NCBI GenBank assembly: GCA_964016885.1
Contig: OZ024741.1
Location: 144,150,001 to 144,214,000, forward strand
Source of the DNA: Eledone cirrhosa
Taxonomy: Eukaryota
Length of the DNA: 64,000 nt
Direction of reading: 5' to 3'
This document shows, in pieces, positions 1 through 64,000 of this stretch. The notes beneath the pieces are model-generated. The model was not told the origin of the DNA, made no database searches, and saw nothing but the letters and a program-made list of their open reading frames with translations. The position numbers were made by a program, and so were the translations under genes. The first letter of the stretch is position 1, and each line of letters begins with the position of its first letter.

Positions 1-3000
1 TGGTGTTAGTGGGCGACTGGAACGGGATCTTAGATGCACGCTGGGACTGTGTGGGGTTAGCGGATATGGGAGGAGGGTGTAAAAGCCTCGCAAACCTGCT
101 CAGACGTTTTCAATTGTCTGACAGGTACTGGATTTCCCGAATGTGCCAATGTGGACATGGGCTAACTGCATCGGGTCATCCAGATCGTATCTAAATAGGG
201 TATTTTGTAGGGTAATAGATAGGTCTAGTATAGGCTGTCCACAATTCAAGATAGTCGACTACACGGACCACAAATTGGTGATCTGTGTGGTCGACTTAGA
301 TAGGCTTCATAGACAGGGACCCGGCTACTGGAAGCTAAACACGTCGTTGACAGCGCGCAAAACCTTCAGAGACCGAATTAGCGAACTAGTTAAGCGGGCG
401 TTGGAGAGGGCAGTCGTCAACAACAAATCGTGGTTCGCCCTGAAAAAGGAGATTAGAATAGAGTCCATTAGGCTTAGTAAAGCGTTAGCAATAGAGAAAA
501 ATAGAACAGAGAGAGAATTAGACGAGGCGCTTAATAAAGGCATCGCGACCGACGTGCTTGAGGCGAAATTGGCCCTCGACCAATTCTTCAATGCAAAGCA
601 CGAAGACTGCGTTGCCAGAGCTAGGGCGCGTGCTCTCAGACACAAGGGGACGAAAGCCGTTCGATGGGCCCGAGTGGCGGAGGCGCGTCGTGGCAAGAAA
701 GCCACGATCCGGTCTTTAGGGGACCACGACGGGCACATGTTACTCGAACCCTAGCAAATGTGTGCGGCTTTTCAGCGGCACTTCGCTCAGCTGTTTGGGG
801 GCAGCAGTGGGTGGGATCGCAGGATGGCCTTTAGCGCCTACCTCGATGGACTGCCGCTGCTCTCGGCCACTGAAGCGGAGAGTTGCGAAAAGCCGATAAT
901 AGCCGCTGAAATACGGGTAGCAATGACTGACTGCACGATGGATAAATCACCTGGTTTGGATGGTCTGCTCTACGAGCTTTACGTACGCATGCCAGACTTG
1001 TTCTGTGACCTCTTGGAAGACGTCTACTGCAACAGGCAACAGAACGGGAGAATTACCAGCTCTGTGAGCCTAGGAGCGGTAACGCTGCTGTGAAAGGACC
1101 CGAACACGAGGGACAAGATAGATAATTTCAGGCCCTTAACTGCTAAACGCAGAGTTCAAGATTTTGGTGAAGGTGCTAGCAAAGAGGTTGGTGCTAGTCG
1201 TCGCTGGTCTGGTGGCAGAGGCGCAGACGTGCGCCATTCCAGACAGATCCATCCACGACAACCTCCACCTCATGCGATTTATCGTGGAGAGGGTAGCTAA
1301 CGAACCTGGCACGGGAGGGGCCCTTGATCAATTTAGATCAGTCGAAAGCTTTTGATAGGGTCGACTATCTTTATCTGATGGCGGTCCTGTGGGCGGCTGG
1401 CTTTGGGCCCGTCTTCAGAGGCTGGATTGCTGCCATGCACAGCGATATCTGCTCTGTGGTGAGAGTGAACAGTCAGCTTTCGGAACCGTTCAACATCATG
1501 CGCTCGGTCTGCCAAGGATGTCCCATTTCGTCCCAGTTGTACGTATTGACTCTCGAGCCATTACTGCACAAGCTGGAGACGTTGAGGAGCGTCCCGCGCC
1601 AACTGGGATGTGGGAGAACCGTGTCAGCCTAGTGGTGTCGAGTGCCAAACACATCGAGGCGATCGGCACTACACTAAGAGAATACGAGGCGCTGACAGGA
1701 GCAATGATTAACCAAGAAAAGTCAGTGGGCCTGCGGCTCGGCAGGTACATGCCGTCCAACAGCGTCGTCGGGCGCTGGACGGACGGACCGGTTAAATTGC
1801 TAGAGGTCTGGTTCGGTCCGGATCTCCAGACGGACAAAAACTGGGACGAGGTGACGAGCAGGGAGGCTTCTCTCAGCCAGAAATGGGCCGAGAGGAAGCT
1901 ATCCCTGAAAGGTCGAGCGGAGGTGGCTAACGCGTACATCGCGTCCGTCATCTACTACCGCCTGACCGTCGTGCCTTCTCCTAAGCCTCATCTGACTGCG
2001 TTGGAGCCTTTGCTCTTTCGAGTTTTGTGGGAGGGAGTGCTCCGATGGTCAGGCAGTCTATTTGCAGTCAAAACCCCCTACGTGGAGGGATGGGCATGCC
2101 GTGGTAGATGACGCGCAAACATGCACTCAGGCTATGGCATCTCCACGACGGTGATCAGATGTGGTCGCCGTTTACTAGATACGTTTTTCCCCAGCTCATC
2201 TCCTTGACGGAGCTGCAGTCATGGGTCAAGCGAAGACCGAGAGGGAGCGCTTGGAGATTGGAATGTCTTCAGGCGCTCACAGCTCTCGACCAATCGGGCG
2301 ATGCGATCGGTGGAAACTCCACCTTAGCGTTCTATAGAGGATTAGTGGAGGGAAAGAACGACGACGTCCTTGGGGAGACTCTGGGCGAAAATCAACTAGC
2401 CAATCTCTTCGGGAGAACTTTCGGGTCGGGGCCCATGGATAACTTCCAGAAATCCCTGGCCTGGCAGTGCTACCAGGGAGCTTTGCCAGTTCGGAATAAA
2501 CTCTACAGGGATGGAAGTACCGTCAACCGGGCCTGTCCGAGATGCGCGCAGGGCGACGAAACCGTTCTGCATGCACTCGTCCATTGTCCGAGCATTGCTA
2601 ACTTGTGGGTTTATGTCGAACTCCTGCTGTCACGTGTAGGATGGATCCGGCTATCCGACGCCTTCCTTTAGCCAGGAAAGGCAGGCAGTTTTTATCTGCC
2701 TGGTGGCCATGGCGAAAGAGGTCGTGTGGTGGACGCGTTTGAAAGGGCTGAAGACGGGCACTTACCTCTTCGGTGATGCCCTGATTAACTTTTTCAAATT
2801 TCATTTGAAAAGGAAAATCAGGATGGAGAGGGAAGTGCTCTCTTCCCAACAATTTGTTGAAAGATGGGTGAGAGAGGCAATCATGGCCCGAGTGAATGGA
2901 CCTGCTCTGAGTATGCGCTTGTAAATTGGAGGTGGAATACTGGGAGAGGGCACTTGCCCTGGTGGTCAGGGTCACCGTGGCTTTTTTAATGGGCTTTCTC

Positions 3001-3184
3001 CACGGAAGTCTCCCCCCATATTGGGGAATTTTCCTTTGTTTTTTTTTTTCATTTCCTTTGTTATTGTTTTTTATTTACACGCAAAAATGCCCATTTGTAC
3101 CGTTCTGTACCGTCCTGTGCTGTCCTCAACGTTATACTTTATGTCAACCCTTGTGGTTAATAAAGAAAGCATTATTATTATTAT
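1..3184 (+). mobile_element. Tx1/L1-clade LINE, family A copy 1 (decayed ORF2 + 3'UTR, cut by window start)
   Basis: Frameshifted ORF pieces carry APE motifs (GDWN, YTDH), KSPGLDG, RT (DQSKAFDRV, QGCP), and C-terminal CPRC..ETVLHALVHC. Stop at 2922-2924, AATAAA at 3159, then (ATT)n 3171-3184. Confidence 0.93.
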
Positions 3185-3315
3185 CGATACTTGTGTGACT
3201 TGTACTATTTCCAAGATGGCATTGAATCAATTCCAGAAAGAATGGTAAATTTCTCTTACTTCTTTTCAGAAACAGAATATTCCCAATATGCCGGAGGTGT
3301 CAGTCGTAGATTTAT

Positions 3316-3520
3316 ATGCTTGTTGTATTTGTTGTTGTGGGTGTTGTTGGTGTTGTTGTTGTTGGTAGCGTTGCTGTTGTTATTGGTGTTGCCGCAGCTG
3401 CTGTTATTGGTTTTGCCATCACTGTTGTTGGTGATGTAGTAGTAGTAATAGTAGTAGTTGCTGAGCTTGGAGTTATTTTTCTACTGCAGCTGTACTTGAT
3501 TGTTAACACTGTTATTGTTG
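3316..3520. repeat. (GTT)/(GTA) low-complexity tract
   Basis: Imperfect trinucleotide repeats; overlapping ORFs are poly-V/L/T artefacts. Confidence 0.85.
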
Positions 3521-3539
3521 TCATTTGTGCTCTGTGGAC

Positions 3540-3890
3540 GTGCACGGTCAAATGGTTAAGGAGTTCGCTTGACGAACATTAAGCGATATGTTCGATCCCA
3601 CTGCGTGACATCATGGGCAAGTGTCATTACCACAACCTCGTGTCGGCCTAAGTCTTGTGAGTTAACCTTGGTCGATAGAAACTAATTGAAAGCCAATCTG
3701 ATGGACTGTATCTGTAATTCAAAAGTCCAGCCTTTTCATACACTGTATGAAGCTGAATCTCCCGGAGCATTACATTAAGTGTACATGTATCTGAAGAATG
3801 CTCAGCCACGTTTACGTCAATTTCATGAGCTGGCTGTTCCAGCCATCGAACAACTGGATCACTCACCGTCGAAACTGACGGAGGTACATT
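3540..3890 (+). mobile_element. tRNA-headed SINE, family S1
   Basis: A/B-box-like head (atggttaagg...gttcgatccc). Body cccactgcgtg...ggcaagtgtc...gaaact and 3' module ...gtcgaaactgacggag are shared with copies at 22781 and 39090. Confidence 0.7.
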
Positions 3891-4324
3891 TCATTCCGTT
3901 GATACTCTTAATGTTTTTTTTTTCATTTTTGTTATTGTTGTTCTTCTCTCACCTATCCCTTCCTCGTCTTCCCCTCCTCTCTCTATCGGTGCTCTTCCGC
4001 CCTTCCTGAAGCAAAGCCCTAACACCTCCCTCTCTTCCTTCTATCCTACAACCCAATTCCATTCCATTATGCCGTTCTTGTAGCTACCAATATCTCCCAC
4101 ACCTATTAATATATTTGATCATCACCTCCCTCTTTCCTTTTAGTTATTCTTTTCTACTTCCCTCTCACCCAAACTTATCCTCCTTCCCAACCTCTCCTTC
4201 TCCAACCTCACCACGATCTTCATCCATCTTCACTTACTAATCTGATAACCTCCATACAGGAACATTTCTTACTCAATCTTATATTTCTAGCGCAACATTT
4301 CTGAAAGCTTTTAACTGATTTAAC

Positions 4325-4825
4325 ATCATCAGCAACAGCATTAACAAGATCAGTAAAAACAACAACACCAGCAACACTAGCAGTAGCAGCAGCAACACCA
4401 CCACCACCACCACTGCCGTCACCACCACCACCACCACCACCACCACCAACAACAACAGCAACAACAGCAGCTGAAATAGCAACAACAAAAGCAGCAGCAA
4501 AAACAGCACCAGAAACAACAACAGCAACTACCACCCAACAGCAACAACGGCACCACCAATACCACCACCAATACCATCACCATCACCACCACCACCACCA
4601 CCACCACCACCACCACCACTACCACGACCACCCCTACCAACATCCCCCACCACCTCCAACATTACCACCACCAAAAACAACAGCAGCAACAACAACAACA
4701 GCAACATCAACAACAAAAAACAACAACAACGGTAACACCACCACTACCACACTACCACCACCACCACCACTACCACACTACCACCACCACCACCATCACC
4801 ACCACCATCACGAACAACAACAATA
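4325..4825. repeat. (CAC)/(CAA)/(CAG) compound microsatellite
   Basis: Direct inspection. Confidence 0.9.
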
Positions 4826-5029
4826 ATAGGAACCAAAACCACACAGGAAAGTTCCAGAATCGAAGATAACCTTTAAAAAGAGAAACCTTTGCATCAACTC
4901 GAGTGGTGAACATATTTTCTGAGTTCTTCAATCAATGATATCAAGGTTACGGTTTCAATGTTGAATGTGTTCAATACCGTCTAGTTATTAGTCAAATATA
5001 TGACTACAAGATGTCTGCTTACGAGCAAA

Positions 5030-5510
5030 ATTATATATGTGTATGCGTGTGAGCGTGTGTGTAATATGTACGCGCGTATGCATGCATATATGCATGTATG
5101 TATAAATGTACTCATGCATGCACATATGTACAAACGGGAGAAAAAAAAATAATACATAGGTAAACATATGTATATATACACATACTTACATATACATGAA
5201 TACATACTTTCATAATACATACATACATACATACATACTTGCATACATACATGCTTACATACATACATAAATGCATACATACATGCATACATACATCCAT
5301 CCATCCATACATACATAAATGCATAAACACCCATCCATCCATCCATGCATACATACACACATACACTCACACACATACATACAGACATACATACAGACAG
5401 ACACACACATACACACATACATACACACATACATACACACATACATACACACACACATACATACACACACCTAAATACACATATACATACACACACACAC
5501 ATACATACTC
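5030..5510. repeat. (CATA)/(CA) compound microsatellite
   Basis: Direct inspection. Confidence 0.9.
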
Positions 5511-5617
5511 GCAAACAAAGAAAAGAAAAGATAAGAAAAGTAAACAAACATTTCCGAGATATACAAAAAGCAAATCATCAATTCACTGAAAATGGAATAA
5601 AAGAATGAGAAATGATC

Positions 5618-5935
5618 ATCCGTCGGTTGTGACGTTGATTATTCCAGTTCTTCTATCAACGAAATAGCTTGCTTGTGACATTAATGTCCGAGTAATTGAG
5701 CTTTCCACAGACACGTCTACCCCTCATCATAATTGTGGAGGAGATTCGGCGTGATAGAGTAGGAGACAAGGATGGCCCTTTGTATTACAGATGCAGTTCA
5801 TATTATATTATAATGTATGTGGTTGAGTATTCCACAAAATGTGTACCCTTAACGAAGCTCCCAGGGAGATTCATCATGACAGTGTGTGACGAAGTTGACC
5901 GTTGAATTACAGGTGCATTCCATCCGACGGGCTTC
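5618..5935 (-). mobile_element. SINE 3' module (S1/S2 shared tail), partly duplicated
   Basis: Reverse complement matches the 3' half of the 3540/39090 SINEs. The ccacagacacg..ccctt..ggagatt..tacag block occurs twice. Confidence 0.55.
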
Positions 5936-5962
5936 TAAATAATTTCTGTTTCTACTTTTTCT

Positions 5963-6281
5963 TAGACTTTATATATGGAGGAAACGATAATCTTTTCAGT
6001 GATTAGAACCTCAACAGGACTCCATCCAACCCTTCCAGTAATATAGATGCAGTGAAGTTACACTCTTCTATCGCAGGAGAACATCAGATGATAGTTTTCT
6101 TTTTATCAAAGTGACTATGACACTAATAAGCAAAGTAGTCTATACTGAGCTAACCGGCATCTTAACTCTCACCTTGAAGGTATTCGTCGTCGTCGTGGTC
6201 TTCTTCTTCTTCTTCTTCTTCTTCTTCTTCTTCTTCTTCTTCTTCTTCTTCTTCTTCTTCTTCTTCTTCTTCTTCTTCTTC
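5963..6281 (+). repeat. ~250-bp dispersed repeat ending in (TTC)n; inverted partner at 19775-20026
   Basis: Near-identical reverse complement of 19775-20026. The ORF track shows the same peptide MTMTLISKVVYTELTGILTL on opposite strands. Confidence 0.92.
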
Positions 6282-6729
6282 AGTGCGCCGTGGGAAGAGA
6301 GTCTTCTGACACACCTTCAAACCAACTCCAAATGATCCAGCCAGGTCCCCAACGGAGACCAACCAAGCTGCCGGTTAGCTTTGCCCTTAAAATCTGCCCT
6401 TTAAAGGGTACGATTTTGTAATACAGTAACAGGAAATAACAGGAAATAACAGCAAATAACAACATACCAAATGCACAAAAGGGATAGAAATACAGATAAA
6501 ATTCCTAGATACGATAACTGATGTAGTTTCTGTAGGATAAACACCAAAGGTATAACCCATATCGTAAACATCTGTGCGAAATATTACGAATCTATCTGCA
6601 CTTGAGGTATGTTGTAGTGACCAAAACACAGAATAGTCGTAAAGATAAAAATGCGACTTCATCCAGATGATTCTAACAAGGTCGATCAAGTCTCAGCCTT
6701 TGTAAATACAGAATTCTACTGACCCCACT

Positions 6730-6950
6730 CTACTGACATCTCGTTCACCTCTTTTTGTCTAGAGTGATCTCGATAACTTCTCTGCTGCTTTCACCCTTTT
6801 GCGTGGCTCTTCTTTTTCTTACTGTCGTAACACCCAAGCTTCCATGTCTTACTAAGATGACCTGCAAACTTTGATTACCTACTTGCACTGCCATGCTCTC
6901 TTCCTTTCGTTTGCTTTTGCCATCATCTCCTCCCAGAGGATGGGGGAGGC
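6730..6950 (-). pseudogene. Possible decayed C-terminus of an RLE-type non-LTR retrotransposon
   Basis: Minus-strand translation resembles the RLE C-terminal motif (..V.VG..FAG..L.KTW..LGV..RKRRA..AAEK.SR.L.TKRGE). Heavily degraded; recognised from memory only. Confidence 0.3.
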
Positions 6951-7089
6951 TCAGAGATCTGCGAAAAATGTACTACATTATGGAGTAATAGTATTACATT
7001 GGTGTAATTGCAATTAAGCGAAAGAAATATGGCAACGTAGTGTTGAATAATCTTTATTCAATGACAAAGAGTTATACAATTTCAAAGAG

Positions 7090-7530
7090 GCGAAGAAGAA
7101 AATAGACTGACATAAAGAGACAGACATACAGGTAGAAATACATAGAGGAACAAACAAACAGACAGATTAAAATACATAGAAAAACAGCCAGACAAGCAGA
7201 TAGAAATACATAGAGGAACAGACAGGCAGACAGACAGAGAGATATAGAGAGATAGATAGAAATACATACAGGATTAGACATACATATAGAAATACATAGA
7301 GGAACAGACAGGCAGACAGACAGACAGACAGAAATACATAGAGCAACAGACAGGCAGACAGAAATATATAGAGCAACAGACAGACAGACAGATTGACAGA
7401 GAGATCTGAGACAGATAAACAGACAGACACGACTTACAGATCCCTGACACACAGACAGAGTGACAGAAAGATCTGAGACAGATAAACAGACAGACACGAC
7501 TTACAGATCCATGGCAGACATACAGACAGA
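7090..7530. repeat. (GACA)/(ATAG) compound minisatellite
   Basis: Repeated agaaatacatagaggaacagacag units. Confidence 0.85.
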
Positions 7531-8337
7531 AGAGAAATCACACGGTTGCGTGACTTCAGCATTGTTATTACTGCTGCTGATGACAGTGTTTTTGTTTGTA
7601 GGTCAACAGGTGAGATAGTAGGTGAAGGGGGTCAGGTAAAGTGTCAGAAGATTAAATTGAATCAGACACGTGGCATCATGACATGTGATGGCCTACCTCC
7701 ATTCCATCTCCCTCTCCTTTTTCTCTCAAGCTCTCTCTCTATCTCTATCGCTCTGCATCTATATGTCCCTCCCTCTCTCCTATCTATCAATCTAGCCGCT
7801 CCCCCCCCCTCTCTCTCTCTATCGCTCTGCATCTATATGTCCCTCCCTCTCTCCTATCTATCAATCTAGCCGCTCCCCTCTCTACCCCACATGTCATCCA
7901 CTGTTTTCAATCAATCACATAAGCTTCTTATCGATGATGGAGACCTATCAAAATGTAATATGTGCAGGAGAAAGAGAGAGATAGAGAGGGAGACGGAGAG
8001 AGAGGCGGAGGGGGAGACAGAGAGGGAGAGCGGAGATTAGAAGAAAGGGAGGAAGACAGAAAGAAGATAGATAAGTTTCTTTTATTTGCCACTAGGGCAT
8101 CAAAAGTGGGACAAGTACAAAGGGGGGAGTTTACACAAAAAGGCGTCCTCAATAAGGAGGAGGCAATAACAAAATATAAAAATAAAATAAGATATAACAA
8201 AAAATAAAATTTTTAACAAAATCCTCAATAGAGAGGAGGCGCCTTGGGGGGTCGCACACACCCCCGAAAAAAGTGTGCAACCCTTTTCCTCAGGAGCACA
8301 GAGAGGGGGTGCTCCCTCGTTCCTTCCTCTTTTCCAC

Positions 8338-11300
8338 CTACAGGCTTATGTAAAGAGAAGACCCATTCACACGGGCCATTCTCGCCACTTTCACCCACCT
8401 TTCATAAAAACGACTGGGGTGCAGCACCTCTCTCTCCATCCTGATCCTTCTTCCGAAATGATATCGGAAGAAACGGACCAGTTGTTGGCCAGAGAGAAAG
8501 GCGCCCGACCTCAGTCCTTTCAGACGCGTCCACCATACAACCTCTTTCGCCATGGCTATTACGCACAGAAACACCGCCTCTGCTTCATCTTTGAAGGGGG
8601 GAGGCGGCTTGATCATTACAATAGACTCGGTGGTCAACCGGATCGGTCCCACCCTTGACAGCAGTTGTTCGACATAGCCCCACAGATCGGCTACGCCCGA
8701 GCAGTGTACCAATGCGTGTGCAACGGTTTCCTCGTCGCACACACATCTGGGACAGATCTTTTTGGCGGGGTCCCTACCCGGGCGCCCGTGTCTGTAGAGC
8801 CTTTCTCGAACGGGTAAAGCCCCTCGGTAGCACTGCCAGGCCAGGGACTTCTGGAAGTTGTCCATAGGTCCCGGGCTGAATGTCCTACCGAACAGGCTGG
8901 CCAGTTCGTCCTCCTCCATGTCTAGGGCTTCTCCGAGGGCGTCGTCGCACCTGCTGCGTACCAGCCCTCTATAGAATGTTGCGGTGGAGTCTCCACTGAT
9001 AACCGGATCCGCCTGCCAGAGGGCGGTGAGCGCCTGGGCACACTCAGTGTGCCAGGCGCCCAGTTTTCTCGGTCTCTGCTTGACCCAGGATTGCAGTTCG
9101 GTGAGTGAGATGAGTCTGGGAAAGGTTCGTCTCACAAACGGGGCCCACACCGGTTGTCCGGTGAGGAATACGTAGAGGTGCCGTAGCCTTAATGCGTGTT
9201 TACGCATCATTAGCCACGGCATCCCCAGCCCTCCTTTCGAAGGGTGTTGACAGCAGATGGATCTCCTCACCATAGGAGCCCGACCCTTCCAAAGGAATTG
9301 GAAGAGCGCGCGCTCCATCTTGGTGAGGGTTTCCCTTGGGCAGGGCACTACGGTCAGGCGGTAGTAGATGACGGACGCTATATAAGTGTTCGCCACCTCC
9401 GCCCGACCTTTCAGGGATAGTTTGCAACTGGCCCACTTCTGGGTCAGTGCAAACACCCTGTTCGTAACCTCCGCCCAGTTTTTCTCCACCTGGAGGTCCG
9501 GTCCGAACCAGACCCCGAGCAACTTCACCGGGCCCTCCGTCCAGCGTCCGACGACGCAATCGGAGGGCATCGGTCTGCCCCTCCACGTGCCGAGTTGCAA
9601 ACCGATCGACTTGTCCCGGTTCAGCTTAGCCCCTGTGAACTTTTCGTACTCCTCCAGTAAGGTGCCGACCGCCTCGATTTCGGAGGCCGTCGACACCATT
9701 ACTGTCACATCATCGGCGTAGGCTGACACCGCTTTCCGCAATCCCGGTTCCAAAGGGATGCCCTGCAACAACTCCAACTTCCGCAGTAGTGGCTCGAGAG
9801 TCAACACATACAGAAGGGAGGAGAGAGGGCACCCTTGTCGGATGGACCGCGCGATTTTGAACGGCTCCGAGAGGTAGCCGTTCACCTTGACCCTAGAGCA
9901 GATGCGGCTGCTGTGCATAGCAGTGATCCAGCCCCTGAAAACGGGTCCGAAGCCTGCCGCCGCTAGCACCGCATCCAGGTAACCATGGTCGACCCTATCG
10001 AACGCCTTAGATTGATCCAAGTTGATCAGAGCCCCACCAAAGCCGGGTTCGTTCCCAACCCTCTCTATGATGTATCGCATGAGGTGGAGGTTGTCATGGA
10101 TGGACCTGGACGGGATAGCGCATGTCTGCGCATCTCCCACCAGGTTGCCCACGACAAGCGCCAACCTCTTTGCTAGCACCTTGGCCAAAATCTGTAACTC
10201 TGTATTTAGCAGAGTTATGGGCCTGAAGTTACTTATTTCGTCCCCCTTGTTCTCGTCCTTCCTCACTAGCGTGACTACGCCCTTGGTCACAGTACAGGGA
10301 ATTCTCCCGTTCTGTTGCCAGTTGCAGTAGACCGCCTCGAGGAGATCGGGGAACAAGTCCGGCATAGCTAGATATAATTCGTAAGGAAGACCATCGAGAC
10401 CCGGGGATTTGCGTTTGCCGCATTGGCCCAGCACGTCCTCTATCTCAGCGGCCGAAATCGGCTCCTCGCAAGACTTCGCCTCCCTGTCCGAGAGGCGCGG
10501 CAGGCCGTCGAGGTATGGACCGAAGTCCACGTTTCCAACCGGCTCCCCGCCCCTTCCGAACAGTCGGGCAAAGTGCCTTTGAAAGGCCTCACACATCTGC
10601 TTAGGCTCAAGAATCGCCCGTCCATCCAGGTCTCGCAAAGACCGGATGGTGGATTTAGTTCCACTGTTGGCCTCTGTCACGCGGGCCCAGCTAACAGCTT
10701 TGGCCCCCTCGTTCCCTAGAGCACGTATTTTACTTCGGACAACGCAGCCTTCGTGCTTCGCGTCGAAAAACTGGCTCAAAGCCGTTCTCGACGCTAGCAC
10801 TCTGGCCACGTCGCCGCTTCTAATTGCCTCTTCTACTCTATCTATTAGCTCCCTTTCCTTCCTATTCCTATCCGCAGCTAGAACCTTACTAAATTCAATC
10901 GAGACTACTCTAATCTCTCTCTTTAGAGATACCCACCACCTGCTGTTGACGATCGCTCCAGTCAACCGTTCCTTAACTAACGTACTAATCCGATTCCTGT
11001 AGGTTCTACTTGCCGGCAAGGACAAGTTGAGCTTCCAGTAACCGGGGCCCTGTCTATGCGTTCTATCAAGGTTGACCATGCAGGTCACCAACTTGTGGTC
11101 TGAATAGCCAACCATGAGCATTTCTGGACAACTTAAAAAGTCCCTGTCCTTATTTCTAACTAAAAATCTATCTAGGTACGATCTAGATGATCCGCTGCGA
11201 TTTGACCAAGACCAGGTTGGCACCGTCGGAAAATCTAGTCGAAATCTATCGGCCAGGTCAAATCGGCCGAGTAACCCCTTGAGGCTGTTGCACCCCTCTC

Positions 11301-11775
11301 TATCGGGACATGCCCCTGCATAGTCCCAACGTGCATCCAGGATACCATTCCAATCCCCCACTAAAAGCAGGGAACGGGACGTCCCTAGAAAAGACTCCAG
11401 ACGCTGGAAAAAGTCGGGCCGCTCTGTCCCAAAAGGGGCATATGCGGCTATCAGCCTAAAGGCTCTACCTTCACCACTGCCAAGGTCCAGCACCACCAGT
11501 CGACCCCCTGGGTCCAAGTGAACTATCTGTGTTGCAAGGCCCATATGTTTTTGCAGCAGAACGACAACCCCACCCCCACCTCCGGGCTGACAGAGAGATG
11601 CGTGCATCTCAAAGTCGTCAAAGGTGGGGGCTAGCTGTCGCATGCTGCTGATCCGGGCCTCGCAGATAACCATCACATTTATAGATTGTGACCTGAGGTC
11701 ATTTAGAAGCATTGCTTGCTTCCAAGACGAGCCCAGGCCACGCGCATTTAGACACCCTACTCTTAGCACAGCCAT
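8338..11775 (-). CDS. ORF2p: APE endonuclease + reverse transcriptase + C-terminal zinc-binding domain (1145 aa from ATG 11775)
   Basis: GCLNARG, CE, AYAP, GDWN, SYLDRF, SDH (APE); KSPGLDG, NFRPITLLN, DQSKAFDRV, RQGCPLS, YADD (RT); CPRC..ETVAHALVHC. No stops. Confidence 0.96.
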   Translation of the reverse strand: MAVLRVGCLNARGLGSSWKQAMLLNDLRSQSINVMVICEARISSMRQLAPTFDDFEMHASLCQPGGGGGVVVLLQKHMGLATQIVHLDPGGRLVVLDLGSGEGRAFRLIAAYAPFGTERPDFFQRLESFLGTSRSLLLVGDWNGILDARWDYAGACPDREGCNSLKGLLGRFDLADRFRLDFPTVPTWSWSNRSGSSRSYLDRFLVRNKDRDFLSCPEMLMVGYSDHKLVTCMVNLDRTHRQGPGYWKLNLSLPASRTYRNRISTLVKERLTGAIVNSRWWVSLKREIRVVSIEFSKVLAADRNRKERELIDRVEEAIRSGDVARVLASRTALSQFFDAKHEGCVVRSKIRALGNEGAKAVSWARVTEANSGTKSTIRSLRDLDGRAILEPKQMCEAFQRHFARLFGRGGEPVGNVDFGPYLDGLPRLSDREAKSCEEPISAAEIEDVLGQCGKRKSPGLDGLPYELYLAMPDLFPDLLEAVYCNWQQNGRIPCTVTKGVVTLVRKDENKGDEISNFRPITLLNTELQILAKVLAKRLALVVGNLVGDAQTCAIPSRSIHDNLHLMRYIIERVGNEPGFGGALINLDQSKAFDRVDHGYLDAVLAAAGFGPVFRGWITAMHSSRICSRVKVNGYLSEPFKIARSIRQGCPLSSLLYVLTLEPLLRKLELLQGIPLEPGLRKAVSAYADDVTVMVSTASEIEAVGTLLEEYEKFTGAKLNRDKSIGLQLGTWRGRPMPSDCVVGRWTEGPVKLLGVWFGPDLQVEKNWAEVTNRVFALTQKWASCKLSLKGRAEVANTYIASVIYYRLTVVPCPRETLTKMERALFQFLWKGRAPMVRRSICCQHPSKGGLGMPWLMMRKHALRLRHLYVFLTGQPVWAPFVRRTFPRLISLTELQSWVKQRPRKLGAWHTECAQALTALWQADPVISGDSTATFYRGLVRSRCDDALGEALDMEEDELASLFGRTFSPGPMDNFQKSLAWQCYRGALPVRERLYRHGRPGRDPAKKICPRCVCDEETVAHALVHCSGVADLWGYVEQLLSRVGPIRLTTESIVMIKPPPPFKDEAEAVFLCVIAMAKEVVWWTRLKGLRSGAFLSGQQLVRFFRYHFGRRIRMEREVLHPSRFYERWVKVARMARVNGSSLYISL

Positions 11776-11799
11776 GTTGGTGGTAAAGAGAAAAGGCAC

Positions 11800-13442
11800 T
11801 TACCTCTCTGCGTCCCGGGAAACGGGCCGCTCAATTTCCATGCTGGTTGGGGATGGGTTGTTGGGTGGGGTTGTGGTTTGTGGAAGTGAAGGGGCATCGG
11901 TGTGTTGTGGGGTTGGGGTGTTTGTCGTTGAGTGGGTGTCTGGGTGAGGTGGGGGGGTGAAATTTTTTAGGAGGACGCGGTTGATTGGTTTGGCGCAGGG
12001 GGGGCCCACGTCCTCCGTGAAATTTATTTTCAGTGTTTTGTACAAGTGCATTGGGACTTTTATCATTTTCAAATGAGGTAGTCCCACAGCAGTTATAAAG
12101 TTTGGCCCTTCGGTTTGGACCGAAGGGTTTGCTGAAATTGTTTTCCGTAATTCTTTGTTGTCTGTGTTCATGTATGTGTATTGTAATGTCTTTTTTTGTG
12201 TAGCAGTTAGTGTTGTGTGACAGGGAGGGGTGGTTTGTGTGTAGTTTGTGTTCTCTTGGGGGGGATTAAAGTTAACATGTGTGTCTGTGGTGCGTCTCCT
12301 CTTCTTTCTTTTTACTTGTTGGAAGGGATCTTTTTCGTCTTGCGACGAAAGAGGTTCGTCTTCCTTGTTGGGTGGGAGGGGTATGTTTTCTGGTAGTGTT
12401 TGCGGTGTGCGTGTTTTTGTATTTGTTTTGGGTGGGGAGGGATTGGGTGGGACAGTATTCTGTGTTATTTTTTCACGTGTTTGTTGTTGTTGTTGTTGTG
12501 GTGGTGGTGGTGGGGTTGTTGGTTTTTGTTGTTGTTGTGGTTGTTTTTGTTGTTGTAGTTGGGGTGGTGTTGGTGTTGGTAGCAGTGTTTTTTTCTGTGT
12601 GAGCTGGGGACAGGCAGCCCTCAGGTGACCTCTATTGCCACAGAGGTAACAGGAGGGACGCCTACCCTCCACAATAATGTTGAGGTGGGTACGGTCATCC
12701 AGCATGACGCGCTCAGGGATTTGGGCGATGCGTTCTGGCCTTATTTGGGTCAGAACTTCGATGCTCGTTCCACTGAACGCGTCGCCGGATGCCTTCCCTA
12801 TTGAGATGAGGTTGTCCTCGTCTAAATTGAGGAAACCGGTTAGTAACCACCAGTAGTTTATGTTTGGGGTGATGGTGGTTATCCATATCCTCTGGGTTTT
12901 TTTACCCATGTAGGTAGGGAAGAAGGTGTAGTGTGTGGACCGAATTGGCGACACAGAGTATTTTTTTGCCGCCAATTCGTCTTTCATCAATATGGATAAA
13001 CTCCCATAGAGTTTATCCTTTTGTATGAAAGTGATGTCTCTCATCGCGTCTTTCAAGACTAACTGAGTTTCCGCTTGAGATGGTTGCGCTGGTTTCTTTG
13101 TTTTATTTAAAATTGTTCGGAATACGACAGTTCGTAATTCCGTCTGTCTTTTTAGCTCCGGAGGTGAATGTATAGAAAACGATCCGTTTTCGCCAAAAGA
13201 CACATATTTCTTGGCTTTTTCCAGCATTTCTTTTGCTTTTGAAATATCTTCCAGCACATAAGCGACTGATAATTTAGCCGTTTGTGCAAAAGATATTTTG
13301 TTTTCGTTTTGGATATTAGTATTGTTTTGTTTCTCGTCGTTTGAGTTGTTTTCATCTTTGTTGTTGTTGTTGTCTTTCTCGTTTCGTGTGTGGATACTTG
13401 TGACGTTTGTGTTGTTGTTGTTTTTGTTGTCTTTATTGTTGC

Positions 13443-13473
<31 letters not shown>

Positions 13474-13650
13474 GTTTTCAAATTCTTGTGTAGTTGTGGC
13501 TACATCTAGTGGTCGGTCAACAGGTGAAGACAATTCTTCCTCTCTCTGACCTCTGCCTTTGGCATCTGCTGCTGTGACAGTGGCAGGGGGAAGCTGTGAG
13601 TATGACTTCCCCTTTCCTTCTTTGATTGATGGTGAAGATGATTCAGCCAT
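11800..13650 (-). CDS. ORF1p: gag-like RNA-binding protein with CCHC zinc knuckle
   Basis: First ATG at 13650 (MAESSSP); CYLCGNRGHLRAAC knuckle; poly-N and poly-Q/P tracts; lies directly upstream of ORF2. Confidence 0.88.
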
Positions 13651-13875
13651 TTTTCTCAAAATAGGGTTTTTCGAAGTTTTTCGAAAGATAAAATGTTCAC
13701 AATACTATTTCGCCCAAAGGCGCAGAATATTTTGAGAGACCGACCAGATCAAAATTTGACCTGGCAGTCCCTCTACAAAATGATACAAAAATGAAAGTTT
13801 ACAGTTTACAATTTCCGTATGAATTTAAACAAAAACTTACCGAGCGAGCTCAGCACATGTGTCCATCGTGTTGAC

Positions 13876-13876
<1 letters not shown>

Positions 13877-13908
<32 letters not shown>
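13877..13908. repeat. (GATA)8 microsatellite joining two family-B elements
   Basis: Direct inspection. Confidence 0.95.
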
Positions 13909-14209
13909 TGTTTCTTTATTAGCCACAGGGGCACAAAAGAAGGGGACAAATACAAAGAGGGAATTTTACATACAATAAAAACGTGTAAAATACTATCACA
14001 AATGCAATTGAAAAGTTAATCGATTTTCCCCAATAGGGGGAGACATTTCATATGGGTAACACATACCCCCGAAAAAATGTGCAACCCTCATCTCCAGGAG
14101 TACGAAGAGTGAGTACCCCCTTCCTCTCTTCCTCTTTTTCCTCAACCTACAGGCTGATATGGAGAGAAGGCCCATTCACTCGGGCCATTCTCGCCACTTT
14201 CACCCACCT
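13909..14209 (-). mobile_element. Family-B-like LINE 3' fragment (last ~20 codons + 3'UTR)
   Basis: Homologous to 8074-8400 (WVKVARMARVNGPSLHISL*, ccccgaaaaa motif, AATAAAGAAA), followed by (TATC)n. Confidence 0.9.
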
Positions 14210-14495
14210 ACGTTCTTAGCGAAACACCCTGAGATCCCACTACATCTCTTGTGTACTCATAGATTGCATTTGGGACAGAGGATGGAATTTCTACCTATAC
14301 CTTTCCTATATACGGAACAAGGTTATTTCTCCGAAGGGATCAGGGCTCTGTTTTCCCTTCTACTTACTATGACCTTAGTCTCTCCCTCTCTCCTATTTAT
14401 CAATCTACCTGCCCTCTCTCTCAAGCTTCTGTCTATCTGTCTCTCCCACTCTTCTATCAATCCATCAGCCGATTTTCTATCTATCTATCCATCTA

Positions 14496-15825
14496 TCGAG
14501 CGGAGATGGCGAATACTTTTATAGCCTCCGTCATCTACTACCGCTTGACCATCGTGCCTTGTCCAGCCAAAACACTTACCAAAATGGAGCGCGCGCTCTT
14601 CCAATTCCTTTGGAAGAAGCGGGCTCCTTTGGTGAGAAGATCCATCTGCTGCCAACACCCTTCAAACGGAGGGCTGGGGATGCCGTGGCTGACGATGCGC
14701 AAACACGCGCTCAGGCTGCGGCACCTCCACGTATTCCTCACCGGACAACCGGTGAGGAATACGTGGGGCAAGCATTCCCACGACTCGTCTCGCTGACCGA
14801 GCTGCAGTCCTGGGTCAAGAAAAGACCGAGGAAAATGGGCGACTGGCACATCGAATGTGCTCAGGCGCTCACAGCCATCTGGCAGGCGGGCCCGGCGATC
14901 AGTGGAGACTCCACTTCGTCATTCTATAGAGGGTTGGTCCACAGCAAGTACGACGACGCACTCGGAGAAACTCTGGGCGTAGAGGAAGACGAACTGGCCA
15001 GTCTGTTCGGTAGAACCTTCCGCCCGGGACCGATGGACCAAAAGTCCCTGGCCTGGCAGTGCTACCGAGGAGCTCTACCAGTTCGAGACAAGCTCTACAG
15101 ACACGGGCACCCGGGCAGGGACCCTTCGAAAAAGATCTGTCCGAGATGCGTGCGCGACGAGGAAACCGTCGCGCACGCATTTGTACACTGCCCGGGCGTT
15201 ACCGACCTGTGGGGCTATGTAGAACGACTATTGTCGTGGGTGGGACCAATCCAGTTGACCACGGAGTCCATTGTTATAATCAAACCGCCACCCTCCTTCA
15301 AAAACGAAGGAGAGGCGGTTTTCCTTTGTGTGATAGCTATGGCGAAAGAGGTTGTATGGTGGACGAGGTTAAAAGGGATGAGGTCAGACACTTTTCTCCC
15401 CGGCCAACAACTGATTCTTTTTTTCAAGTACCATTTTAGAAGAAGGATCAGAATGGAGAGAGAGGTGCTCTACCCCAGCAAGTTTTATGAAAGGTGGGTG
15501 AAAGAGGCGAGAATGGCCCGAGTGAATGGGCCTTCTCTCTATACCAGCCTGTAGGTGAGAGAGGAGGAGAAGGAGGAGAGGAAGGGAGCACCCGCTCTTT
15601 GTGCTCCTGAGGAGGAGGGTTGCACATTTTTTCGGGGGTGTGTGCGACCCACGTCAACGCCCCCTCCCTATTGAGGACTTCGATTGTTGAATTTGATTTG
15701 TTATATTTTTTACACGTCCTTTAAATGTATGTAAACTCCCCCCGCCGCTTGTATTTGTCCCAATATTTTATGCCCTGGTGGCAAATAAATAGAAATTTAT
15801 CTATCTATCTATCTATCTATCTATC
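14496..15825 (+). mobile_element. 5'-truncated family-B-like LINE (ORF2 C-terminus, one frameshift) with (TATC)n on both sides
   Basis: Translates closely to the ORF2 C-terminus of 8338-9420; stop 15552-15554. Preceded by ctatctatctatccatctat and followed by (TATC)7. Confidence 0.93.
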
Positions 15826-15944
15826 CCCCTCTCTCTCTATATATCTATCTATCTATCTATCCCCCTCTCTCTCTATATATATATTGTACAAGAGTGTTGT
15901 TTATCTTAGTTGTTACGTAGTAACTTCCTGATGAAAACCACTTC

Positions 15945-16088
15945 ACTATGTTTTATTTACCGACCTTGAAAGGATGAACGACAAATTTGACCTTGCCGTA
16001 TTTGAACTCAGAACATAATGAGCCGGAATGAATACAGCGTAGCATTGTATCCGATGTTCTAACGACTCTGCAAATTCGCTGTCTTCAC
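15945..16088 (-). mobile_element. tRNA-headed SINE, family S3
   Basis: cgacc.gaaaggatgaa.g.caaa.ttgacct.g.cg.atttgaactcag motif repeated many times in the window; B-box GAGTTCAAAT on the minus strand. Confidence 0.7.
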
Positions 16089-16114
16089 TTCGTCCATGGG
16101 TATTATTTTATTCT

Positions 16115-16250
16115 TTCACTTGTTTTAGTCATTAGATTGCACGGTCATGCTGGGGCATCGCGCCTAGTATATATATTTTTCCATGTTTGCTACGTATTTT
16201 ATCGGTCTGATTTTGTCGAACCACTAAGTTACGGCTTATAAACACAGACG
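16115..16250. mobile_element. Short dispersed repeat (SINE-like), relative at ~43243-43385
   Basis: Shared tttcagtcatt..ctgcg.ccatg..gggca.cgcc...gaacc.ctaagtt.cgg motifs. Confidence 0.5.
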
Positions 16251-16354
16251 CTATGTAAATACAGGCATGGATACATACATACATACATACATGCATACAT
16301 ACATATATACATACGTACAAGTATGCATGCATATAAAAATGGAGGGAGCACGCC

Positions 16355-16503
16355 AGGGAGAGTATTGACTTAATATATCGATCTCGAAAAGATGAAAGAC
16401 AATGTTGATCTCAGTGGAATTTGAACTAGAAGCATAGAGAGCCGTAACAAATACCGTGTATCATTTTAACCGACGTTCTAATAACTCTGCCAATAAACCG
16501 CTC
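16355..16503 (-). mobile_element. SINE family S3
   Basis: Same motif set as 15945-16088. Confidence 0.65.
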
Positions 16504-17309
16504 AAGAGTGGTGTATTGAATGTCATACGCTATAGATTCAAACTTTTTGGACATTTCACGCTATGTTTGAGAATGAAATCATAACCCATAGTGTTAATTG
16601 TTAGAAAATGTCAAAGACAAGAGGAGATAACTTTTTTTTAAAATCCGAAATTAATTTCGTATGCTCAAATATAGAGGACACTTAATAGATTTCAACAGAA
16701 AGCAAAACTATTCGAACATCAATGACATCAATAACAATAATGAATTTAAGTGCTGTCAACCTACAACTATACATTGATCCGAATTGGTTTTCAAACACTT
16801 TCACAATACTCCAATAATTAAACGAAAAAAAGGTGTTACATTTCTCATTTTTAGAAATTATTCTTAAAAAAAATATCACGCATTTTTTGTTATAGTAATG
16901 TTAAGTTATTTATTTTTATTTTACTTTATTTTTTGTATTATCGATATCTGAGTAGCAAAATGGATGTATTGCTTTTTATAAACGTATGTTACATTTTTAA
17001 TTAATGGTGATGTTTACATCTTCATTTTATTTTTTATTTTATCATTGTCGCTTTTACTGTCATTGGTAAATTTGGTTTTGTGACTGAGGTTATATGTGGT
17101 GTGTGAGTTCGTGTATAAGTGTGTGCTCAAGTGCGTTCGTGTGTGTGAGTGTGTATGTGTATATATGTATATATGTACACACACACACACACACACACAA
17201 TGGGTGATTAAATACACGCGTGCTTTTACCCCGTGAAAATTTTTTTCTGGTTTTCCTCCTTTTCTTACTCTCATCCATCTTTTTATTTCTTATTCCATCT
17301 CTCATTCTA

Positions 17310-17345
17310 TCTTCCGATGAAAGATTAACGTCCTAAACGTTAAGA
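17310..17345 (+). ncRNA. Decayed minimal hammerhead ribozyme (family H5)
   Basis: tctt-ccgatga-aagattaacgtcc-taaa-cgtt-aaga; homologous, with flanks, to 41244-41279 and 62174-62209. Confidence 0.45.
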
Positions 17346-17437
17346 CTCTTTTCCTACCATATCAAGCGTTAAACTAATATATCATCATTTTACTGTTTTG
17401 ACCTTCCGAGTGGTTTTTCATAAATATGTATGTATGT

Positions 17438-18690
17438 CATCCGGCAGGGTGTCTAATCACCCTCCTCACCAAGCCAGCTTGGTAAGGTTGTCGGTTTAGT
17501 CGCCGATGATCCGACCATGTGACAGGTTGTACTGGTAACATGTAACCCAGTCCAACCTTTGACATGGTCGGATCGTCGGCGACTAAACCGGAAACCCCAC
17601 CAACCTTGCTTGGTGAGGAGGGTGATTGAACATCCTGTGGGATGAAAAACAAATCCTGACAAAGGGCAGAGGAACTCATGAGAGTTAATCGCCATCCCGT
17701 AGAGTGTATATATTTTATATATTTTGTATTTTATATATTTTTGAATCCTTTGTGACTAAGCAGCCCTTTCAAGGGAGAACACTGCTCACCCAAATCTTGG
17801 GAGAGGTCTAGAAAAGGTAACACAAACATTGTCTGTTCCACCATCAAGCTGGTCAGCTACCTGAATAGTAATTTTCAAAAGAATAGAATTGCAAGAATGT
17901 TGTTGTAAGGAATATTAGAACACGTCTTGACTGGGAATCATCCACAAATCCAGAACGCAGAACTGCTATTGTTGTCAGAGAATTGAGCAGGTATAATATT
18001 GATATAGCTACACTCTCTGAAGTTCGTCTTAGTGGGGAAGGTCATCTATCAGGTATAGGTGCTGGCTATATGTTCTGGAAAGGGAAACTAAATGGGGAGA
18101 AAAGGAATGGAAAGTAGGTTTTGCTCTCCAGACAGAGATCACAAAACGTCTGGAGCAATCACAAGGCATTAGTGATCGAATTATGCATTTAAGAGTTCCT
18201 CTTTTAAGGGTACGTTTCATGACTGTCATTTCAGTTTATGTCCCTACCCTGGTTAGTAGCCAGGAATCAACCATGGCTTTATACCAAGATTTAGGAGGGT
18301 GTATAACATCGGTTTCACATTAGGACAAGATTTTAATGCACGTGTCGGAAAAGACGACCAAATCTGGAGTGTTTTAGGACGTCCCGGCATGGTTAAATTG
18401 AATGCCCATGGTCATCTCCTTTTGCAATTATGCCCTGACTTTGAGCTGGTCGTGTGCAATACTTTTTTTCGGCAAAAGAAGATCTAAAAGGCAACGGTTT
18501 ATTTGCAGTGAGTGTGGCTTAATTTACAAGTCAGTTGGTGCACTGATCAGACATGGCAAAATGCATGAAAACACACCCCAGCCGGTATTGCCAGGAGACA
18601 GACAGTTCAAGTATCACATCTGTGAACGTGCCTACAAAACAAAAAACGTGTCTGAAAAGTCACATATTACCCCAAGCTACTGAGAAGTAT
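17438..18690 (+). mobile_element. Internally deleted RTE-clade LINE derivative (5'UTR hairpin + APE N-terminus joined to C-terminal C2H2 fingers)
   Basis: APE peptides NIRT..PERRTAIVVRELSRYNIDIATLSEVRLSGEG and DFNARVG..CNTFFRQK, then at ~18490 CSECGLIYKSVGALIRHGKMH, similar to the fingers at 25190-25260. No RT between them. Confidence 0.8.
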
Positions 18691-19119
18691 GTTGTCTTGA
18701 CAGAGAAATTTTCCAGATGCCATTTATTTAATTGCAGCAGGAATTTCATGAAATTTAGGTAGGTTTATAAGTTGTAATAATTATGGTTTTGTAAAACTGA
18801 TTAAAGAATATTCTCATTAATTGATAAATCAGTATTCAAAACAATCACAATGCGTTCCTTCCATCTTTGTAAACTCTTGGGTTTTTTAATTCTATTTTCA
18901 GTCAGTAGTTTTTGTACCATCTGCACTCAAGCTAGGTAAATAAACCACAGATCTGTGATACACAAACTTTTGTCAAACCTTAATATAACTTAATAACGAC
19001 ATAACATATGAGGTAAGTTGCCTCCATTTTTTTGTCTCAGTTTATTTTATCAAAAGTGTAGAAATAATAATAATAATTTTGTGAAATGGTGTTATGGTGC
19101 TGAGATTTGAATGTATATC

Positions 19120-19775
19120 ACTTAACGTGGATAGAAAACTTGCACAAAATGCACAAAAAGCGAACAAAAACTTGCACATAAAGCGCACAAAAATGTGCAC
19201 AAAATGCACAAAACTTTGCACAAAAATGCGCATACTTATATATGCACACATACATATGCACATACAGGCGCACGCAAATACGCACAAACACGCAGACACT
19301 GCGCGAACACACACAATCGCCCAAACACGTGTCCACTCACACGTGCACACAAACGCGTACCAACACACACGTGCACATACCTGCACATACACGCGCATTT
19401 AAACGCGCACAAATACGCACACACACACACAATTGCACAAACACGCGCACAAAACGCACACGAAACTTGCACAAAAAACGACAGAAAAACACGCACAGGA
19501 ACTTGCTCAAAAGTGCACAAAAATGTGCACAAAATGCGAACAAAGATGCACACAAAATGCGCAAATAGCGCACAAAAACATGCTCAAACGGCGCGCAAAG
19601 CGCGCACAAAAAATGCACAAAAAATGCACAAAAACTTGCACAAAAAGCTAACAAAAATGCGCTCAAATACTTGCGCAAAAATGCACAAAAAGCGCACAAA
19701 AACTTGCAGAAAGAGCGCACAGAAAATGCACAAAAACTGGAACACGAAGCGCACAAAAATGCGCACAAAATGCAA
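19120..19775. repeat. Degenerate (GCACAAAA)-based minisatellite
   Basis: Recurrent gcacaaaaaat/gcgcacaaa units. Confidence 0.85.
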
Positions 19776-20026
19776 AGAAGAAGAAGAAGACCAAGACGAC
19801 GACGAAGACCTTCAAAGCGAGAGTTAAGATGCCGGTTAGCTCAGTATAGACCACTTTGCTTATTAGTGTCATAGTCACTTTGATAAAAAGAAAACTATCA
19901 TCTGATGTTCTCCTGCGATAGAAGAGTGTAACTTCACTGCATCTATATTACTGGAAGGGTTGGATGGAGTCCTGTTGAGGTTCTAATCACTGAAAAGATT
20001 ATCGTTTCCCCCATATATAAAGTCTA
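19775..20026 (-). repeat. Inverted partner of 5963-6215
   Basis: Reverse-complement near-identity; starts in (GAA)n, ends ...aaagtcTA. Confidence 0.92.
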
Positions 20027-21109
20027 CAAACTTTTAAAAATAAAATCGCGCCCGTCTTCTCTTGATATCCCAATAATGTGTTTTTTTGTGTAATAGTTAA
20101 TCCAGGCCTGATTTCCAGTCTCCAGCCAAGTAATGTTTTCAGAGGGTCTCTTCAGCTCTCATAATACAATTTGCTTTAAGTATGTAGACTTAATCCATTT
20201 ATGCATGTTGAGGCTTGATGGTTGGTATGAGGGATATGATGTCGAAGAGATATGGTGCCACATTCAAAGACTCTTTGAATCGTTGTTAAGATTTTGCTTT
20301 CTTATTTTCATTTTATGGGGTCATGGATGTGGAAATTTTTAGAAAGGAGATTAATATTTCTTTAATTTTAATCACTGGCCTGGCTAATCATCTTGCATCT
20401 AATCGAGTAGTTCAAATGTTTTCATAGAATGTTTACAGAAAACACATTGTGGGTCACTAATTTATTGTATGCAGAGAGCTCTGCAGATCATATCATTGAT
20501 TGGGTTCTACATTATAAGTCTTGTCATGTGATATATTTTATCCATCTTTACCTGTATCATTCATCATCCGATATTAGAAAAATAGTTAGGGTCATTCATA
20601 AAGATGTTAGATGGCTTGTAGTTTTTCTTCACAGGTTTACAGTCTGGAGCATTTAATGCATTGTTCATTATGCAGCGTGTTTTGAGCAACTACCGCTAGG
20701 TGGTTCATTCTGGGCATGGTTATGGCCGTTGAGTTTCTCCTAGGAAACTCGCCAGCCCTGGTCATTGATTAAAAAAAAAGAAATTTGTCCATCTTTAAAC
20801 GATTCGAAATCTCAGCCCTCAATACTCACTTGATTGGTGCTAAATTCCCTGATAGCTACAGGTGGAAGGTCAGTCTTACCGTGAGATAACATGGAGAGAG
20901 TTGTCTGTTGTCATATGATGTGCCGGTACTTTTGTTCTTGGAATATGTTTTGGGTATACACTTTGGTGGGTAAATGGCAATCATCAACCCTCTTTTTGCC
21001 TTCAACAAATGCTGCTTTTTGGCATAATTCAGCCCTTCTTACAGTTCGTGCCAATATATTTTCCTTCTATTCATATAGTCACAGAGGGATTTGGGGGAAC
21101 TTTTTATAG

Positions 21110-21314
21110 CAATTTGGGTAGTGTCACCAGACGAGGCGGTTACTGGATGACACTACCTACTTTCCATGGTGCATCCTACGATTTAGAAAATAGAGTTTAT
21201 AACAAACGTCCTGAAATGAGATCCTTGCGAAAGAGTGCCAACACCAAATGTTCTGAATCACCCCCTCCCACGAGAGCACCAAAGCCAGATGACAGGCCTA
21301 TTGCAATTACATAA
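21110..21314 (+). other. Candidate terminal coding exon of an unknown gene
   Basis: tttttatag acceptor, then an open frame NLGSVTRRGGYWMTLPTFHGASYDLENRVYNKRPEMRS...IAIT* followed by AT-rich sequence. No homology recognised. Confidence 0.25.
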
Positions 21315-22536
21315 ATCATTCTAGAGTTCATAACTCGAAGGAAACTGAACTTTATAGCGTCGTTTCTTCTATAGCTGCAACTAATAATATTTTGTTTAAC
21401 ATTTATTGATGTTTTTCTTCGGGTCTTCTCTGGTGTAAAGACTTTAAACTACCCCTCGTCCTCATTTCATGTTGCCTCCCGGTAATTTAAAACCCTTTGG
21501 GTAGTCTGAAAACCCATGGGTAGTCTGAACCTGATTTCAATTTACCCCTTCTCTGTTTTACTTAAAACGATAAAATCTAATGCTTACAAATAATGACGTG
21601 TTTATTGCATAAAACTCGTGAAACACCAACTCATCTCAAAATGTGTAAAAATTGAAAATTTCACAAAATCTTGGCTTTTGAACTTGGCTTTTGAACTATC
21701 ATTTTTATTATACCTTTAAAATTACGTTTTGAAACTTATAGGTTCAGAATCTAAAAAAACAAAAAAACCTTTTGTAGAATAAGAAAATTTTAAATGAGAA
21801 ACTGATTTTAAGTTAAGGGATTCACAACCAGCGTACTTTTTACTTTGTACATAAATAGATATTATTTATATTAATATTTGAAGTTCATGAATGTATTTCG
21901 TTTGCTTTTAAAATGTATAAGTATATATATTGTTTGCATTTGATAATTTAAAGCGATGCTATTTCAATTTCCAATTGATTAAGAAGAAAAATGTAATTAC
22001 AAATTCTATTAAAATATAATTATGTATTTTCACGGTGAGTACTAGAAATATATCCTTCACACGATAATAAGATGTTTTGGCATACAAGAAAATATTCACA
22101 CAAACAACAACGTTACGGAAATTATTGAATAATTAAATTTACAGATATAATTAAATAAAGAAATAATGGTTTCTTATATAGGCACAAGTCCAACAATTGT
22201 TTGGGGAGGGGAATGAAAATTCAATACCGAAGTAGAGTTTAAATATTCATTTATTATTACTCTGGAGTCTGACCTGCGTACTCACCAGATCAGACTGGTG
22301 ATCCTGTGAGTGCACAGGTAAAACTTTAGAGTAACAATGCTCACTAATAGCTATAACAAATGTATGTGTATATATATATATATATACGTATATATATATA
22401 TATACGTATATATATAAGAGATGAATAAATTGTGTATAGTACCAGTTTCTTACCAACTGCGAAGAAGCTCGATATATTAACCCCCTCGGAAAGGGCAAAG
22501 AGCATAATTCTTTTTGATTATATATATATATATATA

Positions 22537-22767
22537 CAGTGGCAATGGAACTGGGAGGGGCACATATATCCCCCCCCCCCCACAATAATCATATTTTCTC
22601 CCCAAATTACCAAAACACACATCTATTTGGATATGCGCTACAATTTATGTACATGTTATGTTTATTGCATATAGAGTGCAAAGAGCTAAGCTAATCACTA
22701 AAACTAAATTGTCCAAATTTGCCCCCCCCCCCCCTCCTCCAATTCAGAAATGCTTCCACCACCCCTG
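22537..22767. mobile_element. Putative MITE with imperfect 14-bp TIRs
   Basis: Starts cagtggcaatggaa, ends ttccaccacccctg; poly-C tracts inside; sits in TA/TG repeats. Confidence 0.45.
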
Positions 22768-22780
22768 TGTATGTATATGT

Positions 22781-23045
22781 GGGCGCAGCATAGCCAAATA
22801 GTTAAGAAGTTTCCTTTGCAATCATTAGATCCTGGTTGTGATTCCACTGCGTAGCATCCCGCGAAAGTGTCATTTGCCATAGTCTTGGATCGACTAAAGC
22901 TTTGTAAATAAAATTGGGAAAACGGAAACTGTTAAGAAACCCGTCGGATAGACTGTCTGTAATTGAAAGAATTCATGAGCAGGTTATTCTGGTTATCGAA
23001 CAACTAGAACACTCATCACCCAAACCGATTGAGGTTCATTCTATG

Positions 23046-23073
<28 letters not shown>
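22781..23073 (+). mobile_element. SINE family S1 (internally deleted) with (TATG)n tail
   Basis: Homology to 3540-3890 and 39090-39448. Confidence 0.65.
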
Positions 23074-23074
<1 letters not shown>

Positions 23075-23077
<3 letters not shown>

Positions 23078-25377
23078 ATCACGTGTTAGGCGGAGTCTTT
23101 CTCAGATGAAAGATCAGTGGTGGAGTGAGAAGGCTGGTGAGATACAAACTGCGTCTGATTCCAATAACACAAAGCTGTTGTACTGTCTCTTGCGTGAGGT
23201 TTATGGACCGTCTTCTTCTCTGGTGACACCGCTTCGCAGCAAGGATGGCAAAGAACTTCTTCGTGACTCACAAGGAATTCTACGAAGGTGGCGAGAGCAC
23301 TTTGATGATCTTTTGAATCAGCCGTCTGTCGTCAGTGAAAATTTCCTCAATCTCATTCCAGAAAGTCCTGTGAAAATAGCTCTCGCAGAACCTCCGACGC
23401 TTGTGGAAGTTGCAGTGGCTATTTCGAAGCTGAACAGTGGAAAATCTCCAGGTATGGATGGCATACATGCTGAGCTCCTACAATATGGTGGTGAGAGACT
23501 CCTGCAACATCTTCACTCTTTGTTTGGCAGGATATGGGCTAATGAATCCGTACCTGAGGACTGGAGAGATTCAGTAATGATGGTCTTGTACAAGGGAAAG
23601 GGTAACAGGAACGATTGTGGGAACTACAGAGGTATATCATTGCTTTCTGTCGTAGGGAAAGTTTTATGTAGGGTGCTTCTGGACCGTCTGCTGACACACA
23701 TTGCAGATTATGTTCTTCCTGAAAGTCAATCTGGTTTTCGTGCTGGACGCGGCACTACTGATATGATCTTCTCAGCTAGACAGCTCCAGGAGAAGTGCAT
23801 GGAACAAGGCTTGGATCTGTATCATGTTTTTGTCGATCTGACAAAAGCTTTCGATACTGTTAACAGAGATGCATTATGGAAGGTTCTCCAGAAACTTGGT
23901 TGCCCTGATAAGTTCCTTGCTTTAGTTAGGTCTTTCCATGACGACATGAAGGCTTGGGTTAATGTCGGGGGTAGCATGTCGGAGCCTATCTCGGTAAAAA
24001 ATGGAGTGAAACAGGGGGATATTCCAGCACCGACCCTGTTTGCCATATACTTTGCAATGGTTTTCTGTATTGCATTCAGGAATTGCGAGCATGGTGTTTA
24101 CATCCGATATCGAACCTCAGGCAGCATATTTAACATCAGGCGCTTTGCTGCGAAGACAAAAGTATTTACATCAATCATAAGAGACCTCTTGTATGCAGAT
24201 GATTGCGATCTTGTAGTGCACACAGAGAGTGATATGCAGCACATTTTGAATGCATTTTCTGACGCTTGCACTGCCCTAGGATTGACTGTCAGTCTCAAGA
24301 AAACCGTCGTCATGTACCAACCTGCCACTGGTAAGCAGTACACTGAACCAAACATCTATGTGTATGGCAAACGACTTGGAGTGGCTGATCAGTTTGGATA
24401 CCTGGGAAGCACTGTCAATCGATACAGCAACCTTGACAGTGAAATCTCACTTAGGATTAGGAAAGCAAGTGATGCTTTCGGAAAGCTAGAAAGGCAACTC
24501 TGGGGTCGGCGAGACATATGCAGGAGGACAAAGGTAAAGGTGTACAGGGCATGTGTGCTCTCTTGTCTTCTTTATGCCTACGAGACCTGGGTCACATATC
24601 GACACCACCTTAAGCAATTGGAGCGTTTCCATCAGATGTGTCTCAGACGGATTCATGGCGTTCACTGGAGGGACCACATCAGTGATGTCGAGATTTTGGA
24701 AAGCTCTATGTGTGACAGTATAGAAGCTCTTGTGCTTAAGCAACGACTCCGTTGGAGTGGTCACCTTGCCAGGATGAAGGATTCTAGAATATCAAAACAG
24801 CTCTTTTATGGAGAGTTGGTTAAAGGAAAACGACCGCCACATAAACCAAAAAAGAGGTATAAGGATTCCTTGAAAGCATCTCTGAAAGACGCTAACATCT
24901 CTGCTGATACATGGGAGAATTGCTGCTGATCGTAATAAATGGAGAAAGACTGTATATGAGGGTAAAGTTGCCTTTGAGGCATCTCGAATAGCATACGAGA
25001 AAGTAAAGCGGGATGTGAGGAAGGGCATTGCTGTTGCACTTCCAGACGGCGTGGGTCCTCCTATGGTGCTGACATGCAGCGTATGTGCGAGACTCTGCCT
25101 AAGCAAAGCTGGACTCGAAAGTCATCTTCGCAGTCATAAAGTAAGACCAGTGGTTGACTACCAGGCTGCTGTTGGAGATGCTACTCATCATGCTTGCCAA
25201 ACATGTGGTAGAGAATGTAAATCAGCAGGAGGGCTCAAGCGACATGCAAAAGTACACGAACTCCAACCACAGCCGACTATTCCCAGTAAATGTTTTGGTT
25301 GCCGACTCTGTGCAAGACATTTTAGATCATTGGCTGGGCTAAAAAGCCACATTCGATCGCAGCGCTGTTAGTTGCTA

Positions 25378-25380
<3 letters not shown>
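23075..25380 (+). mobile_element. 5'-truncated RTE-clade (BovB-like) LINE: RT + three C-terminal C2H2 fingers, one frameshift near 24920
   Basis: KSPGMDGI, NYRGISLL, ESQSGFR, FVDLTKAFDTV, GVKQG, LLYADD, YLGS, RLRWSGH. The frame continues (AADRNKWR...) into CSVC..HLRSH, CQTC..HAKVH, CRLC..HIRSQ; stop 25371, then (TG)n. Confidence 0.93.
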
Positions 25381-25431
<51 letters not shown>

Positions 25432-25486
25432 AGATATGCTTATGTGTGTGCGTGTGTGTGTATATGTATATTATTATTGTTGTTTT

Positions 25487-27106
25487 CGTGTCAGCATATG
25501 CGGACGATGTCACCGTAGTGGTGTCGAACGCCAAACACATCGAGGCGATCGGCACTACACTAAGAGAATACGAAGCGGTGACAGGAGCAATGATCAACCA
25601 GGAAAAGTCAGTGGGCCTGCAGCTCGGCACCTGGAGAGGCAGGTCCATGCCGTCCAACAGCGTCGTCGGACGCTGGACGGACGGACCGGTTAAATTGCTA
25701 GGGGTCTGGTTCGGTCCGGACCTCCAGACGGACAAAAACTGGGACGAGGTGACGAGCAGGGTGGCTTCTCTCACCCAGAAATGGGCGGAGAGGAAGCTAT
25801 CCCTGATAGGTCGAGCGGAGGTGGCTAACGCGTACATCGCGTCTGTCATCTGCTACCGCCTGACCGTCGTACCTTGTCCTAAGCCTCGCCTGACTGCGCT
25901 GGAGCGTTTGCTCTTTCGCTTTTTGTGGAAGGGACGCGCTCCGATGGTCAGGCGGTCCATCTGTTGTCAACACCGGCTACGTGGAGGGCTGGGAATGCTG
26001 TGGCTGATGATGCGCAGGCACGCGCTCAGGCTACGACATCTCCACCTCTTCCTCGACGGTGATCAGGTGTGGTCGCCGTTTGCTAGACACGTATTTCCCC
26101 AGCTCGTTTCCTTGACGGAGCTGCAGTCCTGGGTCAAGCGAAGACCGAGAGGGAGTGCTTGGAGACTGGAATGTCTTCAGGCGCTCACAGCCCTCGACCA
26201 ATCGGGCAATGTGATCGGTGGAAACTCCACCTCGGCGTTCTATAGAGGATTAGTGGAGGGGAAGAGCGACGACGTACTTGGAGAAACTCTAGGCGTCGAC
26301 GAAAATCAACTAGCCAATCTCTTCGGAAGAACTTTCGGGCCAGGGCCTATGGACAACTTCCAGAAATCTCTGGCCTGGCAGTGCTACCGGGGAGCTTTGC
26401 CAGTTCGGGATAAACTCTACAGGCATGGAGGTGCCGTCAGCCGGGCATGTCCGAGATTCGCACAGGGCGACGAAACCGTTCTGCACGCACTCGCCCAGTG
26501 TCCGAGCATTGCTGACTTGTGGGTTTATGTCGAACACCTGCTGTCGCGTGTAGGACGGATCCGGCTATCAGCTGGGTCCATCGTGAGGAATGCCCCGCCC
26601 TCTTCCTTTAGCCTGGAAGGGCAGGCAGTTTTTATCTGTCTGGTGGCCATGGCGAAAGAGATAGTATGGTGGACACGTTTGAAAGGGCTGAAGACGAGCA
26701 CTTACCTCTTCAGTGATGCCCTGATTAACTTTTTCAAATTCCATTTGAAAAGGAAAATCAGGGTAGAGAGGGAAGTGCTCTCTTCCCAGCATTTTGTTGA
26801 AAGATGGGTGAGAGAAGCAAGTATGGCCCGAATGAATGGGCCTTCTCTCAGTATGTGTCTGTAAATTAAAGGTGGAAAACTGGGAGAGGGCACTTGCCCT
26901 GGTGGTCAGGGTCACTGTGGTCTTTTAATGGGCTTTCTTCATAAATGTCCCTCGGAAGTCTCCCCCCTATTGGGGAATTGTTCTTTGTTATTTTATTACA
27001 TCCTGTTTTTTTTTACACACAGAAATGCCCATTTGTACTGTCCTGTATTGTCCTGTACTGTCCTTAATGTCTACTTTATGTAAACCCTTGTGGTTAATAA
27101 AGAAAA

Positions 27107-27152
<46 letters not shown>
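25487..27152 (+). mobile_element. Tx1-like family A copy 2 (5'-truncated at SAYADD; open to stop 26864) with (ATT)15
   Basis: Close homology to copies 1 and 3; preceded by tattattatt, followed by (ATT)15 at 27108-27152. Confidence 0.94.
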
Positions 27153-30100
27153 GGCGACATACGTAGGAAATCGTATTATCGTGAGCTACACAAAGGTTTG
27201 TTGTTTTCCTTTGTTTCAAATTGCCAGTTATGGAAAATTTTTGTTGTTAAGTGTTTATAAGTTCACCTATATTGCTTTCTGAAAAGGACACTCAATAATA
27301 TTGGGGCCTCGAGCCCAAAATTTAAACTTTTATTTATCAAACAAAATATTTCTTTGAAAAAAAAACATGGACGACAAATCTCCTGTTTCTAGCAGACTGG
27401 CATCCACCCACCACCACCCCCATTGTGAGCCTTGCCACGGTTGCCAACACTGAAAATGTAATTAACGGCAGTCTCAATTATTTGAATTTGCCGGATACAG
27501 ACGTGGATTTCCCGCCATTACCAATAGGTGCAGGTGTTAAAGCCGCCACCCACACCACCACAATGTCAAAATGAACAACCAACACCACTGATACCACCAC
27601 CACCACAGCGACAACAGAAACAAAAAATAAATTATTATCTCGTGACATCGAAATAGATTCAGCCAGAATCGATTCTTCCACGCCGAACACCACTGACACC
27701 ACCACCACCACAACTGAAACTAAAAATAACTGTTTCTACTTTTGGCACAAGACCAGCAATTATCCAGTGCATTACTGGTATTTTATTTTATCGACCCCCT
27801 AAGGATGAATGGCAAAGTTAACCTCGGCGGGATTTGAACTCATAATGGCAAGGGCCGTAACTCTATGCGTCAAAGCATGGCATCTGACCCTCTACCGATA
27901 CTGCCAATCCACTGAAACTAAAAATAACAATAACAAAAAAAATAACAATAACAACAACAGCAACAACAACAACAATGAGAATAACAACAACAAAATCAAC
28001 ACCAGCGCAAAACAAAATGTGTCGTTTTGCCAAAGCAGCCAAGAAAAGCGAAACAATCGAAGTAAGCCAGGAGGAATTGAATGAAGCCAAGCGAATGGTA
28101 AAAAAAAAGATGGGTACAGGGTCAGCCTCACCCCCCATCTAATAAAATGGAGCATCGGCGCTTATGCACCGTGTCATATCGGACGATAAACAAAATCACG
28201 CCGAGTGGAACGGGCATCCGAGTCCCAGATTCAAAAAGCTTTGGGACATGTGTGGGCGAAAAAACCCCACATCAGACATGGGCAGAAATATGGAACCGTG
28301 GACGTGTTCTTTGGAACCCCACAAGAAGCCAGAGAGCACTCCATGGCCCCATTAAGAAGTGACGAGTTCACACTCGTCCCAGGCTATTGTGGTCAGAGAC
28401 TCGTGAAGATCAGGGTGACCCACGTTCCACCGGTCATCAAAATTCCCTGGCTAATAGCTGCTGTCCTCGCCGACATCGAGGCCAACACTAAAATAATTGA
28501 AGTAACAAAAGAAAAGCAGGAGAACTGGTCCGGATCTGGGATGGAGCTCCTGATACAAGCGGAGGAAATTCCAAAAAACATTGAGGAAAATCAATGACGG
28601 CAGCCACCTCACCGTAATCGTTGAGGGTAGAAGGCCTAGGTGTGTCGTTTGTGGCGAAGGAACCCACCTAAAGGCTTTCTGCCCTCAGGTTAAAAAGTTG
28701 AGGCCACCTCTCCTACCCACCCCAGTGACTCAACCATCAAAACCAGCAGCAGAAGTGGCAGCAACAACTGTAGCAGCAACAACCCCAGCAACTGTAGCAG
28801 CAACAGTAGCAAAACCAACACCACCCCCACCCATCGCGCCAGAATTAGCACCAGCGCCTCCACCATCCACCACGCCACAACCAATACCAACGCCTGTGGA
28901 GGATTTTCCACTCCTTGATCTATCGCAACTGGAGACAGATTGTGAAGACGACGAGGAGTGGAAACCAGTATCAGGAAAAAGAAAAAAAAGAACCCCCAAA
29001 AGAAAAGATTCCCTTCCTTCGCCCTCCAAAAACAAAATGCAGGGTGAAGCAAATAAGCAAACAAACAAAAAAGTTAAGACAGCTATGCCACGACCCACAC
29101 CAGCATCACCAGCCCCATCACCACAAACATCACCATTATTAACCATTATTAACTCCAACACCACTATCACCAACAAGCGAAACAGAAACAAACCCACAAC
29201 AAACGCAAACAAAACAAAGCAATCAAAACGATACACATTACACAGCATTAAATTTGAACAACAACCAATTATTACACTACATCCAACACAACACCAGCAT
29301 CACAGACAAAGACTACACAGCACCCCCAAAATTTACAACACCTCCACACATACAAATTACTCGCATCACACAGAAAACGTACACGACACTAAAATTAAAA
29401 TTCCCCAAGGACATCGGAGACTTCCGACAAACACTCTCCAGGAGGATTTATAAGGACATCCTTCCAGAGGAGGCCACAAGCAGTGAGACGGATGGAAAAA
29501 CCATTCTTCCTCCACAAGAAGTGAGGTAAGTGGTCTTTCCCATCTTTTTCCACTCCTTTTCAACATGACCTCACTCAGAATAGGAAGCATAAATGCGCGT
29601 GGCCTGGGGTCATCATGGAAGCAGGACCACCTGCTCAACGACCTCAGGTCACTAAACATAGATGTGGTGGCCATCAGCGAGACCAGAATCTCCGAAGCAC
29701 GAGCCTTCGCACCGATCTTCGGCGGCTACGATGTGTACGCATCCCCCAACCGTCCTGGATCGGGGGGAGAGTTGCTGTGCTTTTTCGGAGAGGTTTGGAT
29801 CTCGCCATACGGGTTATCTTCCTGGACCCAGAAGGTAAGATGGTGGTGCTGGACGTGACCAACGGAGACGGGCAAGCTTTCAGGCTAGTGGCCGTCTATG
29901 CCACGACAGGAGCAGGGCGGCCTGATTTCTTCCGGCGTCTGTAGACCTTTCTTGGAACGTCCCGCTCTTTAGTGCTAGTGGATGACTGGAACGGGATCTT
30001 AGATGCAAGCTGGGTTTGTGTGGGATTAGTGGATAGAGGAGGAGGGTGTAAAAGCCTCGCAAATCTGCTCAGACGGTTTCAACTGTCTGACAGGTACTGG

Positions 30101-33100
30101 ATTTTCCGAATGTGCCAATGTGGACATGGACAAACCGCATCGGGTCATCCAGATCATATCTAGATAGGGTATTTTCTAGGGAAATAGATAGGTCTAGCAT
30201 AGGCTGTCTACATTTCAAAATAGTCGACTACACGGACCACAAATTCGTGATCTGTGAGGTTGAAATAGATAGGCTTCATAGACAGGGACCCGACTACTGG
30301 AAGCTAAACGCGTCTTAACAGCGCGCAAGGCCTACAGAGACCGGATTAGCGAACTAGATAAGCGGGCGTTGACAGGGGCTATCGTCAACAACAAATGGTG
30401 GTTTTCTCTGAAAAGAGAAGAGTGATTAGAATAGAGTCCATGAGGTTTAGTAAGGCTTTAGCAATAGAGAAAAATAGAGCAGAGGGAGAACTAGTTAGAA
30501 ATTTAGACGAGGCGCTTAGTAAAGGCACCGCGACCGACGTACTTGCAGCGAAATTGACTCTTGACCAATTCTTCAATGCAAAGCACGAAGGCTGCGTTGT
30601 CAGAGCTAGGGTGCGTGCTTTCAGACACGAGGTGGACGAAAGCTGTTCAATGGGCCCGAGTGGCGGAGGCGCGTCGTGGCAACCCAGCCACGATCCGGTC
30701 TTTGGTGGACCACGACGGGCGCATACTACTCGATCCCGGGCAAATGTGTGAAGCTTTTCAGCGACACTTCGTTCAGCTGTTCGGAGGCAGCGGCGGGCCG
30801 GATTGAGGGATGGACTTTAGTGCCTACCTCGACGGACTGCCGCGGCTTTCGGCCACTGAGGCGGAGTGTTGCGAAAAGCCGATAACAGCCGCTGAAGTAC
30901 GGGAGGCAATGACTGGCTGCACAAGGGGTAAATCGCCTGGTTTGGATGGTCTGCCCTATGAACTTTACCTACAGATGCTAGACTTGTTCGGAGGCCTATT
31001 GGCGGACGTCTACTGCAACAGAACGGGAGAATTCCCAGCTCTGTGAGCCGAGGAGCTGTGGCGCTGCTGAGAAAGGATCCGGATAAGGGGGATAACATTG
31101 ATAATTTCAGGCCCATAACTCTGCTAAACACAGAGTTCAAGATTTTGGCCAAGGTGCTAGCAAAGAGGTTGACGATTGTCATTGGTGGTCTGGTGGGAGA
31201 GGCGCAGACAAGCGCCATTCCAGACAGATCCATCCACGACAACCTCCACCTCATGCGATACATCGTGGAGAGGGTAGCTAGGGAACCTGGCACGAGTGGG
31301 TTCTTGATCCATTTAGATCAGTCGAAAGCCTTCGAAAGGGTCAACCATCGTTATCTGGCGGCAGTCCTGAGGGCGGCTGGCTTTGGGCCCGTCTTCAGAG
31401 GAACCGTTCAACATCATGCGTTCGGTCCGCCAAGAATGTTTCCTCTCTTCCTTCTTGTACGTATTGACTCTCGAGCCATTATTGCACAAACTGGAGACGT
31501 TGAGGGGGGGGGGTCCTGCGCGAACTAGGATGCGGAACATCCGTGTCGTCATATGCGGACGATGTTACCGTAGTGGTGTCGAACGCCAAACACATTGAGG
31601 CGATCGGCACTACACTAAGAGAATACGAAGCGGTGACAAGAGCAATGATCAACCAGGAAAAGTCAGTGGGCCTGCAGCTCGGCACTTGGAGAGGCAGGTC
31701 CATGCCGCCCAACAGCATTTGTCGGGCGCTGGATGGACGGACCGGTTAAATTGCTAGGGATCTGGTTCGGTCCGGACCTCCAGACGGACAAAAACTGGGA
31801 CGGGGTGACGAGCAGGGTGGCTTCTCTCACTCAGAAATGGGCAGAGACGAAGCTATCCCTAAAAGGTCGAGCGGAGGTGGCGAATGCGTACATCGCGTCC
31901 GTCATCTACTACCGCCTGACCGTCGTGCCTTGTCGTCCTAAGCCTCGCCTGACTGCGCTGAAGCTTTTGTTCTTTCGCTTTTTGTGGAAGGGACGCGATG
32001 ATCAGGCGGTCCATTTGCTGTCAAGACCCGCTACGTGGAGGGCTGGGAATGCCGTGGCTGATGATGCGCAGACACTCGCTCAGGCTACGACATCCCCACC
32101 TCTTTCTCGACGGTGATCAGGTGTGGTCGCCGTTTGCTAGACGCTTCTTTCCCCAGCTCGTCTTGGAGACTGGAATGTCTTCAGGCGCTCACAGCCCTCG
32201 ACCAGTCGGGCAATGTGATCGGTGGAAACTCCACCTTGGCGTTCTATAGAGGATTAGTGGAGGGGAAGAGCGACGACGTACTTGGGGAAACTCTAGGCGT
32301 CGACGAAAATCAACTAGCCAATCTCTTCGGAAGAACTTTCGGGCCGGGGCCTATGGACAACTTCCAGAAATCCCTGGCCTGGCAGTGCTACCGAGGAGCT
32401 TTGCCAGTTCGGGATAAACTCTACAGTCATGGAAGTGCCGTCAGCCGGGCATGTCCGAGATGCGCACAGGGCGACGAAACCATCCTGCACGCGCTCGTCC
32501 AGTGTCCGAGCATTGCTGACTTGTGGGTTTACGTCGAACATCTGCTGTCGCGTGTAGGACGAATCCGGCTATCAGCTGAGTCCATCGTGAGGATTGCCCC
32601 ACCCTCTTCCTTTAGCTGGGAAGGGCAGGCAGTTTTTATCTGTCTGGTGGCCATGGCGAAAGAGATAGTATGGTGGACGCGTTTGAAAGTGCTGAAGACG
32701 AGCACTTACCTCTTCGGTGATGCCCTGATTAACTTTTTCAAATTTTATTTGAAAAGGAAAATCATGGTAGAGAAGGAAGTGCTCTCTTCCCAGCATTTTG
32801 TTGAAAGATGGGTGAGAGAGGCAAGAATGGCATACTCTGAATATGTGCCTGTAAATTGAAGGTGGAAAACTGGGAGAGGGCACTTGCCCTGGTGGTCAGG
32901 GTCACCGTAGCTTTCTCCACGATGGCCCTCGGAAGTCTCCCCCTCTATTGGGGAATTTTTCATTGTTCCTTTTTTGTTACATCCTCTGTTTTTTTTTTTT
33001 TTACACGCAGAACTGCCCATTTGTACCGTCCTATATTGTCCTGAATTGTCGTGTACTGTCCTTAATGTCTTACTTTGTGTAAACCCCTGTGGTTAATAAA

Positions 33101-33120
33101 GAAAGCATTATTATTATTAT
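27153..33120 (+). mobile_element. Tx1-like family A copy 3: full-length but decayed (ORF1 ~27367-29529, ORF2 29565-~32855)
   Basis: ORF1 pieces with CVVCGEGTHLKAFC knuckle; ORF2 starts MTSLRIGSINARG; many frameshifts; AATAAA then (ATT)n 33107-33120. Confidence 0.93.
27731..27910 (-). mobile_element. SINE S3 inserted in family A ORF1 with an 18-bp TSD
   Basis: actgaaactaaaaataac at 27713-27730 and 27911-27928. Confidence 0.85.
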
Positions 33121-33353
33121 CATTGTCGTTATTGTTGTTATGTTTTTTTCGTGCAATGGCCATAGTCGATAACGAGGGGGCAACCGTCATGTATTATTGC
33201 AAGGCTTTACCCCACTTAAAAACCTTCAAAGCACAGACATTGCTTGTTCAGGATATGTTACAGGTTTTTGTGACAGGCTGTAGACTAAGAGTGCACCAAA
33301 CTCTATAATCCTCCAAGTAATTGCAGTACGCTTAGCAGAGTTTGCAGCCATCA

Positions 33354-33570
33354 TGTATGTATGTATGTATGTATGTATGTATGTATGTATGTATGTATGT
33401 ATGTATGTATGTATGTATGTATGTACGTACGTACGTATGTATGTACGTACGTACGTATGTATGTATGTATGTATGTATGTATGTATGTATGTATGTATGT
33501 ATGTATGTATGTATGTATGTATGTATGTATGTATGTATGTACGTACGTATGTATTTATGTATGTATGTAC
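33354..33570. repeat. (TATG)n microsatellite
   Basis: Direct inspection. Confidence 0.95.
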
Positions 33571-34459
33571 ATGAATAGCTAACTATACATATAATACAGT
33601 AAATACGCGTCTATAAATACATGTTGAAGTATAAAAGCATATGTTTACATACACGTGCTTATGTATCTGTGTGTGTGTGTGTGTGTATGTGTGTGTAGTG
33701 TGTGTGTGTGTGTTTCATTGTCAGTGAATCTGTGTGTATGCGTGTGAGTGTGGTAGTGTAACGAAACGTAATTAACTGCAGATGTCAGGTAATCTAATCC
33801 ACTGAGGATTATTAGTGTTGAATTCAGCTTTTGGATTTACTGAGACAGGTTGCATTTCATTTCATAGATGTCGTCTTTAGAAGACAATAATCCAACCAAA
33901 CTGCGGTAATTGTTGGTAACTCTCAAAAAGGGGGATATAACTTCAAGAAAGAATTAATCTCTTAAAATTTATTTACATCAATAGTTTCAGAGACCTAGGT
34001 CAGTCCCTTCCATTGCAACCGCAGGTATTCCCAGTGGTTTTCAGAGACCCAGCTCACGTTGATACCCTTGCAATCTCACGTTATTTTAGTTCATACCTCA
34101 TTTTGAATTTTTGTCTAGTAAAGTTTTTGTCATTATACTTTTATAGTGTTAATTATAGAAAGAATTTATTAAAGCAAGTAACTTTATTAAGTTGTTTGTG
34201 ATCTGATAATACTTGAACCTTTTTTTATTTGACATACACATATTTGGTATACACATCATTACTACATCATAACCCTTTTCTAATGGCTGTTTTACAGCAA
34301 AGATTCCCCATTTCTATTGAAAGTTGATAATATCTGTTGGCCACAACTCCTGGCAGAAGGAGACAGGATTTGGACTCAAAACACACAGAACCGAGTCAAA
34401 TCTCACGCAAAGTATCCTGTTCAACTCTTTAATAATTATACCAATTCACTTTTCTTGAA

Positions 34460-34603
34460 CTGGACTGGTACTTTATTTGTTGACTCCGAAAGGATGAAAT
34501 GCAAAGCTGACCTTGGCGGGACTTGAACTCCGTCGCTGCAGTGAACTAGAATAAACATTAAAGAGTTTAATCCAACGTTCTAACGACTCTCCAGCAAAGG
34601 CAC
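34460..34603 (-). mobile_element. SINE family S3
   Basis: tggtactttattt..gaaaggatgaaa.gcaaag.tgacct.ggcgg motif. Confidence 0.65.
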
Positions 34604-34862
34604 CCTTAATTCTACCAACCACCATCAATTTATTTTGCGTCACGGTGCGTTTGTCCACTAATTTCTCCCACTAGACAGTTGTATGATATAATACTTTAAA
34701 AAAAAAAGTGGTATTAGATTGCTTTCAGCTTTCAGATAATTATAGGAATCCATCTCACATGTTTCTAATAATCACAGAAATAGTCTCAGACAATTAACTT
34801 TCGCTCCATGGCATCGTCATACCACCCTACTCACTAAATCCTTCATACAATTTTGTGGATAT

Positions 34863-34931
<69 letters not shown>

Positions 34932-35118
34932 CACATACGCAATCACATTACAGATAGATGCACATATACATATAAATTGGACATTAAGAGGACTATTTGC
35001 ATCGATACAATCTTTACAGCAATGATATTATCTTTCTATAAAAAAATTATATATATATATATATACATATATACATATATATAAATATATATATATATAC
35101 ACACACACACACGCACAT

Positions 35119-35198
<80 letters not shown>

Positions 35199-35879
35199 GA
35201 ATAGAGTGAGAGAGTTAGAAAATGAAAGAGAGGGAAGAGCATAGTGATCTGTGGAGATTATGTTCGTTATTCTATGTACAAAGCCACGATGGCATGCAGA
35301 TTCATTCCTATTTACACCCGTTTTCAGCAAGATACGTAGACAGATCAGATACATAGATTTTAATTATCCGGGAAGCAAGCTTAAAACTCCACAAGAAAAG
35401 CTATAATGTAAAAAGTAAATAAATGATAAAAATAAATAAATATAAGTATATAAAACAAAAAATCAAAAGCAATATAATTAATGAATTTATAATTCAGTAG
35501 TTTTTGCCTTTTCTAAAAGCGGTTCTGTACAGTGTATTGTCGTAAGCTAATTCGAGTTTATAAAGGATTTTCCTTTCCGATATAATTTTATTTTATTTTT
35601 AGATTTTCGTTTGTCTTCTATAAGTTCTTTCGTTTGATGTTTTAAATAATTTTTCCTCCATGAAATTACAAATCACATCAGCAATGTATTTCAACAAAAC
35701 ATTCTCGAATGTTAATATAATTTGGAGAACTGTATGTCAGATAAAACGTCCTTTTCGTACCCTCTTCAAATGCATCGTTTTTTTTCTTTTGGGTCATTCA
35801 TATTAATCATTTATTTGAATGCATTATACACCAATCACTCGACTGCATAATAATTCTTTTATCATTGGCACATGCTCAG

Positions 35880-36064
35880 CAATTTGTGGGAAAGAGAAAG
35901 TCGATTATATCAGCCTCAATACTTAATTGGTACTTTATTTCATCGATCTCAGGAGGATGAAAGGCAAAGTTGACAGCGGCGGGATTTGAACTCAGAACGT
36001 AAAGAGCCAGAACAAATACTGCAAACAATTTGTGTGACACTCTAACGGTTCTACTCATCCGCCA
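35880..36064 (-). mobile_element. SINE family S3
   Basis: Same motif set. Confidence 0.7.
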
Positions 36065-36084
36065 ATAATAATAAGCCAACAAAT

Positions 36085-37340
36085 ACAAAACAGAGGCTGT
36101 GAAAAGGTTGTGAGAAGGTTAAAATCTATGCTAAAAATAGATCTCCAGGATACCATGACAAAGCAAAGGCAAGAAAAAGCTCCTACCTGATAAATACCCG
36201 AAAAAGTTGAACAGAGAGGAAGTAGCCAAAGAAAATTCCGAACACTAGTTATGAAGCGTTGGACACAAAGCCGAAACAGAAAGCTTCTTATTTGCAGCCT
36301 TGGGTCAGGGTTAGGGTTAGGGTTAGGGTCAAAGCCTAATCACTAGAAACCACCAAAAGTATACAACGAAGCAGAGCGCATTAAAGTATCTGCAGATTAT
36401 GTGAGGATGAGGAAGAAACAATTAATTACATTGTCCCTGGCTGCCCAGTATTAGTAAAAGAAAGAAAGAATATATCTACAAACATGACAGAGTTGGGTTA
36501 TAGATACACTGGAAATTATGAAATATCTACAAAATACCTAGAATTATGAAATACCTACAAAAAAGAGTTGTTATATGCATACTCAAGAGGGATTTAAATA
36601 CACTGGAAGTTTTACCAGATTTATGAAATACCAACAGAAAAGATGTATAATACGTATACCCAAGACAGGCCCCAGAAAAGGACAAAACAACCATACTCTG
36701 GAATATTTCAATACACACAGAGAGATATCAAGACTAATTGACAAGATATTGTTGTCAAAGACAGTCGTAAAAAAAGAAATGCCTCTTAATCGACGTATCA
36801 ATCCCAACATATGATAACGTATATCTCACAGAAATGGAAAATCCAATTAAAATCCAAAAATAGAGATAACCAGAAACGATGTCTGAAATAATAGGTATCT
36901 TGGCAATTATTAAAACAATATTCAAACAAATACATAACTAACGCACCAAGATATACAAATATGCTATTGGGTTTCCGTCGCTTCCGGCGATGAATGTTCC
37001 AGTTGATCGAACAAACGGAACAGCATACCAGTGAAATTACCGTGAAAGTTACTGAGCATTCTACAGACACATGTACCCTTAACGTAAATCTGAGTGAGAT
37101 TCAGCATGATACAATGTTTTGAATTACAGGTACAACAATCTTTTGAACTACAGGTACAACTCATTTTTGCTAGCTGAATGAACTGGCGCAAAGAGATAAC
37201 GCGACGCCAGGAAACGAACTCACATTATTACGATCGTGAGCCGAACACCCCTAACCACTAAGCTTTCATATAGATATGTACAACATACAGGAAATAGTAC
37301 AACTAGGCACAGCGTCTATATTACGCAAAATACTTTTAAT
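36085..37340 (+). pseudogene. Decayed C-terminus of an RLE-type non-LTR retrotransposon (R4/Dong-like), interrupted by a SINE and TTAGGG repeats
   Basis: KAETESFLFAA, CRLCEDEEETINYIVPGCPVL..EYIYKHDRVG..IHWKL (CCHC + RHD-like), DIVVKD..IDVSIP (PD-D nuclease), IQEIVQLGTASILRKIL. Confidence 0.75.
36968..37264 (-). mobile_element. tRNA-headed SINE family S2
   Basis: Minus-strand head gcttagtggttagg..ttcggctcacgatcg..gagttcg; 3' module shared with S1; relative at 47430. Confidence 0.7.
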
Positions 37341-38507
37341 AAAATACAATGACTGTCTAAACACTTAAAAGTATTTAACCTTAATATCTCTCGAATGAAA
37401 ATTCAAATCCAGATAGGGTCAATAAAATAAATATTAATATATTACAGGATGGAGGAAGGTCAATGCAACGTTCTCACTCCAATGCACCCTTATATGCTTA
37501 TTTAAGAGTTGAGAATTGTAAGACCTGAAAATTGCCGTAAAGTAAGAATAACGGTATTCTCTCGACAAGGTAAATTCACACTCAGTCTCGAGTCCCGATC
37601 ATTGAAACTAATTCACTTACACCGATAATGTACCCGGAAAAGGCATGGGCATCTCCTATTCTTAATCTCATTTCCTAAAGCTTTTATGAACTTGTTCATA
37701 CTTTAAAAAAAATCAATCGATAACAGTCTTGCTAAATATCGCAGCCGATATTAACATTTACACTCTACTGATCATACCATGTTTGTTAATCTTTTAATAT
37801 CTTTAATACTCTGGTTCTAAATATGGTATCTGATACTGTCTAGCATTTTAGATTAAGACTACACGAAGCTGTCAATAAAATATTTCAATGAAATATTTTT
37901 GTTCTATGGGAATAAAATACAATATCACTGTTTCTACACTATTCGATAATCCTGATGGGATTTCTATATTTATTCTCTGTGGTTTAATTTGTATTTGAAG
38001 TTAGCCCAATCTTTAACATGCAGAACTGTTATCTGAATGATTAATCCTAGTGTTGCATTACATTACCCTGGCCAAGTTACTAAACTTTAAGTCAGGGATC
38101 TCCAAACCTTTTAGACAGATGACCCCTTCAAAAAATCCTTGACCATAGGCATGTAAAATAAAGTAAATAAATATATCAGTTAACTGAATATAAAATAAAT
38201 GTGTTGAGAGAGACAAGAAAAACTAGATCAGGGATCCTTTGAATTTATAGACCACAACAACCCCATCAGGGAAACGTTGAAACTCCACCTATCTCAGTCA
38301 TGTACAAAAATAAACAAGTAAATATATAACAACATATTGTAGTTTGCTTGAAGCATTGTATATAATATATAACGTGGAAAGTGATATAAGGCAAAACAAT
38401 GTAAAATGGACTGTCAGATGAAAGTAACGAAAAAGTAAATTACCTGGCAATCTTTGTTTTGTTTTGTTTTTTGTAGGAAATATATAGATTATAAAATATA
38501 GACAACA

Positions 38508-38700
38508 AAGACCAGAGCCTCGCGAGCTGGAATGGCTCCTCCAGCGCATCTCCCTTACCATCCTCCAGGGAAACGCCTTCTCCATTCTATCCGCCGGAGC
38601 TGTGGGGAGGCCAGCACATGGGACTCCATGTATTGCCTATGTTTTTACTATTCATTATTAACATTTGGATTCCTTTTTACATTGGCCTGGCAGAGTGTAA
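38508..38700 (+). pseudogene. 3' fragment of a CRE-like non-LTR retrotransposon
   Basis: Translation EPRELEWLLQRISLTILQGNAFSIL resembles the QR(I/L)S..(Q/R)GNA C-terminal motif of CRE-type elements. Confidence 0.5.
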
Positions 38701-39089
38701 CAAGGAGAACGCTTAATTCTACATGGTGGAAGCTGTAGCCTGACTGCGTCTCCGAAAGTGACTTCGAGGAGTTTAAGTCTGAGACATGTAGTCGAGGAGA
38801 TAGTGTCTATATATCAGAAAACTTTATAAGCAAGTTGTATTTGATTATTTTATGTATTATTTTATGTATTTTCATTTCTTGCACAAATATCAGGTAGTTC
38901 CATCGGCCCATGACGAAGAAGGTACAGAGATCAATAAGTAAATAAATATACATATTAGTAGACAGAATATATTAGTAAACAGAATATAAAAAGACGATAA
39001 AGACCAATTAAATATAAACCAGGAACCTGTATCAGCAAATTGTATTTTACTGTATCATTTCACATATTTTCATACAGATATATAATATG

Positions 39090-39448
39090 TAGATGCAGCA
39101 CAGAAAAATAGTTAAGCCGTTCGCTTCGTAATTATTGGGTTCCAGATTCGTTCCCAATGCGTGGCATCTTGAGCAATTATCGTTTACCACAGACAGGAGT
39201 CAACCCCCGCATTATGACTTCAATTGGATAGACGGAAACTGTTTGGAATCTTGTTGGATGGACTGCACCTATAATACAAAGGATCAGCCTTGTCACACAC
39301 TGTGTCATGGTGAATCATCTTGAGGATTACGTTAAGGGTACACGTGATTGTGGAATGCTCAACCACTTGCACGTCAATTTCATGAACAGGTGCTGTTGAT
39401 CGAACAACTAGAAAATTAATCGTCGAAACCAACGGAGGTCCATTCTAT
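39090..39448 (+). mobile_element. SINE family S1
   Basis: Homology to 3540-3890 over its whole length. Confidence 0.7.
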
Positions 39449-39730
39449 AGATAAACACCAGGTTTTGGCCCCAAACCTCAACCAACTCCTTGGATAGTCT
39501 CATAAGGATCGATATTGATCACTTTGGGGACTCTTGCTTTCAGTGAACCAGTCCATCTAGTTAAAAGAAATCACTGATGAGTGAGTCGCTATAAGGATAC
39601 TGGAGGTACGTGTTCTGCTGTTGGTGTTCCTCAGAGCTACGTATTACCAAATATACTATACATACATTCATGTATACATCGCTATTTCAGAGCACCAATC
39701 CTAATTTTTTATTTTTATACTATACATACA

Positions 39731-39785
<55 letters not shown>

Positions 39786-39794
39786 CCAAGATTT

Positions 39795-39990
39795 CTTGGT
39801 GAGGAGGGTGACTTTGGACATCCTGCAGGACTAAAAACAAAACCTGTCAAAGGGCAAAGGAGCTCTTAAGAGTCAATGGCCATCCAAAATCACCGGGGGA
39901 GATGACCCCTTAGCCTTTGTCAAGGCAGAATTCTAGGAGAAGGAAAACTCTGATATAACACCTGCAACCCTGATGGTATCCAATGATGTT
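39795..39990 (+). mobile_element. RTE-type 5'UTR fragment
   Basis: cttggtgaggagggtga..catcctg..aaaaacaaa.cctg.caaagggca matches 17609-17697; followed by ctaggagaaggaaaactctga. Confidence 0.6.
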
Positions 39991-40347
39991 GACTCGTTCT
40001 TCTTTTTGGTAAATATCATCTTGGTTAAGAGAGTGGGACTGGCTTTGTGCAGTGCCTTTGCTCACTATAAAAGCTTCACGGCACAGGCATTGCTTTATAT
40101 CTGGAGATCTCTCTGCATTTGTTGTCACATGGTACCATGGGCCCAGCACTATGTGTCAATAGTTGTCACAAATGTAGTGTTTGTACCAGAGTTTTCAAGT
40201 CGCTGGCTGGACTAAAAAGTCGCACTCGTTCAGCGCATCGGTAGGGGTTCTCCTACATGGATATAAAGTAGTGGCCGTACTCGAAAACGAGTTGGCAGCC
40301 ACCATATATATATATACATATATATATATAATGTATGAATGTATAGA

Positions 40348-40404
<57 letters not shown>

Positions 40405-40408
<4 letters not shown>

Positions 40409-40860
40409 GATTGATGCTCTGAGATAGTGATGTATACATGAATGTATATATAATATATTTGGCAATATACCGTATGTTTAATTAAAAATATTTTGAAGTC
40501 CTTGCGCTATCATTTTAAAGAAGTGACTATGTCACTTCTTTTTTCGGCAAAATGTTTTTAATTAAACATACGGTATATTGCCAAATATACTATACATACA
40601 TTCATGTATACATCGCTATTTCAGAGCTCATATCCTAATTTTTAATTTTTGCTGGACCGGCAATCGCTTTGTATAATCAGTTCCTGATTAATACTGGAAT
40701 TCTATAAGAATGGAGCCTCTATATTTTCGGCAGAGGAGGGGAGTACATTGCTCTGAGGAACACCAACACCAACACCAATAGTGTGAAACAGAATCTGTCA
40801 GCTTCTCTCCCTTCGTTTGCCGAAAAAAGAAGTGACATAGTCACTACTTTAAAATGATAT
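40405..40860. mobile_element. Hammerhead-bearing non-coding repeat (family H1, ~325-nt unit): plus-strand unit with an inverted, permuted segment
   Basis: 40405-40550 is the reverse complement of the unit's end+start junction. Partial copy at 39600-39715; decayed relative at 47030-47400. Confidence 0.7.
40750..40802 (+). ncRNA. Type I hammerhead ribozyme (H1)
   Basis: gct-CTGAGGA-acac[17nt]gtgt-GAAA-cagaatctg-TC-agc: all three stems pair. Confidence 0.8.
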
Positions 40861-40864
40861 ACAT

Positions 40865-40866
40865 TC

Positions 40867-40925
<59 letters not shown>

Positions 40926-40949
40926 GATATAATATATATATGTAATATG

Positions 40950-40991
<42 letters not shown>

Positions 40992-41015
40992 GATATAATA
41001 TATATATGTAATATG

Positions 41016-41057
<42 letters not shown>

Positions 41058-41081
41058 GATATAATATATATATGTAATATG

Positions 41082-41138
<57 letters not shown>

Positions 41139-41140
41139 AT
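40865..41140. repeat. (TA)n with an embedded ~65-bp unit x3
   Basis: aatatgatataatatatatatgtaatatgatataat recurs three times. Confidence 0.85.
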
Positions 41141-41243
41141 ATGTGTGTGTGTGTGTGTAAAAGGTAAACAGAAATAACAACACAAACGGTACAGTATATG
41201 GAAGGAATATATTAGTTTAACGCTTGAAATAGCAGGAACAGGA

Positions 41244-41279
41244 TCGTAACCTTCCGGACACTAGTCCTTCATCAGAAAA
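41244..41279 (-). ncRNA. Decayed minimal hammerhead (H5)
   Basis: CTGATGA-a-ggac-tagt-gtcc-GGAA-ggtt; core GAAA mutated. Confidence 0.5.
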
Positions 41280-41619
41280 AAGAATGAGAAATTAGAAACA
41301 ATCGAAGGGACGGACAGAGTGCGGAATCGGAAAAAATATTTTTAGAGAAAAATAAGAGGACCATTCATGTTGCCATCTCTTGACGCCGGTGTTGGGAAAC
41401 GAACTGTTGACTTTTCGTCTAGTTGTTTGCTTCTGGTAGATTAAAATACATAAATCCACATCAAGAATATGTAAGATAAAGGGTCCTTAATTCCTGGTGA
41501 ATCGTAGCTGTTTTGACACACGTGTTTGGGCATTTAAAACCTGGCAGGTTTCCTGCCTCTTTAGGTCTGAAGATTATCGATTCCTTTCAAAGAAAGAAAG
41601 AGAAAGAATCGATCTAGTA

Positions 41620-41765
41620 TTGGCTTGGTACTTTATTTATCAACCTTGAAAGAATCCAAAGAAATGTTGACACCAGTGAGATTTTAACTCCAAAGGCGGG
41701 GAACCGAAACAAATGTTGTGACATTTTTAATCTGTCGCCCTACTGACTCTGCCAATTTGCCGCCT
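41620..41765 (-). mobile_element. SINE family S3
   Basis: Same motif set. Confidence 0.6.
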
Positions 41766-41886
41766 TACATCAAAAATAAATAATAATAAAAATGATACTA
41801 TTCGTCACCGTCTTGGTGGAACTAACAAGTCCATTTCTTCAGTACGTAATTTATGTGAATAAGCACTCACTTCTCAGTTTAACTGT

Positions 41887-41964
<78 letters not shown>

Positions 41965-41965
41965 T

Positions 41966-42004
<39 letters not shown>

Positions 42005-43463
42005 AGGGAGAGTTAACGGGTTAGAAAATGGAGACAGTGAATGATAGAAATTGTCAATTAACTTGTTTACAAATAAATTGACCAATGAAGTAATCTAAGC
42101 ATCTAAACGTCTTTCATTAATTTCTTTTAATTTACGACTACTTTCTTTCAAAACAATCACCACTAATTTAGTACCACCATCCCCACCACCACTTTATCTC
42201 CCTTAGCCACATATACACTCCACACACTACAGAAAACGATCATCTCAAATTCCTCTAATGCTAAGTTTTGTTAATTTGTTAATTTGACAAATGATATTAA
42301 TCAATAAGGAAAGAAGCAAAATATGTCTTCATGGCTTTTATCTTTTCAAGGCTATTTGTAGCACATGTGAGCCTAATCAACAACAAAAACAACAACTACA
42401 TATATTGGAATAACAATATAGCATTAGATTTAATCAATATATTTGGATTAATCCTCAAGAATGCTGGGTCATGTAGAAATGTTTAGGATGGTATTGGACG
42501 TTAAATTCCAGAAGAAAATTGTATTAAATGACTTCTACCAGAGATTGAAACCGTTTCACTGTCTCTCAGATGGTTGAGAGATTACCTCTTCTACAACGTG
42601 TGAAATGTGTCACTAATGTTGAATTAAGTTGAATTAATTAGAAAATGTCTTTTCAACGAAACCGAAGAATTTACTCCACATGAAATAATTACCAATTATT
42701 AAATTCCATTATGACGCCAACATTATAAAAGAATAAATAAAAAAAAACATAACAACACCTCCTCCCACAAAATGCCCCAACAAAATCACAAACAACAAAA
42801 ACGTTAATTTGTTGTTACGTCATGTTGACGTCAACCAATGAGATTGTTAGATGCTGGATACAATGGTTAATGACTTTATATAGATCAACGAGAAAAATAA
42901 CTACAGATATTGAATGGAAAAACCCGTACAAACAAATAAAATAAACAAAAATACAACAATAAAACACTGCAACCATTATCAGAGAAAATGCATTCCTTAG
43001 AGGCATTGATTATTAAGAAAAGAAATATTAAAAAAAATAATTATCTGAAATAGAAAATTGTTATTAAAGTTTTAATAATTAATGTTTAGTGACGTCAGAA
43101 AATAGATTTTATTTTTAATTAACTCAAGTTGAAATTAATAAATGGTAACAGATTTCATTTTGCTTCAATTTTAAATGTAACTTTATTAATTTTATTAATG
43201 CTGTCAATAACGGTATTCTTTTATTCTTTTATTTGTTCACATATTTCAGTCATTAGCCTGCGTCCATGTAGGGGCACCGCCTTGATTTAGTCGATCATAT
43301 CAACCCCAGTACTTATATTTTTGAAGTCTGGTACTTATTTTATTGATCTATTTTTGTTGAACTACTAAGTTTCGGTTATAAAAACATACATAGGTAAACA
43401 TAAATACACAAGTGCACGCAACAACAATACACATACATATGTATGTATATTTATAGGAAAAGT

Positions 43464-43556
43464 TTCAGGACCCCGACGGCTGAGCTCCGGCCATTTCGAC
43501 AGCTAGATCGGATCTATCTGTCGAAACGGCCGGAGCTCAGCCGTCGGGGTCCTGAA
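43464..43556. repeat. ~93-bp near-perfect palindrome (family P)
   Basis: ttcaggaccccgacggctgagctccggcc...ggccggagctcagccgtcggggtcctgaa. Confidence 0.92.
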
Positions 43557-43648
43557 TATTTTCATATTACCCACTCTACTACACCAAGTATCGAGTACTC
43601 TGGTGCGTTATGGTCTACCTGGTATCTTACCACACCGTTCTTTGTTAT

Positions 43649-43760
<112 letters not shown>

Positions 43761-43955
43761 TTATTTAGGTTTGTTGGTTCACCACTGGATAGAACTGGTC
43801 ATTCCGTATGGTCAATCTCGATTTAATATTATGGAGAGCACTCAACGTAATGCAACTCACCCGTCTTCGTTTGTGTAGTTGGTGGTACGAGTACGGAGTT
43901 AATTATTATAAAATAACAGGAGGCTGGACTGGTGTAAATCCTTGAAAGGTTTATT

Positions 43956-44013
43956 ATACTATGATCATTTCAATGACCGGGTTCAGTATGAATCCGATGA
44001 CATCATCAGGTAT
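43956..44013 (-). ncRNA. Type I hammerhead ribozyme (H6)
   Basis: atac-CTGATGA-[hairpin cggattca/tgaacccg]-GAAA-tgatca-TA-gtat; palindromic stem III. Confidence 0.75.
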
Positions 44014-44600
44014 TCAAAATATAACAAAGGAATATAACCTATAAAATCCATGGGTGTGTGTGTAGCGAAATCCTATCTTGCTATGTACGAAAATGCTGCG
44101 TAGTTTTGTATCATTTGATATTCGTAATTTCTTACGAAAATTCACCATGACGTCATTCTCAGCCACTTAATGGCAAACGAGACAGCAGCAAGCCTCTTTC
44201 TTCGACTTGTGTAACGACACAATGTTTACCCATGTGTACAAGCCGACTGGCCATTTCGAATGTTCTATTTCCCTCCTCTCTGACATTTTTTCACACACAT
44301 CCTTAAACCTATCTCTCTTTATAAATAGCATGTACGGTACAACATATTTTTCACTTCAACAACCTGTAATTAGACCTAAAAATATTCATTCCAAAGAAAA
44401 TACTTTCTATGAACTCCATGTTAATATAATGTTAATATGATTTTGCAGTATTCCATGGTTATAAATAAGTATTTCAAGAGCAGTTTTGTTTCCTTTATGG
44501 TCGTTATTCACACAATACTAATGCATTTGGGAAATAGACTCCCCATGCTTCAACTACTTCGTAACAACCACTATCAATCACAAGGAAAACATGTTAATAC

Positions 44601-44674
<74 letters not shown>

Positions 44675-44708
44675 ATATTTTATCTTGTGATTCTATAGAC
44701 ATGTTTTA

Positions 44709-44792
<84 letters not shown>

Positions 44793-45035
44793 ATACTTGG
44801 GGAGGGTCATATTTGTGTAATATTGCCAGAATTAATAACAGAACACACTCACTGTTTGGTTGGTTTTCGCTTTTCGCTTCTGTGTCTTTTATATCGGCAA
44901 TCTAATATACTCGGTCCTCAATGTTGCCATTGACTGACCGACGGTCAAAAATAGTACAGATACAATATAGACACAAACACATATATATAGTTTATCATAA
45001 ATCTTTCGTTGCACATCTGCAACATATAGTATATA

Positions 45036-45091
<56 letters not shown>

Positions 45092-45380
45092 CACATACAT
45101 ACATACATACATATATATATATATCCGAAATAAATTAAATTAAATTAAATTAAGGGAGTCATGTCCGAGACATGCGCCATATCCTCCGTAGAATAAGCTC
45201 AAAGATTCCAATGAATAGATCCGAGCATTTTATATCAACTAGAAATTGATTGACATACATATATATTTAAAATAAACACATGAAACAATCACAGAGGATA
45301 ATTTGTAAAGTGTGTAATCACACATAGCTAGGTAGGTAACTAATTAAAGTTTAACTAGAGCTTCAAATATTACCTTTTAA

Positions 45381-45421
<41 letters not shown>

Positions 45422-45626
45422 TTGAGCACTCTACAGTTTTCAGGAATTTAATTATATATATATATATATATATATTAATAAGAAGTTGACGGACCTAGCA
45501 TAGGTATCAATTCTAGGACCGGTTGCATCTCAGTGTACTCAATAGGTAATGTTAAATACATTCCCAGAGTATACACATAGTTATTCGCTTCAATACAATA
45601 CACGTAAACGGGTACCTATAGTAGTT

Positions 45627-45712
45627 CCCGAACTCGAGTTTCTGCCACACTTTATGCAGCAGCATATATTATGCAACAATGCATAATCGGCGCATGTGGC
45701 TCCATCAGCAGG
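45627..45712 (-). ncRNA. Hammerhead ribozyme with core variant CTGATGG (H7)
   Basis: cctg-CTGATGG-a-gccacat...gtgtggc-a-GAAA-ctcgag-TT-cggg. Confidence 0.6.
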
Positions 45713-45907
45713 TTTCACCTAATCAATAACCAATCGATCGACAGAATTCGACTTCAGTCCGTGCCGGCTATGACTGATTGTGACGGCCAACACAGTAAAG
45801 TGATTAGCAACTGGGATCTGATACAATACCGTCCCCCGACCGGCCACCGATTTATAAATTTACGTGATGGCAGGAGATTAGAAATCAAATATATATATAT
45901 ATTAGAA

Positions 45908-46641
45908 GATTAGAAGAAGAAATAGTATATATTTTAATATCTGATTGATTCTATAGACATGATTTATGATATAATGTTCTGATCTTTTGATTTTAATTTA
46001 TTAATTCTTCATTGAGCTTAAAAGTGAACAGTTGCAATATATATATATCTTTAATTTAATTTTATGTATATGATAACCTTTATATTTAATAATCTCCCAA
46101 TTGGTTGAGATTAAATTTGGCGATATATGGCTGCGCTTTCTAGCAGCAAGCCTACCCGCCGTAAGCAACCAATCACACGCTATCTCTCTGGCTGGTACAC
46201 AGCTACATAGCGATCTTAGCCATTTTTGAATCTAATTTTGGCGCGGTCGGTTTGAGAAACTAAATGTCTTATTTTGAGTTTATCTCCTGATGAAACCTAA
46301 CTCTGGAATTCCATATTATTTGGATGTCCTAAATAAGGAAGAAACCATGGTAGAGATATAATTACGGTATGTGCGCATTTCTTCTAAGTTTAATTTTACT
46401 ACTAATTATGTGTGGTTGATAGTATATTTGATCGGATTCCGCATGCTGCCGAAATGTTTGATAAATAGTGGAACGGAGCCGCCGCGAAGAGGCTACAATC
46501 AATTGCTTGTCAGAGATTTCCCCGTAAGAAAATTTATTCTTAAAGCTTGCTAGATTTGATTTTGTATATGGTTAATTATGCTGATTAGAAGAAGAAATAG
46601 TATATATTTTAATATCTGATTGATTCTATAGACATGATTTA

Positions 46642-46647
<6 letters not shown>
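45908..46647 (+). mobile_element. Hammerhead-bearing repeat family H2: 1.1 tandem units of 675 nt
   Basis: ~65-bp direct repeats at 45908 and 46583 flank a unit with one hammerhead; permuted inverse copy at 54721-55371. Confidence 0.8.
46282..46357 (+). ncRNA. Type I hammerhead ribozyme (H2)
   Basis: atctc-CTGATGA-[47 nt stem II]-GAAA-ccatgg-TA-gagat. Confidence 0.8.
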
Positions 46648-46688
<41 letters not shown>

Positions 46689-47429
46689 TACTTTGGGAGG
46701 GTCATGCTGCCAATAAAAACACACGCACCTGTTTGTTTTCACTTCAATTTATTATGTTTCCGGTTGGTTGGTTCGTTCGATAACGGGAAGATTAGTTATT
46801 TGGTCACACATTCTGTGACCTTCTCAGCGACTAGGTTTTTATTTTGTGTCTCTCCTTTGTTCTGTCCTACACCACCTTGTTTTTGTGTGTAGTGTGTTCT
46901 GTCCTACACATCCTTAAACCTCTCTTGTGTGTGAAAAAAATGTCAGAGAGTACGGAAATAGAACCGTGGAAATGGCCAGTCACAGCTTGCATATATATAT
47001 ATATATATATATGAATGTACGTATTGTATATTTAATAATATACTGTATGTTTATTAAAAAAAACATTTTGTAGGCCTTTCGCTATGAATTTAAGGTAGTG
47101 ACCATAGTCACATACCAAGCTTCAGCAAAAACAAAGGGGAACAACAGACGCGTTTCTTGCTGTTTAGCGGTTATCAAGGTTATATACCACTCTCTGTTTT
47201 TACTGTGAGCTGTAGAAGCTGGATTCCTATAGAATACCAATTATGTTTATGAGCTGTCGATAAAATAAAGTACCAGTAATGTACTGGTAATTGCTGGCCT
47301 TGTGCCAAAAATAGAAACAATTATGTTTATGGGCTGTTTAAACTCATTAACATACAGAGCTGTTGCCGGCCCAGCAACAATTAGAAATATATATAATGGA
47401 ATTTTTGTTTATACTATATATTAAACTGA

Positions 47430-47703
47430 AGGTGTGTGACTTAGTAGTTTAGGTATTCGGCTGACGATATTGATTTAGATTCCTAGCGGCGCACTGTGCT
47501 CTTGTGCAAGACACTTCATTTTCATGTTCCACTCAGCTGGACAATAGTTGCACCTATAATTCAAAGAACCGGCCTTATCCCACCCGGTATCACACCAAAT
47601 CTCTCTGTTAACTATGTTAGGTGTATACTTGTTTTGGGAATGTTCCGTCAATTAAACGTCAATTTCAAACTATAGCACCCTTCGTCGGAACTGATGGAGC
47701 CCC
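47430..47703 (+). mobile_element. SINE family S2 (decayed)
   Basis: Head gtgacttagtagtttaggtattcggc, body gcaagacacttcatttt..ccactcagctgg, shared 3' module. Confidence 0.6.
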
Positions 47704-48612
47704 GGTGCATTTTCCTTCCCTTTTCTTTTAATGGTTGTATTCATTAGATTATGTACATGCTGGGTTCCCACCTTGATTTTGTCGATCATATTGACCTCAG
47801 TACTTATTTCCTTACCTATCTGCAACCTATTTTATCGATCTCTTTCGAGCCACTACATTATAGTATATAGACAAAACGTAAACGTAAACACGGACACGGA
47901 TACATATACAAACACAGACACACACTGACCCCCTCCCACACCTACACACTCACACACACACACCTACACACTCACACACACACACACTCACACAAGCACA
48001 AGGAAACGGACACACAAATGTGCCTACACTCTCCAAAAACTATTTGTTTTGATGAAAATATTAGGATTAAACGGTCAACATATAATGTTTTCTCATTAAA
48101 GTTTTTTTTCAATAGAATTTTATTTATGCAGGTATATAAAGTCAATTTAAAATCCAGCATAGCAACAAAGAGTCTATTGAAAATGTTCTCTGTTGCTTAG
48201 AAATGTTATATTTACCTGTGCTATAAATAATATGTAATATTTACTGTTCCCAAACCACAGAATTATGTTAGCATCAGACAGTTTTGAAGCTTATTATCTT
48301 TCATTTATGTCGAGTTGGCCGTATTTCAGTTGAGCTTCCTGCAAACAACTTTCACTATGGAGTTATGACTTCGAAATTCTTTTAGAGCAAATGTACATTC
48401 TTTGATAACTTTGATAACTTTGAGAGGTTTCGGCCAGTGTTTGGTCCAGGCCATGTTTAACTTAATAGCGTAATATGGAGAATATAGATTACCTCCTCCT
48501 CCTCCTCCTCCTCCTCATCATCATCATCATCATCGTCCTTCTCCTCGTCCTCACCACCATGACTATCATCATGATCACCCCCCCCACCCATCACGACCAT
48601 CATCATCATCAC

Positions 48613-51600
48613 CATGGGAGAAGAAATGTATATATTGGAGAGCTGGGGGAAGAGGTGTATATATTGTAGAGCTGGGGGAAGAGGTGTATATATTGTAGAG
48701 CTGGGGGAAGAGGTGTATATATTGGAGAGCTGGGGGAAGGGATGTATATATTGGAGAGCTGGGGGGAAGAGGTGTATATATTGGAGAGCTGGGGGAAGGG
48801 ATGTATATATTGTAGAGCTGGGGGAAGGGATGTATATATTGTAGAGATGGGAAAAGAGGTGTATATATTGGAGAGCTGGGGGAAGAGGTGTATATATTGT
48901 AGAGCTGGGGGAAGGGATGTATATATTGGAGAGCTGGGGGAAGAGGTGTATATATTGTAGAGCTGGGGGAAGGGATGTATATATTGGAGAGCTGGGGGAA
49001 GAGGTGTATATATTGTAGAGCTGGGGGAAGAGGTGTATATATTGGAGAGCTGGGGGAAGGATGTATATATTGTAGAGCTGGGGGAAGAGGTGTATATATT
49101 GTAGAGCTGGGAGAAGAGGTGTATATATTGTAGAGCTGGGAGAAGGATGTATATATTGTAGAGATGGGAAAAGAGGTGTATATATTGTAGAGCTGGGAGA
49201 AGGGATGTATATATTGTAGAGCTGGGAGAAGGATGTATATATTGTAGAGCTGGGGGAAGAGGTGTATATATTGTAGAGCTGGGGGAATAGGTGTATATAT
49301 TGTAGAGCTGGGAGAAGGATGTATATATTGTAGAGCTGGGGGAAGGGATGTATATATTGTAGAGCTGGGGGAAGAGGTGTATATATTGGAGAGCTGGGGG
49401 AAGAGGTGTATATATTGTAGAGCTGGGAGAAGAGGTGTATATATTGGAGAGCTGGGAGAAGAGGTGTATATATTGTAGAGCTGGGAGAAGAGGTGTATAT
49501 ATTGGAGAGCTGGGAGAAGAGGTGTATATATTGTAGAGCTGGGAGAAGAGGTGTATATATTGGAGAGCTGGGAGAAGAGGTGTATATATTGCAGAGCTAG
49601 GGGAAGGGATGTATATATTGTAGAGCTGGGAGAAGAGGTGTATATATTGGAGAGCTGGGAGAAGAGGTGTATATATTGTAGAGCTGGGGGAAGGGATGTA
49701 TATATTGTAGAGCTGGGAGAAGAGGTGTATATATTGGAGAGCTGGGAGAAGAGGTGTATATATTGTAGAGCTGGGAGAAGAGGTGTATATATTGGAGAGC
49801 TGGGGGAAGGGATGTATATATTGTAGAGGTGGGAGAAGAGGTGTATATATTGGAGAGCTGGGAGAAGGATGTATATATTGTAGAGCTGGGGGAAGAGGTG
49901 TATATATTGTAGAGCTGGGAGAAGAGATGTATATATTGTAGAGCTGAGAGAAGGGATGTATATATTGTAGAGATGGGAGAAGAGGTGTATATATTGCAAA
50001 GCTGGGAGAAGAGATGTATATATTGTAGAGATGGGAGAAGAGATGTATATATTGTAGAGCTGAGAGAAGGGATGTATATATTGTAGAGATGGGAGAAGAG
50101 GTGTATATATTGTAGAGATGGGAGAAGGGTGTGTATATATTGTAGAGATGGGAGAAGAGGTGTATATATTGTAGAGCTGGGAGAAGAGGTGTATATATTG
50201 TAGAGCTGGGAGAAGGATGTATATATTGTAGAGCTGAGGGAAGAGGTGTATATATTGTAGAGCTGGGAGAAGAGGTGTATATATTGGAGAGCTGGGGGAA
50301 GGGACGTATATATTGTAGAGCTGGGAGAAGAGGTGTATATATTGTAGAGCTGGGAGAAGAGGTGTATATATTGGAGAGCTGGGGGAAGGGATGTATATAT
50401 TGTAGAGCTGGGAGAAGAGGTGTATATATTGGAGAGCTGGGGGAAGGGATGTATATATTGTAGAGCTGGGAGAAGAGGTGTATATATTGGAGAGCTGGGG
50501 GAAGGGATGTATATATTGTAGAGCTGGGAGAAGAGGTGTATATATTGTAGAGCTGGGAGAAGAGGTGTATATATTGTAGAGCTGGGAGAAGAGGTGTATA
50601 TATTGGAGAGCTGGGAGAAGAGGTGTATATATTGTAGAGCTGGGAGAAGAGGTGTATATATTGTAGAGATGGGAGAAGAGGTGTATATATTGTAGAGCTG
50701 GGGGAAGGGATGTATATATTGTAGAGCTGGGGGAAGAGGTGTATATATTGTAGAGCTGGGGGAAGAGGTGTATATATTGTAGAGCTGGGAGAAGAGGTGT
50801 ATATATTGGAGAGCTGGGAGAAGAGGTGTATATATTGTAGAGCTGGGAGAAGAGGTGTATATATTGGAGAGCTGGGAGAAGAGGTGTATATATTGTAGAG
50901 CTGGGGGAAGGGATGTATATATTGTAGAGCTGGGAGAAGAGGTGTATATATTGTAGAGCTGGGGGAAGGGATGTATATATTGTAGAGCTGGGAGAAGGAT
51001 ATATATATTGGAGAGCTGGGAGAAGAGGTGTATATATTGTAGAGCTGGGAGAAGAGGTGTATGTATTGGAGAGCTGGGAGAAGAGGTGTATATATTGTAG
51101 AGCTGGGAGAAGAGGTGTATATATTGGAGAGCTGGGGGAAGGGATGTATATATTGTAGAGCTGGGAGAAGAGGTGTATATATTGGAGAGCTGGGGGAAGG
51201 GACGTATATATTGTAGAGCTGGGAGAAGAGGTGTATATATTGTAGAGCTGGGAGAAGAGGTGTATATATTGGAGAGCTGGGGGAAGGGATGTATATATTG
51301 TAGAGCTGGGAGAAGAGGTGTATATATTGGAGAGCTGGGAGAAGGGATGTATATATTGTAGAGCTGGGAGAAGAGGTGTATATATTGGAGAGCTGGGGGA
51401 AGGGATGTATATATTGTAGAGCTGGGAGAAGAGGTGTATATATTGTAGAGCTGGGAGAAGAGGTGTATATATTGGAGAGCTGGGAGAAGAGGTGTATATA
51501 TTGTAGAGCTGGGAGAAGAGGTGTATATATTGGAGAGCTGGGGGAAGGGATGTATATATTGTAGAGCTGGGAGAAGAGGTGTATATATTGGAGAGCTGGG

Positions 51601-53279
51601 GGAAGGGATGTATATATTGTAGAGCTGGGAGAAGGATGTATATATTGTAGAGCTGGGAGAAGGATGTATATATTGTAGAGCTGGGGGAAGAGGTGTATAT
51701 ATTGTAGAGCTGGGAGAAGAGATGTATATATTGTAGAGCTGAGAGAAGGGATGTATATATTGTAGAGATGGGAGAAGAGGTGTATATATTGTAGAGCTGG
51801 GAGAAGAGATGTATATATTGTAGAGCTGGGAGAAGAGATGTATATATTGTAGAGCTGAGAGAAGGGATGTATATATTGTAGAGATGGGAGAAGAGGTGTA
51901 TATATTGTAGAGATAGGAGAAGGGTGTGTATATATTGTAGAGATGGGAGAAGAGGTGTATATATTGTAGAGCTGGAAGAAGGATGTATATATTGTAGAGC
52001 TGAGGGAAGAGGTGTATATATTGTAGAGCTGGGAGAAGAGGTGTATATATTGGAGAGCTGGGGGAAGGGACGTATATATTGTAGAGCTGGGAGAAGAGGT
52101 GTATATATTGTAGAGCTGGGAGAAGAGGTGTATATATTGGAGAGCTGGGGGAAGAGATGTATATATTGTAGAGCTGGGAGAAGAGGTGTATATATTGGAG
52201 AGCTGGGGGAAGGGATGTATATATTGTAGAGCTGGGAGAAGAGGTGTATATATTGGAGAGCTGGGGGAAGGGATGTATATATTGTAGAGCTGGGAGAAGA
52301 GGTGTATATATTGTAGAGCTGGGAGAAGAGGTGTATATATTGTAGAGCTGGGGAGAAGAGGTGTATATATTGGAGAGCTGGGAGAAGAGGTGTATATATT
52401 GTAGAGCTGGGAGAAGAGGTGTATATATTGGAGAGCTGGGAGAAGAGGTGTATATATTGTAGAGCTGGGGGAAGGGATGTATATATTGTAGAGCTGGGAG
52501 AAGAGGTGTATATATTGTAGAGCTGGGGGAAGGGATGTATATATTGTAGAGCTGGGAGAAGGATATATATATTGGAGAGCTGGGAGAAGAGGTGTATATA
52601 TTGTAGAGCTGGGAGAAGAGGTGTATGTATTGGAGAGCTGGGAGAAGAGGTGTATATATTGTAGAGCTGGGAGAAGAGGTGTATATATTGGAGAGCTGGG
52701 GGAAGGGATGTATATATTGTAGAGCTGGGAGAAGAGGTGTATATATTGGAGAGCTGGGGGAAGGGACGTATATATTGTAGAGCTGGGAGAAGAGGTGTAT
52801 ATATTGTAGAGCTGGGAGAAGAGGTGTATATATTGGAGAGCTGGGGGAAGGGATGTATATATTGTAGAGCTGGGAGAAGAGGTGTATATATTGGAGAGCT
52901 GGGAGAAGGGATGTATATATTGTAGAGCTGGGAGAAGAGGTGTATATATTGGAGAGCTGGGGGAAGGGATGTATATATTGTAGAGCTGGGAGAAGAGGTG
53001 TATATATTGTAGAGCTGGGAGAAGAGGTGTATATATTGTAGAGCTGGGAGAAGAGGTGTATATATTGTAGAGCTGGGAGAAGAGGTGTATATATTGTAGA
53101 GCTGGGAGAAGAGGTGTATATATTGGAGAGCTGGGAGAAGAGGTGTATATATTGTAGAGCTGGGAGAAGAGGTGTATATATTGGAGAGCTGGGGGAAGGG
53201 ATGTATATATTGTAGAGCTGGGAGAAGAGGTTATATATATTGGAGAGCTGCTAGAAGAGGGTGTATATATTACAAAGCT
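48613..53279. repeat. 29-bp tandem satellite (~160 units), consensus GAGCTGGGAGAAGAGGTGTATATATTGTA
   Basis: Direct inspection; variant units recur at a 1564-bp offset. Confidence 0.97.
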
Positions 53280-53782
53280 AATCTATATTGTTGAATACCC
53301 AACGGCCTGTCTAGTGTCTGATCGATCAAAGCAGATCTGTGATTGTATCAAAGTCCTTTCACAAAACACAAAAGCAGTTAAATAATCCTCATCCTTCAAA
53401 GAAACAAATAATTATAATGAAGTAATCGTGTTTAAAGAGTTCTAGCTTTTAATCTATATAAAAGATACAAACGGAAATAACATTTTAAGGAGACAATTAA
53501 TAAAAGTTAAAAAACAACAACATAGAATCAAAAGCAAGCCATCCCATCTCAGACGTAGACACAACCCATTGAAGCAAGAGGAAATAACCCAATAGTTTTG
53601 ACTTCGAATAAAAATCACATTTAATTCTTGATAATCGTCACTTTATTTTTATATGTCCTGTAAACATATTTTAAGTATTAAAACATGCAAGCTTTTAAGC
53701 CTAATGATCTTTAAAATTTGGAAATGATGCATAGTCAAACAAGACTTTTATTGTACACGCGTATATGTAGGCACAAACACAG

Positions 53783-53934
<152 letters not shown>

Positions 53935-54394
53935 GTATAATATGGAGCTAACCGACCAGAGATGTGCAAACTACGTTTTAGTCGGTCGGTTGTGATGCAG
54001 ATAAAATGAATTGTTCAACGACATGTATAAATGGTATATATTATAGAGTATTAAATAGATAGAAGGCCATATGCAGGTTTATTTTTATATCCATGATACA
54101 TATTTTGCTGAGGTCTACGGCTAAATAGCTTTCTTCTTACCCATTCCGATAGCCTGACCTCGCCAGATGGTATAAAAAAACCCCTTGAAAATTATTTCAC
54201 ACAATTTAAAAACTTAAACATATTTCATCAATTGAAACAGCCTGTAAACTCCTACTTTAGCACACAAAAATCAGCCTGAGTGCAAAAATCCATGTCTAAG
54301 CTGTTACAGTACTGTCTCAAATTCCGTTGAGAATCCGATGATCATTGATTAATAATAAATCCATAACATGCAAAACATATACAGGGGCATCATA

Positions 54395-54470
<76 letters not shown>

Positions 54471-54674
54471 GATATAGGCCGAACCAGACAGGAAAAGACT
54501 TACCGAATCTTTTTCTGTCTGATGAAACGACAACATGGTGGGGATGGTGGGAACGGTAGAGTTTCGAGTTACTGAATCAAATATGTGTTACGTAGTATTA
54601 TGATTCTGAGAGCTTTTCTCCCTTTCGTTAAAGCCTAAACACACACATACACACATAAACACCAACTATATAAG

Positions 54675-54706
<32 letters not shown>

Positions 54707-54720
54707 TATATATATATATA

Positions 54721-55371
54721 ATATAAAGGTTAACACATACATAAAGTTATAGATATATATATGTTGCAACTGTTCACTTTTAAGCTCTATGAAGAATGAA
54801 TAAATTAAAAAATCAGAGCATTATATCATAAATCATGTCTTTAGAATCATCAGATAATAAAATATATACTATTTCTTCTTCTAATTAGCATAATTAACCA
54901 TATAAAAAATCAATCAGAACAAGCTATAAGAATAAATGCTCTTATGGGGAAATCTCCGACAAATAACCGAACGTAGCCTCTTCGCGGCGGCCCCAGTCGA
55001 GTATTTATCCAACATTTCGACAGCATGTAGAAACTGACTAAATATACCATCAACCATACACAATTAGTTGTAAAATTAAACTTAGAAGAAATGCGCACAT
55101 ACCGTAATTATATCTCTACCATGGTTTCTTCCTTATTTTGGACATCCAAATAATAGGAATGTCCTGAGTTAGGATTCATCAGGAGACAAACTCAAAATCA
55201 GACATCTAGTTTTTCAATCCGATCCCGCCAAAATTAGATTAAAAAATGGCTAAAAATCGCTATGTGGCTGTGTTCAAGCCAGAGAGAAAGAATGTGATTG
55301 GTTGCTTACGGCAGGTAGGCTTGCTTCTAGAAAGCGCAGCCAAATATCGCCAAATTTAATCTCAACCTATT
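54721..55371 (-). mobile_element. Family H2 copy: about one circularly permuted monomer
   Basis: Reverse complement starts at the equivalent of ~46099, runs through the hammerhead and unit junction, and ends at the equivalent of ~46083. Confidence 0.8.
55112..55187 (-). ncRNA. Type I hammerhead ribozyme (H2)
   Basis: gtctc-CTGATGA-atcct..ggacat..atgtcc..aggaa-GAAA-ccatgg-TA-gagat. Confidence 0.8.
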
Positions 55372-55469
55372 GTTCGAATTACGAACTGGCGCTATTCAAA
55401 ATTGTTCCCGAGATGAGAATGAATGATGTGGAAGAAGCAATTCTGTCCAGTGCCATATGTATATATTAT

Positions 55470-55523
<54 letters not shown>

Positions 55524-55625
55524 CGTGTTTGTGTGCATGTATAACTATGTATGTTTGTGTGCATCTATAACTATGTATATATATACATATATATAAGATC
55601 AAAAGATGGTTAAAAGAGTTCCATG

Positions 55626-55696
55626 TATTTTATTATGCGCATTTCAAAAACAAATATCATCATGCACTAACATTTGCGTTTTCGTCAGATAAAATA
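55626..55696 (-). ncRNA. Type I hammerhead ribozyme (H3, CTGACGA core)
   Basis: tattttat-CTGACGA-aaac..tttt-GAAA-tgcgca-TA-ataaaata. Confidence 0.82.
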
Positions 55697-55754
55697 TGTT
55701 GATTTAAAACTGCACTATTCACAAGTGTTTTTTAACCTTCATATCATGTCTCCC

Positions 55755-55825
55755 TATTTTATCTGATGAAAACGCAAATGTTATTGCATGATGATATTTG
55801 TTTTTGAAATGCGCATAATAAAATA
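55755..55825 (+). ncRNA. Type I hammerhead ribozyme (H3, CTGATGA core)
   Basis: 8-bp stem I, long stem II, palindromic stem III atgcgcat, UA cleavage site at 55816-55817. Confidence 0.85.
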
Positions 55826-55949
55826 CATGAAACTCTTTTAACCATCTTTTGATCTCATATATTATTTATACTCCAGTCCTATAAACTGTAGAGTGCTACT
55901 TATCCGATATCTGCATTGCTTTATTGTACTACAATAAAACTCACCTCCT

Positions 55950-56024
<75 letters not shown>

Positions 56025-56229
56025 CATGAACCAATAACACACACATGTGTGCGCGTGTGCATATGTATATTAGTGTGTATCCATTCCAAAGCATAGCAGA
56101 CGGTCTTGTTCACAAATTAGCAACATTTAACATCACTGTAGAATTAATTGCAATGTCTACAGAACAGAACAGGATAACGAATTGAGAAGACATCGATTTC
56201 ATTTTTAGTAGCGTCCATTAGGAACCCTG

Positions 56230-56696
56230 TTCCTGTTGTTGTTGGTGTTTTAAGGTTATAGTGGTGGTGGTGATGGTTTTGTTGTTGTTATTGGTGGTGT
56301 TTTAATGGTTATGGTGGTGGTGGTGGTGGTGGTGGTGGTTATGGTGGTGGTGGTAATGGTTCTGTTGTTGTTATTGGTGGTGTTTTAATGGTTATGGTGG
56401 TGGTGGTAGTGGTGATGGATCTGTTGTTGTTGTTGATGGTGTTCTAATGGTTATGGTGGTGGTGGTGGTGGTGGTGGTGGTTATGGTGGTGGTGGTTATG
56501 GTGGTGGTGGTAATGGTTCTGTTGTTGTTATTGGTGGTGTTTTAATGGTTATGGTGGTGGTGGTGGTGGTGGTTATGGTGGTGGTGGTAATGGTTCTGTT
56601 GTTGTTATTGGTGGTGTTTTAATGGTTATTATTGTGGTGGTGGTGGTTCTGTTATTGTTGTTGTTGGTGTTTTAATTGTGGTGGTGGTGGTGGTGG
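56230..56696. repeat. (GGT)/(GTT) minisatellite with a higher-order ~55-70-bp unit
   Basis: Recurrent ggttctgttgttgttattggtggtgttttaatggttat. Confidence 0.9.
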
Positions 56697-57379
56697 TGAA
56701 CAAACGAGCAACGGTGGTTGCTAGACACTACGGCTTAATACGGGTTGTTTGTTTACAAACACACCGAGCATTATAATAAATGTTTGGTGAATCCATACGT
56801 ACATATATATGTGTGTGCATGTATGTATATATATATACATACTACTGTACGTCTGTATACATATATGTATGTACGTATACATACTTATATTTAAGTAACA
56901 GCCGTACTAAGAGTGGGAAATGAAATTTCGTTTCATTTTTTCCGTTTATCGTTTTCGGTGCTCCCGGCCGATTAACCCACTCGATATGCAAATTGGGCTA
57001 CTCAGCCGTTAATATGCATAAGGTAAGTATATACTTTCGGACGTTCAACTATCTGGCAGGAAGGTATGCGTTGCTGACGATAGCTAACAAGCTTGAAACT
57101 AGTACAGCGTTCCTTTGTCAGTGTTGAACAAACGAGCAACGATGGTTGCTAGACACTACGGCTTAATACGGAATGTTTATTTACAAACACACCGAGCATT
57201 ATAATAAATGTTTGGTGAATCCATACGTACATATATATATGTGTGTGCATGTATGTATATATATATACATACTACTGTACGTCTGTATACATATATGTAT
57301 GTACGTATACATACTTATATTTAAGTAACAGCCGTACTAAGAGTGGGAAATGAAATTTCGTTTCATTTTTTCCGTTTAT
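56697..57379 (+). mobile_element. Hammerhead-bearing repeat family H4: 1.6 tandem units of 428 nt
   Basis: Near-identical ~253-bp direct repeats 56697-56949 and 57125-57379, with a hammerhead just upstream of the second. Confidence 0.85.
57068..57110 (+). ncRNA. Minimal type I hammerhead ribozyme (H4)
   Basis: cgttg-CTGACGA-t-agct-aaca-agct-t-GAAA-ctag-TA-cagcg. Confidence 0.82.
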
Positions 57380-57683
57380 ATATATATATATATAAATACA
57401 ATATCGGAGAAAGCTTTTTAGCGATACTCCGGCCAAATTCCAACTCACTCAACAAACATTAGGAAATAAGTGATTATATTCCCAATTATGTGTTCGGGGT
57501 GCTAACTAAAAGTATTGCGTGGAAAATTGGCTGTATTATTTCAAATGAGATATATCTAATATATCTCTTCCCGTTATATATATATATATATATATATATA
57601 TAACGAAGGAGGTGTGGTAAGGAACCAGATGGACCATAACGCACCAGATTACTCAATACTTAGGGTAGTAGAGTGGGCAATAG

Positions 57684-57782
57684 GAAAAAGTTTGACCCCG
57701 ACGGCAGAGCTCAAGCCGTTACGACGGCTATTTCTGAAATAGCCGTCGAAACGGCTTGAGCTCTGCCGTCAGGGTCAAACTT

Positions 57783-57786
<4 letters not shown>
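57684..57786. repeat. ~103-bp near-perfect palindrome (family P)
   Basis: gaaaaagtttgaccccgacggcagagctcaagccg...cggcttgagctctgccgtcagggtcaaactttttc. Confidence 0.92.
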
Positions 57787-57828
<42 letters not shown>

Positions 57829-58509
57829 CGGCGATGAATTTGTTTTGCGAGGTTTTTGATATGAAGTCGTGTGTCGAAACAAATATTGTTATACTTGGGG
57901 AGAGTCATATTGTTGTAATAATATTCCCAGAAACAATAACAGAACACACTCACTGTTTGGTTGGTTTTTGCTTCTGTATCTTTTATATCTCCACAGCTAA
58001 TTCATTTGCTCCTCAATGTTTATCATTGACTGACCAACGGTAAAAAATACAGATATAAACGTATATATATAATCTAACAAAGTTCTTTCGTTGCATATCT
58101 GCAACATCATCAGTGGTACTATTATGTTCCTCCTGTTGTATTGTATGTCTACGCCATTTTATTTTATCTGTTTATTTATTTATTTATTTATTTTTCTCTT
58201 CTCTGCCCATGCGTTTGTGTGTGTGTATAGTGTTTGGTGTGTGTGTTCGCGTTTGGGTGACTGTGTTTTTGTTATTGTATTCTATCTTAGTTTACTAGTG
58301 TGTTTGTTGTTATTGTGTTTGTGTATATATTTATTTATTCATTTATTTATATTTCTCTTAAGTCAGTATTGTTTGTTGGGGTGTTGTTATTCCATTCATT
58401 TTTTCTGTTTAGCTTTGGCCTTCTAAGCTCTATTTCGCTTGCCTCTTTGATTTGCCTACGGCTGAGTCATTTCTATGTTTAGATATTATTTTAATTTCTA
58501 TGTTGTCTA

Positions 58510-61100
58510 TGTTACCGTCTGCTAGTCAGGCGGTCATTTTTCTCAAGGAAAGTGATCAGTTTCTTTCTAATGATTCGCTCCATGACCTTACTGAGACTGA
58601 CCTATAGGTTTTGGCCTCCGCTCTGCTACCTCCTTTATGGATAGGGCATATTGTGCCTTCTTTCAGCTCCCCGGGTAGTCTACCGCTAGCCAACGAGCTT
58701 CTGAAGAGCGTCGTCAGTGGAGTTGCTAAGGCCTTTTACATGTTTTTAAGAGGACTGCTGGGAATCCATCAGGTTCAGCAGCTGAGTCTGTTCTAATTTC
58801 ACCTATGGCGTATACCACATCCTCCTCCGTTATGTCTATGTGGTTGATGGTCGCCATTTTTTCAAGGAGTGTTGTGACATCAAAGAAATTGTCTGGCTTT
58901 GTTATTTGCATGTGCCTCAGTGGACATGTGAACACACTTTTGTACTGTTCGTTCAGTATTTCACTTATCTCTTGGGGATTCTCGGTTAATGATCCGTCTT
59001 TATGGAAGAGTGGCCCAATCTTGCAGTTTACCGAGGCAGTCTCTTTTGCAAATTTAAAGAAGGCCTTACGGTTTGTTTTAATATTTTCTATGGCCCTGCT
59101 TTCTTTCTTTGCCCTCTCATTTTCATGGGAAAGTTTGAGTGCAATCTCGATGTCAAGTAGTGCACGTTTCAAATAGGATTCCTTCTTCATTTGTTTTTGT
59201 TTTCTTGCGCATTCAACTGGTTTGAGAGCTTAGTTCAACGTCTCATAAGGATTTTCCTATCTCTGGGACTAAGATTTTTGTGTCTGTTGGCCTTTTTCTC
59301 CAGGACAAACTTTTGGCATATAGTTTGTATCGTTGTCATGAAGTGTTGAAAATGTGTGTTGGTGTCTTGTGTGGCGATGTTGTCGGTCCATGTTTGCTTC
59401 CGGATTTCTCTCTTGATCTTTTTCCAGTTAGCCTCGTAGAAGTTAAGGCTGGATAAGGTCCCGGTGCTTCTTGATGGCTGTGTCTCTGCTGATTTTCTCG
59501 GACCACATATCATTAGTTCTACTAAGTTATGATCCGAGAAAATTGTTGGTGTCACCTTTACATTGTGGATGAGCACTGCATTGTTTGTAAAACAGATCTA
59601 GGACATTCTCGCCTCTTGTTGGGAGGAGTATTGCTTGTTCCATGAACAGCCTGTGTGTGAGGGCCAGCAGGGACTCCGTTTGTCTCTGTTCTAGTGATGT
59701 CATTCCAGGGAGGAGGCGGAGAAAGTTGAGACGCTGGTCGAGTTTGTCAAGGACCTCTTCTATCCTACTGAGGCTATTCTCAAATTTACCCTCATGACTG
59801 GGGGCATCAGGTGGCCGATATGTGACACATATTACTGTTTTTAGTTGCTTCATATGTTCTATCAGTGTGTCACAGACTGAGTTTGAATGTGTCAACAGTA
59901 CAATTGGTGTGACATCTTCACGGATATACATGAGTTCTCTCCTTCGTGTCCGAACGAAATACAGTACATTTTGGTATATGTATTTCCGCATCTGCTATAC
60001 TGCTTGTCGGGTGCGTTTCGGTTAGTGCCATGCATAATGCTTAATTACTTATGGCTAAGTTTCCCATATATATATATATATTGTATTTGGCTGAGAAATT
60101 AATTTCATTTCATTTTATTTTATTTGCATTGTGATCTAAGAAAATTTAGTATATTTGCCTTGAAGAAGTAATTATAAAAAAGAAAGGTGTATGTAATTTT
60201 TACATTGAAGCTGTAGAAATTACACCTATTTGCATTGAAGTGACAATTAATGGGAAATTTCCGCTGCTGATATTTTTGCCGATCTGACCTACTTAGAGGA
60301 AATTTAGCTTTTGTTTAGAGGTAATAAATAACAATTTTTAAAGGAATTTCTTCGTCTACTAATTTGACCGATACTTGACCGAAATGCCATGAGTAAAGTT
60401 AGTGATAAGGATAGTTGCTATGGGTGGAGGGATGGCTAATGTCATTGTTTTCTTTCTTTCCTGTTTGTTTCTGTCTTTGTTTCATCCCTTTTTTTGTGTT
60501 AGTTACACAAGATAGACGCATTCTTAAGAGACGGTCACTAATAGGTAGGTCTTGATTTTGTTAAATAAGTTTGCAAATCTGTTTGTGTAGTTGGTCTTAT
60601 TTTTACGAGTAGGTTTGTCTTTATATGATTTGCATTCGTGTGTGTATATTATACTGATTTGTATGTAAATAATTGTTTCTACTTTTGGCACAAGGCCAGC
60701 AATTACCCAGTGCATTACTGGTACTTTATTTTATCGACCCCATAAGGATGAAAGGCAAAGTTAACCTCGACGGGATTTGAACTCAGACCGTAAAGGGACG
60801 TAACTATGCTAGAAAGCATGGCGTCCAACCCTCTACCGATACTGTCAATTCACCGCAAATAATGATATTGAGGTTTATGCTTTTACGTCGCCTTTTGATA
60901 CTGTATTTCATTTTTTCATCTTGGATTCATTTCGCTTATTTCTTTAATGGCTTGGGTATTTTCTTCATTATTATTATTTTTTTAATGTAGTGTTGTAAAA
61001 CTAGACTTCCGGTGCGCAGCATTACGTAATCTAGGTGGATAGTTTGAGGGTTTAAAGTCGAGAGACAACGGGAGACGGGAGAACACGGCCTATTACGCAA
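58510..61100 (-). pseudogene. Decayed CR1/L2-group LINE (5' region, APE, start of RT; 3' part missing)
   Basis: YRPP, VLDL, SDHNL, AFFKFAK, ILNEQYKSVFT, AAEPDGFP, and CPIHKGGSRAEAKTYRSVS peptides across frameshifts. The 5' boundary is uncertain. Confidence 0.75.
60673..60856 (-). mobile_element. SINE S3 (same subfamily as 27731), possible aaataat TSD
   Basis: Close match to 27731-27910. Confidence 0.75.
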
Positions 61101-62173
61101 TGGAGTCGTAGTCACTGCAGATAATAATAACTTTGGCTTTATTATATAAAAACTACGGAATATGACATCTGCAGCTTGATAACATCTGTCTTACTCATTT
61201 GGTGGCTATTGCGGTCCGGTTACATATGCCGAGATTAGGAAGATGGGTGGATCTCAAAACTAATACAGTAGTGCAATAAAATGAAATGAAAACCATGAAT
61301 ATGAAAAAAAGCGTTTAAAGAGGCTATAGCATAGTGGGTATACATTCATATCTACACATATATACATATATACATATATATATATATACGTACACTCACA
61401 CATACATGCACATACTTATGAATAAAAACAGACCAAAAATGAGTATAGTATTTAGTGGCTAAGCGCTAGGACACGTGCTTGTTCCTGTACGAATTTGCAC
61501 AGATACGCATGCGCATACAGGGTTTGCAGCTCTGTACTTTTGAATTTCGGGGAATTGGCACAAGAACAATAGGAACTGCCATTGACTATTGAATACAGCA
61601 GGCAATAATTGCCACTGTCCAAACTCGAAAGTATCACCAAACTGGATGCCTAATCACTTGATGACCCTCAGCCTATCAAATTATACTTTAAACTCGAGCC
61701 ACTTTTCTGCAAAAACCTGAAAGAACATTCCCGAATTTTTGGCGCGAAATTAACAAAACTATTTTGATGCCTAATCACAGGATCTTCCTCAATCTATTAG
61801 ATTGTAGTTCAAACGCATAGCAATCTGAGCCACATTTTTTGGTATAAAACTGAAAGAAATTCCCTACAAGAGTTACATGCGAGTTAGAAGTCGGCATAGC
61901 CACACATCTCTCCACCTCTCTTGACTTTTGAAAATTATGAAACTTGTGAAACCGGTAAAGTCATAAATTATTAGAAATAAATCTTCTGAAGGATTCCAAT
62001 TATATTTTTAACTTCTTTTTTCTCTAATTTTACTCGTGTTTGACATAGCAGAAAACCTTACTTTCGAATATATATACAAGTATGCAAAAGGCAAAAAGAA
62101 ATAAGAAAGCTAACGACACAGTACAATGAAGAAATATATTATTAGTTTAACGCTTGATATAGTAGGAAAAGAG

Positions 62174-62209
62174 TCTTAACGTTTCGGACGCTAGTTTTTC
62201 ATCAGAAGA
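62174..62209 (-). ncRNA. Minimal hammerhead (H5), core intact, stem II damaged
   Basis: tctt-CTGATGA-aaaactagcgtcc-GAAA-cgtt-aaga. Confidence 0.55.
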
Positions 62210-62670
62210 AAGAATGAATATTTGAATAGGAAGCCTTTAAAATGGATGGGTTGCATCATAGAACTAGAACCACTTTCGTATGGGTTGGTTTCACATGTGT
62301 TAAGATCATTGAAGCCGTTTAGATAGTAACAAAATATGTTATTTATCCTATGTAACTGATTAGGCAGATCTGTAATTAAAGATGTTATTACCATGCCTAT
62401 AAAGTTAAAGATTACCATGCCTATAAAGTTAAAGGTGTATTATTCATGCCTATAAAGTTTATAACACTGTATCTAAGAAAATATTATTCAATATCTTCTC
62501 TCTTTTTAAGACAGTAAAGTGTGATTTGGTGTGTAGGCGTCGGAATCTCAGCTATTTTTAGCAAATTGAGTTGTCACATTTCTGGCCGATGCATCAAATG
62601 TCATAGAGTAGGGTGAAAAGTATACACGATTGAAGAGACCACAATTTTGAGCAAGGCAATAATGGCTTAC

Positions 62671-62748
62671 CGAACCATCGATGGGTGGAGTAATGTCTTG
62701 AAGTGTGACCTCAATGTTTTTGACATCATTCAAACAAGTGGGAAACAG
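62671..62748 (-). other. Candidate 78-nt internal coding exon (phase 0/0) of an unknown host gene
   Basis: Strong polypyrimidine acceptor ttctctttctttatttcactctag and donor TCG|gtaagc. Only one open frame: LFPTCLNDVKNIEVTLQDITPPIDGS. Confidence 0.45.
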
Positions 62749-63034
62749 CTAGAGTGAAATAAAGAAAGAGAATGGGATTGTGAGTATGAGAGAGAAAGAG
62801 AGAGAGAGATAGAGATAGATAGAGAGATAGATAGAGAGAGAGAAACGTGTGAAAGAGAGAAAGAAATTTCTCTAGATTTATAAAGCAGTGCCGAAGGCTG
62901 AAGTCAACCATGAATCATACTATCGAAGTGTGGCCAGTGCATTGAGGCAAGACAAACTACCCTCACGTTTGTATGTAAATGTCTCTATGTATGTGTGAGA
63001 GTGCTTATGAATGTGTGTTTATGTGTGTATGTGA

Positions 63035-63134
<100 letters not shown>

Positions 63135-63451
63135 ACGTGTTTGCATAAACATGTTCATGTGAATAATTTCCGTTTATATGCTTTGTCAAGCTTGAAGCAG
63201 AAAGCTACTGCAGCGGACTATGGTGGAAGTAATGAGGAAGAGGACAGCGGTAATGATTGCGATGACAATCATAGTGATGATGATGATGATCGTTACGATG
63301 GGAACGATGATGGTAATAATGAAGAGGAGGGAGAAGATGGTGATATAATTGTATATGTGTATATCTGCATGTGTGTTTATATGTATGCATATTTGTGTTT
63401 ATGTAGTCACGTGTGTATGCGCGTACGTTTCCCTTTCTTTCTCCACACACA

Positions 63452-63551
<100 letters not shown>

Positions 63552-64000
63552 TTGTGTGTGTGTGGGGGTGTCCATTACATATTTCCAAATATTTGTCTGT
63601 GTGTAAGTCCACCCCACAACCCTCCTATTCTATGTAGATATCGCCTGCTTTCTGTTGTCATCGTATTACTGAATCATTTTTTTTACTTCTCTACATCGTT
63701 CCGTAATTTTCCCTCTTATACTACCACCACCTCTTACTTCCACTCACCTACCTTTTTTTTTTTCATTTTTGTGTCTTTTCATTGTCTTTCACTAGAAATT
63801 GCGTTTTTTTAAAATCCTTATTTCTCGTTGAAGAATCTCAGCTGTTTTCGTTCTGAGTTCAAATCACGCTATCACCTATTTGAGTCGTACACTTAGTCTG
63901 CCGTTCAGTTTAATACCACCATCTGACCATTTACAGGGTAATTCATATTTTCAGGTATGTTTACATGCTTACATATTAAATATATTTATATTTATATACA

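Follow-up and report, generated by a model that had tools for sequence, protein, structure and literature searches.

The H1 repeat of Eledone cirrhosa, a non-coding unit of 315-324 nt that carries a hammerhead ribozyme motif, is probably a non-autonomous retrozyme that is copied into the genome by a reverse transcriptase (RT)/GIY-YIG protein of the Penelope-like element (PLE) type. Its insertions end at two fixed sites, and where two arms stand head-to-head one as a rule ends at each site. On our best reading, H1 is a non-LTR retrozyme that depends on a PLE enzyme acting in trans, which would prime twice on an RNA of more than unit length.

Anatomy of the H1 locus

The window, that is the whole 64,000-nt stretch of DNA that was analysed, corresponds to positions 144150001-144214000 of its source contig in a genome of 3.0 Gb. 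Unit positions (u) refer to the natural 315-nt monomer of locus L022, in which u1 corresponds to 40548 of the window and cleavage is predicted after u241. On this ruler the H1 locus is a head-to-head pair of arms flanked by (TA)n tracts; the inverted arm ends at u92 and the direct arm at u58. The inverted arm (40404-40551, minus strand) reads u258-315 and then u1-92, reaching the family's long end at 40404, with the tail present, against the (TA)n tract at 40349-40403; its last 34 nt (u59-92; 40404-40437, minus strand) are the stretch that separates the two fixed ends. The direct arm (40548-40868, plus strand) reads u1-302 from 40548 to 40858, jumps over ~61 nt and resumes with u49-58 (40859-40868), terminating at the short end, 40868, against a (TA)n-rich tract (40869-41135). 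The arms overlap by 4 nt of microhomology at the head-to-head breakpoint (40548-40551), and the locus follows the end rule described below. It holds one hammerhead only, tandem units being found in the family and not here.

Followed from 40551 to 40404, the inverted arm aligns to positions 269-312 of the plus segment, continues through 12 extra nt and then aligns to positions 1-92. These 12 nt (40496-40507, minus strand) are u304-315, which are missing from the plus arm, and are ordinary unit sequence with no ligation junction. A first-pass annotation of this DNA had placed the start and the end of the unit at 40548 and 40858 and had read the inverted segment as joining that end to that start, the inversion revealing a circular junction. 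The continuity of end and start is indeed seen in the alignment, through the 12-nt linker and not directly; the two positions themselves are the inversion breakpoint (40548) and an internal jump from u302 to u49 (40858). Nor does the inversion reveal a circular junction, as H1 copies, in direct orientation, as a rule run on from u315 to u1, and in two other samples genomic RAD-seq reads contain the back-going joint 40854->40548 (5 and 3 reads). Since the end-to-start joint is present in direct orientation and in genomic DNA it is not diagnostic of an RNA circle, and since a ligation junction is expected at the cleavage site, 40799^40800, the linker is not a circle joint.

A truncated insertion, separate from the main locus, had been noticed near 39600-39715 as an inversion that breaks inside the ribozyme, and so it proved. 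Its inverted piece (39643->39618, minus strand; u198-223) is half a hammerhead, with the core and the 5' strand of helix II, and is joined head-to-head to a direct piece (39642-39735, plus strand) that reads u29-102 as far as 39715, jumps back to u39-58 and stops at the short end before a (TA)n tract (39736-39783). The jumps at 40858 and 39715 are explained by a template switch or a deletion. The spacer between this fragment and the main locus (39784-40296) holds broken frames that end in a CxxC...H...H motif, which we take to resemble the C-terminus of an RTE-type LINE, and a stretch similar to the spacer is found in L180.

The diverged relative near 47 kb had also been said to span the junction. 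It does align across the linker (score 106, with a maximum of 57 in 200 shuffles) and yet belongs to a separate sister family. This copy (47012-47388, minus strand) has a U3-A8 core at 47177-47171 and a short end at ~47012, and is interrupted by another repeat at ~47258-47317. Within 47238-47337, ~60-70 nt of that other repeat, which also occurs at 27721-27795 and 60669-60738, lie between 20-nt direct repeats resembling a target-site duplication. Genome-wide the sister family yielded 1510 candidates, the best 40 of which were scored; its monomer is 328 nt long (GC 0.33) with 228 identities to H1, its core reads UUGAUAA and its ends fall at 58 and 92.

Elsewhere in the window, near-perfect GC-rich palindromes of ~100-115 nt at 43453-43567 and 57687-57783 are similar to one another, and similar letters flank several loci. 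LINE-type ORFs with endonuclease and RT of 1153 aa, a zinc-knuckle ORF upstream, lie at 8338-13704 (minus strand) and 22908-26864 (plus strand), together with further RT fragments, and very long open frames with a GC skew of up to 0.85 at 48457-53282 are probably a simple tandem repeat.

A dispersed family with two fixed ends

H1 is a dispersed family of thousands of copies scattered over many chromosomes. The plus segment used as genome query gave 1885 candidates and the inverted arm 2304, the best 40 being scored in each case; exact matches to a 35-nt hammerhead motif number 109 in the genome (control, 0) and those to a 17-nt tail motif 3242, the latter motif being common to the sister families. 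The natural monomer is 315 nt long with a GC content of 0.36, and no ORF of 120 aa was found inside the unit. Measured against the majority letter of each column, copies diverge by a mean of 4.5% and by no less than 1.3%, and no very young copy was seen. In our literature searches we found neither a published description of the family nor a published end rule for retrozymes; subscription papers and bioRxiv supplements, which may bear on the point, lay outside their scope.

Several loci show further variation. The largest seen, L148 (C5:116402000-116411000, positions 2117-3770), has 2.3 and 3.2 units head-to-head with both ends long, and is a mosaic of unit variants common to both arms. In contig C440 (L006, L007, L009) one H1 copy appears three times at ~26.4-kb spacing, representing a large tandem duplication. 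Loci L238, L240, L241, L252, L254, L259 and L263 are subfamilies with the same tail module and a different hammerhead region, their hammerheads having CUGAUGA and U3-A8 cores and another palindromic loop 3. A two-core locus has relatives at 80-95% identity in contigs from sequencing runs, of unsure kind, of three other organisms, no piece spanning the whole stretch, and these relatives were left aside as evidence.

We surveyed the ends of 147 loci, which after removal of 17 duplicates left 130 unique loci; 75 of these contain 77 head-to-head pairs, and there are 3 tail-to-tail joins. While the 5' ends are variable, the 3' ends are fixed at two sites 34 nt apart, 130-165 nt downstream of the hammerhead: a short end after TACATTCAT at u58, which alignment places at u63-66 since TA resembles the next letters, and a long end after CCTAAT at u92, extending up to u99. 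A TA run adjoins 117 of 134 short or long ends, a raw count given without a background rate. In 54 of the 58 pairs that could be classified one arm ended at the short and the other at the long site, three pairs being short-short and one long-long; in the other 19 of the 77, an arm ends elsewhere. The subset picked by the hammerhead core alone gave 29 mixed pairs out of 33. A second set, for which 40 loci were picked by the tail motif as they came along the chromosomes, a choice that favours the long end, contained 23 pairs, and all 12 that could be classified were mixed. The rule is less tight in the sister family (9/13 classifiable pairs mixed, p 0.13). In most pairs the arms overlap by a few bases at their junction. 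The rule of one long and one short end thus indicates that priming took place twice, separately, the products being joined at short microhomologies, and not that the template was switched, which speaks against template switching, proposed at first reading, as the main source of the inversions.

The predicted hammerhead ribozyme

As the first-pass annotation had noted of the plus segment, with its CUGAGGA motif and GUC site, the direct arm carries a complete type I hammerhead (40728-40822, plus strand). It comprises the core CUGAGGA at 40753-40759, helix II (ACAC/GUGU), GAAA at 40785-40788, helix III, GUC at 40797-40799 with predicted cleavage at 40799^40800, and a long bulged helix I; within 39.5-47.5 kb it is the only match to CUGANGA followed by helix II and GAAA. 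Helix III is near-palindromic, and a 12-nt duplication in loop II (40768-40779) is private to this copy. At -32.1 kcal/mol (z -2.7) the fold of the segment 40725-40822 is matched in stability by 4 of 200 shuffles. None of the 99 matches (E<=1) that an Rfam scan of the window listed is a hammerhead, which we treat as a miss of the models.

Among H1 copies that were not selected by their core, 55 of 69 laps keep all 12 core letters, and substitutions are rarer in the core (17/828) than outside it (525/11912; p 0.0007). In a set of 36 aligned copies picked from regex hits (22 H1 and 14 sister), 87% of the cells pair and 12 of the 25 pairs change on both sides, as compared to at most 60% pairing and 7 two-sided pairs in slid controls. 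The tertiary 3-8 pair is C3-G8 in 21 and U3-A8 in 13 of these 36 sequences from two families, and the covariation is mostly one between-family split with few independent events. U3-A8 is described as a PLE hammerhead variant (PMC4209133). The hammerhead is likely to be under selection in the source elements.

Helix III has a calculated energy of -0.5 alone and of -10.6 as a self-complementary duplex, values that would fit cleavage as a dimer. The hammerhead is predicted to cut tandem transcripts to unit length, probably as a dimer. Two points speak against it: the hammerhead conformation lies above the free minimum of the monomer by 2.6 kcal/mol in the query copy and 5.5 kcal/mol in the copy of L005, and Li, Clavereau and Pollet (2026, bioRxiv 10.64898/2026.07.22.740005) saw no in vitro cleavage for eight of nine predicted Xenopus retrozymes.

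The window holds further hammerhead motifs. Another head-to-head pair, 55594-55740 (minus strand) and 55755-55950 (plus strand), has minimal hammerheads with cores at 55688 (minus) and 55763 (plus) and a palindromic loop 3; its plus arm extends ~90 nt beyond the end of its minus arm, and its motif recurs in L196 and L257. Hammerhead-like motifs with palindromic loop 3 also stand at 57074 (plus strand), resembling one in L189, and at 55182 (minus strand).

A template probably longer than one unit

Of 60 unselected arms 36 cross the predicted cleavage site, one of them crossing two, and 90 of 197 arms are longer than one unit. Arms that run past the cleavage site or exceed one unit could not have been copied from a cleaved linear monomer. 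The cyclic template inferred at first reading therefore stands insofar as the template exceeds a unit; such a template could be a circle or an uncleaved tandem transcript, which we hold to be about equally probable.

The arms of an insertion share alleles, as would follow if a single template lineage gave rise to both. Minority alleles are common to opposite arms at 0.014 per nt and to successive laps at 0.0136, as compared to a position-matched null of 0.0038 with a maximum of about 0.0051-0.0056. For rare non-CpG alleles the values are 0.0031 for opposite arms and 0.0034 for laps versus 0.00029 between loci, a sharing that halves when two diverged loci are left out. The marker at u190 agrees in 25 of 27 pairs where 13.7 are expected and that at u33 in 42 of 54 where 27.2 are expected; three markers in the indel-prone u279-282 show no excess agreement between arms. 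Gene conversion between inverted arms, or the activity of one subfamily at a time, could give the same sharing. An apparently steeper stop at the second cleavage site (6/7 unselected arms) became 17/32 for all arms, with 14/46 and 5/10 in neighbouring windows, and was not used.

Penelope-like elements as the probable partner

PLEs are described as preferring (TA)n for insertion and as leaving behind a copy that is inverted and 5'-truncated, together with a 30-40-bp tail that in most cases marks one end only (Craig et al. 2021, bioRxiv 10.1101/2021.04.23.441226). As reported for the anole PLE protein, a predicted dimer, both strands are nicked and extended at AT-rich DNA and reverse transcription starts at two internal RNA sites flanking the tail, hammerhead cleavage not being needed as uncleaved RNA was used in vitro (Frangieh et al. 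2024, PMC11167929). The 34-nt offset between the H1 ends fits this picture of two start sites.

GIY-YIG matches are abundant in the genome (10596 candidates, the best 150 scored). Several of these domains stand at the C-terminus of RT ORFs, after a cysteine-rich linker and with minimal hammerheads downstream, and by the motif of that linker the ORFs appear Neptune-like. In an abundant PLE family (L179, L180, L184, L188, L190, L173) the ORF is followed downstream by a minimal hammerhead of the U3-A8 type. No H1-like terminal repeat was found in 50 GIY-YIG loci of the 10596 candidates, and tblastn of three PLE ORFs against 218 repeat loci detected a PLE piece near 3, none contiguous with the repeat. 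The H1 copy in L150, considered as a pLTR link, was rejected as it is an independent head-to-head insertion. The RT ORFs of the window that were compared with Pfam, 10 proteins, are of LINE type with no GIY-YIG, and no ORF with RT and GIY-YIG was found in the H1 element, which is therefore not an autonomous PLE.

Discussion

We propose that a PLE protein would nick both strands of a (TA)n target and that the two nicks would serve as primers for reverse transcription from within the RNA, which would begin at site 92 from one nick and at site 58 from the other. Both cDNAs would extend upstream on an RNA of more than unit length, either a circle or an uncleaved multimer, stopping at variable points, and the two would then be joined head-to-head at short microhomologies.

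The alternative that deserves most weight, although we consider it less probable than our own proposal, is that the template is a monomeric circular RNA and that the inversion arises by template switching in one round of reverse transcription. As for the circle, the 36 of 60 arms that pass the cleavage site do so without a seam, rare alleles are shared between successive laps at more than the rate between loci, as given above, and no long master array was seen, with one direct pair among 100 listed of the 109 exact cores and a longest arm of ~3.2 units. Coral, mussel and axolotl retrozymes are described as forming circles (PMC7229834), and PLE templates were proposed to be circles in 2014 (Cervera and de la Peña 2014, PMC4209133). 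Yet the end-to-start joint found in genomic DNA does not single out a circle, and the one-long-one-short rule needs two primings. Moreover, 19 of 60 unselected 5' ends fall at u242-271, within 30 nt after the cleavage site, where 5.7 are expected, as if they were free cleaved 5' ends, a cluster that stalling at helix I or microhomology would give equally; the distinct unit variants in both arms of L148 are better explained by a mixed multimer or by gene conversion than by a single circle, and the anole PLE is reported to use uncleaved RNA in vitro (PMC11167929).

It is improbable that the copies are 5'-truncated pLTRs of an autonomous PLE, even though all the end features are PLE features and Xenopus retrozymes are described as homologous to pLTRs (Li et al. 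2026), for the arms pass from unit to unit, up to 3.2 units, without an intervening ORF, none of the 218 loci has an arm continuing into PLE coding sequence, and the hammerhead is canonical and its helix I long, whereas those next to the PLE ORFs of this genome are minimal. Less credible still is a satellite-like or palindromic repeat that spread as DNA, by recombination, fold-back repair or assembly error, with the hammerhead a relic or a matter of chance. The region is AT-rich and microsatellite-rich, and no read or contig among the matches listed spans the exact breakpoint (40548-40551); but the copies are dispersed over many chromosomes, only their 5' ends vary, and compensatory pairs include the tertiary 3-8 pair. 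The end rule and the covariation largely refute such an origin. A fold-back mirror copy was rejected, as the inverted arm joins u304-315 to u1-92, a continuity lacking in the 3' part of the direct arm.

Returning to mobilisation in trans by a PLE enzyme, H1 shares with metazoan non-LTR retrozymes, as they are described in PMC7229834 and by Li et al. (2026), a unit within 150-450 nt, a GC content below 50% (36% here), the lack of an ORF, one type I hammerhead per unit with a palindromic helix III, the coexistence of PLEs and, in the family (the L138 pair 315 nt apart; L148), hammerhead units in head-to-tail order. Unlike those, H1 copies are mostly of 1-2 units, dispersed and head-to-head and not in long arrays, few have two complete tandem hammerheads, and the family is known here from DNA alone, no RNA run being listed among the sequencing runs that contain it, a result with no bearing on expression. 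The satellite 2 hammerhead repeats of newt and axolotl (PMC7229834), compared by description only, are similar in their unit of ~330 nt and in a helix III whose weakness and palindromy suit cleavage as a dimer; they differ in forming long tandem arrays. Like the EN+ PLEs treated in Craig et al. (2021), PMC11167929 and PMC4209133, H1 is 5'-truncated, bears an inverted copy at the 5' end and, at one end, a tail whose 34 nt fall in the 30-40-nt range, sits in AT-rich or (TA)n targets, and has 3' ends that lie within the RNA, downstream of the hammerhead; the U3-A8 core variant is likewise shared. It differs in having no RT or GIY-YIG ORF and a canonical, not a minimal, hammerhead, and an autonomous partner with linked sequence was not found. 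At the level of the family H1 displays every testable feature of a non-LTR retrozyme and, judging from its sequence, appears to behave like a PLE-mobilised insert.

The class of element has already been published, as have, each on its own, its tail, its inversion and the U3-A8 variant, and retrozymes were proposed to be non-autonomous PLE derivatives by Li et al. (2026). So far, in PMC7229834 and in Li et al. (2026) as we cite them, the link between retrozymes and PLEs has rested on co-occurrence and on homology to pLTRs, whereas H1 brings it from the insertion ends: those of a non-coding element bear the PLE signature, pair by a nearly strict rule and place the start sites to the nucleotide. 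H1 is thus a small substrate for an assay with purified PLE protein and offers a concrete prediction of where priming would start. It is conceivable, with about as much to be said for the idea as against it, that one enzyme dimer primes both nicked strands on the same template, each at a different fixed RNA site, giving exactly one tail per inversion, and that the retrozyme clade keeps a ~110-nt hairpin module surrounding the two sites near-fixed while the hammerhead drifts with compensation. If this is true, the ~110-nt hairpin module would be a portable signal for PLE recognition, and the question of circle or multimer would become approachable with an RNA of 320 nt.

Follow-up and report, generated by a model that had tools for sequence, protein, structure and literature searches.

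We consider it probable that the DNA at 56697-57379 of the window (the whole 64,000-nt stretch of Eledone cirrhosa contig OZ024741.1 that we analysed) is a single-armed, 5'-truncated copy of a non-coding 428-nt retrozyme, likely written into a (TA)n tract by a trans-acting Penelope (PLE) RT/GIY-YIG enzyme and probably from a circular RNA monomer. The parts of this reading differ in strength: we are highly confident that the family, here called H4, is a non-autonomous element mobilised by PLEs and, granted this, find a mainly circular template likely. The window copy itself is ordinary; its family bears on the question of PLE-mobilised retrozymes. Mobilisation of animal retrozymes by PLEs via RNA circles has been proposed, in the accounts given in PMC7229834 and Li 2026 (10.64898/2026.07.22.740005), without insertion-level evidence. 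H4 insertions carry the two-site footprint of PLEs, and in no resolved pair do both arms of an insertion end at the same site.

The copy in the window and its hammerhead

The first-pass annotation of this DNA had noted two near-identical direct repeats of about 253 bp with a period of 428, and these are present: they measure 253 and 255 bp, are 97.6% identical and differ by 4 substitutions and one 2-nt indel (Table 1). The copy amounts to 1.6 units with a single ribozyme and has one arm only, which ends at the long end site, L; the short end site, S, is not used as an end here. Its 5' junction lies approximately 16-20 nt downstream of the cut-site position in the preceding unit. The left flank (56060-56250) is single-copy and is separated from the insertion by a minisatellite, while the right flank consists of further repeated elements, nested together and set apart by (AT)n runs. 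The two flanks differ, and (TA)n targets hide duplications. Folded stretches containing the AU-rich hairpin gave z scores of -7.2 and -8.2. The copy is real and ordinary and probably a dead end; with only 1.6 units and one ribozyme, it would not release a monomer alone.

Table 1. Features of the H4 copy (window coordinates)
Feature	Positions	Strand	Details
5' junction	56693..56698	+	GTG/TG microhomology to (TGG)-rich minisatellite (56254-56696)
Repeat 1	56697..56949	+	unit positions 1-253; 5'-truncated arm begins
AU-rich hairpin	56795..56878	+	long, predicted; unit 99-182; second instance ~57223-57308
Remainder of 428-nt unit	56950..57124	+	unit positions 254-428; one occurrence in copy
Type I hammerhead	57054..57120	+	core at 57068-57110, stem I extended; cut predicted at 57104/57105
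Repeat 2	57125..57379	+	unit positions 1-253; 3' end of insertion
Small hairpin	57312..57327	+	predicted; loop contains short end site S (unit 194 = 57320)
59-nt tail	57321..57379	+	between end sites S (194) and L (253)
(AT)n target remnant	57378..57394	.	followed by another repeated element (57395-57574)

The surroundings are rich in other repeats. Elements at 57395-57574, 57603-57786 and 57830-58140, each between (AT)n runs, matched 6, 46 and 35 of 300 fetched loci, respectively, and the locus is a nest of (TA)n-targeting insertions. Near further (AT)n runs, at 55590-55860, a different hammerhead family is present as a short head-to-head pair (motifs: plus strand, 55763-55817; minus strand, 55688-55634; similar sequence in 12 of 300 fetched loci). 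A 29-bp satellite of approximately 161 copies with strong G skew (48615-53271) produces spurious minus-strand open frames of more than 1,500 codons. LINE-type ORFs are found at 8338-11799 on the minus strand (a 1,153-aa endonuclease, RT and zf-RVT frame) and at 22908-24929 on the plus strand (a 673-aa RT frame), together with several related fragments in both orientations; the long window ORFs that match Pfam (16 of 32 ORFs scanned) are of this type and unrelated to the 428-nt unit. Repeat 2 carries G>A changes at 57142, 57172 and 57179, and the same trio is present at a locus 750 kb off on the same contig (L012), which may reflect a local source-daughter link or conversion.

The compact hammerhead claimed 15 nt ahead of the second repeat lies at that distance, counted from the end of the motif. 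A descriptor scan found 3 hammerheads in the 64-kb window and none in each of 30 shuffles, the other two being the inverted pair of the different family, detected with the same descriptor. In an Rfam scan, the hammerhead had no match, either at the gathering score or at E<=5, and sub-threshold miRNA models on the AU-rich hairpin were taken as compositional. Helix I pairs GCGUUG (57068-57073) with CAGCGU (57105-57110) and encloses CUGACGA (57074-57080), followed in order by U, helix II (AGCU-AACA-AGCU), U, GAAA, helix III (AC-UA-GU) and GUA, after which (57104, plus strand) the cut is predicted. Helix I has 6 bp and extends through an internal loop 1 (UAU/U), helix II has 4 bp, and helix III has 2 bp with a palindromic loop; loop 2 is AACA or AAUA and fits the RNnA motif as given in PMC2632901. 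The window copy differs from the commonest ribozyme variant by one change, A-U to G.U at the end of helix I.

By the definitions in Cervera 2014 (PMC4209133), this sequence falls in the canonical metazoan type I class. The label "minimal" in the first-pass annotation does not fit: the PLE min-HHR described in that paper is without helix III and has a helix II of 7-8 bp, a helix I of 4-5 bp and a poorly defined loop 1, whereas the H4 hammerhead has all three helices, with the lengths given above. The intact CUGACGA/GAAA/GUA core with helices I-III is what is expected of a non-LTR retrozyme; the atypical feature is a U.U at 10.1-11.1, the family norm, in place of the usual G-C pair, termed highly conserved in Cervera 2014. 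Because of this replacement, the predicted ribozyme activity may be weak. The ACUAGU of helix III can form a 6-bp inter-ribozyme helix (predicted -4.8 kcal/mol), so that cleavage likely depends on a dimer. Given a helix III of 2 bp with a palindromic loop and this probable need for a partner, cutting at 57104 may well fail to appear in an assay of a single copy. According to Li 2026, 8 of 9 Xenopus retrozyme dimers were uncleaved in vitro. That study calls elements with two consecutive complete hammerheads active, which the window copy with its one ribozyme is not; many other H4 loci hold two or more. Among 13 variants hand-picked for diversity, 95% of cells are paired, with 7 double-change cells, a result reached in 0 of 500 shuffles by a statistic that ignores relatedness. 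Helix I is kept by compensatory changes between subfamilies, and the core is nearly invariant.

A dispersed family with two fixed, strictly paired end sites

The exact ribozyme 29-mer occurs 2,050 times in the 3.0-Gb genome (0 for the reversed control), which disposes of the concern that the unit might be single-copy and its duplication a product of slippage. A 201-nt query spanning the hammerhead returned 1,526 candidates, and the 40 scored matched at 96-100%. H4 is a dispersed multi-copy element with thousands of copies genome-wide. Its units of 422-428 nt stand in tandem, and the search for longer tandems that had been proposed as a check turned up arrays of up to approximately 40 units. 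The GC content is 38%, and the longest ATG ORFs of the tandem stretch are 48 and 53 aa. The earlier reading as a non-LTR retrozyme is supported by this multi-copy, tandem, ORF-free organisation and by the Penelope-type ends described below.

After five old, complex or incompletely fetched loci had been dropped, the copies fell into a 428-nt subfamily (38 loci, 2.0% from the majority) and a 422-nt subfamily with an 8-nt deletion (16 loci, 0.7% from the majority). The window copy belongs to the older 428-nt form, and its repeats differ at 4 of 147 non-hairpin sites, which is typical for the 428-nt burst. Its description as young and recent holds only in a relative sense: it is of middling age within the family, and the 422-nt subfamily is younger. 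An older, longer sister subfamily uses homologous end sites in all 6 of the loci displayed, out of 30. Contigs from sequencing runs contain the unit and sister variants in organism A, with a few low-depth contigs in organisms B and C; none of these entered the age estimates. An old array of approximately 40 units with approximately 8% divergence between units (L063-L064, G000:C1:53.354-53.371 Mb) is possibly a source locus or a nascent satellite. Scars of A-to-I editing were considered and rejected: outside the hairpin A>G changes number 81 against 77 T>C, and the excess inside it (75 versus 38) largely reflects position 105, where a subfamily allele lies, and position 115, a slippage boundary.

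The 3' ends of the copies are fixed at unit position 253 (L) or 194 (S), where they run into (TA)n. Among 92 arms from 55 loci, 45 end at approximately 253, 34 at approximately 194 and 13 elsewhere; AT repeats follow directly after 69 of the 92, and the 5' ends are scattered. Genome-wide, exact junctions with (TA)n number 3,946 for L and 4,193 for S, sister subfamilies included. Where two arms stand head to head, the sites are used in a strict combination. In the 55-locus set, 20 of 31 such junctions (one locus counted twice) are L+S, none is L+L or S+S, and the remaining 11 have one end unassigned to L or S. Within the first 74.8 Mb of C1, a stretch in which some loci overlap the 55-locus set, all 21 divergent end pairs within 2 kb are L+S. 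Widening the limit to 6 kb gives 24 of 24 (p=4e-8), with two of the three additional pairs probably separate insertions, so that 21/21 is the cleaner count. For an end-anchored set, we took ends that had no partner, the first 40 out of 54 at L and the first 40 out of 66 at S; of these 80 additional loci, 75 could be mapped and 39 had an inverted arm. All 29 resolved pairs are again L+S, with 10 further pairs unassigned.

Two adjacent 3' end sites, 5' truncation, partial tandems, an inverted 5' arm and a (TA)n target are all Penelope-type features. Since two fixed sites used in strict pairs match the Penelope "tail", we attribute the H4 ends to a Penelope-type enzyme. Simple twin priming on one linear RNA predicts L-arm 5' ends near 194 and was rejected, as the observed ends are scattered. 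The 5' end of the window copy had raised the idea of a pile-up of 5' ends at the ribozyme cut; this was also discarded, with 5 of 92 ends at 409-428 (p=0.43). Any model of priming at the two DNA ends by a PLE dimer has to account for the L+S rule.

Template and source of the enzyme

Of the end-anchored arms, 44 of 75 run through the ribozyme cut site, which excludes a cut linear monomer as the main template. In 31-nt intervals at cut sites, 3 stops were observed against 4.8 expected, i.e., no excess, and 2 of 46 arms at risk stop at the first cut site (95% CI 0.5-15%, background included), counts for which arm mapping is approximate where indels break chains. Since arms pass the cut without excess stops, the template is either a ligated circle or an uncut multimer. 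The conserved ribozyme, together with the lack of stops at the cut, favours the circle. So do uniform two-armed arrays that share private alleles in all their units: L062 has near-identical units in both arms and a locus-private allele in 8 of 8 covering pieces, and L009 has one in 4 of 4. It speaks against the circle that such alleles are present in all units at only 2 of 34 testable loci; they are shared across arms at 5 of 34. The circle is also favoured by the 422-nt form, which is closer within loci (0.73%) than between them (1.26%), and by the stability of the predicted circular fold (-130 and -143 kcal/mol versus approximately -98 +/- 5 for shuffles). The 428-nt form is star-like, and its similar divergence within and between loci (3.9% versus 4.0%) is uninformative on the template. 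Taking these data together, we infer that a ligated circular template fits best.

Weighing against a circular template, L061 and L174 hold non-identical units. The latter (G000:C1:49.58 Mb) is a ten-unit array in strict 420/422 A/B alternation whose middle units are without private changes, which suggests a higher-order repeat emerging from a retrozyme array. A dimer circle was considered as its origin and rejected: end units have private changes and middle units do not, which points to later expansion at the DNA level, and from its sequence the A/B dimer looks to have expanded after insertion.

The same element and Penelope machinery could also work on linear RNA that is read through from an array already in place and left uncleaved, with a hammerhead that acts rarely, late or at a different step. 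The absence of cut-site stops fits this equally, homogeneous arrays exist as possible sources, the U.U pair may weaken cleavage, and uncleaved RNA is the dominant substrate in vitro in the experiments of PMC11167929. We nevertheless regard a linear template as unlikely, given the compensatory changes that keep helix I across subfamilies and the near-invariant core. Moreover, partly cleaved multimers would pile up 5' ends at the cut, where only 2 of 46 arms stop, and the retrozyme RNAs of coral, mussel and axolotl are reported to accumulate as circles (PMC7229834).

With a circular template, mobilisation would begin with transcription of arrays that have at least two ribozymes. Two hammerheads would pair through the palindromic helix III and excise a 428-nt monomer, which a host ligase would circularise. 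A PLE protein dimer would then bind the RNA circle near the 59-nt tail and cleave both strands of a (TA)n tract, and cDNA would be primed from each DNA end, by one subunit at L and by the other at S. Copying would continue beyond one unit length, and the cDNA ends would be joined to each other or to the flank through microhomology. At the window locus, only the L-primed arm would remain, and some long arrays would have been enlarged afterwards at the DNA level. A bolder version, which we offer as a tentative idea that may well prove wrong, is that the PLE dimer loads both RT subunits on one ribozyme-made circle, at two fixed sites separated by 59 nt, and that copying proceeds around the circle from each end of the (TA)n double-strand cut. 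If true, L+S pairing and the absent cut-site stops would be traces, left in the genome, of a viroid-sized host RNA that retrotransposes by a rolling-circle mode and uses a borrowed enzyme but not that enzyme's pLTR sequence.

The first-pass annotation had offered partial-tandem Penelope pLTRs as an alternative to a retrozyme, and the repeats might accordingly be pLTR remnants of an autonomous Penelope with unsampled ORF-bearing copies. In favour of this, a tail, arms in inverted orientation and insertion into (TA)n are traits of PLEs (PMC8557442), Li 2026 reports homology to known elements, nearly all PLEs, for 24 of 57 retrozyme families of Xenopus, and one arm from an H4 sister subfamily is joined in the sense orientation to part of a PLE ORF. 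Against this, what sits upstream of a unit is another unit, up to approximately 40 times. Remnants of PLE ORFs turned up in 4 of the 86 loci with H4 and in none of the 30 with the sister subfamily, and no junction recurred among them. Comparison of the unit with the pLTRs of 45 GIY-YIG loci (150 of 10,596 candidates scored in that search) revealed no homology, only separately inserted unit copies. No RT + GIY-YIG ORF flanked by the unit was found among the loci sampled, and none of the autonomous families in the 45 GIY-YIG loci and 30 loci of one further family had homology in its pLTR or a tail of 59 nt. We therefore consider pLTR remnants very improbable and classify H4 as a non-autonomous non-LTR retrozyme, because no copy runs in register into a Penelope ORF, with the exception of one chimeric junction. 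Another possibility is that unequal exchange at the DNA level spread a satellite or local duplication in which the hammerhead is a passive relic. This would suit the A/B repeat of L174 with its middle units free of private changes and the local amplification that Li 2026 proposes for tandems, but it is scarcely credible: unequal exchange accounts for the growth of some arrays, not for their origin, and it does not produce 3' ends precise to the base, random 5' ends and a strict L+S combination at thousands of scattered sites.

Turning to possible partners of the retrozyme, young autonomous RT + GIY-YIG families of matching youth co-reside in the genome. Both domains are carried by 9 of 12 PLE ORFs tested, and pairwise DNA divergence is 0.7-1.5% in family C and 0.8-2.1% in family D. 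By our own count, the two end sites of the autonomous families lie approximately 42, 44, 49 and 64 nt apart. At 1 of 61 single-arm flanks, the H4 arm directly abutted an autonomous PLE. At L086 (780-2355; G000:C1:80.905 Mb), a 5'-truncated family-C arm and a 422-nt-subfamily arm meet head-to-head without intervening (AT)n, which may be a mixed two-RNA insertion or a nested insertion with deletion. At L179 (1050-1560), the sister-subfamily arm mentioned above is joined to the endonuclease part of a family-D PLE via short microhomology, possibly by a template switch; nested insertion could explain either lead. The family-D hammerhead shares the U.U feature with H4. The pLTRs of families B and C (L105, L107, L111, L127, L128, L133, L138 and L140) carry hammerheads with a U3-A8 core in place of C3-G8 and a palindromic helix III, a U3-A8 variant having been described for Schistosoma (PMC4209133), and family-B hammerheads have GCAA where GAAA is expected. 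Family C, with its U3-A8 hammerhead and its one head-to-head junction with an H4 arm, is a candidate enzyme donor. Since the substrate is 422-428 nt long, the start sites are known and young candidate enzymes reside in the same genome, the system lends itself to a direct test in vitro.

Comparison with known retrozymes and Penelope elements

Among the papers listed on cephalopod retrozymes and on octopus hammerheads and Penelope elements, judged by title and abstract, there was no description of the H4 family or of strict L+S pairing in a retrozyme. The metazoan non-LTR retrozymes of PMC7229834 (coral, mussel, axolotl and a newt satellite) resemble H4, as far as they are described there, in their canonical type I hammerhead, short tandem units, GC content below 45%, lack of an ORF, highly paired predicted circle and PLEs in the same genome; the amphibian ones also share a short palindromic helix III. 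At 422-428 nt, the H4 unit is at the long end of the retrozyme range (short tandem units of approximately 150-450 bp). H4 differs in its U.U at 10.1-11.1 and in the PLE tail signature with paired L and S arms, which is absent from their description. Expression and cleavage were demonstrated for those retrozymes, whereas the cleavage of H4 is predicted. The vertebrate non-LTR retrozymes of Li, Clavereau and Pollet 2026 are alike in non-autonomy, in forming monomers, dimers and multimers and in co-occurring with EN+ PLEs. Their link to PLEs, as presented in that report, is co-occurrence and pLTR homology, while that of H4 is the insertion footprint, with no pLTR homology found.

The closest parallels to the insertions themselves are in EN+ PLEs, e.g., Poseidon PAc of Anolis (Frangieh 2024, PMC11167929; Craig 2021, PMC8557442; PMC4209133), which like H4 have two internal RT start sites and an AT-rich target. 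As reported in PMC11167929, a PLE protein in purified form cleaves and extends the two strands of AT-rich DNA and starts reverse transcription at a pair of neighbouring internal sites, by which the genomic tail is defined; it is predicted to be a dimer, and hammerhead cleavage was dispensable in vitro. According to PMC8557442, PLEs form partial tandems, carry inverted 5' arms, favour (TA)n targets and often have a tail at just one end; the inverted arm is 5'-truncated and the hammerhead upstream of the start sites, and H4 is alike in all these points. Unlike EN+ PLEs, H4 has no ORF, its hammerhead is canonical and not a min-HHR, and its tail is 59 nt long compared to the 30-40 nt cited for them. 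Finally, the PAc data describe, in bulk, the same start-site use on top and bottom strands, whereas the two arms of one H4 insertion never share a site among the resolved pairs.
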